Virus record (IMG/VR): IMGVR_UViG_3300040944_000171
Coordinates: 6,627-70,626 of that record
Reading direction: 5' to 3' (one strand)
Length of the DNA: 64,000 nucleotides
Source: a virus
Shown: positions 1 through 64,000 of the stretch, in pieces
Position numbering within the stretch: position 1 is the stretch's first letter
Layout: each line of letters opens with the position of its first letter
Position numbers and translations under genes: made by a program
The notes under the pieces: generated by a model
Told to the model about the DNA's origin: nothing
The model's input: the letters and a program-made list of their open reading frames with translations, nothing else
Databases searched by the model: none

Positions 1-172
1 CGTCGCCCAGCCGGGCGGCGAAGGCGGCCAGGGCGCGGCGGTGCCGCGGGCAGAGGTCGGGGGCCTTGAACGCGGAGTCCTCGGGGTCGGGCTTCTCCTG
101 CAGGCCGAGCTCCAGGAGCTGGCGCAGGGAGACGGGGTCGGGGGCCTGGCACGCCTCGCACCGGGGCTTCAT
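1..172 (-). CDS. small Zn-finger-like protein, truncated by window edge
   Basis: MKPRCEACQAPD...DLCPRH read from the minus strand; TACGAT -10 box 7 nt before the ATG (leaderless). Confidence 0.55.
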   Translation of the reverse strand, partial: MKPRCEACQAPDPVSLRQLLELGLQEKPDPEDSAFKAPDLCPRHRRALAAFAARLGD

Positions 173-212
173 CGACCGTATCGTACCCGGCTGCGTGCAG
201 GGACGGCCACCC

Positions 213-509
213 TCAGCCGGGCGGATCCGGCAGCTGGGCCACCGAAACCATGATCTGGTGGCGCTCAGCCGGCATGCTGGTCGGCTCGGCGGGCTCGACG
301 CTCGTGCCCGAGAGGCCGACCGAGTGGCGGGTGCCGAAGAGGCCGGTGCCGATCAGGGCCAGTGCCCCCTGGATGGCCTCGGTCACGTGGCCCTCCGTCA
401 CCTCGCCCGGGGCTAGCCCGTGGTTGCGCTTGAGGTTCTCCCAGGTGCTCCGGAGGCTCTGGTCGATGGGTTCCCCGGGCTTGGTGCTGGCGCCGAAGGC
501 CCACCTCAT
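213..509 (-). CDS. hypothetical protein
   Basis: 98-aa ORF, ATGA-coupled to the upstream gene. Confidence 0.6.
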   Translation of the reverse strand: MRWAFGASTKPGEPIDQSLRSTWENLKRNHGLAPGEVTEGHVTEAIQGALALIGTGLFGTRHSVGLSGTSVEPAEPTSMPAERHQIMVSVAQLPDPPG

Positions 510-826
510 GCCGGTTTCTCCTCCGCCGCCTCCACAGCGGGCTCCTCAGCGACGGCGGACTCCAGCTGGGCGCGGAGCTCGGCGATGGTCGCCTCGGCGA
601 TCATCAGCCGCATCCGGAGCTGCTCGATCTGCGCCTCGAGGTCGGCCCGCTCACTGAGATGCTGGAGATGGTCGCGGGCGATCTGGAGGCCTAAGCCCGG
701 CGGGATGGTGATGCCTGCCGACGCGGCCGGCGGCGGCGGGGCCTCGTCGGGCACGGTGACCAGCGGGATCCGCTCAATGGCCTTGACGCCCGGGTGCCTC
801 GCCTCGACGTAGTCGTCTTCAGCCAT
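506..826 (-). CDS. coiled-coil protein
   Basis: heptad-rich LEAQIEQLRMRLMIAEATIAELRAQLE; lies directly after the spike-like gene. Confidence 0.65.
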   Translation of the reverse strand: MAEDDYVEARHPGVKAIERIPLVTVPDEAPPPPAASAGITIPPGLGLQIARDHLQHLSERADLEAQIEQLRMRLMIAEATIAELRAQLESAVAEEPAVEAAEEKPA

Positions 827-829
827 ATC

Positions 830-2332
830 TCACGCCTGAGTGTACTGCACCGATCCGCAGGTGAACCACGTGGGGGGGCCGCCTGCGCTAGTGTCCAACT
901 CTATGTCCAGGCCCTCGCCCGCGGGCAGCGCGAGGCCCAGCGGGAAGGACTTTGTGATCGGCACGGTGGACGAGCCGGCGATAAGGCTGGCCAGGTAGAG
1001 CTGGACCGCGGCCACGAGCACGCTGGTCGCGGAGCTCCGCAGGGCGGCGAGGTAATAGCCGGCGTTGTTCGAGGCGGCCCCCAGTGTCAGGTCCACGCTC
1101 CACACCGTGATGACCTCGGTGGCGATGGCGGGCACCGGGTTAAAGACGGTATTGGCGGTCACGGTGTGGGTCAGGTTGGCCGACTGCATCAGCAGCCCCA
1201 CCGGCTGGGCCACCACCGGCTGCGTAAAGACCGGCTGCTGAGGGCTATCGCCAACGTCCACCGTGGCGTTGCCCAGCACCGCCACGACGGTGACGCCCCC
1301 GCCCGCAAGCCGACTGGTGAAGGCTACCTGGACCACCCCCGGCTCGGTCACCTGGTCTATGGGCAGGACGATCACGTCCTGTTGGGGGGCCACGTTGTTC
1401 AGGTACTCGAGTCCGGTAGTTATCCCCAGCACGTAGAGGCCGCTGATCACGCGGCCGCTGCCGTACCCGCCCCAGAAGGTGATCTTTACCGCCTGCGTGC
1501 CCGGCGGCAGGACGCAGTTGACCGCGTTGCTGCCCACACTGAGCGGGGTGATCTGGCCCACCTGTACCGGCGGCAGGTAGGTGCCCACGTTGGTCGCTCC
1601 GCCCTGGCCGCCGACGATGGTGATGTTGCCGGAGCCGATGTCCACTGAGCCGCTGGCGATGGTCACCGATCCCGAGATCGTGCCGATGTTGACCGTGCCG
1701 CTGGAGATCGCCACCGTGCCGCCGACCACGACCGTGCCGGCGGGGACGTTCTCCACCTGGACCACCTGGCCGGCGGCGATGGAGATGGAGCCGGAGATCG
1801 TCCCGACGTTGATCGTGCCGGAGCTGATCGCCACCGTGCCGCCGACCACGACCGTGCCGGCGGGGACGTTCTCCACCTGGACGACCTGATTGGCGGCGAT
1901 GGAGATGGCCCCGGCGACGGTCCCCACGTCCACCGTGCCCGAGCTGATCGCCACCGTGCCGCTGATGGTCACCGGGCCGCTGATGGTGGCGTTGACCACC
2001 GCGCCCGTGATCGAGGTGTAGCCGGTGATCGGCCCGTTGGGCGGCACCACCTCGCCCTGGTTGTAGAAGGTGACCAGGAGGCTCGCCGGCGCCCCGCTGG
2101 GGCTGGTGATGACCGGCTCCGCGCTGACCGTGACCCCCACGCTGTTCGACCAGGGAACGCTCTGCTGGGTGTAGGGGGGGATCCAGACCGTGCCGCCCTG
2201 GATCTGGGCCTGGAGGGCGTACGGCGACACATTCTGGAGCAGGACGGTGCAGGGCGGGGTCGGCACCTTGGGCGCGGGGACAGATGCGGTGCCCCCCGAG
2301 GTGAGCGCGAGGACGGGGCCGGCCAGGGACAC
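830..2332 (-). CDS. putative virion spike/turret (receptor-binding) protein
   Basis: 500 aa, V/G/T/S-rich beta protein with 40-aa repeats (GTVAISSGT..VGTISG.ISIAA.QVVQVENVPAGTVVVG). Confidence 0.6.
   Translation of the reverse strand: MSLAGPVLALTSGGTASVPAPKVPTPPCTVLLQNVSPYALQAQIQGGTVWIPPYTQQSVPWSNSVGVTVSAEPVITSPSGAPASLLVTFYNQGEVVPPNGPITGYTSITGAVVNATISGPVTISGTVAISSGTVDVGTVAGAISIAANQVVQVENVPAGTVVVGGTVAISSGTINVGTISGSISIAAGQVVQVENVPAGTVVVGGTVAISSGTVNIGTISGSVTIASGSVDIGSGNITIVGGQGGATNVGTYLPPVQVGQITPLSVGSNAVNCVLPPGTQAVKITFWGGYGSGRVISGLYVLGITTGLEYLNNVAPQQDVIVLPIDQVTEPGVVQVAFTSRLAGGGVTVVAVLGNATVDVGDSPQQPVFTQPVVAQPVGLLMQSANLTHTVTANTVFNPVPAIATEVITVWSVDLTLGAASNNAGYYLAALRSSATSVLVAAVQLYLASLIAGSSTVPITKSFPLGLALPAGEGLDIELDTSAGGPPTWFTCGSVQYTQA
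1680..1965. repeat. 120-bp tandem repeat (about 2.4 copies) in the spike gene
   Basis: GATCGCCACCGTGCCGC begins at 1706, 1826 and 1946. Confidence 0.9.
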
Positions 2333-2333
2333 C

Positions 2334-2753
2334 TCAGCCCCCCTGGCGGCGGCGGAGGAGCCCGATCAGCAGGATGAGGAGCGCGCCAGTGCCCAACCCC
2401 AGCGCCGCCGCCAACCCGGCTCCCGCGCCGCCGGAGGTCAGCTGGGCCGCCGATGGCGAGATTTGGGCCGCGTCCCTGGCGATGGCGGCGACGTACTGGG
2501 CCTGGAACTGGGCGAGGGTGAGGCAGCCGGGCAGGGTCGGGGCGTTGACCAGGGCCTGGAGCTCAGCGCTCAGCGCCCGCGCCCGATCCGCCTGGGCGGT
2601 GTCCCCCGCCGCCTCGAGGTTAGCCCCGGCGTCACCCAGGGCCTCGCTCGCGGCCGCGAGCAGCTCCATGCAGTCGCCCTCGTCCGAGGCCGACCGGGCC
2701 TGGCTGAGCAGGCTGTCAGCGACCGCGAGCGAGGCGGTGGCATCGGCCGCCAT
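2334..2753 (-). CDS. helical protein with C-terminal membrane anchor (putative virion membrane protein)
   Basis: C-terminal TM segment followed by RRRQ; similar to 49384..49923. Confidence 0.7.
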   Translation of the reverse strand: MAADATASLAVADSLLSQARSASDEGDCMELLAAASEALGDAGANLEAAGDTAQADRARALSAELQALVNAPTLPGCLTLAQFQAQYVAAIARDAAQISPSAAQLTSGGAGAGLAAALGLGTGALLILLIGLLRRRQGG

Positions 2754-2756
2754 CGC

Positions 2757-3251
2757 TCACATCAGGACCCTGGGGTCGCAGGCCGAGTATTCGACCACCC
2801 GCACGTCGATGGGGAAGCTGCCGCCGGTGGGGGCCACGATCCACACCGGCCCCACGTACCACCAGGGGAGCCAGGTCCCCTCGGCGTTGTCGCTCACCGG
2901 GATGCCCGGCATCCGGGTGGAGTCGGCCGTGGCGGTGGAGCGCACGATGTCGGCGAAGCCGTAATAGACCTTGGCGCTGGCGGTGACCACGAAGAGGCCC
3001 AGAGCCACCCGCTTGAGGTTGCGGAAGGCGACCTGGCGGGGCGTCCGCTCGGTGAGCGTGGCGGCTCGTGTCTCGCTGCCCGTGTCGTCGCTGATGGCGA
3101 AGGCGTGGCGGAGCAGGGCGACCACGTCGGCCGGCAGGCCCAACCCCGCACCGGGCGCGGAGGCCGCAGGCGCGGGGACGCCCAGTTCGCCCAACCGCCG
3201 GGCGGCGGCGGCGGGGAAGGGTGGGCGCGCCCCCGGGGGCGAGACCGTCAT
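2757..3251 (-). CDS. putative minor capsid/vertex protein
   Basis: beta-rich C-terminal ~100 aa, located between the capsid-like genes and the spike; start MTVSPP after GGAGG. Confidence 0.5.
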   Translation of the reverse strand: MTVSPPGARPPFPAAAARRLGELGVPAPAASAPGAGLGLPADVVALLRHAFAISDDTGSETRAATLTERTPRQVAFRNLKRVALGLFVVTASAKVYYGFADIVRSTATADSTRMPGIPVSDNAEGTWLPWWYVGPVWIVAPTGGSFPIDVRVVEYSACDPRVLM

Positions 3252-3261
3252 GGCCTCACGG

Positions 3262-4074
3262 TCACTGGCCGCGGGCGGCGGAGCCGGCCAGGGCCTGGAC
3301 GGGGACGGGGATGATGTCGTCCTGGGACACCCCATCGGGGATGCTGATGTTCACCCCCCCGACGATGGCGCTCCGGCCCTGGGTGCTGCCCGCCCGCCTG
3401 CGCAGGATGTAGTCGTACCCCTGCACCTCAAGGGCGACGGCGATCCCCGCCGGGGTGGCCGAGGCGCCGTTCCACTGGAGCCGGAACTGGGGAATGATGT
3501 CGTACTGCCAGAACATCTCGGTGGTCTCGGCGAAGAGGAAGCCATCGTCCACCGGGAAGGCCGCCGGCAGGCTCATGTTGGCGTCCTGGACGGGCGCAGA
3601 GATGGCGTCGGCGGGATCTGGGACCTGGTACCGCGCATTGAGCGGCGCCGTGGTCTGGGTGGTGCCCCAGTACAGGCTGGAGCCGGGGAGGTAGGCGACG
3701 AGGTCGAAGTTGTCAATCTTAGCCCCGCTGCCCGCCGCCGTGTCGATCAGGCGGAGCTTGAAGCGCGCCTGGACCATCTCGTTGACCTGGAGTTGGAAGG
3801 CGTCGGGGGCGATCAGCCCCGTCTGCTGTCCCGCCCCCAGGCTCAGGATGCTGGCCTTGGGATCGGCCTTGTACGGCGGGTACGGCGAGGAGACCGCCCA
3901 GATGACGGTGAGCCCCCCCGGCGACTCGCCCAGGGAGTTCAGCCCCCGAGCCTGGACCACGTCGTACACGGGCAGGCCGTCCCAGGTGGTCCCGTCCACC
4001 AGGATGCAGAGGTCACCCGGCTCCAGGGTGTTCCACCCTCCGCGGAAGAATCGCTCGCGTCCAGTCGATCGCAT
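3262..4074 (-). CDS. putative large capsid protein (jelly-roll-like)
   Basis: 270-aa beta-rich soluble protein with GAGG RBS, adjacent to the 197-aa capsid candidate. Confidence 0.5.
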   Translation of the reverse strand: MRSTGRERFFRGGWNTLEPGDLCILVDGTTWDGLPVYDVVQARGLNSLGESPGGLTVIWAVSSPYPPYKADPKASILSLGAGQQTGLIAPDAFQLQVNEMVQARFKLRLIDTAAGSGAKIDNFDLVAYLPGSSLYWGTTQTTAPLNARYQVPDPADAISAPVQDANMSLPAAFPVDDGFLFAETTEMFWQYDIIPQFRLQWNGASATPAGIAVALEVQGYDYILRRRAGSTQGRSAIVGGVNISIPDGVSQDDIIPVPVQALAGSAARGQ

Positions 4075-4180
4075 CGACGCTACCTCATGATCCCGGTTGA
4101 CGAGTTCCGCCAGCGCCCCGCCCGGTCAGGAGGGCGGGGGCTGGCTGGCGAACTCAGCGGATAGGGCTGCTGCCTTGTGC

Positions 4181-4774
4181 TCAGCCGGCCGCCTGGCTGG
4201 CGGGCTGGCCCGGCGCCACCGCCGGCTGGTTGACCACCGTGATCGGAGGCTCAGCGATGACCCCGACCAGCGCGTAGGTCTCGGCGTTGGCCGCCGCGAG
4301 CGTGTTGCTGGTCACGTAGGTGATCGTCGGCTTCGCGTTCGCGATGAAGTAGATGGGGTCGAAGTACCCCATCCGGCCCCGGTTGGTCGTGAACGCCCCC
4401 TCGGCGTACAGCGGGTCCAGCCGGATCTTGGCGAAGACCTGGGAGCCGGTCCCGATCCAGATCTCCTGGATCGACGGCAGGGCGGTCGCCGATGGGTACA
4501 GCACGCCGTACCCGAAGAGCACCCAGGCGGTCGCCTGGGGGACACGGGCCACAGCGGTGTCCACGGTCGGGGTGTTGGCGATGACCGCCACCCCGTTGCC
4601 GAAGACGGCCGCCTGGCTTCCGTACCAGTCGGTGGGGGTCAGCGGGCGCGTGGTCAGGTCCGCGTTGGAGGCGCCGCGCGCTGAGCTCTGGGCCACCGAG
4701 CAGGCCGTGTCCCGGAGCAGCTTCAACTGGCCCGGGTTCAGGCTCGCCTCGGGGGTGATCGCGATCAGGGTCAT
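4181..4774 (-). CDS. putative small major capsid protein (single jelly-roll-like)
   Basis: 197 aa, N-terminal helix then alternating beta strands; clear paralog at 45012..45734; followed by a GC hairpin. Confidence 0.55.
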   Translation of the reverse strand: MTLIAITPEASLNPGQLKLLRDTACSVAQSSARGASNADLTTRPLTPTDWYGSQAAVFGNGVAVIANTPTVDTAVARVPQATAWVLFGYGVLYPSATALPSIQEIWIGTGSQVFAKIRLDPLYAEGAFTTNRGRMGYFDPIYFIANAKPTITYVTSNTLAAANAETYALVGVIAEPPITVVNQPAVAPGQPASQAAG

Positions 4775-4862
4775 CTCGGATGTCCTCTAGCCCCGTTGCC
4801 GGTGAGTGCCTCTGAGATCACCGGGCGTGGGCGGTGTCGGATGGAGAAGGCGATGGCCCTGC

Positions 4863-5300
4863 TCAGAGGAGGCCGGGCTGGCTGACCTGGAGGAATGGAC
4901 GCGCGGCCGCCGGAGCCGCCAGCCCCGCCGCCCGCTCGTGACCACGGTGACCCGCGACCCGGCCGCTGGCGGGCGTCGACGGGGTGATGTACCCCGCGTT
5001 GCCGCGCTGGCCGATGGCGGTGGTGATGACCTCGGCGACGACCAGGGCGCCTCCGCCCATGAGCGACTCCGAGACGTCCGAGTGCGGCCACTCGGCGATC
5101 TGGGCGACCAGGCCGACGAGCAGCGCGCCGATGCCGACATCCAGGCCGGAGTTCTCAATGAACGAGAGCGGCGGAGTCGGCGTGCCCGTGGTGTTGGCAG
5201 GGTTGCGCTGCCAGCGGTCGGTGTCCCAGGACCGGGAGAGGCCCGTGCCGACGCCGAGCACGGCCTCGGTGCCGAGGACGGCGAATGGGAAGCGGTACAC
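4863..5300 (-). CDS. virion membrane protein (paralog of 5525..5953)
   Basis: GTG start after GGAGG; LGVGTGL...AIGQRGNAG...PGLL*. Confidence 0.65.
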   Translation of the reverse strand: MYRFPFAVLGTEAVLGVGTGLSRSWDTDRWQRNPANTTGTPTPPLSFIENSGLDVGIGALLVGLVAQIAEWPHSDVSESLMGGGALVVAEVITTAIGQRGNAGYITPSTPASGRVAGHRGHERAAGLAAPAAARPFLQVSQPGLL

Positions 5301-5429
5301 GGCCCCACGACCTCCAGATGGCGATGGCTGACATGTCGCCATGCTCTGGGAGCCGCCTCCCCGGGGGCCTCACGCTTTGGGACGGGCTTGGCCGAGACCG
5401 GATGCGCGCTCCCAAAGCGTGACGCCTGG

Positions 5430-5463
5430 ATCGTAGCCGAGGGCGGAAATCTTGTGGGAGATC
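5430..5463 (-). promoter_or_regulatory. putative late promoter GATCTCCC-N20-TACGAT
   Basis: motif shared by 7 structural-gene upstream regions. Confidence 0.65.
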
Positions 5464-5524
5464 GCCCGCATCTCCCCTCGGGGAGCCGGAGGAGGGCCGC
5501 CGACCCCCCTTGAGGGGGAAGCGC

Positions 5525-5953
5525 TCAGAGCAGCCCCGGCGCCGACCGCATGTCGCCGCCCGGGTAGGGGATGTTCTCGACCACGGGCACCGGAGGCGGC
5601 TTCACGGCCCCGCAGGCGGTGCAGCCGGCGGCCACGGCACCCTTGGGCCGCGTCACCCGCACCCCCCGGCCCCTTGCCGGGGTGATGTCGGCGGCCAGCA
5701 GGGTTCCCGCGTTGCGCTGGGCGATGGCGGGGATCACCTGGCCGGAGAGCCGGTTGGCCGCCACCGTGATGAGCCCGTAGCTGAGGTCGTCGTCCCACTC
5801 CAGGCCGAGACCCAACGCACCCACGACCAGCTCCACCAGGCGGAAGACGCCCGGGGCCTGCGCGAAGTGGGGCGCGAGCCACTCCACCACGGCACCGTCG
5901 GCCAGGCCGGTGCCCACGCCGAGCAGCGGCGGGACGAAGTCAAGCTTTCGCAT
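5525..5953 (-). CDS. virion membrane protein
   Basis: LGVGTGL...AIAQRNAG...PGLL*, contains CxxC; leaderless start. Confidence 0.7.
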   Translation of the reverse strand: MRKLDFVPPLLGVGTGLADGAVVEWLAPHFAQAPGVFRLVELVVGALGLGLEWDDDLSYGLITVAANRLSGQVIPAIAQRNAGTLLAADITPARGRGVRVTRPKGAVAAGCTACGAVKPPPVPVVENIPYPGGDMRSAPGLL

Positions 5954-5960
5954 GGCCCCG

Positions 5961-5994
5961 ATTACATCACGGCGCCGGAGCTCTGCGGGAGATC
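5961..5994 (-). promoter_or_regulatory. putative late promoter GATCTCCC-N20-TGTAAT (leaderless)
   Basis: motif begins 41 nt before the ATG at 5953. Confidence 0.65.
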
Positions 5995-6146
5995 GGCAGC
6001 CGGATCATCCCGGCATCCAGGCGCCGACCCAGCAGGGTCGGGATCCAGACCCGCGCCGCCTGGCGGACCAGGAAGTGCGCCTCGAGGGCGATCACCCCCA
6101 GCATCACGCCCGTGCCGAGGATGGCGAGATCGCGGCGGTCGATCAT
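5967..6146 (-). CDS. 59-aa membrane protein (absent from the ORF track)
   Basis: MIDRRDLAILGTGVMLGVIALEAHFL..., ATGA-coupled. Confidence 0.6.
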   Translation of the reverse strand: MIDRRDLAILGTGVMLGVIALEAHFLVRQAARVWIPTLLGRRLDAGMIRLPISRRAPAP

Positions 6147-6613
6147 GCAGCCCGGCCGAAGCCGCGCCGCCGGGACGGGGTGATCGGCGGGCCGCCGGGC
6201 GGGGCCTTGGCCTGGGGGGCGCGCTTGGTCACCTGGCCAAACCCGCCCCGGCCCGTGGTGCCGCCGCCCTCGGCGGTCACCCGCTGCTCCAGGCCGACGC
6301 CGCCCTGGCTACTGGCGGTGAAGCCGCCGGAGGCCCCGAAGGTGGGCGGGGCGGGCACGCCGATGGACTCGACCGGCGGCGGGGCCACGTCGTACCCCTC
6401 GTGCTTGGCGACCTTGGTCTCCACGATCCACCAGCCCACCCCGAGCGCCCCCACCGCCCCGGCGGCGAGCAGCCACCACTTGGTCGCCGTGGAGATGGGG
6501 CCGCTGGCGGCGGCGCTGCCGAAGCCCGAGAGCACCGACTCGATGCGCTGCTGCACGGTGGGGTCGAGCACGGCAATGGCGAAGAGGATGAGGAGGATCG
6601 CTCCGATCGGCAT
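6143..6613 (-). CDS. two-TM membrane protein
   Basis: MPIGAILLILFAIAVL...; C-terminal PPITPSRRRGFG. Confidence 0.65.
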   Translation of the reverse strand: MPIGAILLILFAIAVLDPTVQQRIESVLSGFGSAAASGPISTATKWWLLAAGAVGALGVGWWIVETKVAKHEGYDVAPPPVESIGVPAPPTFGASGGFTASSQGGVGLEQRVTAEGGGTTGRGGFGQVTKRAPQAKAPPGGPPITPSRRRGFGRAA

Positions 6614-6954
6614 CAGGGTCCAGCTCCTGCGTTGGGTCCGGGGAGATAGATGGTGATGTACCAGAAGACGATCCAGCCGGTGCCGAGGATGGTCTGGTCC
6701 TGCTCCCAGATCTCCATCTCGTTGACGGCGGTGGCCACCCCCTGCGAGATCATCTGCTCCGCCACCTGCTGCGGCTGGGGGGGCTGGCCGATGGACGAGC
6801 CGAAGATCTGCCACACCTTGATCCCGAGGCGGTCGGCGTACGCCTTCGCCGTGGGTGGCCCCTTGCCCAGGAGCTGGCTGAAGACGAGGCTCCACCCCTG
6901 GCCCGACGGTGGACGCAGCGATGCCGCCTTGCCGATGTTGAAGAGGGTCGCCAC
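6613..6954 (-). CDS. hypothetical structural-region protein
   Basis: GTG start 7 nt after a TACCCT -10 box; TGATG-coupled to the next gene. Confidence 0.55.
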   Translation of the reverse strand: MATLFNIGKAASLRPPSGQGWSLVFSQLLGKGPPTAKAYADRLGIKVWQIFGSSIGQPPQPQQVAEQMISQGVATAVNEMEIWEQDQTILGTGWIVFWYITIYLPGPNAGAGP

Positions 6955-6961
6955 GACCGCC

Positions 6962-6996
6962 AGGGTACCGCCTCCGGGTGGTGCCCTTGGGAGATC
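6962..6996 (-). promoter_or_regulatory. putative late promoter GATCTCCC-N21-TACCCT
   Basis: shared motif with the same spacing. Confidence 0.6.
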
Positions 6997-7005
6997 GGAG
7001 GTGGT

Positions 7006-7088
7006 TGGTCCGTGCCCCAGGAGTCGAACCTGGACAGCTCGCGCGGCAGGGTTACGGCCTGCTGGCCTCGCCGTTGGCCGGGACACGG
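7006..7088 (-). tRNA. atypical tRNA-Tyr(GUA)-like gene
   Basis: acceptor CCGTGTC/GGCACGG+ACCA, D stem GGCC/GGCC, anticodon arm GCAGG-CCGTAAC-CCTGC, 12-nt variable region, T arm CCAGG-TTCGACT-CCTGG; non-canonical C8 and C33. Confidence 0.7.
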
Positions 7089-7238
7089 ACGGAAGGGGGC
7101 CGAAGGGCGACCGCGCAGTCATCCAGACCCGGGGTCACCCTCCCTGTTCAGGCCCCCGCGCTGAAGTGTACTGGCCGGGCGGGACAGAGCACCCGGTGCC
7201 GCCACCGGCTACACCGACCGGCCAGCCCGTCCACCGTA

Positions 7239-7270
7239 CCACTGGCAATCCACCGGCAACCCACTGGCAA
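7239..7270. repeat. three 11-bp-period direct repeats CCACYGGCAA
   Basis: copies at 7239, 7250 and 7261 in intergenic DNA. Confidence 0.8.
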
Positions 7271-7392
7271 GGTGGCGGGCGAACGGAGGCCGATGTGGCG
7301 CTCCTCCGTCGCAGCGTTCAGCCCTCTGCCCGCACCGCCCTTCCGGCCGACCCCGCTGCGAGGTGACGGTGCCTCGGGAGCCCCCTAACCGG

Positions 7393-7716
7393 CTACTGGC
7401 TCCATCCCCTTGCGCCGACATCCACACCACGGCTTACCCGGTGGGCCTTGCGCCAGGCGGCCAGGCGGTAGTGGCGGGTGCTCTCGGGGAGGCTCCGCCA
7501 CCACCAGACCACCTCCGAGAGGGCCACGGCGCAGCCCTCGCAGGTGGTGACCGAGAGCGGGATCCCCGGGGGGATGGGGTCGCCGCAGAGGGCGCAGGGT
7601 CGCTCCGCGAGCTCTTGGAAGGCGGGTCGGCGGGTCCTGCCCCGCGACACCCAGATCCCGGCCAGGATGAGCAGGAGGCCCCCCACCACGATCCAGACGG
7701 CGTCGCCCGCCGTCAT
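7393..7716 (-). CDS. membrane-anchored Zn-finger protein
   Basis: N-terminal TM plus CxxC...CxxC. Confidence 0.6.
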   Translation of the reverse strand: MTAGDAVWIVVGGLLLILAGIWVSRGRTRRPAFQELAERPCALCGDPIPPGIPLSVTTCEGCAVALSEVVWWWRSLPESTRHYRLAAWRKAHRVSRGVDVGARGWSQ

Positions 7717-9566
7717 CGGTGGAAGTCCCGGCCGGGCAGGAGGATGCCGTCCTGGCGAGCCTCGGCGGCGACGTGGACGAGGGGGATCTCAGTGTCCTTC
7801 TGGACATCGCCGCCCAGCAGCCGGGTGGTGGTGATGACCGTCTCGGGGTCGGGATGGCCGCGGTGGATGCCGAGAAAGCGCAGCGCCTCGGGCGGCCAGC
7901 GCTCCAGGATCGAGCGCTCGAAGCTGACCATGCCGAAGTCGGCGCGCTCGCTCCCCAACTCCACGCCCGTGACCACGGCCACCTCGTGGCGGGCGTGGCG
8001 GACGACGGCGTCGGGGTGGCCGGCGACGGACGGGTGCCAGAGGATCAGCCGCCGCCAGCCGGGGATGTTGAGGAAGCCTCGGATGGCGTGGGCCACCCCG
8101 GCGCCGGTCCCGGACGGGTCCATGGCGACCGCCTTGTGCCAGCCCCCGGGGGGCACCTGGACGTTGATGAGCGCTCCCACGAACCTGCTGGGCATCAGCT
8201 CACCGTCGGTGGCGATGAGGCAGCCCACCTTCGGCCCGCAGCCGTGGCTGGGCATGGGCGGCCGCCCGTCGTCGCGGAGGTGGCGGAGCGGCGGGCCGTG
8301 GACGTGCTGGGTCTCCCGGGGGACGGCGGGGTCGGGGGTGAAGCCGCTGGCGCCGAGCGTGGAGGCCTCCACGCCGGGCAGCACCAGCTGCTGGAGCCAG
8401 GCGTCGATCCGGCAGTTGTGGGAGAGGAAGCCCTCGGCGAGATAGGTGCCAGAGCTGGTCTGCATCTGGACCACGTCCTGCTCGCCAGCGGGCTCCACCG
8501 CCACCACGCGCAGCCGCTCATGGGCCTCCAGCCAGCCGAGCGCCTGGATGTCCAGCTTCGCGATGAGCCGCTCCGGTCTCACGGCGGCGAGGAAGCGCAG
8601 CCGCTCAGCGATGCCGCCGTTGATCCTGGCCACCTGCACCCGCCGACCGAGGCGTGGGCCAGCCCCGCTCGGGGCCACATGCACCCGGAAGTTGAGGCGG
8701 GTCATGGTCGCCACCGCCGCATCCAGGGTGGGGCCGGGAAGTTGGGAGAAGCTCAGATCCTGACCGCTGCGGGTCATGGAGCCCTCGCCATCGAACAGAC
8801 CGGCGAGATAGCCCGCATCCCGGGTCTCAAGCGGCGCCGTGGGGGTGAGGTACCGGTACAGAAGATCCCGCCCCGGCACCAGGTCGCGAGCCGCCCGCCA
8901 CCGCACCCGGAGCCAGCGCATCTCGCCCCGGGTCTGGGGACGGCTCCCCAGGAAGCGGTGATCCTCGGTCGCCCGCAGCTCGGTGCCGTCCTCCAGGACG
9001 ATGCGCAGCACCTTCGCTCGGGTGGTGGCGACCGCCTCCACGGTGGAGGGTACGTAGCGCCGGTACGGGCGGGCCGGGGCGTGGCTGCGCTCCTCCTCGC
9101 CAGCGATGAGTTGGTCGCCCACCCTCACCTCCCCCAGAGGACGCCAGCGCACATCTGCGGTCAGCACCCGCGCGTCGGGGGTGAGGCACCAGTGCCGGGG
9201 CTGGTGCTCGCCGTCCCAGATCTGGCCAGCGAGCTCCATGGCATCGGGGTGGCGGGCGATCAGTGCCTGGCTGAACTTGACGCAGCCCAGCCCGGGATGG
9301 CCCTCCGCCTGGCCCAGGTAGGCGACCTGGAAGGCACACCAGTCCTCGGGACAGGCGAGCAACTCATCCACAGAGCCCGGCTCGATCACCACGTCGTGCT
9401 CCACCAGCACGATCCCCGGGGTGGACGGCTGCCAGAGCCCCTCCATGAGCGCCGAGTAGTCGAAGATGGAGCCCGAGACATCGCAGCGCTCGAACGGGTG
9501 GCCGCTGGCATCCAGGCGGGCGGTGACCTCCTCGCTGAGGTGGGTGTAGGGCATCACGAAGCGCAC
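7713..9566 (-). CDS. glycosyltransferase-like protein containing an intein
   Basis: VLVEHDVV (DxD-like) and GLGCVKFS; intein CLTPDARVLTAD...SHN/C; GTG start after GGAGG. Confidence 0.75.
   Translation of the reverse strand: MRFVMPYTHLSEEVTARLDASGHPFERCDVSGSIFDYSALMEGLWQPSTPGIVLVEHDVVIEPGSVDELLACPEDWCAFQVAYLGQAEGHPGLGCVKFSQALIARHPDAMELAGQIWDGEHQPRHWCLTPDARVLTADVRWRPLGEVRVGDQLIAGEEERSHAPARPYRRYVPSTVEAVATTRAKVLRIVLEDGTELRATEDHRFLGSRPQTRGEMRWLRVRWRAARDLVPGRDLLYRYLTPTAPLETRDAGYLAGLFDGEGSMTRSGQDLSFSQLPGPTLDAAVATMTRLNFRVHVAPSGAGPRLGRRVQVARINGGIAERLRFLAAVRPERLIAKLDIQALGWLEAHERLRVVAVEPAGEQDVVQMQTSSGTYLAEGFLSHNCRIDAWLQQLVLPGVEASTLGASGFTPDPAVPRETQHVHGPPLRHLRDDGRPPMPSHGCGPKVGCLIATDGELMPSRFVGALINVQVPPGGWHKAVAMDPSGTGAGVAHAIRGFLNIPGWRRLILWHPSVAGHPDAVVRHARHEVAVVTGVELGSERADFGMVSFERSILERWPPEALRFLGIHRGHPDPETVITTTRLLGGDVQKDTEIPLVHVAAEARQDGILLPGRDFHR
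8415..9188 (-). mobile_element. intein (258 aa) with LAGLIDADG endonuclease domain
   Basis: N-terminal Cys, block B ELRATEDHRF, GYLAGLFDGEG, C-terminal HN followed by Cys+1. Confidence 0.9.
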
Positions 9567-10036
9567 GGCACAGCCTCCCTCTTGCGACGCTCCCGATCCC
9601 GCTGACACTGGCGGCAAATGCGCGTGCCGTGGGGCGGATGGTGATAGGTGTTGGCGGGGTCATAGGGGTGTCCGCGCCGACAATGGGTGATGGAGGCGAC
9701 CCAGCGGCGGCGTCCCTCCCCGATCAGGCCGCGTCTCATGTTCTCGGCGCGACTGACGGCTTCGAGATGTGCCGGATTGACACAGGATCTGCGCCGACAG
9801 AGGTGATCCAACTCCCGGCCCGCAGGCAGGGCGCCATAGGCCAATTCATACGCAACCCGGTGGGCCCGCACCATCCCGGCCCCTCGTCTGCCCGCGTTGA
9901 GCTGGCCGTAACCCTTCGTGTCGAGAGACGCCGTCCAGAGCCAGCACGGCCCTAGTTCAGGCCGCAGCGACGGGAGCGGGCCGTCCCTACTGACCTTGAG
10001 CCAGAAACGCTCCTCCAGCGTCCTCACCCGCGTCAT
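9554..10036 (-). CDS. free-standing HNH homing endonuclease
   Basis: CWLWT...GYG...AHRVAY...LDHLCRRRSCVNPAHL...EN; C-terminal THCRRGH..CRQC. Confidence 0.9.
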   Translation of the reverse strand: MTRVRTLEERFWLKVSRDGPLPSLRPELGPCWLWTASLDTKGYGQLNAGRRGAGMVRAHRVAYELAYGALPAGRELDHLCRRRSCVNPAHLEAVSRAENMRRGLIGEGRRRWVASITHCRRGHPYDPANTYHHPPHGTRICRQCQRDRERRKREAVPCAS

Positions 10037-10818
10037 GCCAGGTCATCGCCGAGGCCGTAGCTGAGCGGCGGGGCGGGGCGACGCAACGGCACGGGGTCGT
10101 GTGTCCAGGGCTCCGCCATGACGGCTGCCCAGAGGGCCTGAAAGAGCGACTCGTCCGCGTCCATGGCGCGGTACCTGGCGATGTTCTCGCCGTGCAGGGG
10201 GGCCGTCTCACCGAGGTCGCTCACGGCGTCGCGGTGGACGCGCCGGCGCGCCTGGGCCTCCGTGCGCCAGGGCAGATGGCGCATCGCCACCGCGCGGTGG
10301 TCGACCCGGTCGCCCGCGCCCTCCACGCCGTGCTGCCCGATCCAGAGGTGGGTGTCGGGGGTGGGGCGGTAGCAGACCTTCTCCCACGGCCAGGGCAGGA
10401 CATGGCGGTGCCGGAAGAGCGCGCCGGGGTCGTTGGGATCGGGGGTGTGCTCCCACACCGTCGCCATGCACACATCGGCGGCGAAACTCGGGGACAGCAG
10501 CTCGCGCAGCGGCCACCCGGTGGGCGAGTACCAGATCTCGTCGGCGTCGAAGGGCACGACCCAGTCCGCCCCGCGCTCCAGGGCGAGCCTCGCCAGGGTG
10601 TTCATGCGGCCCGCCTGGTCGAAGAGCGGCGAGGTGTCGGTGAGCACCAGGAGTTGCTCCGGGTACATCCTCCTGAGCCCCTCCAGGATGCGCGGGGTCG
10701 CATCCTGGCTCAGATGATCCTCCACGATCACCAGATCCACCTCGGCCAGCAGGTGCTCGACGGTGGTGCCGATGATGTCCTGCTCATCGCGCACCGTGCC
10801 GACCGCGACGACGCTCAT
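10033..10818 (-). CDS. glycosyltransferase family 2
   Basis: VRDEQDII...DHLSQDAT...WVVPFDADEIW. Confidence 0.85.
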   Translation of the reverse strand: MSVVAVGTVRDEQDIIGTTVEHLLAEVDLVIVEDHLSQDATPRILEGLRRMYPEQLLVLTDTSPLFDQAGRMNTLARLALERGADWVVPFDADEIWYSPTGWPLRELLSPSFAADVCMATVWEHTPDPNDPGALFRHRHVLPWPWEKVCYRPTPDTHLWIGQHGVEGAGDRVDHRAVAMRHLPWRTEAQARRRVHRDAVSDLGETAPLHGENIARYRAMDADESLFQALWAAVMAEPWTHDPVPLRRPAPPLSYGLGDDLA

Positions 10819-11300
10819 GGGCGGACCAGGAAGGCGAGCTGCCACGCAGCGCCGGGCACGGGGTTGGGCCACTCCGGCGGGCAGACGCTCGCCACCGGGA
10901 CCTCCTCGGGCGTCCAGCCGTGGAGGCGGAGCAGGTAGGCGAGCACGCGGGCGCTGCAGGTCCAGGCGTGGCCCCCCGGCCCCTCGCCGTGGGCGATGAT
11001 CGCCTCGAGGAGGTCCTGCGCCTGTCCCTGGCTGACGGCCCGGTCGATGTCGGGGCCGACCACCGCCAGGATGCCCCCGGGGGCCAGCACGCGCCGCCAC
11101 TCGCCGAGCACCGCCCCCAGGCGGTCCAGCGGGATGTGCTCCAGGAGGTGGCCGGCGTAGAGGCGATCCGCGCAGCCGTCCGCGAAGGGCAGGGCGCCCA
11201 CGTCGGCCACCACGTCGACGCGCTCCGGCTGGGGCAGGCTGTCGATGGCGATCCAGTCCTCGGGGGTCGGGTGCGTGCCTGAACCGAGGTTGAGCCTCAC
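10815..11300 (-). CDS. class I SAM methyltransferase
   Basis: RLNLGSG...LPFADG...HLLEH...RVLAPGG. Confidence 0.85.
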   Translation of the reverse strand: MRLNLGSGTHPTPEDWIAIDSLPQPERVDVVADVGALPFADGCADRLYAGHLLEHIPLDRLGAVLGEWRRVLAPGGILAVVGPDIDRAVSQGQAQDLLEAIIAHGEGPGGHAWTCSARVLAYLLRLHGWTPEEVPVASVCPPEWPNPVPGAAWQLAFLVRP

Positions 11301-11893
11301 AGCCACGACCCGGCCCAGTGGTGGACGCCATAGCACCAGGGGAGGAGCGAGAAGTCCTCGTCCCGGCGCTCCCGCTGGTCGATGTAGTACGGGTAGAAGG
11401 TCCCCGGGGGCAGGCAGATCCAATCGGTGCGGTTCGGGTACACCTGGGTGGCCACCCCCGGTCCCGTCTCCCACGGCCCGGCTCCCTGGTCCACGCGCTC
11501 GATGCAGAGCTGCAGGGCCTCCTGGATGGCTGGGTGGCCGGGCTCAGCCCCCAGCGCGGCAGTGCAGACGATGCTCGGGCTCTCCCAGGCGCTGAAGCCG
11601 CGCAGGGCGAGCAGCGGATCCAGCCGGCGCACCGGGGCCACGTCGTCGTCCAGGTAGATGCCGCCGTGGATGAGGAGCGCCTCGAGGCGGATGAGGTCAG
11701 CCCGCTGCACCCCCGCGCAACTCCCCATGTGGGGCGAGGTGCGCGGGAACTCGGCCATGTCGGGCTGATCCGGCCAGGTGCGGAACTCCCAACCCGGGTG
11801 GAGTTCCTGCCACCCCCGCCACCAGCCCTTGATCTCCTCGCTCAACGGCGTCTGGGCCGGAATGACACGGTGGATTATGCGGGGGATGCTCAT
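11297..11893 (-). CDS. DXD glycosyltransferase (OCH1/GT32-like)
   Basis: IPRIIH...RADLIRLEAL..HGGIYLDDD...TGPG...HHWAGSW. Confidence 0.9.
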   Translation of the reverse strand: MSIPRIIHRVIPAQTPLSEEIKGWWRGWQELHPGWEFRTWPDQPDMAEFPRTSPHMGSCAGVQRADLIRLEALLIHGGIYLDDDVAPVRRLDPLLALRGFSAWESPSIVCTAALGAEPGHPAIQEALQLCIERVDQGAGPWETGPGVATQVYPNRTDWICLPPGTFYPYYIDQRERRDEDFSLLPWCYGVHHWAGSWL

Positions 11894-12381
11894 CGGCCCA
11901 ACCCGCCCGGCGCCAGGATGGCACACTGCCAGCCGATCCGGCTCACCACCGGCCAGTCGTCGGGCACCTCGGCGATGGGCACGGCGACCGCCCAGGGCAC
12001 GGCCTCGCGGATGAGGCGGAGCAGGCGATCCTCGGTGCAGGCCCAGCGGTGCTCATCACCCTCCCAGCGGTGGGCGCCCCAGAGCGCCCCCAGAGCCGTC
12101 TCCGGGTCGAAGAGGAGCGCCCGGTCGCAGTCGGGGCCGACCACGCACAGCTGGCCCGCCACCGGGTTCAGCACCCGGGCCACCTCGCGCAGCATCGGCC
12201 CGACCTCGGGGAGCGGGAGGTGCTCCAGGAAGTGGCCGCAGTACACGCGCTCCGCCACCCCGGTCGCGAAGGGCAGCACCCGGCAGTCGGCGACCAGATC
12301 GGGGTGGCACTCCTCGGCGATGTCGATGTTGATCCAGGGGGGCGGCGCGGGCTGATCGCCGGAGCCGAGGTTGAGGCGCAC
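11890..12381 (-). CDS. class I SAM methyltransferase (paralog of 10815..11300)
   Basis: RLNLGSG...LPFATG...HFLEHLP...VVGPD...WQC. Confidence 0.85.
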   Translation of the reverse strand: MRLNLGSGDQPAPPPWINIDIAEECHPDLVADCRVLPFATGVAERVYCGHFLEHLPLPEVGPMLREVARVLNPVAGQLCVVGPDCDRALLFDPETALGALWGAHRWEGDEHRWACTEDRLLRLIREAVPWAVAVPIAEVPDDWPVVSRIGWQCAILAPGGLGR

Positions 12382-12389
12382 GGCCGCCC

Positions 12390-12581
12390 TCACCGGCGCG
12401 GCTCGAGCGCCCAGCAGCGCCCGCAGAGGCCCCCGTCCAGGCCCATCTCGGGCAGATCCAGCGCCCGCCCGCAGCGGGGGCAGCGCGCCGCCGGGTGGCC
12501 GCCCGTGCTCCAGTCCAGGCCCACGAAGGCCACCACGCCCACCAGCACGGCCAGGACGAGGAAGGTCACCCCCGCGCTCAC
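12390..12581 (-). CDS. small membrane-anchored Zn-finger protein
   Basis: TM plus CPRC...CGRC; same architecture as 7393..7716. Confidence 0.6.
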   Translation of the reverse strand: MSAGVTFLVLAVLVGVVAFVGLDWSTGGHPAARCPRCGRALDLPEMGLDGGLCGRCWALEPRR

Positions 12582-13684
12582 TGCCCGGTCCAGCCCTCGT
12601 CCCCACCATCGACTGGCTCAGGTGGCGTGACGGGGGGCGGTGCGGGCGCCTGCCCGCCGTCCACCACCTGGAGCGGTGCCTGGGGTGGCGCGGCGCGCGG
12701 GTGGAGGGTGGACGGCTGCCCACACTGGGTGCAGGTGACCTCGGTGTCCTGCAGGCGGTGGGGCTGGATCAGGCCGCAGGTGTCGCACTGCCAGCGGCCC
12801 ATCGGCTCCCCGTCCTCGCCGACCTCGGCGCTGGCGCCCTCGCCCCGGGGACCGAGGAGGCCCTTGACCCGGTCGCCCAGCAGCAGCGCCAGCGCCGGGA
12901 CGGCGATCTGGTCGAGCTTGCCGAAGGCGCGGTCGAGCCGGTCCCGCTTGAGCTTGAACTCCTCGCGGACCTGTTCCTTCTCCCACTCCCGCTGCTCCCG
13001 CCGCTCGATCCGCTCCGCCCGCCGGTCCGCGACCTCCTCCTCGATGGAGAGCCAGCGCATGGCGTCCTCGCGGCTCATCGTCCGGACATCGGCCGCCGCC
13101 CCCGCCGCCGCGCCCTCGCCCGCCGCCGGGGTCAGCCCGAAGACATCCAGGAGGGCGTCCTTGGCCTGCTTCATCTCGGTGGCGTTGGCCGTCAGCGCCT
13201 GGATCGGCGACACCTGGGCCGCCGTGCTGCGGCCGTTCAGCAGCTCCGCGAGGCGGCCGTCCAGCCGCTCCATGCCCGCCTGGATGGTTCGGACCTGGGC
13301 GGTCTGCTGGCTCTCCGTGAAGCCCTTGATCGTCTCGGTCAGGATGCGCCGATCCTCGCGGATCCCCTCCAGCACCTGGCCCAGCATCTGGGCGATGGCG
13401 TTGCTCTGGTGATCGTCGCCGCCGCCCTCCAGGCGATCCAGCGCCTTCAGCGCCCGGGCCTCGGCCACGCGCGCCTCCAGCTGGCGGAGGCGGCGGCGGG
13501 CGCTCCGCTCCGCAGCCTCCTCCTCGGCCTCATCCTCGCGGCGCCGCTCCTCGCGGATCTCCCGCTCCGACAGCTGGCGCTCATACCCGTTCGGGGGCAC
13601 GGCGGGGGCGCCCGCCTGGGTGGCGTCCACCACCGGGAACAGCGGCCGGTCGCGCAGCCAGCGCAGGACCCTGGGCTCGCTCAT
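12578..13684 (-). CDS. coiled-coil protein with C-terminal Zn ribbon
   Basis: E/R-rich helices; CDTC...CTQC. Confidence 0.7.
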   Translation of the reverse strand: MSEPRVLRWLRDRPLFPVVDATQAGAPAVPPNGYERQLSEREIREERRREDEAEEEAAERSARRRLRQLEARVAEARALKALDRLEGGGDDHQSNAIAQMLGQVLEGIREDRRILTETIKGFTESQQTAQVRTIQAGMERLDGRLAELLNGRSTAAQVSPIQALTANATEMKQAKDALLDVFGLTPAAGEGAAAGAAADVRTMSREDAMRWLSIEEEVADRRAERIERREQREWEKEQVREEFKLKRDRLDRAFGKLDQIAVPALALLLGDRVKGLLGPRGEGASAEVGEDGEPMGRWQCDTCGLIQPHRLQDTEVTCTQCGQPSTLHPRAAPPQAPLQVVDGGQAPAPPPVTPPEPVDGGDEGWTGQ

Positions 13685-14355
13685 ATCGGCAGCCTCGCCC
13701 CGGGGGCCGCCACCTCAAGCGGCCGCCGCGCCATCATCCGGCGCGTCAGGCCCACCTCGTACCCGTACACGTTGCCCTCCTCATCCACCCCCGCCGCCTG
13801 GGCGATGAAGCCCGTCATCACCGCGTCGAAGACGCCGCCGTAGCTGACCTCGTCCAGGATCGGCAGCTCCTGGCCCGCCTTCATGATCGCGTTTATCAGG
13901 GAGAACGTCTCCGGCAGCACATAGCAGGTGATCCGCACCCGGGCGTCCTCGGCGACCGGCCAGGACTCGGTGTGGATCTTGCCCTGCACCCCGAGTGCGC
14001 CGCTCGGGTCGTGGTCGTCGTCGTCACGGCCCCGGGGCGACGAGCGGGTGACCGGCACCCGGGGGGGCGTCTCATCGGCGGGCCGGGGCGGCGTCTCGCG
14101 CCGGAGGGGGGGCTCTGGCGGCTCGAGCGGCGGATCAGGTGCAGCGCCGCCCGAGCTCGCCTCGCCGGTCACCTGCTCCGGTAGGGTGCTGGGGATCCCC
14201 GGCGGCCGGCCCCGGATCATCGGTCCCCGCACCACCTCCACCTCGCCTCCCCTGCAGTTCTGCGTGTTGGTCTGGTGGCGGAGGATGCGGGCCGCGTAAT
14301 CCTCCCGCCCGCAGCGGATGCAGCGCAGTTTCGTCCCCGGCGGGTAGCCAGCCAT
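13681..14355 (-). CDS. Zn-finger protein
   Basis: CIRC...H.....C at the N-terminus; TACCAT -10 box upstream. Confidence 0.65.
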   Translation of the reverse strand: MAGYPPGTKLRCIRCGREDYAARILRHQTNTQNCRGGEVEVVRGPMIRGRPPGIPSTLPEQVTGEASSGGAAPDPPLEPPEPPLRRETPPRPADETPPRVPVTRSSPRGRDDDDHDPSGALGVQGKIHTESWPVAEDARVRITCYVLPETFSLINAIMKAGQELPILDEVSYGGVFDAVMTGFIAQAAGVDEEGNVYGYEVGLTRRMMARRPLEVAAPGARLPI

Positions 14356-14676
14356 GCATCCGGGATGGTACGCCCAGAGGTGACGGTTCGTCTCCCCCCG
14401 GTGGTGCCGCCGGGGCGGAGTTGCATCGCCCCGGCTTGCTCCCGGCCCTGTCGAAACCCGCTCCGCTCAGGAGGTTTCAAGCCTCCCGGCGAGCCGGTTG
14501 CAACCCGTCAGGCCCGGGCTACCACCTAGCCGTCCGCCAGCATATCCCAAGCGCCCCGATCCGCGCAAGTGCCGCCCGCGCCGACGCTCCCCCTGGCCCC
14601 GTGGTATGTTCGCCGCGTGCTGCGCCGCCATCGCCGCCACCTCCCCTGGCATCGGCGCCGCTGGAGGTTCCGCATC

Positions 14677-15153
14677 ATGCTCGCTGGACGGATCGGACAG
14701 ATCCTCACCCTGCAGGCCGCCGCCGACGACGCGGCCGGGCAGGACGACACCCTCGCCGTCATCACCTGGGAAGAGGTCGACGGCGCCGTCGATGCCGCCG
14801 GCAACAGCACTGGCGTCCTCGCCACCAGCGGGGTCCTGGGCAGCCTGGTCGGCTCCGGCACCTCCGCCACCGCCACCGCCATCGCGGCGGGCAGCGCCTT
14901 CGTCGCCGCCACCGCGACCGACCCGGACGGCAACGTCAAGCTCTCGCCCCCCTTCGCCCTCTCCGTGATCGCCAGCGGCGATGCCGCGACCGTCACCGTG
15001 ACCGGCAGCTTCGCCGACGCCCCAGCCCCGGCCGTGGCCGTGGTCGAGGCTCCTCCCGAGGCCCCCGCCGCCGTGCTCGAGGCTCCTGCGGAGGCTCCCC
15101 CCACAGTCGAGCCCGCCCCCGAGGCCCTCACTGCCGAGGGCCTGCCCGCCTGA
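14677..15153 (+). CDS. Ig-like beta protein with Ala/Pro/Glu tail
   Basis: GGAGG RBS before MLAGRIG; beta-strand pattern; EAP repeats. Confidence 0.6.
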   Translation: MLAGRIGQILTLQAAADDAAGQDDTLAVITWEEVDGAVDAAGNSTGVLATSGVLGSLVGSGTSATATAIAAGSAFVAATATDPDGNVKLSPPFALSVIASGDAATVTVTGSFADAPAPAVAVVEAPPEAPAAVLEAPAEAPPTVEPAPEALTAEGLPA

Positions 15154-15163
15154 TACCTGAAGG

Positions 15164-15190
15164 GAGGGCGGCCCCAACCGGGCCGCCCTC
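15164..15190. terminator. hairpin between convergent genes
   Basis: GAGGGCGGCCC-caacc-GGGCCGCCCTC. Confidence 0.6.
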
Positions 15191-15197
15191 ACCGGGG

Positions 15198-15683
15198 TCA
15201 GGCTGTGGGTGGCTCCGGTACGGTGTCGGCGGATCCGGCGGGCGCTCCCTGGATCGCGTGGAGGTGGCGCATGCCCGTCGACACATCGCTCAGGCTCCGC
15301 TCAAGCCCGTCAAGGGCCATGGCCAGGCCGAGAGGCCAGGGATCGTGCTCCGGTTGCGCCTCCAGGTGCTGACGCAGGATTAGGGTGTCACGGCGCAGCG
15401 CCATGAGCCCATCACCGCACCCGACGCAGAGGATGCTCCCCGGCACGGGAGCGGCCCGGTCGGGAGGCTGAGGTCCCCGGATGCGGTCGCCGATGGCCTG
15501 CCCGATCTGCATGCCGGCCGCCGTCAGCGTCCCCGATAGAAGGCCCAACGCCTCGGCTCGGGTCCAATGCTGGCGCTCCGGCTCCCCCTCCTGCGGCGGT
15601 GCGCTGGCGGGCTCCTCCGGTGGCGCAACCGGCTCCTCGGGCGGGGCACCAGCTCCGTCCTGACCCTGATCTCCGATGCTCAT
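15198..15683 (-). CDS. hypothetical protein
   Basis: 161 aa with GGAGG RBS. Confidence 0.6.
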   Translation of the reverse strand: MSIGDQGQDGAGAPPEEPVAPPEEPASAPPQEGEPERQHWTRAEALGLLSGTLTAAGMQIGQAIGDRIRGPQPPDRAAPVPGSILCVGCGDGLMALRRDTLILRQHLEAQPEHDPWPLGLAMALDGLERSLSDVSTGMRHLHAIQGAPAGSADTVPEPPTA

Positions 15684-15805
15684 CGCTGTCCTCCCTTGCG
15701 GCGCTCGCGCGCCTCGATCCGCTGCCGGATGGTCTCGGCGGTAGTGGGTCAGTTTGAGCTGCGCCGGGGTTGACGGCCGGGGTCCGGGTGTGCTTCCGTT
15801 CGACT

Positions 15806-16051
15806 ATGCCTGACCGCTCACGCAAGAACCGCCCCGCCGACTTGAACCGCCTCGCCGTCTCCATTGTGGACGAGGCTGTGGGCGAGGCCCCCGACCCGGA
15901 CGCCGGGAAGGACCCTGCTGCCGTGTCTCTGGGGCGACGGGGCGGCCTGAAGGGCGGCAAGGCACGGGCGGCGAGGATGACCCCGGAGGAGCGGACGGCC
16001 CTGGCGCGCAAGGCGGCCGCGGTTCGCTGGCACGGCCCAGAAGGCGGGTAG
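15806..16051 (+). CDS. small basic IS-associated protein
   Basis: RPADLNRLA...KDPAAVSLGRRGGLKGGKARA...ARKAAAVRW, a family commonly found next to such transposases. Confidence 0.8.
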   Translation: MPDRSRKNRPADLNRLAVSIVDEAVGEAPDPDAGKDPAAVSLGRRGGLKGGKARAARMTPEERTALARKAAAVRWHGPEGG

Positions 16052-16097
16052 GTCCCCCGCGCGCCCAAGTTCTTCGCCCGAGCTGCGCTGGCTCTGA

Positions 16098-17030
16098 CTA
16101 ACTAGCTTTTGGGGCACCCCGCAAGAATCGCGCCACCTGCGCTACCGACAGCTTGGCTGGGTCGGATACATCGGGGATCTCCAGCCCATCGGAAAAGAAC
16201 ACGACCTCTCGCCCCTTGTAGCGTACAGAGGCCCCGTAGGCGATGTCATAGGTGACCAGCCGCCGGCCTCGGTAAAGCGCACGGACCTCGGGTTGGTCGT
16301 CATACGAGACCATCCAAGGCATCGGCAGCTTGCGGACGAGCTTCGCAATCTTGGCGTGGTCGCGCGGCTCGTAGACGTTCCGGTAAAGATCCTGCCCCTT
16401 GCTGTAATACGGCGGGTCGAGGTAGACGAGGGTCTTCGCTCCGACATGTGGCGCCACATCCCTTAGAAAGACGGCGCCGTCGAGATTGTACACTTCGATC
16501 CGGCTGCGCCACCGCCCAATTCGCTCAATACGACGAACGAGGTCTCGACGATTGTACCGGGCGCCCATCTTCCATTTCCCGGTTTGTTGACGCCCACCGA
16601 TAATGCCTCCCGTAAGCACCCCTGAGCGGTTGACTCTGTTCAAGTAGAGTGTCGAGAAGGCCAGTTCCAGGGGCTCGGCGTTGATTGCCACCTGGACCAT
16701 CCGTTGGCGATCCCATTCCTCAACAGTGAGTGGGGCGTCGTTGACGAGGCGGCATAGCTCATCGGTGTGGTCACGGCAGGCCATCCAGAAGGCGTATACA
16801 CCGCGATCCAGATCGTTCAAGTAGATCCGTTGCGCATAGTCGCCGTACAGAAGTGCCAAGGCAACGGCACCACCGCCCGCATATACCTCCACATAGTTGC
16901 CGTCCAGCAGCCCGTTTGTGCGGAATACGAGGGTCAGGAAGTTGGCGAGTTTGCGCTTGCCACCCGGATAGCGCAATGGAGAGTAGAACGCTGCGGTGCC
17001 GACTCTATGTCGTTGTGGGGGCTGGCTCAC
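16098..17030 (-). CDS. DNA adenine methyltransferase (Dam/D12 class)
   Basis: SPLRYPGGK, EVYAGGGAV, LNDLD, YLDPPY, WMVSYD. Confidence 0.92.
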   Translation of the reverse strand: MSQPPQRHRVGTAAFYSPLRYPGGKRKLANFLTLVFRTNGLLDGNYVEVYAGGGAVALALLYGDYAQRIYLNDLDRGVYAFWMACRDHTDELCRLVNDAPLTVEEWDRQRMVQVAINAEPLELAFSTLYLNRVNRSGVLTGGIIGGRQQTGKWKMGARYNRRDLVRRIERIGRWRSRIEVYNLDGAVFLRDVAPHVGAKTLVYLDPPYYSKGQDLYRNVYEPRDHAKIAKLVRKLPMPWMVSYDDQPEVRALYRGRRLVTYDIAYGASVRYKGREVVFFSDGLEIPDVSDPAKLSVAQVARFLRGAPKAS

Positions 17031-18373
17031 GCCCAGAGCGCCTCGATCAGATGGGCGAACTTGTCCCACACGGCTCTCAGGTCGTTGGCGCTCGGGGTCA
17101 TGTCTGGATTATGCACGAAAGCATTGAGGTTGGTAACGAGCGTGAGCTTGTCGGGGTCGCGAAGCGCTTCCCGAACCGGGAGCGTCTCGGCCTTGCTCAT
17201 CACAGCGTTGGCTTCCAAGTCATCGAGGACGCCGTTGGCCTTCTGCTGGAGTTTCTTATCCCAGCCGGCCAGCTTAGCGAGGTGTGGGTTCCGCTTGATG
17301 TAGTCGTCGATGCTCAGCTCGATGAAGGTGCGGAACAGTACGGCTACGGCGTTAGGCGCATCGTTCAGAGTGACCTTTCGCTTCAACTCGTGGTAGATGT
17401 CGTTGATTCTGCTGACGGCGATGGCCACCGTGAAGTCGGCTGGGATCATCCTAGTGCGCGAACTGCTATGGCGGCGGTCCTTGGACTTCGTCGTGGACCC
17501 TGTGGCTTTCTCCGGGGCCTCGTCGAGCGGTGCTGAGACGGACGTGCGCGTGGATGGATCGGGAAGGTCTGCAGTAGAGAGCTTGTTGACGTAACGTGCT
17601 CGATCCTCCTTGGACATCAGGTCGCCGACCTTCACTGCGCCTGTCCCGATGTCGTCGACGAGCTTCGTCAGGCCCTTGAGAACCTCAGTCTTTGGATAGT
17701 CCGTGACCACCTTGCCACTGACGATGTCGATCCCTAGCCGCTCGCGCACACGAGGAGTGGTCAGAGCACGAGCTAGGGTGCTCACAGGATAGTTGCCTTT
17801 CTTGTGGCGCTCAATGGTCTCGGCGCTCGGATGTCCCGCTCGGATAACGAAGTCGAGCAGTTGCATGTGGGGAGGCGTGGCGGCCTCCCGCCGGGAGCGG
17901 TGCCGCGTCTTCTGTTGGGCCGTCCACTCGACGAGACCCTCGCCGTCACCCTGCCCCCCATGGAACAGTTCCACCCATATGTTGGCGTCGTCCCGCTTCT
18001 CGAACACGACGCACGGAACCTCGGACAGAGGGTCGTACGCGCTCGCGAGCGTCCGAAGCTGCGCCATCTGGCTGTCCGCGAGAAAGCCCTGGAGGGTTTC
18101 CGGCTGCTCCAGAGCCTTGAGCGCCACCAGACGCCGGTTCGCGTCGAGGACGATGTAGTTGTCCTCATCGGGGATCACGATGAAGCGCTGGGCGGGACTG
18201 AGCCCGTTCTGAGCTATGTGGCGCGCGAGGGCAAGGAGCTTCCCCTTTTGTTCGGACGCAAGAGCCTCGATCGCCTCTCTCTGATTGTCGGGGTCGGTCG
18301 CAACGCGGGGGTTCTTGAGATCGAGTTTCAACTTGGACAACTCGATGTCGTCTGGATAGGGGTGGTCGGGCAT
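17027..18373 (-). CDS. ParB/Srx-like N-terminal domain protein with HEPN-like C-terminus (putative defence nuclease)
   Basis: LKLDLKNPR...YIVLDANRRLVALKAL; C-terminal LFRTFIELS...LNAFVHN; GTGA-coupled to the methylase. Confidence 0.6.
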   Translation of the reverse strand: MPDHPYPDDIELSKLKLDLKNPRVATDPDNQREAIEALASEQKGKLLALARHIAQNGLSPAQRFIVIPDEDNYIVLDANRRLVALKALEQPETLQGFLADSQMAQLRTLASAYDPLSEVPCVVFEKRDDANIWVELFHGGQGDGEGLVEWTAQQKTRHRSRREAATPPHMQLLDFVIRAGHPSAETIERHKKGNYPVSTLARALTTPRVRERLGIDIVSGKVVTDYPKTEVLKGLTKLVDDIGTGAVKVGDLMSKEDRARYVNKLSTADLPDPSTRTSVSAPLDEAPEKATGSTTKSKDRRHSSSRTRMIPADFTVAIAVSRINDIYHELKRKVTLNDAPNAVAVLFRTFIELSIDDYIKRNPHLAKLAGWDKKLQQKANGVLDDLEANAVMSKAETLPVREALRDPDKLTLVTNLNAFVHNPDMTPSANDLRAVWDKFAHLIEALWA

Positions 18374-18550
18374 ATTTCACCTACTCTGCGCTTGGTAAGG
18401 CCAGCTATCAAAGGATAGTGTAACATGCCCTTTGGCATACAGCCAACCAACATGACAGAGCGGTGGTTTCAGAAGAGAGCCAGGTGTCGCCGAACCCTTC
18501 GGCCAGCGCGACGGCTGAGCCAAACTGACTGCGGACCCACTATCCCTGTA

Positions 18551-18579
18551 TTGACATTGCCAGGACGCTCAGGCATAAT
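18551..18579 (+). promoter_or_regulatory. sigma70-type leaderless promoter of the transposase
   Basis: TTGACA-17-CATAAT, with ATG 7 nt downstream. Confidence 0.8.
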
Positions 18580-18586
18580 GGTCAGT

Positions 18587-19423
18587 ATGAACAGGCTATC
18601 CCAGGCTCAGCGGGTGGCGGTGGTCAAGGCGCTGGTGGAGGGCACCAGCATCCGGGGCACCGTCCGCCTGACCGGCGTCGCCAAGAACACGGTCACCAAG
18701 CTCCTGGTCGACCTCGGGGCTGCCTGCTCCGAGTACCAGGACCGGGTGTTCCGCGACCTTCCCTGCCGTCGCCTCCAGGCCGACGAGATCTGGAGCTTCT
18801 GCAACGCCAAGGCCAGGAACGTCCCCGAGGCTCACCGGAGGGAGTTCGGCTGGGGCGACGTCTGGACGTGGACCGCCATCGACGCGGACACCAAACTCGT
18901 CCCCTCGTGGGTGATCGGAGAGCGCACCATCGGCGACGCCATCGCCTTGATGGACGACCTCAAGGGCAGGCTGGCCAACCGGGTGCAGTTGACCACGGAC
19001 GGGCACAAGGCCTACCTGGAGGCCGTCGAGGGGGCCTTCGCGTTGGACATCGACTACGCCCAACTCATCAAGCTCTACGGCAACGACCCCGAGGCCGAGA
19101 AGCGGTACAGCCCCGCCAAGTGCGTGGGCGTCGAGGTTCACCGGGTCAGCGGGAATCCTGCTCTGGCCGACGTCTCCACCAGCTACGTGGAGCGGCAGAA
19201 CCTCACGATGCGGATGTCGATGCGCCGCTTCACCCGGCTCACCAACGCCTTCAGCCGGAAGGTGGAGAACCTGGCCGCGGCCGTCTCGCTCCACTTCATG
19301 TTCTACAACTTCGCCAGGCCCCACAAGACGCTGGCTAACCCGTATCCCCGGACTCCTGCGATGGCGGCCGGGGTGGCTGACCACGTTTGGAAGATCGAGG
19401 AGATCGTCGCGCTGCTCGGGTAG
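18587..19423 (+). CDS. IS1-family DDE transposase
   Basis: N-terminal HTH; QADEIWSF, TTDG, STSYVERQNLTMRMSMRRFTRLTNAFSRK. Confidence 0.92.
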   Translation: MNRLSQAQRVAVVKALVEGTSIRGTVRLTGVAKNTVTKLLVDLGAACSEYQDRVFRDLPCRRLQADEIWSFCNAKARNVPEAHRREFGWGDVWTWTAIDADTKLVPSWVIGERTIGDAIALMDDLKGRLANRVQLTTDGHKAYLEAVEGAFALDIDYAQLIKLYGNDPEAEKRYSPAKCVGVEVHRVSGNPALADVSTSYVERQNLTMRMSMRRFTRLTNAFSRKVENLAAAVSLHFMFYNFARPHKTLANPYPRTPAMAAGVADHVWKIEEIVALLG

Positions 19424-19805
19424 GCGGCTCCAAACCCTGGCTCTTCAGCACAGCGTCTGCCAGTTTGTTCACCGCTTCCGCCAGCTCTTCGGTGCGGTCA
19501 CGTGTAAACGCCCGCTCGCTGGCACGGCTGCTGCGCTCGTGGGTCTCTTTCTCACGCTCAAGGAGCCTTTCCCGCTCTCGTTGCCGCTTCCTGCCGGGCA
19601 GCCACCCTCCCGTAGCCCCAGCTACGAGGCAGTAGAGCCCGAATCCGAAGGCCAGGGAGGCGATGGCTGGCTCCAAGGCAGCGAGCCACAGCGGCGCATG
19701 GATCGCGCCTGTCAAGAGGAGCGGTCCCACGGCGGCAAGAAGCGTTACTCCGGCCGTCACGAGCGCGGTCCCGACCCCGATCCAGGCCCGCCGCCACTCA
19801 GCCAC
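19335..19805 (-). CDS. membrane passenger protein
   Basis: two TM segments plus a charged tail, inside the transposon. Confidence 0.5.
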   Translation of the reverse strand: MAEWRRAWIGVGTALVTAGVTLLAAVGPLLLTGAIHAPLWLAALEPAIASLAFGFGLYCLVAGATGGWLPGRKRQRERERLLEREKETHERSSRASERAFTRDRTEELAEAVNKLADAVLKSQGLEPPTRAARRSPRSSKRGQPPRPPSQESGDTG

Positions 19806-20009
19806 GAACGGATGATGCGGCGGCGCTTGCCCGTCTGGTATGTCATTTGGCGACCGCCTAGGTCAAACTGACCCACTACCGTCTCGGCCCGCTGCTTGCG
19901 GTGGCCGTCCTCGCGCCGCCGCTGGCGATCGCGCTCGCGCAGCTCGCGGTTGCTGTGCGAGGTGGGCGGGGGCACGAAGCCCCCGCCCACAGTGCTCATC
20001 ATCGGAGGA

Positions 20010-20984
20010 TCAGCTCTGAGATGGGTTGATCCACCAGCCCGGCGCGCCGTCGTGCTGGTACAGCGCCACCATCCCGAGTGCCCGGTTCTGGACGCTGTAC
20101 GTCCCCGGCGGCACCGTCGAGTTGGAGTTCCGGGAGGCGGCGGCGTCCTCGGAGTTGACGTAGCCCGGCTGCGCCCGCGTCACCGTGTAGGTGTTCGGGG
20201 CCGGGGCAGGCGCAGGCGGTGCGGGCACCGGGGCCGCGCCCCCCTGAGCCGGGTTGATCCACCAGCCCGGCGCGCCGTCGTGCTGGTACAGCGCCACCAT
20301 CCCGAGTGCCCGGTTCTGGATGCCGTACGTCCCCGGCGGCACCGTCGAGTTGGAGTCCCGCTCCGCCGCCGCATCGGCGGAGGTGACGTAGCCCGGCTGG
20401 GCCTGGGTCACCGTGTAGGTGTCTGCGGGTGGAGGCGGGGCGGGGGCCGGAGGAGCTGGCACCGGGATGGGCGGCTGCCACGGGGTGTCGACCGCCGGCC
20501 AGGTGTCGGCGACGATGCTCTGGTCGTACGGCTGGCCGATGCCCGCGCCGTTGGTCCACTGCCAGGCCACGCAGCCCGCCGGCACCGTGGTCGGGACGGG
20601 GCTCCCCGGGGCCAGCCAGGCGGCCCGCCAGCGGCGCGTCGAGAAGTTGAAGCTGGTCACCCCCGCCGCCACGAGGGCGGCGCGCACCTGGGCGTCGATG
20701 GCGTCGTCCCAGTACCCCGAGAAGACATCGTTGCCGCGCCCGTGGGCCGCCACCACCTCGGCGGCGAAGGTCGCCGGGGTGTAGTCGCCGACATCGCCGA
20801 CATCGGCCACCATGTAGCCCTTGGCGGAGCCCCCGGCCTTCACGGTGATGGTCACCACCCTGGCGTTGGCGAAGACGCGGCCGGGGTTGGTCGCCTCGGG
20901 GTGGTCGGGGTAGACCGCCACCAGGGTGCCCGCCTCATCGGGCAGATCGTTGGCGTTCAGGTCGTCGTACTGGGTGCGGGGCAT
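20010..20984 (-). CDS. putative endolysin (GH25-like TIM barrel plus two cell-wall-binding repeats)
   Basis: WRAAW...VAWQWT...YDQSIV; Pro linker; 2x TYTVT..QPGY...GWWINP. Confidence 0.7.
   Translation of the reverse strand: MPRTQYDDLNANDLPDEAGTLVAVYPDHPEATNPGRVFANARVVTITVKAGGSAKGYMVADVGDVGDYTPATFAAEVVAAHGRGNDVFSGYWDDAIDAQVRAALVAAGVTSFNFSTRRWRAAWLAPGSPVPTTVPAGCVAWQWTNGAGIGQPYDQSIVADTWPAVDTPWQPPIPVPAPPAPAPPPPADTYTVTQAQPGYVTSADAAAERDSNSTVPPGTYGIQNRALGMVALYQHDGAPGWWINPAQGGAAPVPAPPAPAPAPNTYTVTRAQPGYVNSEDAAASRNSNSTVPPGTYSVQNRALGMVALYQHDGAPGWWINPSQS
20023..20421. repeat. two 171-bp direct repeats (57-aa domains) in the endolysin
   Basis: copies start at 20023 and 20251. Confidence 0.9.
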
Positions 20985-21087
20985 GGAGATCTCCCTTCAC
21001 TGCGGATGCGCGCCCATGCTACGCCCACCGGAGGCACCCCGCCGGGCCGGGCGGGGGCAGAGGCGGGGGAGTCGAACCCGGCCAGCC

Positions 21088-21918
21088 TCAGCCGATTCCG
21101 TAGCGGGTCCGGAGCTGGTAGGCGTGGCCGAAGTCGTACGAGAGATCCCAGGCCCGGTACACGACCGCGTACGCCTCGCCGATCTGGTCGGGGCTGAGAT
21201 CGTCGCCCTGAAGCGCCTCCTGGGAGGCGGCGATGAGGCGGTCGATGGTCCGCACCTGGCCCTGGCGGTCGGGCATCAGCGCCCCCGCCTGGGCGAGCCA
21301 GGTCCGGGCCACCTCGAGGCGCGTCCTGGTCTCTGGGATGCGGCCGCCCAGCCCGAGCGGGATCTTGTGCTGCATGTGGGCACGCTGGCGCAGCCCGTCC
21401 AGGGCCGCCATGCTGCGGGCGAGCTCGCCCTCCAGCTGACAGGTCGGTCCGCCGCAACCGGGAGCGCTCTCCTCGCTGAGCCGGCCCGAGGCCCGCAGCC
21501 GGGTCTCCATCTCGGTCTCGGAGATGGTCACCCCATAGGCGATCTCGAACCGGACGCCCTGGTGGTCGGGGTCGTCGTAGATGAGGTGGCCGTACTCGTG
21601 ATAGGCGACCATCACCGGGTCCTCGCCCACCTCGTCCACCGGGCCGCCGTACACCTGGCAGTGGTGGACGGGGTCGTTGGGGCTCCCCACCCGGGTGTAG
21701 AGACCGAGCAGGCGGTCGCCCCGGCCCACCGGCGTCCCCGCCCGCTGGAGCGCCTCAAGGTCGGCCCGCGAGGGCTGGGCCATCACGTCCAGCGGGCAGG
21801 CGTCCATGAGCGCCTGGGCCTTGGTGGGCACCCGCCAGTACATCCCGGTGGGGCCGAAGAGCCCCTCCTCGATCACGCCCGCCATGGCCACCTGCTGGGA
21901 ATAGCCGAACCTGCTCAC
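21088..21918 (-). CDS. zincin-like (HExxH) protein with helical C-terminus
   Basis: LLGLY...VAYHEYGHL. Confidence 0.55.
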   Translation of the reverse strand: MSRFGYSQQVAMAGVIEEGLFGPTGMYWRVPTKAQALMDACPLDVMAQPSRADLEALQRAGTPVGRGDRLLGLYTRVGSPNDPVHHCQVYGGPVDEVGEDPVMVAYHEYGHLIYDDPDHQGVRFEIAYGVTISETEMETRLRASGRLSEESAPGCGGPTCQLEGELARSMAALDGLRQRAHMQHKIPLGLGGRIPETRTRLEVARTWLAQAGALMPDRQGQVRTIDRLIAASQEALQGDDLSPDQIGEAYAVVYRAWDLSYDFGHAYQLRTRYGIG

Positions 21919-22043
21919 GGCCGGATCATCCCATCCCACGGGTGGGGCCGGGGAGTTCCCCCGCTACCGTCGCCAGGCGATGGTGCGATCCAGATCGCGC
22001 CTGTCGATCACCCTGGCCACGAAAGAGCGTACCGACGCATCGG

Positions 22044-22622
22044 TCAATGATGGTGCGCGTGCAGCGGCACGGGGCGGCGGCGGGCCACGCCCGCCCGGGC
22101 GGCGCGGCGGAGCAGCGACCGGCTGATCGTCCCGCCCAGCTGCCGGCGCGCCTTGAGCAGCTCCCCGGAGAGCCGGGCCGTCTCCCGCCTCAGATGGTCG
22201 GCGTGCGCCCGGATGCGGCGGCGCTCCTCGAGCAGCTCCTCATACCCCCGCTCCGACTCCTCGCCGTACACGTCGCGCGCGGTGAAGCCGCCCTGGCGGG
22301 CGTGCTCCAGGCGGGCGAGCCGCGACCGGTGGCTCTTGGAGCCCTTGGCCTCGATCTGGGCGCTGGTCCAGTCCAGCGCCTGGCGGAGGGCCTCGCCCTC
22401 CTGCTCGATCCCGTAGAGGTCGCGCTCGATCTCCTCCACGTCCTCGTCGGTGTAGGGGAGGGGGACGAAGGCGCGCCGGGCCGCCTCCCGGATCCCGCGC
22501 AGCCGCTTGCCGACCGGGCAGGGGTGGCTCCCTCCGCCGCCGCACCCGCACCTGGAGGTGCGGAGCCGGGGATAGGAGATCACGCAGGCGAACCGGCCCC
22601 GGGGGTCGCGCGGCTGGCTCAC
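22044..22622 (-). CDS. array protein (coiled coil) with N-terminal QPRDPRGRF and C-terminal tag
   Basis: GTGA-coupled; ends RRRPVPLHAHHH*. Confidence 0.7.
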   Translation of the reverse strand: MSQPRDPRGRFACVISYPRLRTSRCGCGGGGSHPCPVGKRLRGIREAARRAFVPLPYTDEDVEEIERDLYGIEQEGEALRQALDWTSAQIEAKGSKSHRSRLARLEHARQGGFTARDVYGEESERGYEELLEERRRIRAHADHLRRETARLSGELLKARRQLGGTISRSLLRRAARAGVARRRPVPLHAHHH

Positions 22623-23188
22623 GCCGCCCTCCCCCGCCGCCGCAGGTAATTGAAATGGCAGCGGAGGGCGTGGTCCAGGAAGCAGATCGGGCAGCGGCAG
22701 CCCCAGTTGCTGTACCCGTTCCGCCCATGGCGCGGATCGCCCGGGGGGAGGCCGCGCTGGCGGCGGCGTGCGTGCAGGACGCGGGCATGGGCGGCGGCGC
22801 CCACCATGCACGGCTTGCAGTGGCAGCCCCGGGCGTAGCGGGCCACGGTGCCATGCTCCGGCATCACCGCCCCCCGGATCTCGGGTGGCCCAGCCTCGCC
22901 GTGGAGGCGGATGCGATCCCCATGGACATGGCAGTACCCACTGCCGCCCCGGTACCAGCCACCATCCCGAGTGCAGCCCTCCACCCGGCAGGCTCGCGCC
23001 TCGAGCGGCGGGTGCCAGCCGCGCCCCCGGAGGGGCAGGCCACGGATCCTCACGAGGTCGCGGCAGATCCCCTCCGAGACCCCGAAGAGCCGGTCGATCT
23101 GGCGCGTCGTCAGCCGCCCCTCCAGGTACACCGCCGCCATCGCGTCGCGCTCTGCGGCGGTCAGGTGGTAGGTGGGGCGCCCGCTCAC
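22619..23188 (-). CDS. HTH plus Zn-finger DNA-binding protein
   Basis: HTH; CRVEGC..YCHVH; HGT...GCHCKPC; GCRCPIC. Confidence 0.75.
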   Translation of the reverse strand: MSGRPTYHLTAAERDAMAAVYLEGRLTTRQIDRLFGVSEGICRDLVRIRGLPLRGRGWHPPLEARACRVEGCTRDGGWYRGGSGYCHVHGDRIRLHGEAGPPEIRGAVMPEHGTVARYARGCHCKPCMVGAAAHARVLHARRRQRGLPPGDPRHGRNGYSNWGCRCPICFLDHALRCHFNYLRRRGRAA

Positions 23189-23592
23189 CGCTTGCCGCCG
23201 TGGCGGTGGTGGTGGATGGCCGCCGCGTGGCGGCTCCGGTACCGCCCGGTGGTTCGCTCGCCCTTGCGGCGGGCGCGCTGGGGACGGTTGCGGGCGGGCT
23301 CCTCCTCGATGAAGCTCAACTCCAGGCCACCGATCCGCACCCGGTGGGGGGGCGGCGCGGCCGCGCCGCCGCCGCGAGAGGAGGTAGCCCGGTGAGAGGA
23401 TGCCAGGGGGGCCGGCGGGATGCGGGAGAACTTCGCAGGATCCGGCACCCCCTGGCGCCGCTTGATACGGTACTCCGCCTCGCGCCCGTATGCCTCCCAG
23501 TTGACCGATGGGTCGCGGGGATTGAAGCCCTGGGCCTCGGCGATGCGCCGACCCAGGGTGGCGAGCTCAGCGGGCCGGGTGTCCGCTACCAC
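23185..23592 (-). CDS. array protein with C-terminal tag
   Basis: ends RSRHAAAIHHHRHGGKR*. Confidence 0.65.
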   Translation of the reverse strand: MVADTRPAELATLGRRIAEAQGFNPRDPSVNWEAYGREAEYRIKRRQGVPDPAKFSRIPPAPLASSHRATSSRGGGAAAPPPHRVRIGGLELSFIEEEPARNRPQRARRKGERTTGRYRSRHAAAIHHHRHGGKR

Positions 23593-23598
23593 CGCCCC

Positions 23599-23853
23599 CT
23601 ACCGTCCCCGCCGCCGCCGGGTCGCCCATCCCTTCCTGGCCGCCGCCGACCGCTTGGCGTGGCTCTCGCCCTGGACGATGCGGCGCAGCGTCAGCGCGAG
23701 CCGCGCCCGCTTGCCCTTCGTGCCTGGCGCCTTGGCGGCGGCGCGGAGCTTGGCCACCGGGATCTTCTCGCTCTGGGGGACATGCAGCTGCCGGTGCAGG
23801 GCGCCCGGCTTGCCCTTCTTCAGGGCCTCCTGGATCCAGCGCGTGCGAGCCAT
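23599..23853 (-). CDS. small basic phage protein
   Basis: WIQEALKKGKPGALHRQLHVP..EKIP...KRARLALTL; SAAARKGWATRRR. Confidence 0.8.
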   Translation of the reverse strand: MARTRWIQEALKKGKPGALHRQLHVPQSEKIPVAKLRAAAKAPGTKGKRARLALTLRRIVQGESHAKRSAAARKGWATRRRRGR

Positions 23854-23873
23854 GTCTTCAGCCTCCCGTGTTA

Positions 23874-24173
23874 TCAGCCAAACCGGCCCATCCGATCGCG
23901 CCGCTGGGCCCGCGCCGCCACCCGGCGGCGCTCCAGTTCGCGGCGCTCCTCGGCGCTCAGATCCGCCTCGCCGAGGCGGGGGCGGGGGCGGCCGCGCCCC
24001 TCGTGGTACTTCACCCAGCGCCGCGCCGCCTCGCCCGCCTGGGCCTGCGTCCGCCTGGTCCCCGCCGCCCCCTGCGAGCGGTGGACGACCCGGCCCCCCC
24101 CGTCGCGGATCACCGCGATCACGGCCTCACCGTGGGTGACGTACTCGATCTGGTACCCCCGGTAGGCGGGCAT
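23874..24173 (-). CDS. array protein
   Basis: TGATG-coupled; ends AQRRDRMGRFG*. Confidence 0.7.
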   Translation of the reverse strand: MPAYRGYQIEYVTHGEAVIAVIRDGGGRVVHRSQGAAGTRRTQAQAGEAARRWVKYHEGRGRPRPRLGEADLSAEERRELERRRVAARAQRRDRMGRFG

Positions 24174-24547
24174 CAGTGGCCTCCGAAGACGAAGGCGCGG
24201 GGATGGGCGATGGGGTGGCCCGCCCGCTCGGCGGCGTGCACCTGCTCCCAGCGCACATCGGTGCGGGTGCGGGCATGGCCAGCGGTGGTGATGATCCCGT
24301 GGCCGCCGCCCATCACCCGCCGGTACTCGGCGAGATCCTGGTGGTGGCGCCAGATCGCGTACTGCACCGCCTGGCGACGGATCGCCGGGGTCCAGCGCGG
24401 CTCCCTGGCCGCCGCCTTGTCAATGGCCGCCTCGATCTCCCGCGCCACCTCCTGATCGGGCGTGCCCACATGGACGCGGCCGAGGTGGAAGTCGATGGCC
24501 CGAGTTGGCACCAGGGGATCCACGCGCGGCTTCCGCTCCACCGCCAT
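24173..24547 (-). CDS. array protein
   Basis: starts at a TAG-CG-ATG junction. Confidence 0.75.
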   Translation of the reverse strand: MAVERKPRVDPLVPTRAIDFHLGRVHVGTPDQEVAREIEAAIDKAAAREPRWTPAIRRQAVQYAIWRHHQDLAEYRRVMGGGHGIITTAGHARTRTDVRWEQVHAAERAGHPIAHPRAFVFGGH

Positions 24548-24549
24548 CG

Positions 24550-24912
24550 CTACCTCCCTCCGTGCGCGTGCGTGTGGACGGGCACCGCGCGGCGGCGCCA
24601 GTACGGCTGCGGGTTGAGACTGGTCGAGCCGTGCAGCACCCGCTCAACGTAGGCCTCGCGGTAGGGGTTGCTCGCCGGGATGGAGATGCCCTGGTGGTGC
24701 ACATGCTCCCCGAAGATGCGGGAGAGGTCATCCTGATCGGACTTCGTCATGCCCCCGTACTGATCCAGTCGCGACGGTGGGGCGGTCACCGTGATCCAGC
24801 CCCAGGCCGTGCCCCGGCCGCCGCGCACGCTCCAGGTCTTGGTGCTGCGGCGGCGCAGCCCGGCGCGCAGGGCGGTGATCGCCTTGTTGCGGTCGTTCTC
24901 CCGCATCGCCAT
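24550..24912 (-). CDS. array protein with C-terminal tag
   Basis: MAMRENDRN...; ends RRRAVPVHTHAHGGR*. Confidence 0.8.
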   Translation of the reverse strand: MAMRENDRNKAITALRAGLRRRSTKTWSVRGGRGTAWGWITVTAPPSRLDQYGGMTKSDQDDLSRIFGEHVHHQGISIPASNPYREAYVERVLHGSTSLNPQPYWRRRAVPVHTHAHGGR

Positions 24913-24914
24913 CG

Positions 24915-25403
24915 CTAGCGCCCTCCGTGCGCGTGGGTGTGGACGGGGGCGGTGCGGCGGCGAGCACGCCCACCCACCAGCCGGAGGTGGCGCGAGAAGT
25001 TGCCCTCGCCATGGATCTCGCGGTGCACGGGGCCGAGGAGTTCCCACATCGCCCCGAACTTGTGCTGCCAGCGCTCACCGTTGGCGAGCCGCACCACCTG
25101 GCCCGGCCCGGGCACCGAGGCGATCCGCTCCGAGGCCCGGCTCCTCGAGCGCCCCGGGGCCACCTTCAACTCCACCCAGTGGTTGCTGTGATAGTGGATC
25201 GTGTAGGTGTCCCCGCTGCGGACGATGCGCGGCCCGTGGCCGCCCCAGGAGAGCACCCTCGTGTACCACGCGTGCTCGGCGGGGATGTCCACGTCCTGGC
25301 CGATGAAGTAGTTCTCCAGGGTGTGGCTGCGCGCCGAGACGGCCCGATCCCACATCGTCCGAGCCTCGATGCTGTTGCGCTTGACCGTGACCAGCTCAGC
25401 CAT
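24915..25403 (-). CDS. array protein with C-terminal tag
   Basis: ends RRRTAPVHTHAHGGR*. Confidence 0.8.
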   Translation of the reverse strand: MAELVTVKRNSIEARTMWDRAVSARSHTLENYFIGQDVDIPAEHAWYTRVLSWGGHGPRIVRSGDTYTIHYHSNHWVELKVAPGRSRSRASERIASVPGPGQVVRLANGERWQHKFGAMWELLGPVHREIHGEGNFSRHLRLVGGRARRRTAPVHTHAHGGR

Positions 25404-25405
25404 CG

Positions 25406-26095
25406 CTACCGCCTCCGCTTGCTGAACCGGCCGTCACGGTGCCGGGGCTGCTGCCGGGCCTGGCGGGATCGCCGAGCGAGCTCTACCTGGAGCGCTGAGG
25501 GGCGGCGGCGGTAGTAGCCGGAGGGGCGGGCGTTCTTGCCGGCGGTCGTGATCGACACCGCCCCCGCCTTGTTCTGGGCTAGGTAGCCGGCCGCGATCAG
25601 CGACCGCACCGCCGCCGCCGCCGCCTGCGGCGAGATGTCCTTGCGGCGGAGTTCATCCTGGCGGTACCCGCTCTTGATCCCGCCATAGATGTTGAGCACC
25701 TTCCCCTCCACGTCGCTCAGCGGCGCCGCCGGGGCCGCGAGGCTGAGGCTCTGCAGCAGATCGGGGTGCGCGTAGATGGTGGCGAAGGTGCGCGGGTAGC
25801 CCTCCTCGCCCTTTATCAGCACCGTCCCCGGGGGCAGCGTCCGCTTCGTCGTGTCCAGATCCACCCGGTTCCGGGGGTTGAACATATTGGCCCCGCCCCA
25901 CGACCCCATCATGGTCTCGTGGCGACCGGTCACCATGTCGACCAGGGTGGCGAAGCCGCGCTGGCCCGCCCCACCGCTCACCGTCAGCGAGACCTCGGTG
26001 GCAGGCACGACGCTGATGTCCCTGGCCCCGTACTTCACGCTGGCGAGCGCAGAGCGGATCGCTGGGCTGAGCCGCTTGACCTCAATCTGGGCCAT
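25406..26095 (-). CDS. array protein with winged-helix-like C-terminal domain and basic tail
   Basis: SLIAAGYLAQNKAGAVSITTAGK; ends ARQQPRHRDGRFSKRRR*. Confidence 0.8.
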   Translation of the reverse strand: MAQIEVKRLSPAIRSALASVKYGARDISVVPATEVSLTVSGGAGQRGFATLVDMVTGRHETMMGSWGGANMFNPRNRVDLDTTKRTLPPGTVLIKGEEGYPRTFATIYAHPDLLQSLSLAAPAAPLSDVEGKVLNIYGGIKSGYRQDELRRKDISPQAAAAAVRSLIAAGYLAQNKAGAVSITTAGKNARPSGYYRRRPSALQVELARRSRQARQQPRHRDGRFSKRRR

Positions 26096-26100
26096 CGCCG

Positions 26101-26382
26101 CTACCCCCCCCCGTGCGCGTGGGTGTGCAGCGGGGCGGCGCGCTTGCGAAGGTGCCCATAGGAACTCTTGCCGCTACGATGGGTGCGCCCGTGGCGAAGA
26201 TCCGCCTCATGCTGCCAGCGGCGCACGGTGGCCCTCAGCTCGGGCGTGCTCTCCACCACGTCCGCCGTGTCACCCATCCGCCGCCAGGCCACGGCCTCGC
26301 GATACGCCTGTCCCGGCAAGCGGATGGGGCCAGTCCAGCCCTCGTGGCCGCTCGCAGTGACATGGTGGACGTAGAAGCTCAC
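26101..26382 (-). CDS. array protein with C-terminal tag
   Basis: GTG start at TAG-CG-GTG; ends RKRAAPLHTHAHGGG*. Confidence 0.75.
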   Translation of the reverse strand: MSFYVHHVTASGHEGWTGPIRLPGQAYREAVAWRRMGDTADVVESTPELRATVRRWQHEADLRHGRTHRSGKSSYGHLRKRAAPLHTHAHGGG

Positions 26383-26384
26383 CG

Positions 26385-26861
26385 CTACCGCTCCCCGTGG
26401 GCGTGGTGGTGGATGGGGGCACGATGGCGACGGGCCGCGCCGGAGCGGACCGGGAGTGACCTCCGGCCCAGGAGATGCGTCTCCCTCATCTCCTCGCGCT
26501 TCCACCGCTGCGCGGCGGCCTCGGTGCTGAAGTCCTGAAACTCCACGGGCTTGCCCTGCTCATCGACCACCGTGCCGCGCCACTTGCCGTTGGCGAGATG
26601 AGTGATCCTCACCAGGGCGCTGCGGGTGCGCGAGCGTCCGACGGCTGCCCTGATCGCCTTGGCATCGGTGCGCGAGAAGCCGATCATCGGATCCGCCTGG
26701 GCCAGGATGGTCGAGTCGTAGGCGGGATCCCAGGTGATGACACTTGGGCTCCCTGGCGCCTGAGAGATGAGCGCGAAACCACGCTCCCACGGCCGGGGTG
26801 CCAGCATCATCAGCTGGCGCACGCTCCGGGGACTCCCCATCCGCGCCATCCGCCGCCCCAT
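26385..26861 (-). CDS. array protein with C-terminal tag
   Basis: ends RRHRAPIHHHAHGER*. Confidence 0.75.
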   Translation of the reverse strand: MGRRMARMGSPRSVRQLMMLAPRPWERGFALISQAPGSPSVITWDPAYDSTILAQADPMIGFSRTDAKAIRAAVGRSRTRSALVRITHLANGKWRGTVVDEQGKPVEFQDFSTEAAAQRWKREEMRETHLLGRRSLPVRSGAARRHRAPIHHHAHGER

Positions 26862-26863
26862 CG

Positions 26864-27154
26864 CTACCGCCCTCCGTGGGTGTGGCTGTGCAGCGGGGCG
26901 GCGCGACGGCGCGCCAGCCCAGAGGCGAGCAGTGCCCAGTGCGTCCTCCGGCTCCGTCCCTTGACGGCGACATTCACCTGGGTGCTCCCGGCCCACGAGA
27001 TCTCGCGGCCGGTGTCCAGCGTGACCACCACGCGCCCGAGATCCCGACGCACGGCGATGACATCGCGCAGATCAGCGTGCCCGGATCCCGGGTGGTACAC
27101 CTGGACCGCGTCTCCCACTCTCAGCCGCCTAGCGGGGCGCTGGACGAAACTCAC
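26864..27154 (-). CDS. array protein (SH3-like beta) with C-terminal tag
   Basis: ARRLRVGD...; ends RRRAAPLHSHTHGGR*. Confidence 0.75.
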   Translation of the reverse strand: MSFVQRPARRLRVGDAVQVYHPGSGHADLRDVIAVRRDLGRVVVTLDTGREISWAGSTQVNVAVKGRSRRTHWALLASGLARRRAAPLHSHTHGGR

Positions 27155-27459
27155 CGCTGCCGCCTCCCATGGGTGTGGCTGTGCAGCGGGGCGGCGCGGC
27201 CCCGGGGGCGGCCCTTGGCGTGCTGCAGCGCATAGCGCTGGGCAAGCCCCAGGCTGCGGTAGCTGGAGAGTTTGTTCGGACCCGCCTGCTCCTCCACCAC
27301 GAGCCGCTCGCCGCGACGGCGGGCCTCCGCGCGGCGGGCGGGGCTCTGGAGGTTCCGCATCATGCGGACGAACCGTGCCGCATCGCTGCGGCTGGGCAGA
27401 TCAGAGCCCAGCACCACGAAACCGTCGGGCCGCTCCAGGAAGACGCGGTATAGGGGCAT
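27151..27459 (-). CDS. array protein with C-terminal tag
   Basis: ends RGRAAPLHSHTHGRRQR*. Confidence 0.75.
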   Translation of the reverse strand: MPLYRVFLERPDGFVVLGSDLPSRSDAARFVRMMRNLQSPARRAEARRRGERLVVEEQAGPNKLSSYRSLGLAQRYALQHAKGRPRGRAAPLHSHTHGRRQR

Positions 27460-27461
27460 CG

Positions 27462-27671
27462 CTACCGCCTCTTGCGGCGACGCGCTCGGCCCGTGAACGG
27501 CCCCACCGTGACCCGGCCGTTCGGGTGGACGCGCACCCGCATCTTGTAGGCCAAGCTGGGCCACTGCGCGACCTCACCGGGGGTCAGATCAAACTCGATG
27601 TAGCCCGGATGGCGGGTGCCGTCGCCAGCCCGGGCTGCGGCCCGGAAATACTCAGCGATGCTCTGAGACAT
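27462..27671 (-). CDS. array protein with Arg tail
   Basis: ends GRARRRKRR*. Confidence 0.7.
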   Translation of the reverse strand: MSQSIAEYFRAAARAGDGTRHPGYIEFDLTPGEVAQWPSLAYKMRVRVHPNGRVTVGPFTGRARRRKRR

Positions 27672-27674
27672 TGG

Positions 27675-27992
27675 CTACCGACCTCCGTGGCCGTGGGTGT
27701 GGATGGGGGCAGTACGGCGCCGACGGCGTCGGGCACGACCCTCTGGCAGGAGGCGCACCTCGAACTTCTTGCGGCCACCGGGTCGCATGTCCCCGCGCAG
27801 GAAGTACACCTCTGGACGCTTGTGCTCGCCCGTCATGTGCTCCTCCCATACCGCCTCCGCCCAGCGGCGGGCGGTACGGTCATCGGGCGCGTCCACGAGC
27901 ACCATCAGCCCACCCGTGCCAGGTGGCCAGTCACGGGTGTGTCCCACCACGCCCATCATGTCCACATGCCTGGCGATCGGGTACTCGGCCAT
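27675..27992 (-). CDS. array protein with C-terminal tag
   Basis: MAEYPIAR...; ends RRRRRRTAPIHTHGHGGR*. Confidence 0.75.
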   Translation of the reverse strand: MAEYPIARHVDMMGVVGHTRDWPPGTGGLMVLVDAPDDRTARRWAEAVWEEHMTGEHKRPEVYFLRGDMRPGGRKKFEVRLLPEGRARRRRRRTAPIHTHGHGGR

Positions 27993-27994
27993 CG

Positions 27995-28411
27995 CTACCG
28001 CCTCCGATGCCGCGTCGCGGCCGGGTGCGAGTAGGGATGTGCGGGATGGCGGTGGTAACGCACCGCGCGGCGCCGAGCTGTCCCGCCCGCCGCCAACCGC
28101 CTCGCGGCCGCCTTGGCCGCCGCCCCCGAGGGCCACGAGTGGAACACGTCGCCCACCGGGCCGTCGATGGTATCCATGCCCCCGCTAGCATTGAGGCGCT
28201 TGACCCGGAAGATCCTGGCGCCCCCGCCGGGAGGCTGCTGCGACTCGGTGAAGTAGATGCCCCCAGGCCCGGTGTAGCCGACGGCCGGGAACCGGCTGCC
28301 GAAGAACCGGTTGCTCTGGCGGTCGAAGAAGTGGTGCTCCCGGCCCGCCGCGCGAGCACGCTGTAGGTAGAGATCGCGGATCTCATCCATCCCGATCTCA
28401 TCTCGGGCCAT
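27995..28411 (-). CDS. first array protein (phage HFF..RFF.SR family) with degenerate tag
   Basis: HHFFDRQSNRFFGSR...YFTESQ; ends RRRAVRYHRHPAHPYSHP...RHRRR*. Confidence 0.8.
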   Translation of the reverse strand: MARDEIGMDEIRDLYLQRARAAGREHHFFDRQSNRFFGSRFPAVGYTGPGGIYFTESQQPPGGGARIFRVKRLNASGGMDTIDGPVGDVFHSWPSGAAAKAAARRLAAGGTARRRAVRYHRHPAHPYSHPAATRHRRR

Positions 28412-28631
28412 GGCGGCACCCTCCCGGCGGCTGGCTTGCCACCGTACACCGCACCGTACACCTCTCCGGCCCGGGAGGACAAGGGGGTGGCGCGATTGCC
28501 ACTTTCAGTGCATCGCGAAGTAGTCGCGATCCCGACGCGCGACCTCCTTGAGGGCGCGATTCCAGGCGCGGCGACAAGTCGCCGACTCCGGCTCTGGATC
28601 GGGCGGCGGGCTGGCGGCGGTCGGTGCCGGG

Positions 28632-28913
28632 TCAGGAGCGGGGGGCATGACGAACCAGGATCTCCCGCAACAGGGCGCTCATGGATCGACCGTCCCGCAG
28701 CGCCCGCCGCCGGTAGCGGCGGAGCAGGGGATCGGGGAGGCGGAGGGTCACTCTGGGCGTCTTGCCCGCACCGGAGAGCGAGCGCCGTCCCGCAAAGGCC
28801 GCCGGCCCGGGGACGGGCGTCCCGAAGTCGTCAGGTCCCATGGCCTCGAAGCGGTCGGCATAGACGGCCGCCTCGCTCTCGGTGATGCCGTCACGGCGGC
28901 GCGTGAGTGCCAT
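28632..28913 (-). CDS. RHH/CopG antitoxin
   Basis: GRRSL...RVTLRLPDPL...ALRDGRSMSALLREIL. Confidence 0.8.
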   Translation of the reverse strand: MALTRRRDGITESEAAVYADRFEAMGPDDFGTPVPGPAAFAGRRSLSGAGKTPRVTLRLPDPLLRRYRRRALRDGRSMSALLREILVRHAPRS

Positions 28914-29152
28914 CAGAGGTGCCTCGCGTAGAGACGGCGCCAGACCCGTCTCAACCTCATCGCGTGGACGATGGCGGATCCCTCACGGGTCTCCACCACG
29001 CCGACCTCGAGCGGCACGCCGCTGGCGTCGTGGCCGAGATGCATCCTCATCTCGCCTCGGGGAACGACGACCACGGTGTTGCGGTACGCCTCCAGCATCC
29101 GCCGCACCGAGATCCGGTGCCGATGCGCCGACTGAGCGATCCTCGGCTCCAC
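28913..29152 (-). CDS. putative type II toxin (RelE/BrnT-like)
   Basis: SAHRHRIS...LGHDASGVPLEVGVV...IVHAMRLR; coupled to the RHH gene. Confidence 0.7.
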   Translation of the reverse strand: MEPRIAQSAHRHRISVRRMLEAYRNTVVVVPRGEMRMHLGHDASGVPLEVGVVETREGSAIVHAMRLRRVWRRLYARHL

Positions 29153-29370
29153 ATTGAACCGATTATGTCAGACGGCCGAGGGGATGTCACCCGGGGCTCT
29201 GGGGGGCCGGGGGTTGCCCACGGAGATAGGACCTTTGGACGGGATTCTGTCTCAGATCCCCCGGCCCCTCGGCCCCCGATCCTACGCCCTCCCGCCCCCT
29301 AGCACACCGGCTCCGGCGGGGGTAAGATGCCAAGCGCCCCCCGGAAGCCTCGTCCTCCCGGGGGGCGCTT

Positions 29371-29459
29371 TTCCCCACACATCGACCCCAAGGATGCCTT
29401 CTATGGAGCGATTGCCGGGTAGGGTACCACATCTGCACAGGTTGTCCACATCCTCCACA
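29371..29459 (+). promoter_or_regulatory. DnaA-box cluster upstream of the primase
   Basis: TTGTCCACA at 29442-29450 plus degenerate boxes at 29371, 29423, 29431 and 29451. Confidence 0.5.
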
Positions 29460-29485
29460 GGACGTGGGGGTCGGGCACCGGGCCG

Positions 29486-32068
29486 ATGACCGCCTCGGCC
29501 ACCGTCACCCGCTACACGCCGAGCAGGCCCTGCCCCATCTGCGGGGGCAACGACCGGCTCCGGCGGGGCAAGGGGGTGCGCTGCGCCGGGTACCTCACCG
29601 GTGACGGCCGGGTGGCCTTCTGCAGCCGCGAGGAGAAGGCGGGCTCGCTCCAGGTGGCGGGCGACAGTAACTGCTTCCCCCACCGCCTCGAGGGCCGCTG
29701 CGGCTGCGGGGTGAGCCACGGCGAGGCCCCGCCGCCGCCCCTGAGGAGGGCGCCGCGCGACACGAGGCCCTGGCGCCCCGTCGCCCATTACGACTACCAC
29801 GACCGCGACGGCAATGTCCGCTACCAGGTGATCCGCCTGGAGCCCGATCCCAATCCCGATGGCGACAAGCGCTTCACCCAGCGCCGCCCCGACCCGCTCC
29901 ATCCCGGCCGCTGGATCGAGGGGCCGGGGGCCATGGAGAGCGTCCAACTACTGCCGTACCGGCTCCCCGACCTCCTCAAGGATCCCAAGCGCCTCATCCT
30001 CATCGTGGAGGGCGAGAAGGCCGTCGACGCCCTCCGCCGGCGGGGCCTGCCCGCCACCACCTGCCCCATGGGCGCGGGCAAGTGGTGGGACGCGGGCGGC
30101 GACTGCCCCCGCACCGAGCTCACCTCCTGGATGCTCGCCGACGTGGCGGGCCGGGGCGACAACCGCCTCCCCGTCGTCATCGGTGACAACGATGACGCCG
30201 GCCGCCGGGGCGCCGAGGCCGCCTGCCGCGCCTTCGCCGCCACCGGGCTCGACCCCCAGATCCTGGAGCTGGTCGGTGTCAAGGAGCACGGCGGTGCCGA
30301 CGACTGGATCGACCAGGATCCAACCCGCACCGCCCGCGACCTCATCGCCCAACTTCCCGGGCAGCGCTGGCTCGACCTCCATCCCACCGAGGCCCAGGGG
30401 CAGGAGCCAGAGGGCGGCGGAGGGAACGGGGGAAATGGCAATGGCCATCATCCCCAGAGCGACGGCCACGGCTCAGAGCCAGGCCAGGTGCTCCCCGAGT
30501 TCAGCGACACCCGCAATGCGGAGCGCTTTGCCAGCCGCCACGGCGCGGGCGCCCGGTACGACCATACCCGGGGGCTCTGGCGCCTCTACACCGGCACCCG
30601 CTGGCGGCTGGACGGCACGGAGCAGTGCATGACCCTCGCCAAGGAGACGGTCGCCCGCCTCCCCGAGGAGATCCCCGCCTGGTGCGACGACGCTAGGGCG
30701 CGCCACCGCCTCCACCGCGAGATCCTCGCCTGCGAGTCCACCATGCGCCTGCGCGCGCTGCTCGCCAACGCGCAGTCGCGCCTCCACTCGACCCACGAGA
30801 CCTGGGATCCCGACCCCTGGCTGCTCAACTGCGAGAACGGCACCGTCGATCTCCGCACCGGCCAGCTGCACCCCCACAACCCCGACCAGATGCAGTCGCG
30901 GCTCGCCCCCTACCGCTTCGACCCCGACGCCCGCTGCCCGCAGTGGGACGCCTTCCTGGAGCGGGTGCTGGGCGGCGACCACGAGCTGATCGCCTTCGTC
31001 CAGCGCGCCGTCGGTGTCTCCATCATCGGCGAGATCCTGGAGCATGTGCTCTTCGTGCTGTACGGCACCGGGGCCAACGGCAAGTCCACCTTCCTCAACG
31101 TCCTGAGCTTCCTGCTGGGCGACTACGCCCGCGCCGCCGACCCCACCCTCCTCCTCGATCTCGGTCACCCCTCACACCCGACGAACGTCGCCGAGCTTCG
31201 CGGTGTGCGGATGACAGTGATAGCGGAGCCCGAGGGGAAGCTGAACGAGAGCCTCGTGAAGGTGCTGACGGGTGGCGACATCCGGTGGGCGCGGTTCATG
31301 TTCCGCGACGCCTTCACCTATGTGCCCTCGGACATCCCGTGGATGAGCACGAACCACAAGCCCCTCGTCACCGGCAACTCGGAGGGGATCTGGCGGCGGC
31401 TGCGCCTGATCCCGTTCACGGTGCTGATCCCGCCCGAGGAGCGCGACCCCAACCTCGCCCGCCGCCTCCTGCGCGAGGAGGCCCCGGGCATCCTGCGCTG
31501 GTGCGTCGACGGCTGCCTCGCATACCAGCGCCAGGGCCTGGGCCAGTCGCCAGCGGTGGAGCGGGCCACCCGCCAGTACCGCACCGAGATGGACTCGATG
31601 GCCGCCTTCCTGGAGCAGGAGACCATCCCATCGGCGGCCGATTCCGTCTCGGCCGCTGAGCTCTTCCACCGGTACAAGGACTGGTGCGAGGGCTCCGGCG
31701 AGCGGCCGACCTCGCAGCGCTTCCTCGGCCTCCGGCTCAGCGAGCGTGGGCTGACCTCCTTCCGATCCGCGCACAATGGCAACCGCACCCACTGGCGCGG
31801 CCTCCGGCTGCGGATGGTCGGCGAGCAGCTCGCCCTCGCACCCGGTGACGACTCCCTCCTCGCCGACTGCCAGGCCGTCTGCCGAGCGCTCTGGGCCGAG
31901 GGGAAGGAGGCCCGCGAACTCTGCTCGCTCATCCTCCAGACCCACGGCTGGGAGGCTGAGGGCCAGCCGTCCGAGTGGCTGGTGGCGCAGGATCGGGATG
32001 TCCTTGAGGCCATACTCCCCGAGGCGCAGACCTCGCTCGCGGAGATCCGGCAGCGGAAGGGACGGTAA
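29486..32068 (+). CDS. primase-helicase (Zn finger, TOPRIM, D5-N, SF3 helicase, wHTH), P4 alpha/D5-like
   Basis: CPICG; VEGEKAVD; DNDDAG; LLNCENG; GTGANGKST; LTGGD; TNHKP; GIWRR. Confidence 0.92.
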   Translation: MTASATVTRYTPSRPCPICGGNDRLRRGKGVRCAGYLTGDGRVAFCSREEKAGSLQVAGDSNCFPHRLEGRCGCGVSHGEAPPPPLRRAPRDTRPWRPVAHYDYHDRDGNVRYQVIRLEPDPNPDGDKRFTQRRPDPLHPGRWIEGPGAMESVQLLPYRLPDLLKDPKRLILIVEGEKAVDALRRRGLPATTCPMGAGKWWDAGGDCPRTELTSWMLADVAGRGDNRLPVVIGDNDDAGRRGAEAACRAFAATGLDPQILELVGVKEHGGADDWIDQDPTRTARDLIAQLPGQRWLDLHPTEAQGQEPEGGGGNGGNGNGHHPQSDGHGSEPGQVLPEFSDTRNAERFASRHGAGARYDHTRGLWRLYTGTRWRLDGTEQCMTLAKETVARLPEEIPAWCDDARARHRLHREILACESTMRLRALLANAQSRLHSTHETWDPDPWLLNCENGTVDLRTGQLHPHNPDQMQSRLAPYRFDPDARCPQWDAFLERVLGGDHELIAFVQRAVGVSIIGEILEHVLFVLYGTGANGKSTFLNVLSFLLGDYARAADPTLLLDLGHPSHPTNVAELRGVRMTVIAEPEGKLNESLVKVLTGGDIRWARFMFRDAFTYVPSDIPWMSTNHKPLVTGNSEGIWRRLRLIPFTVLIPPEERDPNLARRLLREEAPGILRWCVDGCLAYQRQGLGQSPAVERATRQYRTEMDSMAAFLEQETIPSAADSVSAAELFHRYKDWCEGSGERPTSQRFLGLRLSERGLTSFRSAHNGNRTHWRGLRLRMVGEQLALAPGDDSLLADCQAVCRALWAEGKEARELCSLILQTHGWEAEGQPSEWLVAQDRDVLEAILPEAQTSLAEIRQRKGR

Positions 32069-32090
32069 CGGGGCATCACGGAGGGACGGC

Positions 32091-32954
32091 GTGAGCGACA
32101 AGAGCGTGATCGAGTGGACGGATGCATCGTGGAACCCGGTCACCGGCTGTGCCGAGGTCTCCCCGGGCTGCGACCACTGCTACGCCAAGCGTTTCGCCGA
32201 GCGGTTCCGGGGCGTCCCCGGTCACCCCTACGAGCAGGGGTTCGACCTCACGCTCCGGCCCGAGCGGCTCGACCAGCCCCTTCGGTGGAGGCGGCCCCGC
32301 CGGATCTTCGTCAACTCGATGTCCGACCTCTTCCACGCCGACGTACCCCAGGCGTTCATCGCCCAGGTGTGGGACGTGATGGTCTGGGCGGACTGGCACA
32401 CCTTCCAGGTGCTCACGAAGCGAGCCGAGCGGATGGAGCGCCTCATCAGCAGGGCCTGGGGAGACGAGTTGCTCCGGCGAAAGATCTACCGGAATGTCCT
32501 CGAAAGCCTAGAGCCGCCCGCGAACATCTGGCTTGGGGTGAGCGTCGAGAGCACCGCGTACTACTCCCGCATCCGCCACCTCCAGCGCACGCCAGCCGCA
32601 GTGCGGTTCCTGAGCCTGGAGCCGCTCCTGGGACCTCTGCCCCACCTCCCGCTGGAGGGGATCGGCTGGGTGATCGTGGGCGGCGAGAGCGGCCCCGGGG
32701 CGCGTCCGATGCATCCGCACTGGGTGCGTGACATCCGCGACCAGTGCCAGCGCGCGGGCGTCCCCTTCTTCTTCAAGCAATGGGGGGAGTGGCGCGCCAT
32801 GGAGAGGTGGGGTGAGGGTGACCAGACAGGCCATCTCGGACCACCGACCGTGACGCTGCTCGACGGCTGTCTGCTCCGGCGCGTCGGCAAGCACGCCGCC
32901 GGCCGGGAGCTTGACGGCCGCACCTGGGATGAGTACCCGGTGCGGGCGGCGTGA
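32091..32954 (+). CDS. DUF5131 (phage Gp37/Gp68) radical-SAM-like protein
   Basis: IEWTDASWNPVTGC.EVSPGCDHCYA; FVNSMSDLFH; WVIVGGESGP; FFFKQWG. Confidence 0.92.
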   Translation: MSDKSVIEWTDASWNPVTGCAEVSPGCDHCYAKRFAERFRGVPGHPYEQGFDLTLRPERLDQPLRWRRPRRIFVNSMSDLFHADVPQAFIAQVWDVMVWADWHTFQVLTKRAERMERLISRAWGDELLRRKIYRNVLESLEPPANIWLGVSVESTAYYSRIRHLQRTPAAVRFLSLEPLLGPLPHLPLEGIGWVIVGGESGPGARPMHPHWVRDIRDQCQRAGVPFFFKQWGEWRAMERWGEGDQTGHLGPPTVTLLDGCLLRRVGKHAAGRELDGRTWDEYPVRAA

Positions 32955-33850
32955 TGGCCGCACCGCGACCGCCACTCTTCCCGACCCAGCGCCCGGGCCG
33001 CGATCCGGACATCCTGGATGTCCTGGCCTGGTGGGTCAGCACGGCTCCCAAGGGCCAGGCCCGTGAAGAGCGGATGGAACTCTGCACGCGCTGCCTGGGC
33101 GCCTTGCTGGGGGGGTTGGTCGAGCGGATCAGCCCGGCCTCGATAGGGCTGGCGGGGACGGTGACGGGCACAGCCGCACCGCCCGTCGATGAGGGGGGCG
33201 GCCAGGCCGATCCAGCGCCGCCACCCATCCCTGACCTATCGGAGCGCCTGGCCGTCCTCGAGGCGTGCCGCCGCCATGAGCGCGCCTTCGCCGCCATCAC
33301 CATCCAGGAGGAACTCGGCTGGCGAGGGGCCGACCGGTACGACGCCGTCCGGGCTCACCTCGATGCCCTCGCCGCCATCGGCCACCTCGAGGCCATGCCC
33401 CGCGGCCGGTTCCGTGCTCCGGCGCGGCGCGAGGTGATGAGCGAGGTGCTCCAGGCCCGCCACGGGATCCCCGCCGAGGACGCGGAGCGGATCGCCGGCG
33501 AACTCTCGGAGACCCGACCCGCGCTCCCAGAGACTCCAACCGCCACCGACGGCGGGCAGCCGTATCCTCCCCGGGGCCGCGACCCTGAGCTCGCCGCGAG
33601 CTTCCCCGACCTGGAGATGGAGGCGGCGCGCCGGCGGGCCACGACCCTCAGCAACGGCGCTATCCTCACCCGCGCCATGGTGCTCGACGCCTGCCGTCGC
33701 CTGGACGGTGGTTTCGCTGCCCGCGAGGTGGCCCACGCGCTGGGGGAGAGCGACATCACCCGCCTCTTCACCCACCTCTCCTCACTGGAGCGCGGCGGCG
33801 AGTTGGAGCGGGTGATGAGGGGCCGGTACCGCGTGCGCCGCTACCGGTGA
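32951..33850 (+). CDS. tandem winged-helix protein
   Basis: two wHTH units ending GRFR and GRYR; contains a segment shared with the AAA+ ATPase. Confidence 0.7.
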   Translation: MMAAPRPPLFPTQRPGRDPDILDVLAWWVSTAPKGQAREERMELCTRCLGALLGGLVERISPASIGLAGTVTGTAAPPVDEGGGQADPAPPPIPDLSERLAVLEACRRHERAFAAITIQEELGWRGADRYDAVRAHLDALAAIGHLEAMPRGRFRAPARREVMSEVLQARHGIPAEDAERIAGELSETRPALPETPTATDGGQPYPPRGRDPELAASFPDLEMEAARRRATTLSNGAILTRAMVLDACRRLDGGFAAREVAHALGESDITRLFTHLSSLERGGELERVMRGRYRVRRYR

Positions 33851-34326
33851 CCTCCCCCCTCCCTCCGGAGCGCCGGGCTGAACTCCACGTCCTGGTCGAC
33901 CAACTGCTCGACCAGGAGCCGCTCTGGGAGGGAGCACTGCGCGCGATGATCGCGGTGGTCCGGTACGGCAACGGCCTGAGCCCTCTGCCACCACCGCTGC
34001 CCGCACCCACGCCAGAGCCCGATCCTGACCAACCGCTCACCTGGCGGCAGCGTGGGTTGGAGCCTGAGGCGGGCTTCATCGAGGAGGAGTGCCTGGTCGA
34101 CGCCGAGGGCGATCTCAGCTCCGCCGAGGTCTTCCAGCGTTTCTGCTCCTGGTGGACAGTGAACGCCCTCGGCAAGCCCGGCCGGCAGCCCAGCCGCCGC
34201 CTCCTCGGCCTCCGCCTGAACGACTACGGCTTCGGCCAGTTCCGAGCTGCCAGAGACGGCAACCGGACCCACTGGCGTGGGATCGCCTGGCGCGATCCTG
34301 AGGCGTTTCTGCTCCAACATGGGTGA
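33847..34326 (+). CDS. stand-alone copy of the primase C-terminal winged-helix domain
   Basis: LGLRL..G...FR.A..GNRTHWRG shared with the primase. Confidence 0.75.
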   Translation: MTSPLPPERRAELHVLVDQLLDQEPLWEGALRAMIAVVRYGNGLSPLPPPLPAPTPEPDPDQPLTWRQRGLEPEAGFIEEECLVDAEGDLSSAEVFQRFCSWWTVNALGKPGRQPSRRLLGLRLNDYGFGQFRAARDGNRTHWRGIAWRDPEAFLLQHG

Positions 34327-34607
34327 GAACCCCCACCTCGAGCCTCCGCCGCCCGGCCCGTAGGCGCGATCCGTGGCCTTCTCACGGGCCGCACGAGATC
34401 AGCGTTACAGCATTGACAGCGAGCCGGCCCTTTAATGGCTCGCTCGGAAACGGTCGGCTCTCCCCGTGCGTGCCTCTGCGCGTGGGCGCGCGTGAGCGCT
34501 TTAAACGCCTTTCTGACTGTACAAGGTGTATGCCGAATACGGCCGTGACGCGATTGATTCCCAAGGTGTGAGGAGGATCGCTCCGTTTGGGGGTTTTTGG
34601 AGGCTCC

Positions 34608-34740
34608 GTAGCCGGGCTACCTAGGCTTCGTAGCCAGGCTACCGCCGACGGGTCTGATCTCACCGTAGCCAGGCTACCGCAGGGTCGTAGCCAGGCTACG
34701 AGAGGGGCGTAGCCAGGCTACTGAGTCGTAGCTAGGCTAC
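34608..34740. repeat. six palindromic 13-mers GTAGCCAGGCTAC (candidate iterons or operators)
   Basis: starts at 34608, 34630, 34665, 34687, 34709 and 34728; next to an AT-richer tract. Confidence 0.9.
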
Positions 34741-34788
34741 AGCGTGGGGCATGCATGGGCTACAGGCGGCGTGATAGGGTGCGGAACG

Positions 34789-35025
34789 ATGGGACGGGAG
34801 GACGCTCGAGCAGAGTTGCAACGGCTGGGTGCAGCGCGGCGCGCGGAGCTTGAGGCCGCCCGACGAGTCCAGGCGGAGATCATCGCTACCGTCCTGGAGG
34901 AGGTTGACGCTGGACGCTGGTCCGTGGCCAAAGTGGCAGAGCTGTTGCGGGTGAATCAATCGACGGCTTCGCGGATGATCTCGAGGGCGCGGCGGCGGCG
35001 TGAGGCGGCGCGCGGCAATGGCTAA
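34789..35025 (+). CDS. HTH DNA-binding protein
   Basis: SVAKVAELLRVNQSTASRMI. Confidence 0.75.
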   Translation: MGREDARAELQRLGAARRAELEAARRVQAEIIATVLEEVDAGRWSVAKVAELLRVNQSTASRMISRARRRREAARGNG

Positions 35026-35305
35026 AGCGGATCCGAAGCGGACTCTGGAGCGCTTGGGTGGTCAGCGACAGCGGTACCTTGCCGCAGCGCGCGAGTTGCA
35101 GGGCAGGATCCTGCCCATCCTCATCGAGGAGGTGGAGGCTGATCGGCTGGGGGTGGGCGAGGCCGCCGCCCTACTGAAAGTGAAGCACCCAGTGGTTTCC
35201 AAGATGATCGCGCGGGCGCGCCGGCGGGCGGAGAGGGAGGCTGAGGCGTCCCGCCAGGTGACCGAGGCGGACTTGGAGGCGGTGGAGCGGCGGCTGGGAT
35301 CCTGA
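35018..35305 (+). CDS. HTH DNA-binding protein (paralog of the previous gene)
   Basis: GVGEAAALLKVKHPVVSKMI; shared L.RLG..R...L.AAR..Q..I. Confidence 0.75.
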   Translation: MAKADPKRTLERLGGQRQRYLAAARELQGRILPILIEEVEADRLGVGEAAALLKVKHPVVSKMIARARRRAEREAEASRQVTEADLEAVERRLGS

Positions 35306-35342
35306 GAGCGAACTCGGCACGGGGCGGGAACGGTGATGCACA

Positions 35343-35573
35343 ATGCGGGCCGTGGGACGGCCTGGACGCCATGGCGAGTCGGCGGCGCGTCGCGACCTCA
35401 AACGGGCGGTGGACATCCTCCTGGACGCCAACCCCCAGGTGGAGGACGAGCTGTCCGAGTTCTGCGCCCAGCTGGAGCAGACGGGCGGGGCGGTGATCTC
35501 GGCCGTCGATGGGATCCATGGCGCCCTGGCGGCGCTGGGCCGTCTGCAGAGCCTCGCGGGGCGCGAGCGGTGA
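35343..35573 (+). CDS. hypothetical protein
   Basis: 76-aa ORF in the operon. Confidence 0.5.
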   Translation: MRAVGRPGRHGESAARRDLKRAVDILLDANPQVEDELSEFCAQLEQTGGAVISAVDGIHGALAALGRLQSLAGRER

Positions 35574-35998
35574 CGGTGGCAGGCCAGCCGCTGGGCGTCT
35601 GCCGGGTGCCCCACTGCGGGCGGCCGGCGCTCCGGATCGGTGGCCAGTGCTCCTGGCACGCCCAGCGCAAGCAGGTACTCGAGCCCGCCCAGGTGGAACT
35701 GCTCTTCCCCGAGGAGGGCGAGCGCGAGCGGCGGCAGCGGCGGGCCATCCTCGCCGCCACCGACCGGCTGCTCAGCGCCTGCGAGCGGCTGGCCGACGAA
35801 AAGGGCGCCGAGGCCCTGGTGCCCCCCCGCCTGGTGGAGCTCTACGCGGCCATGGGCGGCTGCACCGTCTGGGGCGACGCCTGGCCCACCGCCGTCGACC
35901 TCCACGAGGCCCTGCTCGCCATCCAGGAGGGCCTGGTTCGCCGGCCCGTGCTGGGGGCGGCGCTAACACCCTCAGTCCGGGTGGAGATCCATCGGTGA
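35570..35998 (+). CDS. Zn-finger protein
   Basis: CRVPHC...CSWH; GTGA-coupled. Confidence 0.55.
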   Translation: MTVAGQPLGVCRVPHCGRPALRIGGQCSWHAQRKQVLEPAQVELLFPEEGERERRQRRAILAATDRLLSACERLADEKGAEALVPPRLVELYAAMGGCTVWGDAWPTAVDLHEALLAIQEGLVRRPVLGAALTPSVRVEIHR

Positions 35999-36309
35999 TA
36001 TGGCACTGCGGGGCGTGCGGCGAGTACGTGGAGGGATACGACCACCCGATGGCCCTGATCCTCCGCCATCTCCTGGAGTGCCCGCGGACGCGGGTCGTGC
36101 GGCTCCGGCGCCACCACCGCCCCTTCCCGACGGCCCGCCGCCGCTGACCCACATCTGGCGCTGGCGCGCTCGGCTGCCAGAGCGCTTCGGCGAGCGCTGC
36201 CGGGTGGAGGCGCGCGGGGCTCGAGGCACCATCCTGGTGCGCTTCGCCGATGGCTTCGCGGTGACCACCTCCTGGCACGCGGTGCGCCGGGCCGGGCCTC
36301 CCGGCGCCT

Positions 36310-36343
36310 GATCTCCCTGCGGCGCCCGGGTGGCCCGTAGCAT
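36310..36343 (+). promoter_or_regulatory. putative late promoter GATCTCCC-N20-TAGCAT (leaderless)
   Basis: motif begins 41 nt before the ATG at 36351. Confidence 0.65.
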
Positions 36344-36350
36344 CGGGGCC

Positions 36351-37172
36351 ATGGCGCTGACGCTCGCCCAGTTCATGGCCCAGTATTCGGGGCAGACGGT
36401 CGATGACTGCGGCGGCTTCCCGCCGGGGGAGTGTACTTCGCTCGCCTGCCTCTGGTGCGTCAACCTCGGCCTCTCCACCCCGTGCGGCAGCTGCGGCGCG
36501 CCCGACCACTGCGACGGGGTGTGCTGGCAGGGGAGCGGCTATCCGGGCTGGACCTGGATCCCCAACGGGCCAGCCAACTTCCCGTCCCCGGGCGACCTCG
36601 TCTGCTTCCGGGGCGGCTGCCACTCGATCGGGGCGAGCGGGCATGTGGACATCTGCATCTCGGCCGATCCCGGCAGCTTCCAGTCGTTCGCCCAGAACTG
36701 GGATGGCGAATACTGCCAGGTGGTCACCCACACCGACTATGCCTGCGTGGTGGGGTGGCAGCACCCGGGGGTGACTCAGCCGGCGCCGGCGCCAGCCCCG
36801 GCTCCAGCGCCGCCCCTGCCCACCTGCAGCCCCGCCTGCGACTCCTGCTCAGCCTGCCAGGGTGGCCGATGCGTCTCCTCCTGCCCGGCGGGTTGGAGTT
36901 GCTCTGGGGGCCTCTGCGCCCCACCACCCTCGCCCCCAGCCGCAGCGCCAGCGCCGGCGCCTCTCAACCCGGCGGTGCCGGTTGTGGCCGCCTTGGTACT
37001 CGCGGCCCTGACCGGGGTGGCCGCCTGGCAGGCGACTCGCCACCGGCCCGGCCCGGGCCTGGGAGGTGGAGCGTCGCCACGGGCTGCCAGGCGGCCCCAG
37101 GCGGCCCCAGGGCCGCCGCTCACCCCCTCCGCGACCGCTGCGGCGGGGCACGGTTTCGGGAGCGGCGGATGA
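36351..37172 (+). CDS. Cys-rich CHAP-domain peptidoglycan hydrolase with C-terminal TM anchor
   Basis: GECTSL...PGDLVCF...GHVDI...QNW; Cys repeat; TM segment. Confidence 0.75.
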   Translation: MALTLAQFMAQYSGQTVDDCGGFPPGECTSLACLWCVNLGLSTPCGSCGAPDHCDGVCWQGSGYPGWTWIPNGPANFPSPGDLVCFRGGCHSIGASGHVDICISADPGSFQSFAQNWDGEYCQVVTHTDYACVVGWQHPGVTQPAPAPAPAPAPPLPTCSPACDSCSACQGGRCVSSCPAGWSCSGGLCAPPPSPPAAAPAPAPLNPAVPVVAALVLAALTGVAAWQATRHRPGPGLGGGASPRAARRPQAAPGPPLTPSATAAAGHGFGSGG

Positions 37173-38047
37173 GCGTCTCGGTGGCCCAGCGCGTCCAGCT
37201 GGCCTATGCCGCCGGCTTCCGCAACAGCGACGCGATAGAGGCGCTCTCCATCATCGTCGCGATCTCACTGGCGGAGTGCGGGCTGGGAGGGGCGTGCGAG
37301 ACCGGCTGCAACCCCGACTGCTGCGGGTGCGGCTGCTCCTCGGGGTGCGAGAGCTGCGGCGTGCTCCAGGTGTTCCAACCCTGCCACCCGGGCACGGCGG
37401 CGTGCGCCAGCGACCCCACCTGCGCCTTCACCCTCGGCTACGCGCTCTCCAGCGGCGGGGTGGCCTTCTCGCCCTGGTCCACCTACACGAGCGGCACCTT
37501 CCAGGGCTACATGACGGCGGCGCGGGCCGCCATCCAGGGCCTGCCACCGCCCATCGGCCCCGCCCCGCCGTCCCCTCCGCCGTGCCCCATCTGCGACTCA
37601 TGCTCCGCCTGCCAGTCGGGCACCTGCGTCTCTCGCTGCCACGCGCCTGCGGTGTGCAGCGACGGGGCCTGCATCGTGCCCTGCTCACCCGCCTGCGACC
37701 AGTGCTCCGTGTGCTCTGGGGGCACCTGCGTCTCCTCTTGCCCGGCCGACTGGGACTGCCTGGGCGGCCTCTGCGCCCCGCCGCTCATCCCGGTGGCGCC
37801 GGGGCCGGGGGCACCGCTGGCCCGTGCCTCGGTGATCGCCTTCGGCCTGCTCTCCGTGATCGGGGTGGTCGGCACCGCCTACGCGATCAGCCGCACGGGC
37901 TGGGGCCGAGGCGCCGCCCGCGACACCCTGGCCGTGCTCCGGCCGGGGGGCGTCCCGGCGCTGGGCCGCACGCTAACCCGCTCCACACCGGTCGCCCCGC
38001 TCACTCCGTCGCGGGCCGCCGCCAGCCACGCCTTCGGGGGCGGCTGA
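37169..38047 (+). CDS. Cys-rich lytic transglycosylase (SLT-like) with C-terminal TM anchor
   Basis: AYAAGF...VAISLAE...GVLQV...DP...FSPWSTY; Cys repeats; TM segment. Confidence 0.75.
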   Translation: MSVSVAQRVQLAYAAGFRNSDAIEALSIIVAISLAECGLGGACETGCNPDCCGCGCSSGCESCGVLQVFQPCHPGTAACASDPTCAFTLGYALSSGGVAFSPWSTYTSGTFQGYMTAARAAIQGLPPPIGPAPPSPPPCPICDSCSACQSGTCVSRCHAPAVCSDGACIVPCSPACDQCSVCSGGTCVSSCPADWDCLGGLCAPPLIPVAPGPGAPLARASVIAFGLLSVIGVVGTAYAISRTGWGRGAARDTLAVLRPGGVPALGRTLTRSTPVAPLTPSRAAASHAFGGG

Positions 38048-38054
38048 GCCCCGA

Positions 38055-38079
38055 GGGGAGGGGCGTCGAACCCCTCCCC
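38055..38079. terminator. hairpin between convergent genes
   Basis: GGGGAGGGG-cgtcgaa-CCCCTCCCC. Confidence 0.55.
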
Positions 38080-38095
38080 CAGGATAAGAGGGAGA

Positions 38096-39148
38096 TCAGA
38101 TGGCCGGTTGCGGGCCGACCCGGCGCCGCAGCGCCAGGAAGCCCAGCAGGGCGAGGCCGGTGACCATGAGCACGATGCCCAGGCTGGTCATCAGCCCTCC
38201 GCTACCGCCTCCCGCCCCGGTCGTCGGGGTCACCGCTGGCACGGGCGTCGCGGTCGGCGACGGCGTGGCCGTGGGCGTGGGAGTTGCGGTCGGGGTCGGG
38301 GTTGCCGTCGGCGTTGCGGTCGGCGTGGGCGTCGGCGTCGGAGTTGGCGTGGGCTCAGCCATGGTGATCGTGGCCTCAGCCGTGCCCGTGGCCGTGCATC
38401 CCTCCTCGGCGCCAGCCTGTACTGTGATGTCGGTGGTCACCACGGTGCCCGGAGCGTTGGAGCCCACCGTGAAGGTGAAGCTGTCGCTCTTGTACTGGTG
38501 GGCGGCATCGGTGTAGGTGCAGGTCTCGCTGTTGGTCCCGGCGGTGCATACCGCAGAGCCATCCCCGTTGCTGACGAAGGTCAGCAGCCCGTCCCACGTC
38601 AGTGTGGTGGTCATGTCGGGGTACTGATTGACGTCCTGCTCTGCAGTCACCGTCAGAGTGGTGGTGTCACCCGGATTCAGGCCCGTGTTGGGAGGCCCAA
38701 AGCAAGGACTCCCTGGCCAGACGGGATCACAAGCTCCTACCGTTCCAGAGTCGTAGTCGATGTAGATCCCTGAATCGCCTGTGACCTCAGATGACCAGCC
38801 CGTATCAGTGTCCGAGGTCCACTCAGCCTGAACGTACTGGCCGTTGCTCTGCAAGAGCGAGAAGTTGTACGGCTGAGTTGTGCTCGTCTCATCAGTCGTA
38901 GTGACTCCAGTAGCGAAGGTGGAGTCTGCCGACTGCTCCACGGTCACGTCGTAGTTCGACTCCGGGCTACCAAACGAAACGGTGAAGGTGTAGTGCGCCG
39001 AATCGCAAGGACAGATCGCTGTGAGCGTTGGCGGAGCACCCCAGGCGAGCGCGGTCACCCCGCCGATAGCGAGCGCCCCCCCGCCTCCGATGGCGAGCGC
39101 CGCCGCGAACGGCGCCGCCCAGCGCCGCATGATGCTGTGTCCTGTCAT
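38096..39148 (-). CDS. secreted cell-surface protein with LPXTG-like anchor
   Basis: signal peptide, Ig-like domains, (PT)n linker, TPTTG + TM + RRR. Confidence 0.8.
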   Translation of the reverse strand: MTGHSIMRRWAAPFAAALAIGGGGALAIGGVTALAWGAPPTLTAICPCDSAHYTFTVSFGSPESNYDVTVEQSADSTFATGVTTTDETSTTQPYNFSLLQSNGQYVQAEWTSDTDTGWSSEVTGDSGIYIDYDSGTVGACDPVWPGSPCFGPPNTGLNPGDTTTLTVTAEQDVNQYPDMTTTLTWDGLLTFVSNGDGSAVCTAGTNSETCTYTDAAHQYKSDSFTFTVGSNAPGTVVTTDITVQAGAEEGCTATGTAEATITMAEPTPTPTPTPTPTATPTATPTPTATPTPTATPSPTATPVPAVTPTTGAGGGSGGLMTSLGIVLMVTGLALLGFLALRRRVGPQPAI

Positions 39149-39366
39149 GGTTGGTCCCTCCTGACCTCGCGAGGATCCTTCGCGCCCCCGCTGGAGGGCA
39201 CCGTAGCACCATCTGCGGCGTTTGTCACGCTCCGGTGGCCTGGCGGTCGCGGAACGTCTGACGCGGAGTCGGCTGGGGGTTGCGCGCCCCAGCGGCGGGG
39301 CGCTACAGTGCGCCCGTGGCGATGCAGCGTACTGCCGCCGATCCTCCTCGATCCTCGGCTCCGCCC

Positions 39367-41366
39367 GTGGCGGTCACGGTCACCTGGACGGTGACGGTGG
39401 AACTGCTCGCGGCCGATCCCGACGTGGTTGATCGCACCCGGGGCCGGGGACCGATGGCGGCCGACTTCCAGGCGACCATGGGCTTGACCCAGCGGGCCAG
39501 CCTCGCCCGCCTGGGGGCCGCCACCGGCGTGTACGAGATCCCGCTCCACAGCCAGGTGGGGTGGGGCGACCTCCCCGATGACGCCCTAGAGGTCAAGGGC
39601 ACCCGCTGGGACCTGGAGAGCGTCGCCGTCGATGGCCAGGAGGTACCCGATGGCTGAGATGGTCCGGACGATCAGCGACGTGGCCCGCGAGCTGCCGCCT
39701 CTGGGTCGGCAGGGGCGCTGGGTGGACGGCACCTTCCTGCCCAGCACCGCCTGGATCCGGATCACGGAGGGGTCGGAGCCGGGCCATACCCACGCCTGGG
39801 CGGCGGCACCGATCCCGGAGGGGGCTCTGGGCGGGGCGGCGGAGTGCCCCTGCGGTGCCCGGGCGCGCTGGCGCCCGGTCAGCCTCGGCCCCGAGGTGGA
39901 GCAGGCCACGGCACTCGAGGAGTTGCGCGACCTCGCGGCGCGGTGGGGCGAGCGGCTGCGGCGGGGGCTGCGCCTGGTGATGCCGTCATGAGCGCCCTGC
40001 CCTTCCCGGGCGGCGCCCGCCCCATCCTCCGGCGGGCCAGCTGCCCCCGCTGCGGCGAGGAGTTCCCCCACGACTGCGTGCCGGTGGGGCACAGCCTGAA
40101 GCGGATCCGCGCGGTGCTCAGCGACGGGACCGCCATCGACCCGCCGCTCAGCCTGGACGACGGCCGCATCGCCCGGATGGAGGTGCACTGCGCCTGCGGG
40201 GTGATCGCCACCGGCTCCGATCTCGGCCCGGCCATGACCGAGTGGGGCACCCACCTCTCGCTGGCGACATGACCGACGAAGATACTGCGTCCTCCTTAGA
40301 GCATTTTCCCGTGGTTACAACGCACACCCTCGTCCAGCGCCGGGCGGCGGCGGGACGGAAGGGGAGCCGAACCCGGAAGCGGATGCTGGCTGGGCGCACG
40401 GCCCCGCCCCGGTTCCGCGCCTCCGGCGTCCCCGGCGAGGAGCTGCGCGACCTCCGCCACCGTCTGAGCCTCAGCCTTGACGAGATCTCCGGCCAGGCGG
40501 GGCGGCGGGTGAGCTCGCTGCAGCGCGCCGAGGCCCGGCCCTTCGTCGGCCGCGCCACCTCCCTCCTGTACGCCGGGGCGATGGAGGAGCTGCTCGCCGC
40601 CCGGCTCGCCGAGGTGCGGGCCTGGCTGCGCCGCCACGGGCCACGGCCGTGAGGGAGCCCATGCACGTCTACTTCCTCTCCAGCCGTCGGGGACTGCGGC
40701 CGCCCGGCTGGCGGGTCTGGTGCCCGTGCGGTTGGGAGAAGATCACGGCGACCAAGGGGGAGGCGCGGACACTCGGCAACCGGCATCTGGCCTCGGTGGC
40801 GCCGGTCGGGGGGAGAAGGTGACCGTGGGTGCGGAAGAGCGGCAGGAGTTCGACGGCTTCATGGAGAGGCTGTCCGAGGCACTCAGGCTGCGAGGCGAAC
40901 CCGACCGTCCGGTGTTGACGGACGGCGAACTCGATGCGCTCGAGATGCGGGAGCAGATCGTCAGTGGCACTCATCCCAATCAGGCGAGGAGGCTGGCGGC
41001 ACGCGACACGCTGACCCTGCTCGCCGAGGTCCGGGCATCCCGTGCCGCCATCGCCCTCTACCACGAGGCCATCCAGGAGTTCGTGACGGCGCGGGCGGGG
41101 GCGACATGAGCAGGCAGACGCTCCGGGCGTTGGCCTTTGAGCGGGGCTATGCGGAGCGGAGCGGGATCAGCGTTGAGCGCCTCCGCCTCCTCGGCCGCGT
41201 GGTCGCACCCTGCCACTGCGGCCACTCGGGCTGCGAGAGGTACCAGTCACTCTCGCGGGAGGCGATGGAGACGGACCGTCCACTTGGCCGCGTCCCTCCC
41301 GGCTGGACATGGCCGCCCGACGTGATCGACCCGGCGGTCCGCGCCGGAGGCATCCATGTCCACTGA
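39367..41366 (+). other. run of small coupled hypothetical genes (39367-39657, 39650-39991, 39988-40272, 40269-40652 HTH-like, 40819-41109, 41106-41366)
   Basis: overlapping stop/start codons; several CxxC motifs. Confidence 0.55.
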
Positions 41367-41997
41367 TACGCGCCCGATCAGTGACCGGGAGTTGACCGCG
41401 ACCACCGACGCCCAGGTGTGGGCGCGGGCCTTCCGGCAGCGGTTCCCGATCCAGGTCCGCAACGACGACCAGGAGCACACCCTCCTCGGCTGGTTCGCCA
41501 ACGCCATTGAGAGGGGACGGATGGCGGGCGAGGCGGGCCGCGACCAGGCGTACCGGGAACGCAATGAGGTGGCGGCGGCGCTGTCCAGCCTCTTCCCCGC
41601 CTGGCTGGGGTTCGACCCCGATGAGGTCGGGTGGCCGGTCGTCTACATCGCCCTCCCCACCGGCCAGGTCTCCTGGCACATCGCGCAGGCGGATCTGCCC
41701 CTCTTCGCCCACCTCCAGACGGATGCGCGGCCGTGGGACGAACACACCCGGGAGGAGCGCTCAGCGCGGCTCGCGGCGCTCAGCCTGGCGGCCCCCCCAC
41801 GCCTCCGCGCCCTGGAGCGGATTGAGGAGATCGAGCCCAGGAAACTACGCCGGATCGCGGACTTCCTGGATCTCATGGACACCCACCTCCGCATGCTGGG
41901 GGATGCGCTCCATGAGCCGATAGAGCCGGGCGACGAGATGCAGCATGACCTCCGGGAATGGGCAATCGAGATCGAGGAGGCGCGGGCCACCCGATGA
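41356..41997 (+). CDS. WDGH-domain phage protein
   Basis: YRERN...IALPTGQVSWH...WDEHT. Confidence 0.75.
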   Translation: MSTDTRPISDRELTATTDAQVWARAFRQRFPIQVRNDDQEHTLLGWFANAIERGRMAGEAGRDQAYRERNEVAAALSSLFPAWLGFDPDEVGWPVVYIALPTGQVSWHIAQADLPLFAHLQTDARPWDEHTREERSARLAALSLAAPPRLRALERIEEIEPRKLRRIADFLDLMDTHLRMLGDALHEPIEPGDEMQHDLREWAIEIEEARATR

Positions 41998-42344
41998 GCG
42001 GTGCCGTGAGACCCAGGCGGCCCGTACCCGTAGCCCTGGCCAGCGTGCCAGCGGTGGACGACTGGGCGAGGCACCACGGGCTGGACATGGCGGAGCACCG
42101 CCGGCTGATCCTCATCTCCGCCAGCGAGCATCCCGGATCAGGCTGCGAGGAGTGCGGGGGTCGGGGCATGATCGACTGCCCCGACTGCGAGGGCACGAGC
42201 GAGGTGGAGTGCGAGTGCTTCTGCGGCAATGAGCACACCGCCCCGTGCGAGCATTGCCATGAGACCGGCGAGGTGCCCTGCCCCGAGTGCGCAGATGACC
42301 GTGCGGCGGAGCGGGCCGCTTCGGCGCTGGAGGCGGAGGCATGA
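41994..42344 (+). CDS. DnaJ-type CxxCxGxG Zn-finger protein
   Basis: CEECGGRG, CPDCEGT, CEHCHETG. Confidence 0.7.
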   Translation: MSGAVRPRRPVPVALASVPAVDDWARHHGLDMAEHRRLILISASEHPGSGCEECGGRGMIDCPDCEGTSEVECECFCGNEHTAPCEHCHETGEVPCPECADDRAAERAASALEAEA

Positions 42345-42607
42345 TCGACGGCGCGGTGCTGAGGGCGCTGCGGCTGCTGGCCGGGGTGAGCCTTGAGGAA
42401 CTCGCCCAGCAACTTCAGGTGCACGTCTCCGTGGCCCAGGGGGTGGAGAGCCGTCACCGTGTCGGCCAGCGGGCGATGCGGAGGCACACCCAGGCGATCC
42501 GCGAGGTGGCGTATGAGCGCTGCCGGGCGGTGGATCACATGGTGGTGGAGCACGACCTCCTGGGCGTCCAGGCGGAGCGCGCGGCCCAGGCGAGGAGGCA
42601 CCAGTGA
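42341..42607 (+). CDS. XRE-like HTH protein
   Basis: LRALRLLAGVSLEELAQQL.V..S.....ES. Confidence 0.7.
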   Translation: MIDGAVLRALRLLAGVSLEELAQQLQVHVSVAQGVESRHRVGQRAMRRHTQAIREVAYERCRAVDHMVVEHDLLGVQAERAAQARRHQ

Positions 42608-43233
42608 GGAAGATCCTGACCCTCTTTGAGCGCAACGTGCCCGGTGACCGCCTGATCCGCGACGAGGTGGTGCCGGGTGCCGAGTGGGTGCTGGCGGGCG
42701 AGGGGGTGGCCACCCGCAAGTGGGATGGCACCGCCTGCCTGATCGACCAGGATGGGATGCTCCTCAAGCGGTACGACGCCAAGCCCGGACGGACGCCACC
42801 CGAGGGCTTCATCGCGGCCCAGGACGAGGATGCGAGCCCGGGCCACTGGCCGGGCTGGATCCCGGTCGGCGACGGCCCCAAGGATCGCTTCCACCGCGAG
42901 GCGTTGAGGGGTTGGGAGACGGAGCATGAGGGTGACGGGCCTCCACCCGGCACCTATGAGCTGGTCGGCCCCAAGGTCTCATCGTCGCCGGAGGGTGGCT
43001 GCGAGCGGCTCACCCCAGACTCCCCGCCGCTCGACCATCACATCCTGGTGGCGCACGGCCAGGAGATCCTGGAGGGGGTGCCCCGTGACTTCGCCGGGCT
43101 GCGTGACTGGCTGATCCATCACAACATCGAGGGCATCGTCTGGTGGCACCCGGACGGGCGGATGGTCAAGATCAAGGGCAAGGACTTCGGTCACCGCCGA
43201 CCGGTGCGGCGCTGGGTTGAGGGCAGCGCATGA
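42604..43233 (+). CDS. RNA ligase-like nucleotidyltransferase (DUF5565/RLIG1-like)
   Basis: ATRKWDGTAC, TYELVGPKV, EGIVW, MVKIK. Confidence 0.8.
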   Translation: MRKILTLFERNVPGDRLIRDEVVPGAEWVLAGEGVATRKWDGTACLIDQDGMLLKRYDAKPGRTPPEGFIAAQDEDASPGHWPGWIPVGDGPKDRFHREALRGWETEHEGDGPPPGTYELVGPKVSSSPEGGCERLTPDSPPLDHHILVAHGQEILEGVPRDFAGLRDWLIHHNIEGIVWWHPDGRMVKIKGKDFGHRRPVRRWVEGSA

Positions 43234-44114
43234 GACCGCAGACGATCCTGGTCACGGGCAGCGGCGGCTTCATCGGTCGGCACCTTCTGGCTGCGTGCCG
43301 GGAGCGCTACGGCGAGGCGGCGTTCGGCTCGCTCGATGTGAAGGCTGGTAACGACTGCCGCACCCGCCTCCCTCACATGGGCGGGTACGACCTCGCCTTC
43401 CACTGTGCCGCGCTCACCGGCGGCATCGAGGGGATCACGAGGTTCCCGGCGCAGATCGGGGCCATGAACGCCCAGCTCGACGGGGCCTTCTTCGAGTGGG
43501 CGCTCCGCACCCGGCCCCAGCACGTCGTCTACTTCAGCTCCAGCTGCGTCTATCCGCTGCACATCCAGCGCCCTGGCCGGCGGCTCTCCGAGGCCGATGC
43601 CCAGGTGAGCGACTACCACGGCCAGGCCGACGCCACCTACGGCTGGGTGAAGCTCACCGGCGAGGTGCTCGCCGAGTCCGTGCGCTCCGCCGGGGTGCCG
43701 GTGACCATCGTCCGCCCGTTCAGCGTGTATGGGAGCGATCAGGAGACCAGCCACGTCGTGCCGGTGTTCGCGGAGCGGGCCGTCTCCCCGGCCCAGGCGC
43801 TCGAGGTGTGGGGCGACGGCACCCAGACCCACGACTTCGTCCACGTCGATGACTGCGTGGCGGCCGTCCTCGCGCTCGCCGATGGCGGCGTCGACGGGCC
43901 GGTCAACATCGGTACGGGGGTGGGCACGTCGGTGGACGAGGTCGCCCGCCTGGCCATGCGGGCGGCGGGCCGGGAGCGGCCGCTCCTCCACCGCACCGAC
44001 CGGCCGGTGGGGGTCCCGTACCGGGTGGCCGATGTCACACTGCTCCAGAGCGTCTACACCCCGCAGATCTCCATCGAGGAGGGGGTCGCGCGGGCCGTCC
44101 GCTTTCGTCAGTAG
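43230..44114 (+). CDS. NAD-dependent epimerase/dehydratase
   Basis: TGSGGFIG, SSSCVY, YGWVK, RPFSVYG, DFVHVDD. Confidence 0.92.
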   Translation: MRPQTILVTGSGGFIGRHLLAACRERYGEAAFGSLDVKAGNDCRTRLPHMGGYDLAFHCAALTGGIEGITRFPAQIGAMNAQLDGAFFEWALRTRPQHVVYFSSSCVYPLHIQRPGRRLSEADAQVSDYHGQADATYGWVKLTGEVLAESVRSAGVPVTIVRPFSVYGSDQETSHVVPVFAERAVSPAQALEVWGDGTQTHDFVHVDDCVAAVLALADGGVDGPVNIGTGVGTSVDEVARLAMRAAGRERPLLHRTDRPVGVPYRVADVTLLQSVYTPQISIEEGVARAVRFRQ

Positions 44115-44124
44115 GAGGATGACC

Positions 44125-44352
44125 ATGGCTCAGCATGTGATCCGTGTCCTGGGGCGTCGTGGGGACGCGCCCATCACCTTTGACCCGAAGGCGCCGGCGG
44201 AGGTGGACGCCGCCCGGGCGGTGTTCGACCGCCTGATGGGCAAGGGCCACGCCGCCTTCGCCGACTACGGCGACGGGGTCAGCACCAGGGTCAAGGAGTT
44301 CGACCCGCACGCCGTCGAGACCACCATCATCGCCCCCGTCCAGGGGGGCTGA
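44125..44352 (+). CDS. 75-aa protein ending in di-glycine
   Basis: AGGAGG RBS; ...FDPHAVETTIIAPVQGG*. Confidence 0.75.
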   Translation: MAQHVIRVLGRRGDAPITFDPKAPAEVDAARAVFDRLMGKGHAAFADYGDGVSTRVKEFDPHAVETTIIAPVQGG

Positions 44353-44364
44353 CGCCGGATCGCG

Positions 44365-45012
44365 ATGGTCTCGCGGGCGCTCGGCTTCTCCCTGGGGATC
44401 ACGACCGTCCTTTTTGCGGGAGGGGCGGCGGCGGGGTTGGCCCCGCTGTCATGGTCGTGGCGGGCGCTCGCCATCGCGCTCGCCGTGGCGGGCGCGGTGC
44501 TGGGCATCGTCTGCTGGTGCTCGGAGTTCGGCTGGCCGCACCGCCGCCGCCGGGCCGAGGAGCCCACCTATGAACCCTGCGGCTGCGCCGAGTGCCGACC
44601 TCCTGCCGGCACGCTCCAGGACGGCCTCCCGGAGTTGCTGCGCGGCCACCTCGATCGCGGCTACGGCCACGAGGGTCCGGTGACGGAGGAGGCGGAGCGG
44701 GTGGCCCGCGCCCTCCTCATCCGCCACTTGAGCGATGAGCAACGGAGGAGTTTTGGAAACCACGGCTACTTCACGGTGACCCTGCCCGAGGCCTGGCGGC
44801 CCGACTTCTGGTACCGGCGCTGGCGGGTGCCCGGCCTGTACGGGCTGGCCGCGAGCCCGCTGGGCGAGGACGGCACGGCGCTGCCGTTCGCGCTCTGCGT
44901 GGTGCCCCGGGTGATCCAGCCGGAGAGTGACACCCTGCTCAGCACCAAACTGATGCTGGAGCACGATCCCGGCAGGTTCCTGCGCGTCGGCCTCGTCCAT
45001 GCCCGGCGCTGA
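44365..45012 (+). CDS. membrane protein with conserved C-terminal domain
   Basis: two TM segments; ALL.RHLSDEQ..GYFTV...LCVVP...DTLL..KLMLE.D..RFL. Confidence 0.65.
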   Translation: MVSRALGFSLGITTVLFAGGAAAGLAPLSWSWRALAIALAVAGAVLGIVCWCSEFGWPHRRRRAEEPTYEPCGCAECRPPAGTLQDGLPELLRGHLDRGYGHEGPVTEEAERVARALLIRHLSDEQRRSFGNHGYFTVTLPEAWRPDFWYRRWRVPGLYGLAASPLGEDGTALPFALCVVPRVIQPESDTLLSTKLMLEHDPGRFLRVGLVHARR

Positions 45013-45734
45013 TGGCCGCCATCATCGTCGTGCCCCGGGCCGAGGTGACCCCGCAGCAGGTGTACCAACTCCGCAACACGGCGCAGCAGCTAGCCCAGCA
45101 ACTCGCCCACGCAGCGAACGGGGGCGGGGATCTTGTGTCGCGGGCGGTGAGCCCGGCGGATCTGTTCTCCGGTGGGGGGATCGGAGGTGCGCGGGCGGTG
45201 GCGCGGCTCCGCAACCCGGTGGCGCTGCGGGCCGACACCTGGGCGCACGATGTGTACCGGGGGACCGAGGCCCAGCCTCGGGCGGCCATCGCCCTGTACG
45301 GCTATGAGGCGCTCAGCCGCTGGCCCCGGATCGACGCCATGCGTCTCGGCACCGCTGCCGTGACCTTCGCTGAGCTCCAGCTGGCCCCCCTCTACGCCTA
45401 CCCCCCCGACGAGCGCGACGAGAACGGCGTGCTCCGCTACCCGTCGCAGCGGGTCGGGTACTTCAACCCCGTCTACATCGCCCCCACCCAGCGGTTGGTC
45501 CTGTCGATGCTGGCCAGCCGGGACCTCCGCGCTGGCCGCGAGGAGTTCTGCTTCCTGGGGGTGATCTCGGAGCCGCCGATGATGGTCGCCCAGCAGCAGC
45601 CGGTGATGCCATTCGGGGCGCCGGGGTACCAGGAGGTCGCGGCCCAGCCCCGGAATCAGGGCGACCCCGACCGCCCCGGCGATGAGGCGCACTTCCGCCG
45701 CCAGCTCCGCGAGTTGGGCGGCGCGGCGGACTGA
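45012..45734 (+). CDS. paralog of the putative major capsid protein 4181..4774
   Basis: colinear motifs DLVSRAVSPAD, LYGY, LAPLYA, RVGYFNPVY, GVISEPP. Confidence 0.75.
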   Translation: MAAIIVVPRAEVTPQQVYQLRNTAQQLAQQLAHAANGGGDLVSRAVSPADLFSGGGIGGARAVARLRNPVALRADTWAHDVYRGTEAQPRAAIALYGYEALSRWPRIDAMRLGTAAVTFAELQLAPLYAYPPDERDENGVLRYPSQRVGYFNPVYIAPTQRLVLSMLASRDLRAGREEFCFLGVISEPPMMVAQQQPVMPFGAPGYQEVAAQPRNQGDPDRPGDEAHFRRQLRELGGAAD

Positions 45735-45767
45735 TCTCCCTGCGAGATCGCCTCTCGGGGGTACCAT
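45733..45767 (+). promoter_or_regulatory. putative late promoter GATCTCCC-N21-TACCAT (leaderless)
   Basis: motif begins 42 nt before the ATG at 45775. Confidence 0.65.
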
Positions 45768-45774
45768 CGGCGCG

Positions 45775-47019
45775 ATGCCCGAGTCGGCCGTCGCCCTCGC
45801 TCCGCCGCCGCCGCTTACCCCCTCCCGGGGCCGCAAGCCGGTCAACCGGCCGAGCTCCCACACGGGCGAGGAGGTGGCCTTCGGCGTGGGCGCGGGGGGC
45901 CTCGCCGCCCTGCTCGCCTGGCTGCTCTGGCCGAGGTCGCCGACCTCCCCCTCATCGTGCCCCCCGGGGCAGTACCTCCCGACGGGGGCCTCGGGGTGCG
46001 TTCAGTGCCCGTCGGGCACGGTGCGCTCCTCTGGGATGCCGATCTCGCAGTGCGTCTCCTGTCCCTCGGGCCAGCAGCCGCTCGGTGACCAGTCTGGCTG
46101 CGCGCCCATCCCGGTGCTCACGCCGATCTGCCCGCCCGCCGGGAGCATCATCGAGGACGCCTCAAGCGGCGCGCAGTACGCCGTCGACCAGGGCGGGGTG
46201 ATGCACTACATCACCTCCCCCGCCGCGCTCGCCGCCTGCGGGTACTGTGATGATCCCTCGCACGTCACCCAGGTGTCGGACGCGACCATGCAGCAGCTCC
46301 TGGCCAGTTGCGCCCAGGGCACCGACATCGACGGCCAGAGCACCTGCGTGCTGGGGCCGGCGCTCTGCCCGGTGACCCCGCAGCCGCCAGCGACCCCGGT
46401 GGGCGCCTGCGGGACAGATCCTGACAACGACCTCTCGGTGACCCCGTACTGGTGGTCGCAGGCCTCCCAGGCAACCCAGATCGCCTCCACGGTGGTCGCC
46501 ATGCTGCTCGGCCGCTGGGACTGCACCGAGCCGACCGACCAGCACTGGACCAGCATCTACAATGCCCCCTGCTGCGGCTACACGCCGCTCCAGATGGTCG
46601 CCTTCCGCATCGTCAGCGACAGCGGCCAGGAGCTGGTCAGCGACGTCCAGCACCTCGCCGACCAGTACCAGGCGGGTGGCGCCTTTGCGGGCAGCCCCAA
46701 CCCAGCAGAGGATTGCTTCATCGCCGCCGCCTTCAACATCGTCTTCAACCGCAACTGGACGGGCGCGCCAGCCTCCCTGCTGGACACCTGGCGCTCTTTC
46801 TATGAGACGCCCTGGACTGAGCCGAGCGGCGAGACCCTGTCCGGTCCCGAGCGCCTGGTGTGGCAGTTCTGCATGCAGCCCGAGTTCAGCGACCGGGTGA
46901 CCTTCAATGTCGGCAACCCGATCTCCTGCTCTCCGGGGGTCAGCGGCTGCGCGGACTATGAGCCGGCCGGGATGGTGGCCTCGGCGGCGCTGGCGGTGTC
47001 GGCGCCCGGTATCCTCTGA
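45775..47019 (+). CDS. membrane-anchored Cys-rich protein
   Basis: N-terminal TM, CPxG repeats; ends AVSAPGIL*. Confidence 0.75.
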   Translation: MPESAVALAPPPPLTPSRGRKPVNRPSSHTGEEVAFGVGAGGLAALLAWLLWPRSPTSPSSCPPGQYLPTGASGCVQCPSGTVRSSGMPISQCVSCPSGQQPLGDQSGCAPIPVLTPICPPAGSIIEDASSGAQYAVDQGGVMHYITSPAALAACGYCDDPSHVTQVSDATMQQLLASCAQGTDIDGQSTCVLGPALCPVTPQPPATPVGACGTDPDNDLSVTPYWWSQASQATQIASTVVAMLLGRWDCTEPTDQHWTSIYNAPCCGYTPLQMVAFRIVSDSGQELVSDVQHLADQYQAGGAFAGSPNPAEDCFIAAAFNIVFNRNWTGAPASLLDTWRSFYETPWTEPSGETLSGPERLVWQFCMQPEFSDRVTFNVGNPISCSPGVSGCADYEPAGMVASAALAVSAPGIL

Positions 47020-47022
47020 GCC

Positions 47023-47424
47023 ATGGCCCATCACGCCATCGGGGCGGCGCTGCTCGGGGCGGGCGCGGGTGGGGCCGCCGACGATGTGATCCACATCCTG
47101 CCGCCCCGGAACGCGACCAACCCATCCGCCAACCTCAACCCCATGACGGTCGGTATTGCGGTCGGCTCGCTGGCGGCGGCCGGTCTGGGGATCGCGCTCC
47201 TGCTCCAGTCGGAGCCGCCGGGACACGGCCTGAGCGCGTGGAACTGGGTGGGGGTGGGGGCGGCCACCCTGAGCGGGGCCGCGCTCGCTGAGGGGCTGAA
47301 CTTCGGATACGCCTGGTCCCACGTCGTGTGGAATCTCCCCGACATCGCAGCGGGCGCAATGACCCCCTCGCACCGGGCGGTGGCCAGCCCAGCCCTCGCC
47401 GTCTCCGCACCGGGCATCCTCTGA
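47023..47424 (+). CDS. membrane protein
   Basis: hydrophobic helices; ends AVSAPGIL*. Confidence 0.7.
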   Translation: MAHHAIGAALLGAGAGGAADDVIHILPPRNATNPSANLNPMTVGIAVGSLAAAGLGIALLLQSEPPGHGLSAWNWVGVGAATLSGAALAEGLNFGYAWSHVVWNLPDIAAGAMTPSHRAVASPALAVSAPGIL

Positions 47425-47432
47425 GGCCGGTC

Positions 47433-47648
47433 ATGGCGGCGACGCGGCTCCAGGTGGCGGGCGACGGGCTGATGATGGTGGGGCTCCTCTTCATCGCCCT
47501 CGAGGCGGCCCGGGTGTTCACCCGCCGCCCCCCGGAGACAGAGGCCCAGGCGGTGGAGCAGGCGATCCCGATCGGGACGGTGGCGGCGCTGCTGATCGCC
47601 TCCGGGGGGATCATCCGGGGCCGGGGAGCGCCCCCCGCGCGGGGCTGA
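47433..47648 (+). CDS. small two-TM protein
   Basis: MAATRLQVAGDGLMMVGLLFIAL... Confidence 0.6.
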   Translation: MAATRLQVAGDGLMMVGLLFIALEAARVFTRRPPETEAQAVEQAIPIGTVAALLIASGGIIRGRGAPPARG

Positions 47649-47653
47649 GGGCC

Positions 47654-47785
47654 ATGGACATCGGCGAGCCGGTCCGCACCGTGGAGATGCCGGAGCAGGA
47701 GCCTGCGGTGGAGCCGCAGGAGCCGGCGCCGGAGCGGGAGCCGGAGCGGGAGCCGGAGCGGGTGCCGGAGCGGGTGCCGGCGTGA
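47654..47785 (+). CDS. 43-aa acidic Pro/Glu peptide (absent from the ORF track)
   Basis: MDIGEPVRTVEMPEQEPAVEPQEPAPEREPEREPERVPERVPA*; GAGG RBS; GTGA-coupled to the next gene. Confidence 0.7.
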   Translation: MDIGEPVRTVEMPEQEPAVEPQEPAPEREPEREPERVPERVPA

Positions 47786-48291
47786 GGGTGGTGGGCTTCC
47801 GCGCCTTCGAGGCGGCAGATGTGCACGGCGGCGAGCTCCGCTCCTGGGCGTTCTTTCGGGTGTGGCAGATCGGTGTCAACGCCGCCTCCTGCGACCACCC
47901 CGGTTGCTCGGGCCCGCCCGCCCTGCACCCCGTCGCCACCGCCCTTGCCGGCGGGCGGCCGCAGCGGCTCGGCTGCGGCTTCCACGCCTTCGCCCACCTC
48001 GTGGCGCTCGAGCACTACCTGGACGCCCAGCGCCAGCGCCCGCCGCTGCTGCGCCCACCCATGTGCGCGGTGGTGGGGGGCCTCGGGACGGTGCAACTCT
48101 GCGGCCATGGGTGGCGGGCGCGGCGGGCCGAGATCCTCGCCCTCTTCGGCGACAGCCCCCTGGAGCACCGCCTGGCGGAGCGGTACGGGGTGATGCTGCT
48201 GCCCGTCCCCGCCACCGCCGACCTGGGCCGGGTGGAGCGGTTCGCTGGCGAGTGGGGGCTGACCCACGGCGAGGCGCTCCGGCTGCCGTGA
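47782..48291 (+). CDS. conserved hypothetical protein
   Basis: VVGFRAF...GCGFHAF...G.V.....GWRARRAEI. Confidence 0.65.
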   Translation: MRVVGFRAFEAADVHGGELRSWAFFRVWQIGVNAASCDHPGCSGPPALHPVATALAGGRPQRLGCGFHAFAHLVALEHYLDAQRQRPPLLRPPMCAVVGGLGTVQLCGHGWRARRAEILALFGDSPLEHRLAERYGVMLLPVPATADLGRVERFAGEWGLTHGEALRLP

Positions 48292-48815
48292 GCGTCACGC
48301 CGGGAGCCATCATCTTCGTCCGCAACGCGGGCATCGGGCCGGCGCTGATCCGGCTTGGCGAGAGTCGCCGGTACGGGCGGGGGCGGGGGCCAGGCGACCC
48401 CGCCTATTGGAACCACGTGGCCGTCTGCGTCGCCCCCGGCGAGGTGATCGAGGCGCGTCCCCAGGGGGTCGTGCCCTGGGCTCTGGATCGGGAGGGCGGT
48501 TGGGCGGCCTGGCAGGCATGGATGCCCCCGTACGGGCCTGCCGGCGCCGCCCCGTGCGTGGCCGCCATGCGCGAGCTGGCCGCCCACCGCGAGGGCTACG
48601 GCTGGGTGGGGATCCTGAGCGAGGTGCTGATGTTCCTGACCGGCTCCAAGCTCCGCCTCGGCCTCCAGGGGACCGACTTCTGCTCGGGCGCCGCCGCGTA
48701 CGCGCTGACCCGCGCGGACATCGACATGGGCACCGACGAGGAGTGGGACGCCCCCGCCACGGTCTACGCGCTGGGGCCGAAGGCCGGCGGGTGGACGCTG
48801 CTCGAGCGCCGATGA
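48288..48815 (+). CDS. permuted papain-like (YiiX/NlpC-P60) peptidase/amidase
   Basis: PGAIIFVR, WNHVAV, VIEA, Y, FCS (His precedes Cys). Confidence 0.8.
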   Translation: MSVTPGAIIFVRNAGIGPALIRLGESRRYGRGRGPGDPAYWNHVAVCVAPGEVIEARPQGVVPWALDREGGWAAWQAWMPPYGPAGAAPCVAAMRELAAHREGYGWVGILSEVLMFLTGSKLRLGLQGTDFCSGAAAYALTRADIDMGTDEEWDAPATVYALGPKAGGWTLLERR

Positions 48816-49132
48816 TCGGCCGGCGGCTGCAACCGGTGGTGGGGGAGGACGGCATCGCGCGGCCTCCCGAGTTCGAGCGGCCCGGCGACTACTGCGGACC
48901 GCTCCTCGGCTTCACGGGCGACAAGCCCGCCGTCTTCTACCTGCTCCCCAACGGCCAGGTGGGCGACATCCCCCACCACGTCGTCTCGCCGCCGCACACC
49001 TTCCGGGAGTGCGCCGACGGCAGCCTGGAGATCCGCAACAGCATCCTCCACCAGGGCTTCATCAGCGAGCGCGAGCCCGACGGTAGCTGGCACGGCTACC
49101 TGGACGAGGGCCACTCCTGGCGCGAGGTCTGA
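48812..49132 (+). CDS. DUF6527-like protein
   Basis: DGSLEIRNSIL...WHGYL..G.W. Confidence 0.55.
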   Translation: MIGRRLQPVVGEDGIARPPEFERPGDYCGPLLGFTGDKPAVFYLLPNGQVGDIPHHVVSPPHTFRECADGSLEIRNSILHQGFISEREPDGSWHGYLDEGHSWREV

Positions 49133-49205
49133 GCGGGCGGTACACTGCGAGCGAGGATCGCGGCCCGCCGGGACGGCTCACGTTTGCGGGCGGGCCGTTC
49201 CCCAC

Positions 49206-49280
49206 CTGGGCGTGGCGCAGCGGTAGCGCACGTGCCTCGGGCGCACGGGGTCGGAGGTTCGAGCCCTCCCGTCCAGACCA
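49206..49280 (+). tRNA. tRNA-Pro(CGG)
   Basis: CTGGGCG/CGTCCAG+ACCA; anticodon arm CGTGC-CTCGGGC-GCACG; GGAGG-TTCGAGC-CCTCC. Confidence 0.9.
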
Positions 49281-49342
49281 TGTCAGATGTGCTCTTGTGA
49301 CACCGTCTGAGGAGGTCTGACGAGGCGTCAGGAGATCGGTGT

Positions 49343-49377
49343 GATCTCCCGCAGTGGCGCTCTGACAGGGTCATAAT
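49343..49377 (+). promoter_or_regulatory. putative late promoter GATCTCCC-N21-CATAAT (leaderless)
   Basis: motif begins 41 nt before the ATG at 49384. Confidence 0.65.
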
Positions 49378-49383
49378 CGGCCC

Positions 49384-49923
49384 ATGAGCGACGCCCTGGT
49401 GACGCTGCCGCTGCCCGCCGACGCCCTGGCGGGGGCCTCCGCCGATCTGGTGGCCGCCCAGGTGTACCTCGAGGAGGCGATCCACGCCCCGTATGAGGAC
49501 GAGTGCTTCGCCGCCCTCTGGCAGGTGAAGGAGTGGCTGGAGTGGGCCTGCGCCGACTACCAGGCGGCCGGCCTCGGCCCGGCGGCGGCGGTCTGCGGTG
49601 CGGTGCTCGCCCAGGTGCGCGGCCTCACCCAGGCGGGGACGGTGCCGGGCGGGATGAGCCTCGGGGACTTCCAGAGCCAGCAGCTCCTGCCGCTGCAGGG
49701 GGCTCTCGTGGAGATCCGCCTGGAGCCCATCGCGGAGTGGGCGCAGGGCCAGGCGGAGGCCTGGAAGGGCGACAACCTGATCTTCTGGGGGCTCTTGGGG
49801 ACCGGGGTGGGCATCCTCGCCATCGCGGTCGGCATCGACGCCCTGGAGCGGCGCGGCAAGTACCCGAGGCCGCCCCACGCCCGGCGGGTGGCCGTGACTG
49901 CGCTCCGCTACCCCAGGAAGTGA
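49384..49923 (+). CDS. helical protein with C-terminal TM (paralog of 2334..2753)
   Basis: TVPGGMSLGDFQSQ vs TLPGCLTLAQFQAQ. Confidence 0.7.
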   Translation: MSDALVTLPLPADALAGASADLVAAQVYLEEAIHAPYEDECFAALWQVKEWLEWACADYQAAGLGPAAAVCGAVLAQVRGLTQAGTVPGGMSLGDFQSQQLLPLQGALVEIRLEPIAEWAQGQAEAWKGDNLIFWGLLGTGVGILAIAVGIDALERRGKYPRPPHARRVAVTALRYPRK

Positions 49924-50462
49924 CTGCGCTCCGCGCCCAGATCGCCCGCGACCTCAAGTCGGCCGAGGGGGCGCTGTGCACCCTCCTCCAGGTGTGGGCC
50001 ATCGTGGCGGCCCAGCTGCCCAGCCTCGGGGTCTCAGCCAAGGTGGTGAGCGGGGCGGCGGCGGCGCTCGCGCTGGCGTCGCTGTGCGTCAAGGCCGGGC
50101 TCACCGCCGACTCGTACGGGCTGGAGACAGCCCTGCTCTCGATCCAGGGCTCCTGGTCCGTGGTGGGGGCCAACCTCGGCCAGGTGGGGGCGCCGCTCAA
50201 GGTGGTGAACCTGGCCGGCACGGGCCTGGCCCTGGCCGTCTTCTGCCTGCAGCGGGCCGCCCAGACCCGCCGCCCCGCGCCGCCGCTCCCTCCCCCAGCG
50301 CCCCCTCCGGTGAGCTCCGTGAGGCTGGAGGGCCCCGTGTCCATCGAGACGGGGCGGGCTCCGCAGCCGCTCTCGGAGGAGCTCGCGGGGCTGCCCGGGG
50401 TGACCTCGGTGGAGAGCGGCGCCGAGGGCGGCATGGTGCACGTGGACATCGGGCTCGGCTGA
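49920..50462 (+). CDS. multi-TM protein with internal duplication (holin-like)
   Basis: two repeats W..V.A.L...G...KVV..A...LALA..C. Confidence 0.55.
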   Translation: MTALRAQIARDLKSAEGALCTLLQVWAIVAAQLPSLGVSAKVVSGAAAALALASLCVKAGLTADSYGLETALLSIQGSWSVVGANLGQVGAPLKVVNLAGTGLALAVFCLQRAAQTRRPAPPLPPPAPPPVSSVRLEGPVSIETGRAPQPLSEELAGLPGVTSVESGAEGGMVHVDIGLG

Positions 50463-50465
50463 CGC

Positions 50466-50500
50466 GATCTCACCGCCACCCGCCACCGGGCGGGTACGAT
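50466..50500 (+). promoter_or_regulatory. putative late promoter GATCTCAC-N21-TACGAT
   Basis: variant of the shared motif, before the AAA+ gene. Confidence 0.55.
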
Positions 50501-50508
50501 AGGGCGCG

Positions 50509-51525
50509 ATGGCCGGTCTGGATCCCGATGCGGCCGGCGAGGTCGCGACCTTCGTCACCCGGGGAGCGCTGACGCTGGTGAGCGAGGCCGCCCGCGGCGC
50601 CCTGGCGGGGCGGATGACGGGGAGCTTCGTGACCGAGGAGGTGGACGGGAAGCGGTACGGCCCGCTGCCGCCGCTCAGCGAGAGCGTCCACCTGGGCGAC
50701 ACCATCGGGGCGACGGTGATCGCGGAGCAGGAGGCGGCCGACCTCGAGGGCCAGCGGATCACCCTGCCCCCCGGGGTCTATGACACCGTCGTCGGTCTCG
50801 ACTACGAGCGGGGCATCGTCCGGATGTGCGTGGAGGGCGAGGCGCCCCAGTCGGTGCTCCTGGTGGGCGACCCCGGCACCGGCAAGTCCATCCTCATGCA
50901 GGCGACCCGCGAGGCCCTGCCCGAGGAGGGCAAGTACATCGACGGCAAGCAGATGACCCCGGCCGCGCTCGCCAAGGTGGTCGCCGACCCGCGCGTCCGG
51001 GTGCTCTTCATTGACGAGATCGAGAAGGCGGATCGGGATGCCCAGGAGTCGCTCCTGGAGCTGATGCTGGGCCGGGTGTCCACGGCCAAGGTGGGCAACA
51101 TCCAGGAGATCGTCAAGGATCTGCGGGTGATCGCCGCCGCCAACGACCCGGAGCGGATGTCGGCGGCACTCCGCGACCGCTTCATCGAGATCGAACTCCC
51201 CCACTACAGCCTCCCCCAGCGGCGCGAGGTGATGAGCAAGGTGCTCCAGGCCCGCCACGGGGTGGCTGAGGAGGATGCGGAGCGGATCGCCAGCGAGGTC
51301 GCCCCCCACTCCACCTCTATCCGGGATGCGGAGCAGGTGGCCTGGGCGGAGAAGGAGAACCCGGCGCTCGCCCGCGAGATGACGGAGCGGATCCGCCGGC
51401 GTGCTGGCGGCGCCGAGGCGGCCGTGCCGCCGGGCACCGCACCACCGCGCACTGCACGCACTGCAACCCGCAAGGCTGCGCCCAAGCCGCCGAAGCCCCG
51501 GCCCCGGGCCGCCGCGCCAGCCTGA
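50509..51525 (+). CDS. AAA+ ATPase
   Basis: GDPGTGKS, LFIDEIEK, RVIAAAN, LRDRF arginine finger. Confidence 0.9.
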   Translation: MAGLDPDAAGEVATFVTRGALTLVSEAARGALAGRMTGSFVTEEVDGKRYGPLPPLSESVHLGDTIGATVIAEQEAADLEGQRITLPPGVYDTVVGLDYERGIVRMCVEGEAPQSVLLVGDPGTGKSILMQATREALPEEGKYIDGKQMTPAALAKVVADPRVRVLFIDEIEKADRDAQESLLELMLGRVSTAKVGNIQEIVKDLRVIAAANDPERMSAALRDRFIEIELPHYSLPQRREVMSKVLQARHGVAEEDAERIASEVAPHSTSIRDAEQVAWAEKENPALAREMTERIRRRAGGAEAAVPPGTAPPRTARTATRKAAPKPPKPRPRAAAPA

Positions 51526-51538
51526 CCGGAGGGCTGGG

Positions 51539-51934
51539 ATGCCGCTCCTCCGACCCGGGGTGGAGGTTGACAACCGCACCCGGTACCCCACCGCCGAGGT
51601 GCGGGCGATCATCCAGCGCTGCATGGTGGGGCGGCGGGCCAAGCCTCCCCGGGTGATCGTGCTCCCTCAGCGCAACCCGGCTGGCGACCTGGCCTTCACC
51701 CCGTTCGACAGCGCCCAGCCGATCCGGATCTGGCTGGACCCGCCCTCCCGCTACCCCCAGGTGGGGGCCAGGACCTGGAAGGAGCAGCTCGCCAAGAGCG
51801 CGGGCCACGAGGACTGGCACTTCCAGCACCCGACCGAGGAGTGCCGGGGCGGCAGCTGCGAGCGGCGGGCGGAGCGCCACGCCACCCGCCAGTACCGCCG
51901 GCGGGCCGGGCGGCTGCGGAGGCGGGCACCGTGA
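51539..51934 (+). CDS. small HExxH metallopeptidase-like protein
   Basis: GHEDWH...CERRAE; GGAGG RBS. Confidence 0.55.
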   Translation: MPLLRPGVEVDNRTRYPTAEVRAIIQRCMVGRRAKPPRVIVLPQRNPAGDLAFTPFDSAQPIRIWLDPPSRYPQVGARTWKEQLAKSAGHEDWHFQHPTEECRGGSCERRAERHATRQYRRRAGRLRRRAP

Positions 51935-52120
51935 ACGTGAAGCTGGTGGCCCTGGCCCCCCTGCTGCGCCCACACCGCGACCGCGACGAGGTGCTGCGCG
52001 AGATCAGCGACCGGCTGCGCCGCCTGGACATCCATGTGAGCCGGGCGGTTCGCGAGGTGGAGAGATCGCGGCTCCGGTGCCCACCGCCCGTGGACGATTC
52101 GCCCGACGCTGGGTGCTGAA

Positions 52121-52531
52121 GTGCTCCGCGAGGGCCTGCCGGTCGCGATCCCGCTGACGCCACGACCCCACCGCCGCCCCAAGCGCCCGCGCGAGTCCGA
52201 CCTCGCCTACCGCATGGAGTTGCTGGAGGCGGACAGTCAGTGCCACTTTGAGCGCGCGCACGACCTGAACGGGGCCGTGGGCATGGTGCGGCTGGACCAG
52301 GAGACCCTCCGCCGTGACCTCCTCGGCGACCCGACCATCGGCCTCAAGGGCATCCTGGGCGACATCCGCGACGAGGTGCATGGCCTGGTCACCACCGTCG
52401 GCGAGCTCCAGCAGGCAGGCCCCAGCCGGCGGCGGCGGCTCACCTGGCAGCTCTGGGTGCCGCTCCTCATCGCGGTGGTGGCGGGAGCGGTGGGGGGGCT
52501 GGTGGGGGCGTTCTCAGGGCTCCACCCTTAA
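52121..52531 (+). CDS. coiled-coil protein with C-terminal TM
   Basis: GLKGILGDIRDEV...; terminal TM segment. Confidence 0.6.
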   Translation: MLREGLPVAIPLTPRPHRRPKRPRESDLAYRMELLEADSQCHFERAHDLNGAVGMVRLDQETLRRDLLGDPTIGLKGILGDIRDEVHGLVTTVGELQQAGPSRRRRLTWQLWVPLLIAVVAGAVGGLVGAFSGLHP

Positions 52532-52626
52532 CCGGACACCGCACCGTCGATGCTCCCCGGGGCGGCCGGGGCGTGGTACGGTGCGGGGGGCAGCGCTTGC
52601 GGGACGGGGCGTCGTCGGAGGTCGCC

Positions 52627-52746
52627 GTGTACACCCACTCCCACCCCCATAAGCACATGGGCAAGAAGGGGCACAAGAGCCACAAGAAGGGCCGGAGCCG
52701 GGCGCGTCAGCCGCGCAACCGCCTCGGCCAGTTCAAGCGCAAGTAA
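52627..52746 (+). CDS. 39-aa protamine-like His/Lys/Arg peptide (absent from the ORF track)
   Basis: GGAGG-5nt-GTG; MYTHSHPHKHMGKKGHKSHKKGRSRARQPRNRLGQFKRK*; hairpin at the stop. Confidence 0.8.
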   Translation: MYTHSHPHKHMGKKGHKSHKKGRSRARQPRNRLGQFKRK

Positions 52747-52761
52747 CCGGCCTCCGGTTAC
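52743..52761 (+). terminator. hairpin ending the plus-strand block
   Basis: GTAACCGG-cct-CCGGTTAC. Confidence 0.5.
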
Positions 52762-52976
52762 CGCTTGACCTCGGTGGAGGGGGCGGGGACCCGCTCCTCG
52801 CCCCCTGCCGCCTGCCTGAGTATCGCGGGGTGGCGCCGACCGGAGGGGGTCGGCGCCCAGTGGCACCAGCAGGGGCAGGGCGGCAGCCCGTGCCACGGCA
52901 AGTCGTGCTCGCGGGCACCCTCAGAGGTGGCGCACCCGGCGGAGCAGAAACAGATGGGACTCATCCGTGGCCGCCA

Positions 52977-53351
52977 TCAGTCGTCGTCAGGACCGCTCGT
53001 CGCGTCATTGAAGAGGTCGCGCGCAGCGGCCGCCGCGCTCTCTGGCCGCTCAGGGTGCCCAAGCCGCGCCAGGATGCGTGTTGCCCGTGATCCGAAGGCA
53101 TCGAAGTGAGGCGGGAACCAACCGTGAGCCTCCTGGATCCACGACGCCCTCATCCCCTCCCGCTCGCCCCAGTCGCGGAGCACGGGTAGCTCAGCCATGA
53201 CGTGCAGGAACGGCCCGCGCCTGGCTTTCCCGCCGATCACGGTCCCGCTGTAGTCAAGGTTCTCGTGGATGGCGACGCCCCCGTCAGCCGCGAAGCGGCA
53301 CGCCTCCATGATCTCTCTGAGTGGGAAGTAGCGCTCGCGGAGTTCACCCAT
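52977..53351 (-). CDS. DUF4031-like protein
   Basis: HVMA...L..WG...G.RASWIQ....PHFD. Confidence 0.55.
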   Translation of the reverse strand: MGELRERYFPLREIMEACRFAADGGVAIHENLDYSGTVIGGKARRGPFLHVMAELPVLRDWGEREGMRASWIQEAHGWFPPHFDAFGSRATRILARLGHPERPESAAAAARDLFNDATSGPDDD

Positions 53352-55601
53352 TCGGCCGTTCCCGAGCCTCCCTACCGCCCTTGCCCATCGCAGCGATCAG
53401 CTCATCGGGGCGCGAGGTCACAGCGTCATGCACGAGGGCATGGGTTGGGCCGCAGGCCGTCGCGCTGTACCGTTCCCCGCACTGGGGACAGGTGACGCGG
53501 GGTTCCCACGCCTCAAGGAGCGACCGCCGACGGGCGGCGAGGCGGATCAGCTCATCCCGTTGGGCCACGAGGTCGTGCACCTGGCGCTGGAGCATGGTGA
53601 TCTCGGCAACCGCTCCGGGGTTGGCAGGATTCGTCACCGCCCTTCCCGAGAATCTCCTGTTGCGTGCCGGGTTATCGGCCGAGTGCGAGTGGTGGGTGGG
53701 GGCACCCGCCGCTGCGTAGAGGGCGTGGAAGATGCCCTCCACGGGCTTCTGATCCGCCAGGCAGGCGGCGAGGCAGCCGGGGCAGCACAGTGCGTCAGGG
53801 TCGGTGCAACCACCGCCGAGTGACCACCCGGGCCCGCCCTTGGCGAACCGATCCTTGCCGCATAGCGTCGGCCCCGGCGTCCCGTGGTGGGTCGCCCCGA
53901 CGAGGCAGACCTCGTGGAGCGGCCGGCCATCGACCAGACCGCCGAAGGCCCACTGGAGCGTCTCATAGGCCACGATTTCGTCGGCGCTCGGCGTCTCAGT
54001 CATGTGTGACATCCCTCGGTTGGTCCGCTGAATCTCTGCTCAGGTGAGGCTCACGCTCAGCTTGCCTTCTCAGTGCGGCCACTACAGCCGGGGATGATCC
54101 CAGCGGCACATCCACGGGGAGCCCGCCCATCAACTTCGCCACCGTTTTCACCGTCCGTACAAAGAGGGGCAAATCAACGGGCTCCCCTACTGGAGGATTG
54201 AAGGCAGCGAGGAAGGTGGCTTGGGGGTCGCCCTCTATGCGATCAGCTGCGCGCCGCAAGAGGTCGGGCAGTCTGAGGTTAGGCATGGGGATCTCTGCTC
54301 ACGATGTAGAGGCGATCCACATATCCCTCGGGTGGGGGCGGTGTCAGGGGCGCCCAATGCAGCCCGAGCCGCGACACCGTCCGCCCCTGGCAGGTGCAGA
54401 CGTAGGAGGCATTGAGGCCGTGGCCGCGCCAGTTGGCGTCCTTGTCCGCGCAGGCGCACATCAGGGTCATGCGTCAGTGCTCATGGGAATCTCTGCTACC
54501 GACCACCTAGACGGCCTTGTTGGGGTCGGTGATCCCGGCCAGCTTGACCAGCTTGTCGAGCACGACCAGCCCCTCGTTGAGGTTCCCCAGGTAGTCGAGT
54601 TGCTTGCTCTTAGGCAGGGCGTGGTGCATCTCTAGGATGGCCTCGCGGGCGTTGGCGGGCGAGAACGACTCCGGCTCGGGCTGGGCGGCGGTGGCGTCAG
54701 TGGTCATGGTTTCTCCTCTTGGTCTGCTAAATCTCTGCTTCCAGCGGTGTTATCAGCGCCAAAGAAGGCGAGCACCTCGGCGGACTCTGGGGGTACCGCT
54801 GCCTGAACCACCCGACGACCAGCGACAAACGCATTGAAGTCGTCTGCCGCGTGCCACCAGCACTGGAAACCCCACACAACCGATCCATCCTCTAGCACGA
54901 TCTTGGGGTTTGGGTGCTTGACGAGGCGTAGATAATCTCCGATCTCTCCAGGCGGGTAATCGTCTCCGACATACTCACCAAAGCCGATCAGGCGCACCTC
55001 ATCATCGTCAGCGCTCAAAATGGCAACCACGCGCTCGCTCATGTCTCTCGCACTCCGAAGCTATCGGGCTCGGCGGCCCACTCCAGGGCGCACGGCGCGC
55101 AGAGCCGCCAGGGATTGTCCTCGCCGCCCTCGCCGTCCAGTTTCCCGTGACACGACGGGCAGCGGCCCATGCGGGCCTCCTTCCACGCCGGGCCGATCTC
55201 TCCGGGGCCGAGCCCCAGGCGAACGTAGAGCGCCCGGTACTCCTCGGACGGCGGGGTGAGGACGAACGGCGGGGTGCCGATCTCCTCGGCGCTCATGCCG
55301 CCGCCCAGCGCGGAGAGCCGGTCTACCTCGCCCTGGAGCCGCGTGACCTCCTCGGTGAGCGTCTCCGCGATGGTGCGCCATTCCTCGGCGTCTCTGTTAC
55401 CAGGCCGATCCTGGCAGTCGATGCCGCAGAGGGGGCAGGTGCCCACGTCGCGAAGGGCGCGGTGGTGCTCACACTCAGCGTCGTGACGGCCCGCAGCGGC
55501 AGCGGCCTGATGGGCAGGGCGGCAGCGGGTTCGCCAGGCGATCAGTTGCCCCTCGGTCACCCCGAGAATCGCGGCGTCCAGGGAGAGGAGATCAGCGTCG
55601 T

Positions 55602-55892
55602 TCATGCCGGAACCTCGGCGCTGATGGCGGGGGCGACCTCGAAGACGTGGACGATGATGAGCCCGCCGATGAGATGGCCCATCCCGATGCTCCTGACAAT
55701 CCGCAGCGAGGCCGGGATCTCCTGTCCGGTATTGATGCAGAGGTAGTGGTGCTCCGTCTCGGGGAGGGCATCCCCGTGGAGCGCCCAGATGCAGACGGTG
55801 CCGCCCCGCTCCCGGCAGTACAGCGGCGGATGGGTGAGGCGCACGGTGGTGACCCCGTCCAGCATGAGCGGGTACTTGAACACGGCGAGCAT
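55602..55892 (-). CDS. conserved small phage protein
   Basis: VFKYPL...CIWA...NTGQEIP...VHVFE. Confidence 0.65.
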   Translation of the reverse strand: MLAVFKYPLMLDGVTTVRLTHPPLYCRERGGTVCIWALHGDALPETEHHYLCINTGQEIPASLRIVRSIGMGHLIGGLIIVHVFEVAPAISAEVPA

Positions 55893-56814
55893 TGAGGATC
55901 TCCCTTTACGGCGATGGGGTTGCGGTAGTGAGCGGATAGATGGAGGGCGGCGGGATCTCCGCCGTTGGCAGCGGGGTGGTGAGGTAGACGCCGGCGCAGG
56001 GCGACGATCCGGCGGGCGGCGGCCAGCTGGAGCACGCGGGGGTGGCATACGGCGTCGGCGTCGGGGTGCCGAACGTGAAGCTGGGCACCGGGGCGTAGGT
56101 CGGCCCCGTCCAGGTGCCGGAGGGCGTGAGGCTGGGCGTGGCCAGCTGCACCACGAGCGGAGAGCCCGGGCCGAGATCCCAGATCACCAGCACCACGACG
56201 CCAGCCACGACCAGGATGGCCAAGATCATGAGCAGGCCACGGAGGACGGCGGTCATCATCCACGCTCTCCGTCGGGGTGGCAGCGGTAGCAGCGGGCGGT
56301 GCCGGGCACGGCGGACAGCCGGAACGGCAGAGCCCGCTCAGCCGCCTCGCGGAGGACCTTCCCCGTGACGGCTAGCGACACCCCGGCCTGCTCATCGAGG
56401 TCGAAGGTGCCGTCGGTGTGGAACCGCACCAGGCAGCGGCCGCAGTCGGAGCACATCTCCTCCTCGATCACGGGAGCATCGGGCGCAGGGGGCGCGGGAC
56501 GCGACCAGGGGAACCTCATCGAAGGTGGCTCCGGGGTGAGCCCGGGGCCGGGCCACGGCCCAGCCAGAGCAGTGCCATCTTGACCTTGGACTCGCCGGGG
56601 TGGTGGTGGTGGAAGTGCGCCGCCACCATCCCCATCGGCTCCCCGTCCTCCCACTCGTCGCCGCAGATGCGGCAGACCAGGGCGAAGTCCTGGAAGCCGT
56701 ACCCGGTGGCTCGGCTGCCCTCGGTGCGCCTCGGCACCTGGACGCCGTCGTCGTTGCACGGCCAGGAGCCGGGCGGGTAGAGGACCCCGTACCGGGAGAT
56801 CTCGGCGCTGGCCA

Positions 56815-57375
56815 TCAGCCGTCCTCACCGATGGTGATGATTGACCCCGCCTCGGCATGCTGGATGCGCTCGCCGAGATGGCGCAGCCCGTCGGGGAGCG
56901 GAGCCGTCCGCAGCGTCTCCAGTGCCTCGCTCCACCGCTCATCCATGTCCACCACGGGACCGGCCAGCGTCTCGGCGGAGGCGCGGATGACATCGGCGCG
57001 GAGCCCAAAGGCGGCGGCCTCGGCCTCGGTGGGGAGGCGGAAGTACACGGTCGCATAGGTCGAGTCGAAGTCGTCGTCCTCGTCGCTGAGGTACAGCGGG
57101 TTGCTGGGCAGCCGGTGGGTGATGATGCAGCCGGGGCACACGCAGTACGGCCCCTCGGAGGTCTCGGGGTAGCTGAGCGCCCAGTGGTCGCGGTTGCCGC
57201 CGCCGTTGCGGGTGTAGACGGCGACCCGGAGCTGGCCCGGCTCCGTGCGCTCCACCCAGGCGTCGCGGAAGCGTCCCACGTCGTCGGGTCGCAGCCCGAC
57301 CAGGAGGAGCACGACATCGGAGCGGGGGGCGTCCCGTGCCCCTCCCGGAAAGACGAGGTCAAACATCGTGGACAT
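56815..57375 (-). CDS. conserved phage protein
   Basis: GRFRDAW...VYTRNGGGNR...YLSDEDDDFDSTYATVYF. Confidence 0.7.
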   Translation of the reverse strand: MSTMFDLVFPGGARDAPRSDVVLLLVGLRPDDVGRFRDAWVERTEPGQLRVAVYTRNGGGNRDHWALSYPETSEGPYCVCPGCIITHRLPSNPLYLSDEDDDFDSTYATVYFRLPTEAEAAAFGLRADVIRASAETLAGPVVDMDERWSEALETLRTAPLPDGLRHLGERIQHAEAGSIITIGEDG

Positions 57376-57725
57376 CGGATCCCTCCTGGTCGGGCGGGAA
57401 GTTGTACCCCTCCGAGAGGCCAGCCTGGCTGAGGTAGGCGGCGTGACGGCGCGCCACCTCAAGGTCGTCGGCGTAGGTGACGCGCCAGCACACTGACCCC
57501 ACCGCCGCGCTGGGCGGGACGGGGGCCATGTTGGGCAGCAGCTCCAGCAGGATCGGGAAGACGCCCTCGCGCTGGATCAGCTGGGTGCCGAGCTCATTCC
57601 ACTGCTCCGGGCTGGGCAGCGCGAACGTGCCCTCGTCATCGGTGCGGGTGGCCACCCAGATGTGATCGACATGGACGCCGCCCACGCACCGGCCGCGCAG
57701 CCCGCACTGGTGTGGCGGGAGCATC

Positions 57726-58175
57726 TCACCCATCGCGTGGAGTCCAGGAGACGAGTAGGCCATCGGGTGGCGTCCACCCCCAGAGCCGCTGATGGCCCAC
57801 GGCCGGGATCGGTCTCTCCAGGCGATGAATGTCGGCGAGGAGCCACGCCCAGCGCTGCGGCCCGTAGTCGCCCAGTGGCTCCTCCAACGGGCGGGCACGG
57901 AGGAGTGAGCGGACGGAGGAGTTATCGACAGAGAGGCAGCGGCGCAGTACACAGACGGCGACCACCGTGCCAGTCGGGAGGGCATCGACATCGACGCCCA
58001 TGTACAACTGGGCGAGGTGGCGCTGGGTGTCGAAATAGGCCGAGGTGGGCCGTCCCCTGGCAGCGTGGATGGCCAGCGGGCCACGGTAGCGCGTCGACCA
58101 GGAGCGCGTTTCGACGCTCTTGTCCCCCGCTGCGACCAGCGATGCCCACGGCTGGGTAAGCGTCAGCGCCTTCAC
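57726..58175 (-). CDS. ASCH-domain protein
   Basis: KALTLTQPWASLV..G.KSVETRSWSTRYRGPLAIHAA. Confidence 0.9.
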   Translation of the reverse strand: MKALTLTQPWASLVAAGDKSVETRSWSTRYRGPLAIHAARGRPTSAYFDTQRHLAQLYMGVDVDALPTGTVVAVCVLRRCLSVDNSSVRSLLRARPLEEPLGDYGPQRWAWLLADIHRLERPIPAVGHQRLWGWTPPDGLLVSWTPRDG

Positions 58176-59658
58176 GGGAGCCCCTCCACAAACCGATCCA
58201 GGGACGCGACCTCCTCGGTCCAGTGGCGGAGCGTGTCCCGTGCCTCGGCGAGGCGCTGGTGCGTCTCTCTGATCGCGCTCAGCGCTGGCCACCAGAGACG
58301 CGGAACCGCTGCGGTGCCGACGAGGAAGACGCTCTCGAGGGAGCAGCCCTGGGGGATGCCGACGAGTCGCCCGAAGAGGGCGGCCTCCCGGAGGGGGGCG
58401 GCCACCGGGAAGAGCCGGTAGTGGAAGCCGACGGCCCGTTCAGCGATCCAGGAGGCGAGGCCGATCACATCGTAGGCGCGGGCGAAGCCGTCCTCGGAGA
58501 AGAGAATGCAGACATCGCCGAGGTCCATGTAGGGGCGCCGGGGCAAGGCGCCTGGTGCAGTGACGGCGGGGAACTCCTGGACGATGGTGACGGCGCCCCC
58601 CCTACCCTCTGAGACGACCGGCCAACCCCATGGGCGGGTCACGTCCAGCACTCCCCGAGGGGGGTGGAGGCGGCCGACCCGCAGGGCGGCGGGGACGGGG
58701 TCGGGGTGCCCCAGCCCACCGCGTGGACGGGGGTCAGGGCCTCCCAGGCGAGCAGCGTCGCGAGGAAGGCGAGCGCGACCAGGAGCACGATGACCGGGAA
58801 CGCCCCGGCGGCGCGCCGCGCGAGCCCGCTCATGGTCAGCGCCCTCATGGCAGACCCTGACCCCAGAGGGGGTTTCCCGTGCTCACCCAGCGGATGATCG
58901 CCCAGATCAGGACGGCCCAGAAGGCGATGCCGAAGAGGATCGCCCCGGCCCAGCCGATGATGGCATCGCGTCGGCGTCGGCGTCGCCATCTGCTGAGGTC
59001 ATTCATCACCCCGTCCTCCGCTCGCACCACTCGACCAGGGCCAGGAGGTCATCGTCGGACATGGTGAAGTAGGCGTAGTAGCGGAAGGGAGAATCGGGGG
59101 TTGAGATCCCGGTGGCGGCGGCGAGGCGGTAGGCGAGGTCGCGACGGGCGTCGGCCTCTGCCTGCTCCCTATCGTGCTTGGCCTGCCTCTCGCTGTCGCG
59201 CAGCCGATGCTGCTCATGGACGCCGCAGAGCGTCCCCGACTTGCGGCGGTTGAGGCAGGGGTGGCCGTACAGCATCGACGTGCAGCGCTCCTCGGGCGGC
59301 CGGAACGGCTTGGCCACGGGCTGATCGTAGAAGTGGGGATGAGCGCGCCGCCACCCATTGAGCGCGAGCACGGCGCTGGTTGCCTCCACCGCCACGACCT
59401 TGTCGCCGTCGACGTACATGAACTTCATCGGATCAGCCTCCAGTGGGGGGTGGGTGGGTGCGGGGCTTCACAGCGGTGCGGTCTCCCAGCGGTGGACGGT
59501 GGGTGCGACCGTCTCCAGGCCGCCGAGGCAGCCGTCGCAGATGGGCCGCCACGGGTGCTCCTGGCCGGGCGGCGCCACCCAGCGGAAGCGGAGGGAGGCT
59601 TGCCGCCCGCACCAGGCGCAGGGCTGAGCCCTGTCCCTCCGCTCCATCGTCCCCACAC

Positions 59659-60315
59659 TCATGACTGCGCGCAGGCAGCGCCGTCGGCGCAGGAGGCGTC
59701 AAGGGCGGTGCCCAGCATCCCGATGAGACGGTCGTAATTCTGCTCCCACTGCGTGTCCCAGGCGGCGTCCTGGGGGTACAGGCTGGCGTCGTTCTCGTGG
59801 CTGGCCAGGGCTTGGGTGACCCACCCGGCCGCCTCGGCGATGTCAGTCCGGGTCGGGTACTGCCCGCTCTGGCAGGCGCTCCTGATCCAGCCCGCCAGGG
59901 TGGTCCAGTCGGACGCCTCCTGGCGGTAGTAGGGGATGTCGGAGAGTGGGTAGCGGGTGTCGGTGCCCGCCTGCAGCGCGGCCGCCTCGGCGCTGTCCAG
60001 GCTGGCGTCCTGGCCGAGGGTCGCGGCCGCCCAGGAGCAGTCCGCCGCCGTCCAGGCGACGCTCATCACGGGCGCGGCGGAGGGGCTGAGCGGGATCAGC
60101 GACGGCGCTGCCTTTGCCGTGGAGGACGCCCCCCCCGTCGGGGCGATCAGTTGCGGCGCGGCGGGCGCCTGGGCGGGCGTCGGGGTCGCGCTGGGACTGC
60201 TCAGGACGGGCAGCGGCCCGGTGTAGAAGGGCTGGAAGGGCGGGTGGCCGCCCACGAGGTTGAAGCCCGCCAGGGCGAGCCCGGCGAGGACGAGTCCGGT
60301 GAGGATCTTGAACAT
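59659..60315 (-). CDS. secreted helical protein
   Basis: signal peptide MFKILTGLVLAGLALAG; Pro/Ala linker. Confidence 0.65.
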   Translation of the reverse strand: MFKILTGLVLAGLALAGFNLVGGHPPFQPFYTGPLPVLSSPSATPTPAQAPAAPQLIAPTGGASSTAKAAPSLIPLSPSAAPVMSVAWTAADCSWAAATLGQDASLDSAEAAALQAGTDTRYPLSDIPYYRQEASDWTTLAGWIRSACQSGQYPTRTDIAEAAGWVTQALASHENDASLYPQDAAWDTQWEQNYDRLIGMLGTALDASCADGAACAQS

Positions 60316-60956
60316 CTCGGTGCCTTTCAGTGGTGGTGGGCCAAGCGCCGATCCAGCACGGCGAGGGCCGTGATGAGGGCGGCGGCGAGCCCGACGGTGG
60401 TGACGATGAGGACGGCGGCGGCACTGACCAGGGCGGTCATGGCAGCCTCTCCGCCGGGAGCTTCGCGATGACGGCCTCGGCGAGGTCGGAGGCGGTCTGG
60501 GGGTGGTCGGGGAGCAGATCCAGGGCCACGCCTCGGCAGGCGGTGGGGATGATGAGGGGGCGCTCCAGGAGCACCCCCCGGCGGCGCCCTGGCGTCGACG
60601 CGCTGGGACGGAGCACCCCGTACACGATGGCCCCGTCACCGTCCACCCGCTGGCGCACGGTGAGGGTGGCCGTCTGGTCGCCGACATCGACGGCGGAACC
60701 GGCCAGGATCGGCCAGATCGCCCTCACGATGCGGATCGGCGGCCGCGAGGTCAGGGTGATGGTGAAGTCGGGCTCATCCACGGCGACATCGCTCATGAGC
60801 GAGCCCTCCGCTGCGGGTCGGGGCGGCCACAGGCGGGGCAGCGGCCCCGTAGGACCACCACCCCGCACGGGCAGACACGTCGGGTGCGCTCGCGCTCCGC
60901 GCGCTCGCAGAGCGCGATGATCCGGTCACGGTTGGCCATAGCCTCGGCGCGGGTGC

Positions 60957-61532
60957 TCATAGGGACTCCCAGCCGACGCCCATGGTCCAGACCAGGCAGG
61001 GCGCAGGATACTTGCGGTCGAGCGTCTCAAGGGCGGTATCGCGCGAAGCCTTCACGACTCGGAAGGCACCGCCTGGGTAGACACTCTCGCCGGGGGCGAG
61101 GAAGGGTGTGGAACCTCGCTTCACGAGACGGTCGAGGCGTTGGCGCAACTGCTGCTCCTCCACCAACATGAGGGCGACCGTCTCCTCCCGGCTCGCCTGG
61201 AGCGTCTCATCGGAGATGCTCTCGCCGATCAGCCGTGCCAGGGAAGCGAGGGGTACAGCAGCGACGAAGGCCCCCCACGCCTTGGGGACGATCCTGAACG
61301 GATCCCCGAGATAGTCGATGTGAACCCGGATCATGCCCCCGTCGCCAACATCCTCGATGCTGCCGACCACCGTGCCCTTCCAGGCCAGGGTGGCGCGGTA
61401 CGCGATCCCTTCATGAGTCCGGTGCCCACTGTAGGAGGTGACGATCCAGTCCCGGTTGGGTGCCTCGAGCAGGCTGGCGGGGAGCGTGATGCTGGCGGCC
61501 ACGGCCACCGGGATCTTGGATGTGCGGGCCAT
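60957..61532 (-). CDS. hypothetical early protein
   Basis: AGAGGA RBS; EGIAYRATL...EDVGDGG. Confidence 0.7.
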   Translation of the reverse strand: MARTSKIPVAVAASITLPASLLEAPNRDWIVTSYSGHRTHEGIAYRATLAWKGTVVGSIEDVGDGGMIRVHIDYLGDPFRIVPKAWGAFVAAVPLASLARLIGESISDETLQASREETVALMLVEEQQLRQRLDRLVKRGSTPFLAPGESVYPGGAFRVVKASRDTALETLDRKYPAPCLVWTMGVGWESL

Positions 61533-61652
61533 CTGGATCTCCTCTGCGCCGTATTGGGGGCTGGCGCGTACCCCATCTGTCTGTCATCTGACATTCTCCT
61601 CCCTGGGCTGGGTGACTGTCAAGTGGCAGCGGGGTCGCGATATGATGGCGGC

Positions 61653-61877
61653 ATGGAGGCCACCGCCAACCGGCTGCGGGCGCTCCGGGTGGCCCGGGGT
61701 TGGACGATCATGGAGCTGGCCCGGCGCTCCGGCGTGGACGACTCCATCATCGGCCGCTGGGAGCGGGGCAAGCGCCAGCCCCTGGTGGCCTCGGCGCTCG
61801 CCGTGGCCCGCGCCCTGGGGGTGCCCCTCGAGGAGATCCTGCCCGCCAGCGTGGCCGTAGGCGCGGATGGAGGATGA
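61653..61877 (+). CDS. XRE-family repressor/Cro-like HTH
   Basis: NRLRALR..RGWT..ELARRSGV....IGRWERG..QP; leaderless TATGAT. Confidence 0.9.
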   Translation: MEATANRLRALRVARGWTIMELARRSGVDDSIIGRWERGKRQPLVASALAVARALGVPLEEILPASVAVGADGG

Positions 61878-63753
61878 CACCTTCGTCTCGGTGTTCTCCG
61901 GGATCGGGGGCTTCGACCTCCCCCTCCAGCGCCTGGGCTGGCGCTGCGTCGCCCAGGTGGAGATCGACCCCCAGGCCCGAGCGGTGCTCGAGCGCCACTT
62001 CCCCGATGTCCCCCGCCACGGGGATGTGAGGGGTGTCCACGCAGCCAGACGGTGCGGCGGACGCTGCGACGGCTGCCTCCCTCCCGCTCGCCTGGTCTGC
62101 GGGGGATTCCCGTGCCAAGATGTGTCGACCGCTGGACGCCGTGCTGGCCTGGGCGGAGCGCGGAGCGGGCTCTTCTATGAGCTCGCTCGCCTCTGTGCTG
62201 AGCTCGCTCCCGCCTGGATCCTCGCCGAGAACGTCCCCGGGCTTCTCACGTCCTGCGGCTGCCCTGAGTGCTCCGGAGCCCTCTCTGCCGCCGCCCGCGC
62301 AGCTAGAGCTGATCCCCTCGAGGACGAGGAGGAGACCGCCACAGCGATCCGCCCCGACCATCGCGGACGGGACATGGCGGCCGTCCTCGGGACGCTGGGA
62401 GAACTCGGGTATGGGTACGCCTACCGGGTGCTGGACGCTCAGCACTTCGGAGTCCCCCAGCGCCGCCGTCGCCTCTACTTTGTCGGACATCTTGGAGCCC
62501 CCTGGTCCGCACCTGGCGCGGTACTGCTTGAGCCCGAGGGCGGCGCTGGGCATCCTGCGCCGGGCGGAGCGCCGGGGCCGGGTGCTGCCGGCGGCGCTCC
62601 GGGAGGCGCTGGAGAACCTGGCGGGCGCTGGGGCGTCCCCGCCGTCGCCGGGACCCTCGGAGCCCTGACCGGCGGCCAGCGCCAGGACCTGGACGGCATG
62701 TCCTACATCCCCGTGCTCGAGGCGGCTGCCACCCTGACCAGCGGGGGCCACCCGAGCAGCCATGAGCCGGGGCGCCATTGCGAGGACGATGTGAACCTCC
62801 TGGTGACGGGGCCGCTGCGCTCCCACCCGCGTCCGGGCTCGGCGACGCCGGGCAACCTCGCCCTGAGCCCGACGCTCACCGCCAGCATGGGCCAGGATGC
62901 CGGGCACCCCGGCCAGGGCGGCAAGGACGAGATCATCCTGGCGGTGGCCCACGCCCTGACCGCCGAGGGGGCCGATGCCAGCGAGGACGGCACGGGGCGG
63001 GGCACGCCGCTCGTGCTCGCCTTCACCCTCCATCCCAACGACGAGCCGGGCGGGGTGAGCGCGCGCGAGGCCGAGGTGGCGGCGACCCTGACCGGCAACC
63101 CGAGCCAGATGGAGGGAGGCGACCGGGGCACCCGCACCGTCTACCGCAAGGCCCAGAAGGCGCACTCGAGCGACGACGCAGAGCGCTGGGAGGAGACCGC
63201 CGCCACGCCGACGCTGGATGCGACGGGCATGGGAGGTTTGAGTTCAACGCTGGTGGCGGAGACGGTGGGACCGCTGGTGGCCGGCCGGGGCCCGGGCGGG
63301 CATGGCGGGTCGGGGCTGACCGGCTCTGGGCCGGTGGAGGAGGGGTATGTCGTGGCCCAGCCCCTCCGGGGCCGCCCCTACTCGGACAGCGGCGGGTCAG
63401 AGGGCGGTCTGCTCGCCTTCGGGATCAGCTCCGATGCGGTGGATCGCAGCGGTGAGGGCGATGGCACCCCCGGGGGGAGGTCGGGCCTGGGCATCGTGCC
63501 GGGGGCATCACCATCGCTCCGGTCTCGGCCGACGAACTCGGTGGCGGCGGGGATGGCGGTGCGCCGGCTCACCCCGCTCGAGTGCGAGCGGCTCCAGGGG
63601 TTCCCCGATGGGTGGACGGAGGGACAGGCGGACTCGGCCAGGTACCGCGAACTCGGCAACGCCGTGGCCGTGCCGGTGGTGGAGTGGGTCGGGACGAGGC
63701 TGACCGCAGTGGACAGGAGCATCCAGGAGCATCCAGGGGCGGTCGCGCCATGA
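61867..63753 (+). CDS. C5-cytosine DNA methyltransferase
   Basis: FSGIGG, GGFPCQD, ENVPGLL, PQRRRR, RRLTPLECERLQGFPD, GNAV. Confidence 0.93.
   Translation: MEDDTFVSVFSGIGGFDLPLQRLGWRCVAQVEIDPQARAVLERHFPDVPRHGDVRGVHAARRCGGRCDGCLPPARLVCGGFPCQDVSTAGRRAGLGGARSGLFYELARLCAELAPAWILAENVPGLLTSCGCPECSGALSAAARAARADPLEDEEETATAIRPDHRGRDMAAVLGTLGELGYGYAYRVLDAQHFGVPQRRRRLYFVGHLGAPWSAPGAVLLEPEGGAGHPAPGGAPGPGAAGGAPGGAGEPGGRWGVPAVAGTLGALTGGQRQDLDGMSYIPVLEAAATLTSGGHPSSHEPGRHCEDDVNLLVTGPLRSHPRPGSATPGNLALSPTLTASMGQDAGHPGQGGKDEIILAVAHALTAEGADASEDGTGRGTPLVLAFTLHPNDEPGGVSAREAEVAATLTGNPSQMEGGDRGTRTVYRKAQKAHSSDDAERWEETAATPTLDATGMGGLSSTLVAETVGPLVAGRGPGGHGGSGLTGSGPVEEGYVVAQPLRGRPYSDSGGSEGGLLAFGISSDAVDRSGEGDGTPGGRSGLGIVPGASPSLRSRPTNSVAAGMAVRRLTPLECERLQGFPDGWTEGQADSARYRELGNAVAVPVVEWVGTRLTAVDRSIQEHPGAVAP
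62033..62668 (+). CDS. overprinted alternative-frame polypeptide within the C5 methyltransferase
   Basis: W..SG......CWT...SE.P.....STLSDILE....RYCLSPRAALGILRRAERRG..LP.AL..AL. Confidence 0.6.
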   Translation: MSTQPDGAADAATAASLPLAWSAGDSRAKMCRPLDAVLAWAERGAGSSMSSLASVLSSLPPGSSPRTSPGFSRPAAALSAPEPSLPPPAQLELIPSRTRRRPPQRSAPTIADGTWRPSSGRWENSGMGTPTGCWTLSTSESPSAAVASTLSDILEPPGPHLARYCLSPRAALGILRRAERRGRVLPAALREALENLAGAGASPPSPGPSEP

Positions 63754-64000
63754 TCGAGCCCGCCTACTCGGACGGCCTGGCCACCTGCTACCAGGGCGAC
63801 GCCTTGGCGGTGCTCCGGGAGTTGCCGGCGGCGAGCGTGGACTGCGTAGTGACGAGTCCCCCGTACTGGGGCCTCCGCGACTACGGCACCGGCGCCTGGG
63901 AGGGCGGCGACCCTGCCTGCGAGCACCGAGGTGTGGCGGGCCGGGGCGGCGACCTAGAGGACCAGCGGAAGGCGGGAGCGCTGGGCCATGTCCCCGGGGC
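63750..64000 (+). CDS. N4/N6 DNA methyltransferase, truncated by window edge
   Basis: YQGDALAVLRELP..SVDCVVTSPPYWGLRDY. Confidence 0.9.
   Translation, partial: MIEPAYSDGLATCYQGDALAVLRELPAASVDCVVTSPPYWGLRDYGTGAWEGGDPACEHRGVAGRGGDLEDQRKAGALGHVPG

What the first reader, a model, noticed from the sequence alone, without database searches (positions are those of the whole stretch)
830..6954. Virion module of a large tailless, probably membrane-containing bacterial virus
Seen: small membrane proteins, then a 197-aa and a 270-aa beta-rich protein, a vertex-like protein, a TM-anchored protein and a repeat-containing spike. No terminase, portal, HK97 capsid, tape measure or FtsK/HerA-type packaging ATPase is recognisable in 64 kb. 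Established: paired small and large single-jelly-roll capsid proteins typify Halopanivirales, while portogloboviruses have SJR capsids, an inner membrane, a nucleoprotein core and no packaging ATPase. Inference: an undescribed lineage with a larger genome than those viruses.
Basis: inference. Interest (0 to 1): 0.8.

Follow-up and report, generated by a model that had tools for sequence, protein, structure and literature searches.

The report
Candidate virion module, tailless peat virus
A complete 70-kb circular virus-like genome from peat has none of the genes that build tailed phages, and instead carries a conserved block of unknown genes, one with a confidently predicted capsid-type jelly-roll fold, that most likely builds a tailless, possibly membrane-containing particle.

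Summary
Window 830-6954 (minus strand) encodes four small membrane proteins, a 197-aa and a 270-aa beta-rich protein, a 164-aa conserved protein, a C-terminally anchored 139-aa protein and a 500-aa protein with 40-aa repeats. All are ORFans to Pfam and PHROGs.

The window is part of a 70,626-bp record with a 127-bp terminal direct repeat (CheckV 100%). Six-frame HMM searches of the whole record found no HK97 capsid, terminase, portal, A32/FtsK ATPase or PRD1 capsid.

The context looks virion-like. In relatives the downstream cassette swaps receptor-binding parts: a pectate-lyase beta-helix, a LysM fusion and a CBM/YadA-like fibre.

New here: a paralogous second module, and four membrane proteins ending in a conserved S-x-[PA]-G-[LIV]-L tail.

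Verdict: probably (about 0.55) the virion and adsorption module of a new tailless virus lineage. Membership in Halopanivirales or Portogloboviridae is not shown. A membrane and an icosahedral shell remain inference.

The parts
830..2332 (-). 500-aa spike / receptor-binding protein: conserved N-terminal part with 40-aa repeats, variable C-terminal domain
   Evidence: ORF. 120-bp x 2.4 tandem repeat. Residues 1-232 are 65% identical to the L003 homolog and the C-terminal 268 aa are unrelated. Differences between near-identical genomes pile up at 1500-2100, including a repeat-unit indel. No Pfam, PHROG or PDB sequence match.
2334..2753 (-). 139-aa protein with a C-terminal membrane anchor; possible link between spike and membrane (inferred)
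   Evidence: Hydrophobic segment at residues 114-132. A paralog lies at 49384-49923 (36% over 84 aa, E 2e-7). 73% identical in L003.
2757..3251 (-). 164-aa conserved protein; vertex/penton candidate (inferred)
   Evidence: Homologs in L003, L005 and L004 (56%, 44%, 32%). The L006 homolog carries a C-terminal LysM domain (Pfam 3e-10). No family match of its own.
3262..4074 (-). 270-aa jelly-roll protein; candidate large major capsid protein
4181..4774 (-). 197-aa beta-rich protein; candidate small capsid protein or capsid-membrane adaptor
4863..5342 (-). 159-aa membrane protein ending in SQPGLL
   Evidence: Hydrophobic segment at residues 65-83. C-terminal motif kept in L003, L005 and L008 orthologs.
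5525..5953 (-). 142-aa protein (weak hydrophobic segment) ending in SAPGLL
   Evidence: 89% identical in L003 and 30% in L005.
5967..6146 (-). 59-aa single-pass membrane protein
   Evidence: ORF. Hydrophobic peak at residues 7-27. Its conservation was not tested separately.
6143..6613 (-). 156-aa membrane protein (start ATG at 6613)
   Evidence: Start and hydrophobic peaks. This frame is supported by tblastx to L005 2123-2377 (35% over 85 aa).
6613..6954 (-). 113-aa conserved protein of unknown role
   Evidence: GTG start at 6954, downstream of the tRNA. 35% identical over 89 aa in L005.
7006..7088 (-). tRNA-Tyr (GTA) inside the module
   Evidence: ARAGORN.
7393..7716 (-). 107-aa protein with N-terminal membrane segment and Cys pairs
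   Evidence: Hydrophobic segment at residues 6-24. Only sub-threshold Pfam hits.
7713..9617 (-). 634-aa conserved protein interrupted by an intein of about 257 aa with a LAGLIDADG-type motif; the extein is possibly a GT-A-like glycosyltransferase
   Evidence: The L005 ortholog (341 aa) is continuous across HW|CRIDAW. Weak Hint/intein Pfam hits. Atlas look-alikes of the intein-free ortholog are phage clusters, one Anp1-like; this is a lead only.
12578..13684 (-). 368-aa charged coiled-coil protein with a C-terminal Cys4 ribbon; first gene of the block shared with L005; scaffold or DNA-condensing role is inferred
   Evidence: Sequence. 33% identical over 175 aa at the start of L005. No family match.
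45012..45734 (+). 240-aa paralog of the 197-aa protein (second module)
   Evidence: BLASTP 33% identity, E 2e-25. hhalign probability 100% to profile A7, which contains this sequence as one of its 11 rows, so that value is not independent. 76% identical in G002.
45682..47019 (+). 445-aa Cys-rich membrane protein ending in SAPGIL
   Evidence: A Cys-rich protein with the same kind of tail lies next to the 159-aa homolog in L008.
47023..47424 (+). 133-aa membrane protein ending in SAPGIL
49384..49923 (+). 179-aa paralog of the 139-aa anchored protein, with a C-terminal membrane segment

Best explanation
Window 830-6954, with the genes up to about 13.7 kb and a paralogous set at 44.3-50 kb, is the virion-building and host-attachment module of a complete 70.5-kb dsDNA virus that is not a tailed phage.

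Proposed working (inferred unless marked shown):
- The 270-aa jelly-roll protein (fold shown) forms the capsomers of a protein shell. The 197-aa beta protein encoded directly upstream takes part too, either as a second capsid protein or as an adaptor.
- The small membrane proteins sit in an internal lipid layer.
- Four of them carry a conserved extreme C-terminal S-x-[PA]-G-[LIV]-L peptide (shown). This peptide may dock them to the shell. Each 197-aa-type paralog is encoded next to two such proteins (shown).
- The 164-aa protein, the anchored 139-aa protein and the 500-aa repeat protein form a vertex and receptor-binding complex. The outer, variable part of this complex is exchanged between relatives (exchange shown).
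- No P-loop packaging motor is encoded apart from a generic AAA+ protein (shown). DNA is therefore more likely enclosed during assembly, as proposed for SPV1, than pumped into a preformed shell.
For: 1. Genome. Single record of 70,626 bp whose first 127 bp equal its last 127 bp. It is classed as direct terminal repeats with CheckV completeness 100. It carries a D5-type primase-helicase, DUF5131, HNH endonucleases, an intein, three DNA methyltransferases, an RNA ligase and two tRNAs.

2. No tailed-phage or PRD1-type hallmark.
- 0 matches at E <= 1 for 8 of 8 families searched in six frames, while the controls rang.
- 0 of 3 families in the 60-kb relative G002.
- No ORF of unknown function over 450 aa except the spike and an SLT-domain protein.

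3. The 270-aa protein.
- AF2 pLDDT 87.5, pTM 0.85.

4. Family behaviour.
- 61 clusters at E <= 1e-3 in 1.84 billion representatives, 53 of 61 being 252-293 aa long.
- No match in 50,697 phage records. Only chance-level matches in plasmids: best E 0.03, at most 34% of the query covered.

5. Conserved order in relatives at about 50% identity: 368-aa, intein-host protein, 113-aa, 142-aa, 159-aa, 197-aa, 270-aa, 164-aa homologs in L005. The 197-aa and 270-aa genes are among the best conserved of the block (93% and 85% against L003) and are under purifying selection.

6. Host-attachment cassette.
- The spike's N-terminal 232 aa are conserved and its C-terminal domain is replaced.
- L005 has a pectate-lyase-like beta-helix protein at this place (PF12708, 4.8e-17).
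- The L006 homolog of the 164-aa protein is fused to LysM (3e-10).
- L003 adds a protein with CBM_5_12 and a YadA-stalk-like part.
- Differences between near-identical genomes concentrate in the spike repeats.

7. Membrane proteins and tail motif. In the six-frame scan of the whole genome exactly four ORFs, and no others, end in PG[LI]L. All four are predicted membrane proteins (three clear hydrophobic segments, one weak) and each lies next to a 197-aa-type gene. The tail is kept in L003, L005 and, as AGVL, in L008.
Against: - Foldseek found nothing at E <= 0.001 in the PDB or BFVD.
- There is no profile similarity to P23-77 VP16 or VP17, nor between the 197-aa and 270-aa families.
- The 197-aa model is unreliable (pLDDT 55.6).
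- No packaging ATPase of the kind that accompanies the capsid genes in Halopanivirales is present.
- A 70-kb genome is far above anything known for such virions.
- No particle, lipid or proteome data exist. None of the 24 listed sequencing runs that hold the stretch is identified as a particle-enriched virome.
- Several other ORFans of 280-350 aa (20010-20984, 21088-21939, 38096-39148, 59659-60687) were not folded and could be the true shell protein.
- The PHROG screens of 84 ORFs showed only the first 25 of 40 and of 37 families, so weak structural hits could be hidden there.
Confidence: 0.55

Rival explanations
1. It is a virion module, but the 270-aa and 197-aa beta-sandwich proteins are not the shell. 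They would be vertex, spike-base or membrane-associated proteins. The particle is then either pleomorphic and enveloped without an icosahedral shell, or built from another unfolded ORFan elsewhere in the genome.
For: The jelly-roll matches are generic, and carbohydrate-binding modules, phage baseplate and fibre domains score as well as capsid proteins. The genes lie directly next to an adsorption cassette. A paralog of the 197-aa protein sits beside Cys-rich membrane proteins. No packaging ATPase is present. Four ORFans of 280-350 aa were never folded.
Against: The very narrow length range of the 270-aa family (53 of 61 clusters at 252-293 aa) and its high conservation relative to the neighbouring spike genes fit a lattice-forming protein better than a receptor-binding one. 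The top-ranked structural neighbours are shell proteins aligned over most of their length: SPV1 with 149 of 178 residues. No other ORF matched profile A4 of the 270-aa family.
Confidence: 0.2
2. The element is not a virus but a plasmid-like replicon. The block would encode a glycosylated cell-surface structure (fibre, pilus-like or adhesin complex) built from jelly-roll subunits and membrane anchors.
For: Ena endospore-appendage pilins, archaeal cannulae and tube proteins appear among the structural matches of both models. Three glycosyltransferase-type genes and an epimerase lie in or near the modules. LysM, CBM and YadA-like parts are also common in cell-surface proteins. A serine recombinase of the resolvase type and an IS1-type transposase family are present.
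Against: No conjugation, partition or plasmid-replication family appeared in Pfam screens of 94 ORFs. The gene content is phage-like: D5 primase-helicase, DUF5131, homing HNH, intein, tRNAs, multiple methyltransferases. The 270-aa protein has no real match in 72,556 plasmid records. Its family was found in 1 of 401 genomes sampled from the phylum of the one MAG that holds it, and there only on short, wholly element-derived contigs.
Confidence: 0.12
3. It is a very divergent tailed phage whose HK97 capsid, portal, terminase and tail genes escape profile searches. The block would then be its tail-fibre or baseplate region.
For: The spike cassette has the N-conserved, C-variable architecture and the beta-helix depolymerase typical of tailed-phage receptor-binding proteins. 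The Atlas look-alikes of one module protein are clusters from tailed phages.
Against: 0 of 8 hallmark families were found at E <= 1 in six frames of a genome rated 100% complete. Only two canonical P-loop proteins exist, neither terminase-like. There is no unassigned ORF long enough for a typical large terminase, portal or tape measure.
Confidence: 0.05

Closest known systems
Portogloboviridae (Sulfolobus polyhedral virus 1)
   Different: SPV1 has 20 kb and 45 short ORFs and infects hyperthermophilic archaea. This genome has 70.5 kb, comes from peat and co-bins with a bacterial MAG. Sequence identity in the structural alignment is 5-6%. No counterpart of the SPV1 nucleoprotein was sought or found. 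This genome has its own replication genes, which SPV1 lacks.
Halopanivirales (Sphaerolipoviridae, Simuloviridae, Matshushitaviridae; e.g. HCIV-1, SH1, P23-77)
   Different: No FtsK/HerA-A32 type ATPase, which lies just upstream of the capsid genes in P23-77. No profile similarity to VP16/VP17 (hhalign probability 0.1-0.2%). The genome is 2-4 times larger. The fold of the small protein is unconfirmed, and pairing of the two proteins is not shown.
PRD1-type double jelly-roll viruses (Tectiviridae, Corticoviridae, Autolykiviridae)
   Same: Tailless architecture with an inner membrane and vertex spikes is the same general kind. Single jelly-roll domains of D13 and PR772 P3 appear among weak matches.
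   Different: The 270-aa model aligns to one jelly roll only. There is no match to the PRD1 P3 family and no A32-like ATPase. Prokaryotic members have genomes under 20 kb (passage of PMC8812541).
Receptor-binding proteins of tailed phages (tailspike depolymerases, fibres)
   Same: The cassette downstream of the jelly-roll genes behaves the same way: a conserved N-terminal anchor, exchangeable distal domains, a pectate-lyase beta-helix in one relative, and repeat-number variation.
   Different: No tail, baseplate or tape-measure gene to attach them to was detected.

Membership tests
Halopanivirales (Helvetiavirae) | Two major capsid proteins, each a single jelly roll standing vertically, forming homo- and heterodimers in pseudo-hexameric capsomers | tested here: inconclusive
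Halopanivirales (Helvetiavirae) | FtsK/HerA-superfamily (A32-like) genome-packaging ATPase encoded next to the capsid genes | tested here: not met
   0 matches to Pox_A32 and FtsK_SpoIIIE at E <= 1 in six frames. The only canonical Walker A proteins are the primase-helicase and an AAA+ protein of the classical AAA/MCM/RuvB kind, 45 kb away.
Halopanivirales (Helvetiavirae) | Detectable sequence or profile relationship to known small and large capsid proteins | tested here: not met
   hhalign of A4 against VP17 and of A7 against VP16: probability 0.2% and 0.1%. Only the single sequences of P23-77 were compared, not family profiles.
Halopanivirales (Helvetiavirae) | Internal lipid membrane in the virion | not testable with these tools
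   Only the presence of at least six predicted membrane-protein genes in the block is shown.
Portogloboviridae | Single jelly-roll capsid protein forming hexameric capsomers, plus a jelly-roll penton protein | tested here: inconclusive
Portogloboviridae | No packaging ATPase; circular dsDNA condensed as a nucleoprotein core | tested here: inconclusive
   Absence of an ATPase and a circular-type assembly are met. A nucleoprotein was not identified; the 368-aa coiled-coil and zinc-ribbon protein is only a guess.
Portogloboviridae | Genome of about 20 kb, hyperthermophilic archaeal host | tested here: not met
   70.5 kb. Found in peat and wetland metagenomes. A near-identical fragment is binned with a Candidatus Dormibacteria MAG. 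Binning is weak evidence of the host.
Caudoviricetes (tailed phages) | HK97-fold major capsid protein, portal protein and large terminase | tested here: inconclusive
   0 matches for Phage_capsid, Phage_portal, SPP1_portal, Terminase_6N and TerL_ATPase at E <= 1 in a genome rated 100% complete. No ORF of suitable size is left. ORFans were not all folded, so a fold-level test is missing.
Tectiviridae-like double jelly-roll viruses | [quoted passage not shown] | tested here: inconclusive
   No PRD1 P3 family match and no A32 match. The 270-aa model aligns to one barrel of DJR proteins only. Other ORFans were not folded.

The most novel reading that the evidence does not exclude
This is the first sighting of a bacterial lineage of large (70 kb) tailless viruses whose shell is built from jelly-roll proteins of the SPV1/Helvetiavirae structural class and which encloses its DNA without any P-loop packaging motor.

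Inner-membrane proteins would be tethered to the shell through a dedicated C-terminal S-x-[PA]-G-[LIV]-L docking peptide. That peptide would be read by two paralogous 197-aa-type adaptor proteins.

This would place an SPV1-like, ATPase-less state, so far known from one archaeal family, in bacteria, at 3-4 times the genome size.
Probability: 0.3. Interest if true: 0.85.

Novelty: new variant of a known kind. Interest (0 to 1): 0.72.

Why it matters
Known tailless, membrane-containing prokaryotic viruses have genomes of about 10-31 kb. Those built from single jelly-roll capsid proteins are known only from halophilic archaea, Thermus and Sulfolobales.

A complete 70-kb genome from peat has a conserved, family-less module of this architectural kind and no packaging ATPase. 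If the reading is right, it would widen the host range, the size range and the assembly modes of that class. It would also bear on the debated origin of the Helvetiavirae and SPV1 capsid proteins.

Practical point: such genomes are invisible to hallmark-based virus classification. The 270-aa family (61 clusters) gives a marker to find more.

The conserved C-terminal tail on four membrane proteins is a concrete, testable handle on how an inner membrane could be coupled to a shell.

Tried and rejected
- Complex prediction of the 270-aa (A4) with the 197-aa (A7) protein: 'no answer', score 0.00 in both runs, controls not run. This is evidence neither way.
- Foldseek of the 270-aa model against the PDB and BFVD: 0 matches at E <= 0.001. 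The weak rows were furin P-domains, enterovirus VP1 and assorted phage proteins.
- Profile search of A4 against PDB sequences: best E 0.38, antibody chains, meaningless.
- hhalign of A4 against VP17, A7 against VP16, and A4 against A7: probabilities 0.1-0.2%.
- hhalign of A4 and A7 against all 101 called ORFs: only the proteins themselves and the known paralog matched. There was one marginal 25% hit to 58172-58651.
- ESM Atlas for the 270-aa protein: no usable hit and no model.
- Searches for more distant loci:
  - Single proteins P0015 and P0033 found nothing in viral contigs.
- Pfam or PHROGs on 20 further ORFs gave no structural family.
- Promoter and terminator scan of 1-10,000: 0 sites of either kind.
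- Sequencing runs: 24 listed holders, all peat or wetland metagenomes kept as contigs, and no RNA holder listed. Nothing can be said on expression or on particle enrichment.
- SPV1 record KY780159 is not in the phage collection. The SPV1 structure paper PMC6842630 is not held.
- Literature: 5 searches listed no paper describing this lineage. Only listings and abstracts were seen, apart from PMC8459092 (whole text) and PMC8812541 (passages). Supplements are closed and were not needed.
- Considered and dropped: the AAA+ protein at 50509-51525 as a packaging motor of the FtsK/HerA kind. Its matches are AAA_5, classical AAA, MCM and RuvB. A role in assembly is not excluded.

Full report
**What the window is.** The window is bases 6627-70626 of a single record of 70,626 bp. 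The first 127 bp of the record are identical to its last 127 bp, and the identity stops at base 128. The collection classes the record as having direct terminal repeats, with a CheckV completeness of 100. The genome is therefore complete. It is either circular or terminally redundant, with about 70.5 kb of unique sequence. G+C is about 72%, apart from an island of 61-65% at 16-20 kb.

**Check of the observation.**
- All have the codon-position G+C pattern of real genes in a high-GC genome, with GC3 of 0.82-0.96.
- The 500-aa ORF (830-2332) holds a 120-bp unit repeated 2.4 times, i.e. 40-aa repeats, plus shorter 18-bp repeats.
- The 139-aa ORF has one C-terminal hydrophobic segment.
- The 164-aa ORF starts at an ATG 10 nt after the stop of the 270-aa gene.
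- Upstream lie four small proteins with hydrophobic segments: 4863-5342, 5525-5953, 5967-6146 and 6143-6613. The frame of the last is supported by similarity to a distant relative.
- Against a relative with 85-93% identical proteins, four genes of the block give dN/dS of 0.19-0.36.
- None of the ten ORFs between 830 and 9617 reaches a Pfam or PHROG threshold.

**Absence of tailed-phage and packaging genes.**
- I screened 94 ORFs with Pfam and PHROGs. For PHROGs only the first 25 of 40 and of 37 families were displayed.
- I re-examined 30 ORFs (one from locus L005) singly.
- The families found were:
  - a D5-type primase-helicase;
  - a resolvase-type recombinase;
  - three DNA methyltransferases;
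  - DUF5131;
  - HNH endonucleases;
  - an RNA ligase;
  - an epimerase;
  - two clear glycosyltransferases;
  - an IS1-type transposase;
  - an SLT_3 lysozyme-like domain (36431-38047);
  - one AAA+ ATPase (50509-51525).
- Six-frame searches of the whole record with Phage_capsid, Terminase_6N, TerL_ATPase, Phage_portal, SPP1_portal, Pox_A32, FtsK_SpoIIIE and the PRD1 P3 family gave 0 matches at E <= 1, while the control genomes rang.
- The 60-kb relative was negative for the three families tried.
- A six-frame scan finds only two ORFs with a canonical Walker A motif, the primase-helicase and the AAA+ protein. The AAA+ protein matches classical AAA, MCM and RuvB proteins, not FtsK/HerA.
- No unassigned ORF is long enough for a typical large terminase, portal or tape measure.

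**The 270-aa protein.**
- It has 8 relatives in 5.8 billion clustered proteins.
- A profile search finds 61 clusters in 1.84 billion representatives, and 53 of the 61 are 252-293 aa long.
- With a 60-sequence alignment, AlphaFold2 gives pLDDT 87.5 and pTM 0.85, an all-beta protein of 13 strands.
- Foldseek finds nothing at E <= 0.001 in the PDB or BFVD.

|---|---|---|---|
| 6h9c_Z | HCIV-1 | 6.0 | 119 residues, rmsd 3.4 |
| 6oj0_T | SPV1 | 5.8 | 153 of 178 residues |
| 3zmn_A | P23-77 VP17 | 5.5 | 128 residues |
| 6h82_b | HHIV-2 | 4.5 | 118 residues |

- The scores lie in the range where the tool itself warns that only a common arrangement may be shared. Cellular jelly rolls follow within one Z unit.
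- There is no profile similarity to VP17.

**The 197-aa protein.**
- Relatives are few.
- The model from 11 sequences is poor: pLDDT 55.6, pTM 0.58. It shows an N-terminal helix and eight strands.
- It shows no similarity to VP16 or to the 270-aa family.
- It is the most conserved gene of the block, at 93% against the 60-kb relative.
- It precedes the 270-aa gene in every related locus that reaches that far: L003, L005, L006 and L008.
- It has a 240-aa paralog elsewhere in the genome, at 45012-45734 (33% identity, E 2e-25).

**Comparative context.**
- Relatives found:
  - a 19.9-kb contig of a Candidatus Dormibacteria MAG that is 98.9% identical in DNA over the 14-kb aligned stretch (270-aa protein 100% identical) and is wholly element-derived;
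  - a 60-kb IMG/VR record;
  - five short metagenome contigs with proteins at about 50% identity.
- The 7.6-kb contig L005 keeps the order 368-aa protein, intein-host protein (without intein), 113-aa, 142-aa, 159-aa, 197-aa, 270-aa and 164-aa homologs.
- Downstream of the jelly-roll genes the content changes between relatives in the manner of receptor-binding cassettes:
  - L005 inserts a 455-aa pectate-lyase-like right-handed beta-helix protein (PF12708, 4.8e-17).
  - The L006 homolog of the 164-aa protein ends in a LysM domain (3e-10).
  - L003 adds a 604-aa protein with CBM_5_12 and a YadA-stalk-like segment.
  - The spike keeps its first 232 residues (65% identity) but has an unrelated C-terminal domain in L003.
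  - Between near-identical genomes the differences cluster in the spike repeats, including loss of one repeat unit.
- This is the strongest contextual argument that the block makes an extracellular, host-binding particle.
- The 270-aa family was found in 1 of 401 genomes sampled from the MAG's phylum. It was found in none of 50,697 phage records, and only at chance level in 72,556 plasmid records.
- The stretch 830-7000 is held by 24 listed peat or wetland metagenome runs.

1. A second module at 44.3-50 kb holds the following:
   - a two-pass membrane protein;
   - the 197-aa paralog;
   - a 445-aa Cys-rich membrane protein;
   - a 133-aa membrane protein;
   - a paralog of the anchored 139-aa protein.

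   The AAA+ ATPase follows at 50509-51525. Most of this module (the five proteins above and the AAA+ ATPase) is conserved in the 60-kb relative.
2. Exactly four ORFs in the six-frame translation of the genome end in PG[LI]L: SQPGLL, SAPGLL and SAPGIL twice. They are the two membrane proteins just upstream of the 197-aa gene and the two just downstream of its paralog.
   - The tail is kept in orthologs at 30-40% identity. In L008 it reads SLAGVL and SVAGVL.
   - I read this as a docking or sorting peptide. A plausible partner is the adjacent 197-aa-type protein, which would make that protein an adaptor between membrane and shell. This is inference.
3. The 634-aa protein at the head of the block contains an intein of about 257 aa with a LAGLIDADG-type motif. 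The 341-aa ortholog in L005 lacks it. Language-model look-alikes of the intein-free form are phage proteins, one cluster being Anp1-like glycosyltransferases; this is a lead only.
4. An HNH gene, a GT2 gene and a DXD sugar-transferase gene follow at 9554-11926.

**How it most likely works.**
Shown:
- a complete virus-type genome without tailed-phage, PRD1-type or FtsK-type genes;
- a conserved block with one confident jelly-roll protein, its constant 197-aa partner gene, at least six membrane-protein genes, and a modular host-binding cassette.

Inferred:
- The 270-aa protein forms the capsomers.
- The 197-aa protein is a second shell protein or a membrane-shell adaptor.
- The membrane proteins form an inner lipid layer coupled to the shell through the conserved tail.
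- The 164-aa, 139-aa and 500-aa proteins form the vertex and spike complex.
- DNA is enclosed during assembly rather than pumped, since no packaging motor is encoded. This is what has been proposed for SPV1 (passages of PMC8812541; ICTV profile).
- The charged coiled-coil and zinc-ribbon protein at 12578-13684 is a candidate scaffold or DNA-condensing protein.

I give this reading about 0.55.

**Rivals.**
- A virion module whose shell is made by something else, or that has no shell at all: 0.2.
- A plasmid-like element encoding a glycosylated surface structure: 0.12.
- A very divergent tailed phage: 0.05.

**Comparison with known families.**
- It works most like Portogloboviridae (no ATPase, circular DNA, best structural match) and like Halopanivirales (small-large gene pair).
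- It fails a defining feature of each:
  - Halopanivirales: there is no A32-like ATPase and no profile similarity.
- I therefore do not file it in either.
- Five literature searches listed no description of such a lineage.
- I rate it a new variant of a known kind: a tailless jelly-roll virus with an inner membrane, in a new host group, at a new size, and with protein families that have no detectable relatives among described viruses.

**Limits.**
- The neighbourhoods of the more distant family members could not be fetched.
- No particle, lipid, expression or proteome evidence exists.

Noticed in passing
window 4863-5342, 5525-5953 (-), 45682-47019, 47023-47424 (+); L003, L005, L008 orthologs: Four membrane proteins, and no other ORF in six frames, end in [SQ]-x-PG-[LI]-L-stop. 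The tail is kept in orthologs at 30-40% identity and reads S-x-AGVL in L008. Each pair lies next to a 197-aa-type gene. The function is unknown.
   Followed up: partly
window 44365-51525 (+): A second, paralogous 'structural-like' module: a 2-TM protein, a 240-aa paralog of the 197-aa protein, a 445-aa Cys-rich membrane protein, a 133-aa membrane protein, a paralog of the 139-aa anchored protein, then an AAA+ ATPase (AAA_5, AAA and MCM-like hits). Most of it (six of eight called genes, including these) is conserved in the 60-kb relative G002.
   Followed up: partly
window 7713-9617 (-): An intein of about 257 aa with a LAGLIDADG-type motif, inserted before the Cys of HW|CRIDAW in a conserved protein of unknown family. 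The ortholog in L005 has no intein. The intein is also present in the 60-kb relative (85% identity over 617 aa).
   Followed up: partly
window 7006-7088 (-) and 49206-49280 (+): Two tRNA genes, Tyr (GTA) and Pro (CGG). The first lies inside the morphogenetic block and overlaps the longest reading of ORF 6613-7122.
   Followed up: no
window 16000-20000: A low-GC island (61-65% against about 72%) with a D12-class adenine methyltransferase (16098-17069), a 448-aa ORF and a 332-aa ORF. It is absent from the 60-kb relative. An IS1-type transposase family was hit somewhere in ORF set A1 but I did not map it. This may be an acquired restriction-modification or insertion element.
   Followed up: no
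window 9554-11926 (-) and 43230-44114 (+): A homing-type HNH endonuclease lies between glycosyltransferase genes (GT2 at 10033-11331, DXD sugar-binding type at 11297-11926). An NAD-dependent sugar epimerase lies next to the second module. This suggests glycosylation of virion or host surface components.
   Followed up: no
window 36431-38047 (+): A 538-aa ORF with an SLT_3 lysozyme-like domain at residues 256-351. It is a candidate lysis or virion-associated cell-wall enzyme. Its frame overlaps other candidate ORFs and was not verified.
   Followed up: no
window 32951-33850 and 50509-51525 (+): A 299-aa protein shares 43% identity over 77 aa with the C-terminal part of the AAA+ ATPase. It also has a weak hit to a domain of MoxR-vWA-beta-propeller systems (E 0.037).
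   Followed up: no
G001 contig C32 (L011 1-669): The same Candidatus Dormibacteria MAG holds a second, more divergent copy of the 270-aa family at a contig end (E 1.6e-49). Two related elements are therefore binned with one genome.
   Followed up: no
L001 4740-5390 (+), outside the window: A 216-aa ORFan with very strong codon bias (GC3 0.93). It is 88% identical in the 60-kb relative and has no Pfam or PHROG match. It is among the best-conserved genes of the element.
   Followed up: no

What the first reader, a model, noticed from the sequence alone, without database searches (positions are those of the whole stretch)
22044..28411. Array of unrelated small proteins each fused to the same C-terminal Arg/His tag: candidate virion cargo-loading system
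Seen: about 16 translationally coupled minus-strand genes have unrelated bodies. Nine end in RRR(A/T)(A/V)P(L/V/I)H(T/S/H)H(A/T/G)HGG(R)* (stops at 22044, 23185, 24550, 24915, 26101, 26385, 26864, 27151, 27675), and a degenerate copy ends at 27995. Most others end in basic tails. In most copies the tag DNA also supplies the RBS, the stop and the next start: TAGCGATG occurs at six junctions, with three variants. Copies differ by synonymous and conservative changes, so the peptide appears selected, not only the DNA. Inference: a portable addressing tag that binds the genome or core and loads diverse payloads into the particle for delivery at infection, analogous to the capsid-targeting sequence of T4 internal proteins. 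The repeat could also allow cassette swapping by recombination. Some bodies resemble phage early or counter-defence domains (HFF..RFF.SR family, a wHTH, an LPD-like WSVR..G....I.V domain; tentative).
Basis: partly seen in the sequence, partly recalled or inferred. Interest (0 to 1): 0.95.

Follow-up and report, generated by a model that had tools for sequence, protein, structure and literature searches.

The report
Shared basic His-rich tails on viral proteins
In an uncultured peat virus, nine of sixteen neighbouring small, very basic and otherwise unrelated proteins end in the same 15-residue arginine/histidine tail, which looks selected as a peptide and portable between proteins, but nothing yet shows that it loads them into virus particles.

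Summary
Sixteen tightly packed minus-strand genes (22044-28411) have bodies with no detectable similarity. Nine end in RRRxAP[LVI]HxHxHGG(R)* at exactly the stops listed. TAGCGATG joins six gene pairs.

The tail (T1) looks selected as a peptide:
- pN/pS is 0.45-0.49 in frame against 1.2-2.2 out of frame.
- Between two viruses, the last gene's tail shows 4 synonymous changes and 1 conservative one, although the downstream DNA is unrelated.
- A 56%-identical homologue from another roughly 68-kb contig keeps the tail.

Homologues of one body carry different tails. A third type (RDxxGRF, T3) also exists. The AlphaFold model gives T1 low confidence, which suggests disorder.

All 16 proteins have pI of at least 10.4, against a median of 6.6 for the rest of the genome. 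The operon follows a sigma-70-like promoter and has no copy of the motif repeated before the putative structural genes.

Best reading: a portable basic handle on early or accessory proteins, probably for nucleic acid or one shared partner, whose last codons also serve as the next gene's ribosome-binding site. Virion cargo loading is neither supported nor excluded (about 0.12).

The scan has noted similar shared tags on other DNA. This is a new variant of a known kind.

The parts
22044..28411 (-). Array of 16 small genes (g01-g16), all with pI of at least 10.4. 13 of 15 junctions are 6 nt or less, or overlap.
27675..27722 (-). T1 tail of g02 (RRRTAPIHTHGHGGR*). Junction TAGCCAATG.
27151..27204 (-). 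T1 tail of g04 (RGRAAPLHSHTHGRRQR*). GTGA overlap with g05.
26864..26911 (-). T1 tail of g05 (RRRAAPLHSHTHGGR*). Junction TAGCGATG.
26385..26432 (-). T1 tail of g06 (RRHRAPIHHHAHGER*). The body has homologues elsewhere that carry T1, T2, T3 or other tails.
26101..26148 (-). T1 tail of g07 (RKRAAPLHTHAHGGG*). A variant in other contigs reads through by 6 residues (P0005).
24915..24962 (-). T1 tail of g09 (RRRTAPVHTHAHGGR*). The body has no relative outside its own 90% cluster.
24550..24597 (-). T1 tail of g10 (RRRAVPVHTHAHGGR*).
23185..23235 (-). Divergent T1 tail of g14 (SRHAAAIHHHRHGGKR*). GTGA overlap with g15, weak SD.
22044..22082 (-). Terminal T1 tail of g16 (RRRPVPLHAHHH*) with no SD and no coupled gene. 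Conserved in relative L017 with 4 synonymous changes and 1 replacement.
27995..28060 (-). T2 tail of g01 (RYHRHPAHPYSHPAATRHRRR*), a second tail type also found on P0054.
23874..23903 (-). T3 tail of g12 (RRDRMGRFG*). The same motif ends P0053 and occurs in g08, at the g16 N-terminus and in the ORF at 52573-52746.
25406..25444 (-). T3-like tail of g08 (RHRDGRFSKRRR*).
29162..29190 (-). Sigma-70-like promoter (GTGACA-17-CATAAT, TG before the -10), 10 nt before the first gene of the leftward operon.
28632..29152 (-). Two small genes ahead of the array: a 79-aa protein (weak PHROG 'toxin' hit) and a 93-aa Arc/RelB-like ribbon-helix-helix protein.

Best explanation
T1 is a short, probably disordered, strongly basic and His-rich C-terminal peptide module, roughly G-x-x-RRR-x-A-P-[LVI]-H-x-H-x-H-G-G-R. 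It has been copied onto otherwise unrelated small basic proteins of one leftward, probably early or accessory, operon of an uncultured ~70-91 kb high-GC peat virus. The peptide itself is under purifying selection (shown). It is one of at least three interchangeable tail types, T1, T2 and T3, that follow a common GRxR(R/T)R basic linker in this virus group (shown for a few proteins). Its last codons (GGA GGG / CGG) double as the Shine-Dalgarno sequence, and its stop lies 2-5 nt before, or overlaps, the next start, so tail and translational coupling share the same DNA (shown). Inferred mechanism: the tail gives the whole set one shared binding property. Because bodies and tails are all polycationic, the likeliest target is nucleic acid or another polyanion, or one common partner protein, acting inside the infected cell.
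For: Peptide-level constraint. For 8 internal copies, Nei-Gojobori pN/pS is 0.45 over 14 codons and 0.49 over 12 codons in the true frame, against 1.21-1.22 and 2.00-2.15 in the other frames. Variable sites by codon position are 18/12/30. Of 27 His codons, 25 are CAC and 2 are CAT. The aliphatic position uses GTC, CTG and ATC, and Arg changes to Lys through a three-base change, CGC to AAG.
Orthologue test. For g16 in the window against L017, the body has pS 0.239 and pN 0.051. The 12-codon tail has 4 synonymous changes and 1 Val-to-Ala change, and the DNA after the stop is unrelated in the two viruses. Fisher p = 0.015.
Portability. P0050 (149 aa, 56% identical to g06) lies on a 68,546-nt contig and ends RRRAAPLHHHGHGVG*. 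P0052, P0053 and P0051 share the same C-domain up to ...EM(R/K)ETH.G.GR and then carry other tails. P0054 has the g06 N-domain followed by the g01-type tail.
The tail is separable from the junction. T1 occurs without a TAG-type junction in 3 genes (g04, g14, g16), and the TAG-type junction occurs without T1 in 3 genes (g01, g03, g08). There is no association (Fisher p = 0.61).
Disorder. In the AlphaFold2 model of g06 (mean pLDDT 79.3), the last three 10-residue blocks score 48, 51 and 56.
Basic set. 16 of 16 array proteins have pI of at least 10.4, and 14 of 16 bodies without the last 20 residues have pI of at least 9.8. Only 16 of 84 crudely called other ORFs have pI above 10, with a median of 6.6. 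Fisher p = 4e-10.
Timing hint. A sigma-70-like promoter lies at 29190-29162 (2 sites found against 0.4 expected), and none of the 5 GATCTCMC-N19-22-TANNNT sites lies before the array.
Against: No binding partner, nucleic acid or protein, has been shown. The function is inferred from charge and composition only.
The codon-position signal is weaker when counted as minimum events, 12/8/14. The copies are also not independent: g04/g05 share 32 of 36 core bases and g09/g10 share 31 of 36.
An RNA-level reading is not excluded. RNAalifold pairs the Ala-Pro codons with the SD, 85.2% of cells pair against 77.7% in shuffles, and 4 pairs change on both sides.
Portability outside this virus rests on single proteins (one T1, one T2, one T3) whose DNA context I could not fetch.
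In one lineage the g07 tail is followed by 6 extra residues (P0005), so a free C-terminus is not strictly kept.
'Early' rests on consensus promoter matches only.
Confidence: 0.42

Rival explanations
1. Virion cargo-loading tag. The tail docks the proteins on the genome or an inner core so that they are packaged and delivered at infection.
For: All 16 proteins are strongly basic, as DNA-associated internal virion proteins often are (the comparison is from general knowledge). A separate 57-aa basic ORF at 52573-52746, near a putative structural cluster, carries an HxHxH stretch and a T3-like end. The tail is portable and looks disordered, as an address label would be.
Against: The array sits beside the replication module, after a sigma-70-like promoter, and lacks the motif repeated before the putative structural genes. 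No capsid, scaffold, portal or maturation protease is recognisable: 0 of 10 large ORFs match PHROGs structural families, and Pfam gives none. So no receptor can be named. A close relative (L017) lacks g01-g14 altogether and has a serine recombinase there, so most of the 'cargo' is dispensable. There is no proteomic evidence.
Confidence: 0.12
2. The repeat is primarily a nucleic-acid element. It could be a junction cassette like the SAS/ESAS or stoperator elements of mycobacteriophages, or an SD-sequestering hairpin that enforces translational coupling, or a regulator's binding site. On this reading the peptide is a tolerated by-product.
For: The 3' part is the SD, stop and start, and TAGCGATG is 10-fold over-represented. 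The consensus fold pairs GCCCCC (Ala-Pro codons) with GGAGGGC (the SD) and CGC with GCG of TAGCG. 85.2% of cells pair against 77.7 +/- 2.1% in shuffles (0 of 500 reach it), and slid controls give 28-68%. In 5 of 8 single folds the tail arm pairs with the SD/start arm. SAS/ESAS show that orientation-specific start-associated repeats exist in non-structural phage gene arrays (PMC3203893, passages read).
Against: Single-sequence fold z-scores run from -2.05 to +1.20, and only 1 of 8 is below -2. In a synonymous-recoding test, the real codons pair the start region more than 95% of recodings do in 2 of 8 copies only (fractions 0.05, 0.54, 0.74, 0.51, 0.04, 0.06, 0.23, 0.98). The consensus energy is only -4.27 kcal/mol, with a covariation term of +0.2. 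T1 is kept where there is no SD, no coupled gene and unrelated downstream DNA (g16). T1 core DNA is only 53-89% identical between copies, which is poor for a protein-binding site. The tail recurs on a 56%-identical homologue. The cluster K SAS consensus itself is absent (2 matches with up to 2 mismatches against 3.98 expected).
Confidence: 0.2
3. C-terminal degron or unfoldase handle. The tail is read by a host or viral AAA+ machine (the virus encodes an AAA_5/MoxR-like ATPase at 50509-51525), so that the early proteins are removed or remodelled together.
For: The tail is terminal, looks disordered and is shared. The virus encodes an AAA+ ATPase. Shared C-terminal degrons are a known principle (general knowledge, not read here).
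Against: One to four residues, or six in a variant, follow the HxHxHG core. That fits poorly with recognition of a defined free C-terminus. There is no resemblance to known degrons, and no PDB chain matches the tail profile at E up to 10.
Confidence: 0.1

Closest known systems
Start-associated sequences (SAS) and extended SAS of cluster K mycobacteriophages (PMC3203893; passages read)
   Same: Both are orientation-specific repeats. Both are confined to a non-structural gene array and lie a few bases before start codons. Both contain the SD core, and sometimes hold the upstream stop. Both sit before genes of unrelated families. The function of SAS/ESAS is unknown.
   Different: SAS is a 13-bp DNA consensus, and ESAS is a pair of 17-bp imperfect inverted repeats. 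Neither is described as a conserved in-frame peptide. Here the conserved unit is about 45 nt of coding sequence, always read in one frame, with mostly synonymous or conservative change, and it survives without the start context. The SAS consensus itself is absent.
Capsid-targeting sequence of phage T4 internal proteins (features recalled; only search listings seen)
   Same: A short shared peptide on unrelated, basic, polymorphic proteins of one virus.
   Different: The T4 tag is N-terminal, is removed by the prohead protease, and its proteins are demonstrably in the head. Here the tag is C-terminal, no protease or core is known, and packaging is untested.
Arginine-rich motifs and basic disordered tails of nucleic-acid-binding proteins (general knowledge)
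   Same: Three to eight net positive charges in 20 residues, low model confidence suggesting disorder, and attachment to small domains.
   Different: The strict P-[LVI]-H-x-H-x-H-G-G core is not a feature of known arginine-rich motifs. No target nucleic acid is known.
Shared terminal tags on unrelated phage proteins noted earlier by this scan on other DNA (e1-4772764, e1-5958649; AI notes, untested here)
   Same: The same phenomenon: many unrelated small phage proteins end in one short peptide, with the partner unidentified.
   Different: The motifs and viruses differ. In those cases the tag DNA is not reported to double as the next gene's ribosome-binding site.

Membership tests
T4-type capsid-targeting sequence cargo | Tag at the N-terminus of the precursor | tested here: not met
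   All 9 T1 tails are the last 12-17 residues before the stop.
T4-type capsid-targeting sequence cargo | Removal by a prohead maturation protease at a consensus site | tested here: inconclusive
   No protease family was found among the ORFs scanned. Not every ORF was scanned.
T4-type capsid-targeting sequence cargo | Tagged proteins present in mature particles | not testable with these tools
   This needs virion proteomics. No RNA or protein data are on hand (one search listed DNA runs only).
Cluster K SAS/ESAS | 13-bp consensus GGGATAGGAGCCC 3-7 bp before starts | tested here: not met
   2 matches with up to 2 mismatches against 3.98 expected, neither at a junction. A different junction, GG(A/G)GG..TAGCGATG, is used.
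Cluster K SAS/ESAS | One orientation, non-structural genes only, genes of unrelated families downstream | tested here: met
   All copies lie on the minus strand inside the array, and none elsewhere in the 70.6-kb genome. Bodies are unrelated.
Cluster K SAS/ESAS | ESAS: imperfect 17-bp inverted repeats upstream of the SAS | tested here: not met
   The T1 DNA is a direct-repeat family. Only a weak arm-to-SD pairing is predicted.
Translational-coupling hairpin that masks the next SD | Stable, conserved structure occluding the SD/start, supported by covariation | tested here: inconclusive
   The consensus pairs exist, with 85% of cells paired and 4 pairs changed on both sides. But z-scores are not significant and the recoding test is mixed.
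C-terminal degrons (ssrA-like and others) | Defined extreme C-terminal residues recognised by an AAA+ protease | tested here: inconclusive
   The residues after the HxHxHG core vary (R, G, ER, RRQR, GKR, none, or +6 in a variant). Recognition itself cannot be tested here.
Portable short linear motif on unrelated bodies | Same motif on non-homologous proteins, homologous proteins with different tails, motif outside the fold, and peptide-level constraint | tested here: met
   unrelated bodies; tail exchange among g06 homologues; low pLDDT; constraint.

The most novel reading that the evidence does not exclude
This virus group uses a small 'tail code'. At least three interchangeable C-terminal peptides (T1 RRRxAP[LVI]HxHxHGG, T2 HxHPAHPYSHPxATxHRRR, T3 RDxxGRF) sit behind a common GRxRxR linker and sort a fast-changing set of small polycationic proteins to defined destinations. 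For T1 the destination would be the packaged genome or particle interior. The T1 unit is also a plug-and-play cassette, because the same ~50 nt give any inserted ORF both its address and the ribosome-binding site, stop and start that couple the next gene.
Probability: 0.13. Interest if true: 0.85.

Novelty: new variant of a known kind. Interest (0 to 1): 0.6.

Why it matters
If the tail is a real address or binding handle, it gives a sequence-only way to recognise a functional class of proteins in a virus group with almost no annotatable genes. The group is probably associated with Candidatus Dormibacteria, since a 99.5%-identical contig sits in such a MAG, though binning is weak evidence for the host. 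It also shows how one stretch of DNA can be selected both as a peptide and as the next gene's translation start. That overlap would constrain how new genes are added to coupled operons. The tail is short enough to test directly with peptides and fusions.

Tried and rejected
Searches for T1 elsewhere.
- blastn of the array against 50,697 phage records: no match.
- IUPAC DNA patterns in IMG/VR: 0 loci for the strict junction pattern. The peptide-degenerate pattern gave 14 loci, and in 0 of the 14 is the match followed by a stop.
- A profile of 8 tails against 5.8 billion protein clusters found only the window's own 8 clusters. This search is insensitive. Only the 8000 candidates sharing most words were scored, the E limit was 10, and it missed P0050, so it does not show absence.
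- The tail profile in MAG G001 gave 8 strong matches, all on the viral contig C25, plus 3 weak ones.
- In 374 genomes of that class only G001 was strong. The 19 other genomes had weak hits on the Arg run. In the 11 of those loci I read, none has an in-frame terminal T1.
- L050, from unpublished genome G143, looked tag-like but is out of frame on the strand opposite a real gene.
- PDB sequences: no match at E up to 10.

Searches with bodies.
- g09 and g01 found only their own clusters (1 of 290 and 1 of 528 candidates).
- tblastn against phages found nothing for g06 and one weak hit for g01.
- IMG/VR scans with g09, P0050 and the g06-family alignment gave L015 and L059, both irrelevant, and nothing further.
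- The g06-family profile in 374 genomes found only G001, plus one weak hit.
- The ESM Atlas gave no usable hit for g16 or g09.

Ideas dropped.
- I suspected that the g06 C-domain is AP2-like. Pfam does not support this for g06, its homologues or P0062. Foldseek against the PDB found nothing at E of 0.001 or less, only weak YegP-like rows. The idea is dropped.
- Four long repetitive hits of the g06 search (P0049, P0058, P0062, P0063) were set aside as repeat proteins.
- Cassette exchange at the tags. The only structural polymorphism seen, a 381-nt skip at 27251-27633, has 8 shared bases at the joint and lies outside the tags.

Expression. No RNA holder is listed among the 24 runs found, so nothing can be said about expression.

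Not attempted. I did not use complex prediction, because no partner could be named and the AAA+ ring is too large. I did not use the second structure job.

I did not ask for paper supplements; Figures S3/S4 of PMC3203893, which I did not see, list further SAS/ESAS sites. I saw PMC3203893 as passages and all other papers as search listings only. Two literature searches found no description of this tail or virus, which is weak evidence that it is not in print.

Full report
WHAT IS THERE.
The window is bases 6627-70626 of a single 70,626-base contig that the tools treat as a virus record. GC content is about 72%. On the minus strand between 28411 and 22044 lie 16 ORFs, which I call g01-g16, of 69-229 codons with coding-type GC3. 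The gaps between successive genes are 2, 3, 2, -4, 2, 2, 5, 2, 2, 2, -1, 20, 6, -4 and -4 nt.

A mechanical repeat search finds the same thing as a 72-nt direct-repeat family. The H.H.H-plus-stop pattern occurs nowhere else in the genome. TAGCGATG occurs 7 times in the window against 0.67 expected, and six of these are array junctions. Once the tails are removed, the 16 proteins and four neighbours show no pairwise similarity: the best BLASTP E is 0.018, and hhalign gives at most 9.3% probability to the g06 domain profile. Only g01 (Pfam DUF7447) and g15 (phrog_14857, 'HTH DNA binding protein', E 3.7e-7) match any family.

PEPTIDE OR NUCLEIC ACID?
Four results point to selection on the peptide.

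(1) Among the eight internal copies, pN/pS is 0.45-0.49 in the reading frame and 1.2-2.2 in the other two frames. Variable sites by codon position are 18/12/30. Of the 27 His codons, 25 are CAC and 2 are CAT. The aliphatic residue is encoded by GTC, CTG or ATC. One Arg is replaced by Lys through a three-base change. Counted as minimum events the periodicity is weaker, 12/8/14, and neighbouring copies are not independent. Taken alone, this result is only suggestive.

(2) The last gene, g16, has a tail with no SD and no coupled successor. Its orthologue in a related metagenomic contig (L017) has the same tail with four synonymous changes and one Val-to-Ala change. The body shows pS 0.24 and pN 0.05, and the DNA after the stop is unrelated. 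Fisher p = 0.015.

(3) A phmmer search of g06 against 1.84 billion representatives found small homologues. P0050, 56% identical and on a 68.5-kb contig, ends RRRAAPLHHHGHGVG*. P0052, P0053 and P0051 share the C-domain up to the same point and then carry other tails. P0054 has the g06 N-domain followed by ...HSHPAHPYSHPVATKHRRR*. P0053 ends KRDRYGRFA*, like g12 (RRDRMGRFG*) and g08, which makes a third type (T3). The T3 motif also opens g16 and closes the small basic ORF at 52573-52746.

(4) T1 and the TAG-type junction are separable: three genes have T1 without it, and three have it without T1.

The AlphaFold2 model of g06, built from a 12-row alignment, has mean pLDDT 79.3. It shows two folded domains and a low-confidence tail, with blocks of 48, 51 and 56.

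THE RNA-LEVEL RIVAL.
The Ala-Pro codons (GCCCCC) can pair with the SD (GGAGGGC), and the Arg codons can pair with the stop/start region. RNAalifold proposes this hairpin. 85% of cells pair against 78% in shuffles, and four pairs change on both sides. However, the single-sequence folds are no more stable than dinucleotide shuffles (z from -2.05 to +1.20). The consensus energy is small, at -4.27 kcal/mol. In a recoding test that keeps the peptide, the natural codons mask the start region unusually well in only 2 of 8 copies. I therefore keep SD masking as a possible secondary role and not as the reason for the conservation. The closest described DNA-level analogue is the SAS/ESAS system of cluster K mycobacteriophages (passages read). 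Its consensus is absent here.

CONTEXT.
Upstream of the array lie a 79-aa gene and an Arc/RelB-like ribbon-helix-helix gene, preceded by a sigma-70-like promoter at 29190-29162. On the other strand the D5-type primase-helicase and DUF5131 genes start at 29486.

All 16 array proteins have pI 10.4-12.0, and 14 of the 16 bodies are basic even without their tails. The other 84 crudely called ORFs have a median pI of 6.6, and 16 of them have pI above 10. None of the ten large ORFs tested matches a PHROGs structural family.

The virus recurs in peat metagenomes. All 24 listed runs, from 23 studies, hold half or more of the sampled words. A 99.5%-identical contig sits in a MAG titled Candidatus Dormibacteria. 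That copy lacks the IS1-type insertion and carries a 381-nt in-frame deletion that fuses g03 to g04. The deletion is the main form in the four runs I laid. Relative L017 keeps only g15-g16 and has a large serine recombinase where g01-g14 lie here, so most of the array is accessory.

INTERPRETATION.
Shown:
- a real repeat;
- a tail constrained as a peptide;
- tail exchange among homologous bodies;
- a uniformly polycationic gene set;
- DNA shared between the tail and the next gene's start.

Inferred: the tail is a common handle, most simply for nucleic acid or one shared partner, on early or accessory proteins.

The virion-loading idea is not contradicted by charge. But it has no positive evidence, the location and promoter type are wrong for it, and no receptor can be named. 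I put it at about 0.12.

The scan has reported shared terminal tags on unrelated phage proteins on other DNA. Later checks there priced the 'address label' readings at 11-33%, which I took as a caution and not as evidence.

LIMITS.
No expression or protein data exist for this virus in what I could reach.

Noticed in passing
window 27252-27632: A 381-nt in-frame deletion with 8 shared bases at the joint fuses the N-terminus of g03 to the C-terminus of g04. It is the main form in all 4 runs laid and in the MAG contig L032. The window's form appears as a minor contig in one run.
   Followed up: partly
window about 15740-19880: The IS1-family transposase region is missing from the 99.5%-identical contig L032, whose flanks join directly. 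This agrees with a recent insertion in the window's copy.
   Followed up: partly
L017:3568-5043 (+): A close relative (D5 N-terminus 96% identical) carries a 491-aa large serine recombinase where g01-g14 lie here. It also joins window-like segments 5129-6998 and 21085 onward directly, so the group is mosaic and at least one member may integrate.
   Followed up: partly
window 5430-5463, 6962-6996 (-); 36310, 45733, 50466 (+): GATCTCMC-N19-22-TANNNT occurs 5 times against 0.04 expected. It is a genuine repeated promoter-like motif, absent before the array.
   Followed up: partly
window 22044-28411 and homologues P0050-P0061: A basic linker G-[RH]-x-R-[TSR]-R marks domain ends. In g06 it lies between the two domains (pLDDT below 50 at residues 77-81), and it also stands before the tails. 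Homologues occur as single domains, fusions and different tail combinations, which suggests frequent fusion and fission at these linkers.
   Followed up: partly
window 52573-52746 (+): A 57-aa ORF with pI 11.9 contains HSHPHKH and ends GRSRARQPRNRLGQFKRK*, which is T3-like. It matches no family.
   Followed up: partly
window 26101-26148, variant P0005/P0034: On some contigs up to 63 kb the g07 stop is lost after the G-run and the protein runs on for 6 residues (..HGGGSGDGPD*). This could be real variation or a homopolymer assembly error.
   Followed up: no
window 28632-29152 (-): A 79-aa protein (weak PHROG 'toxin' hit, E 0.0013) overlaps by ATGA a 93-aa Arc/RelB-like ribbon-helix-helix protein. 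This may be a toxin-antitoxin or repressor pair at the head of the operon.
   Followed up: partly
window 28440-28462 (-): A direct repeat, GTGTACGGTG twice with a 2-nt spacer, lies in the 220-nt gap just before g01. It could be an operator or an internal promoter.
   Followed up: no
window 22619-23188 (-), g15: g15 has an N-terminal HTH-like region and two G..(A/G)(R/Y)...GC.C..C repeats, and it matches phrog_14857 ('HTH DNA binding protein', E 3.7e-7). It is conserved with g16 in relative L017.
   Followed up: partly
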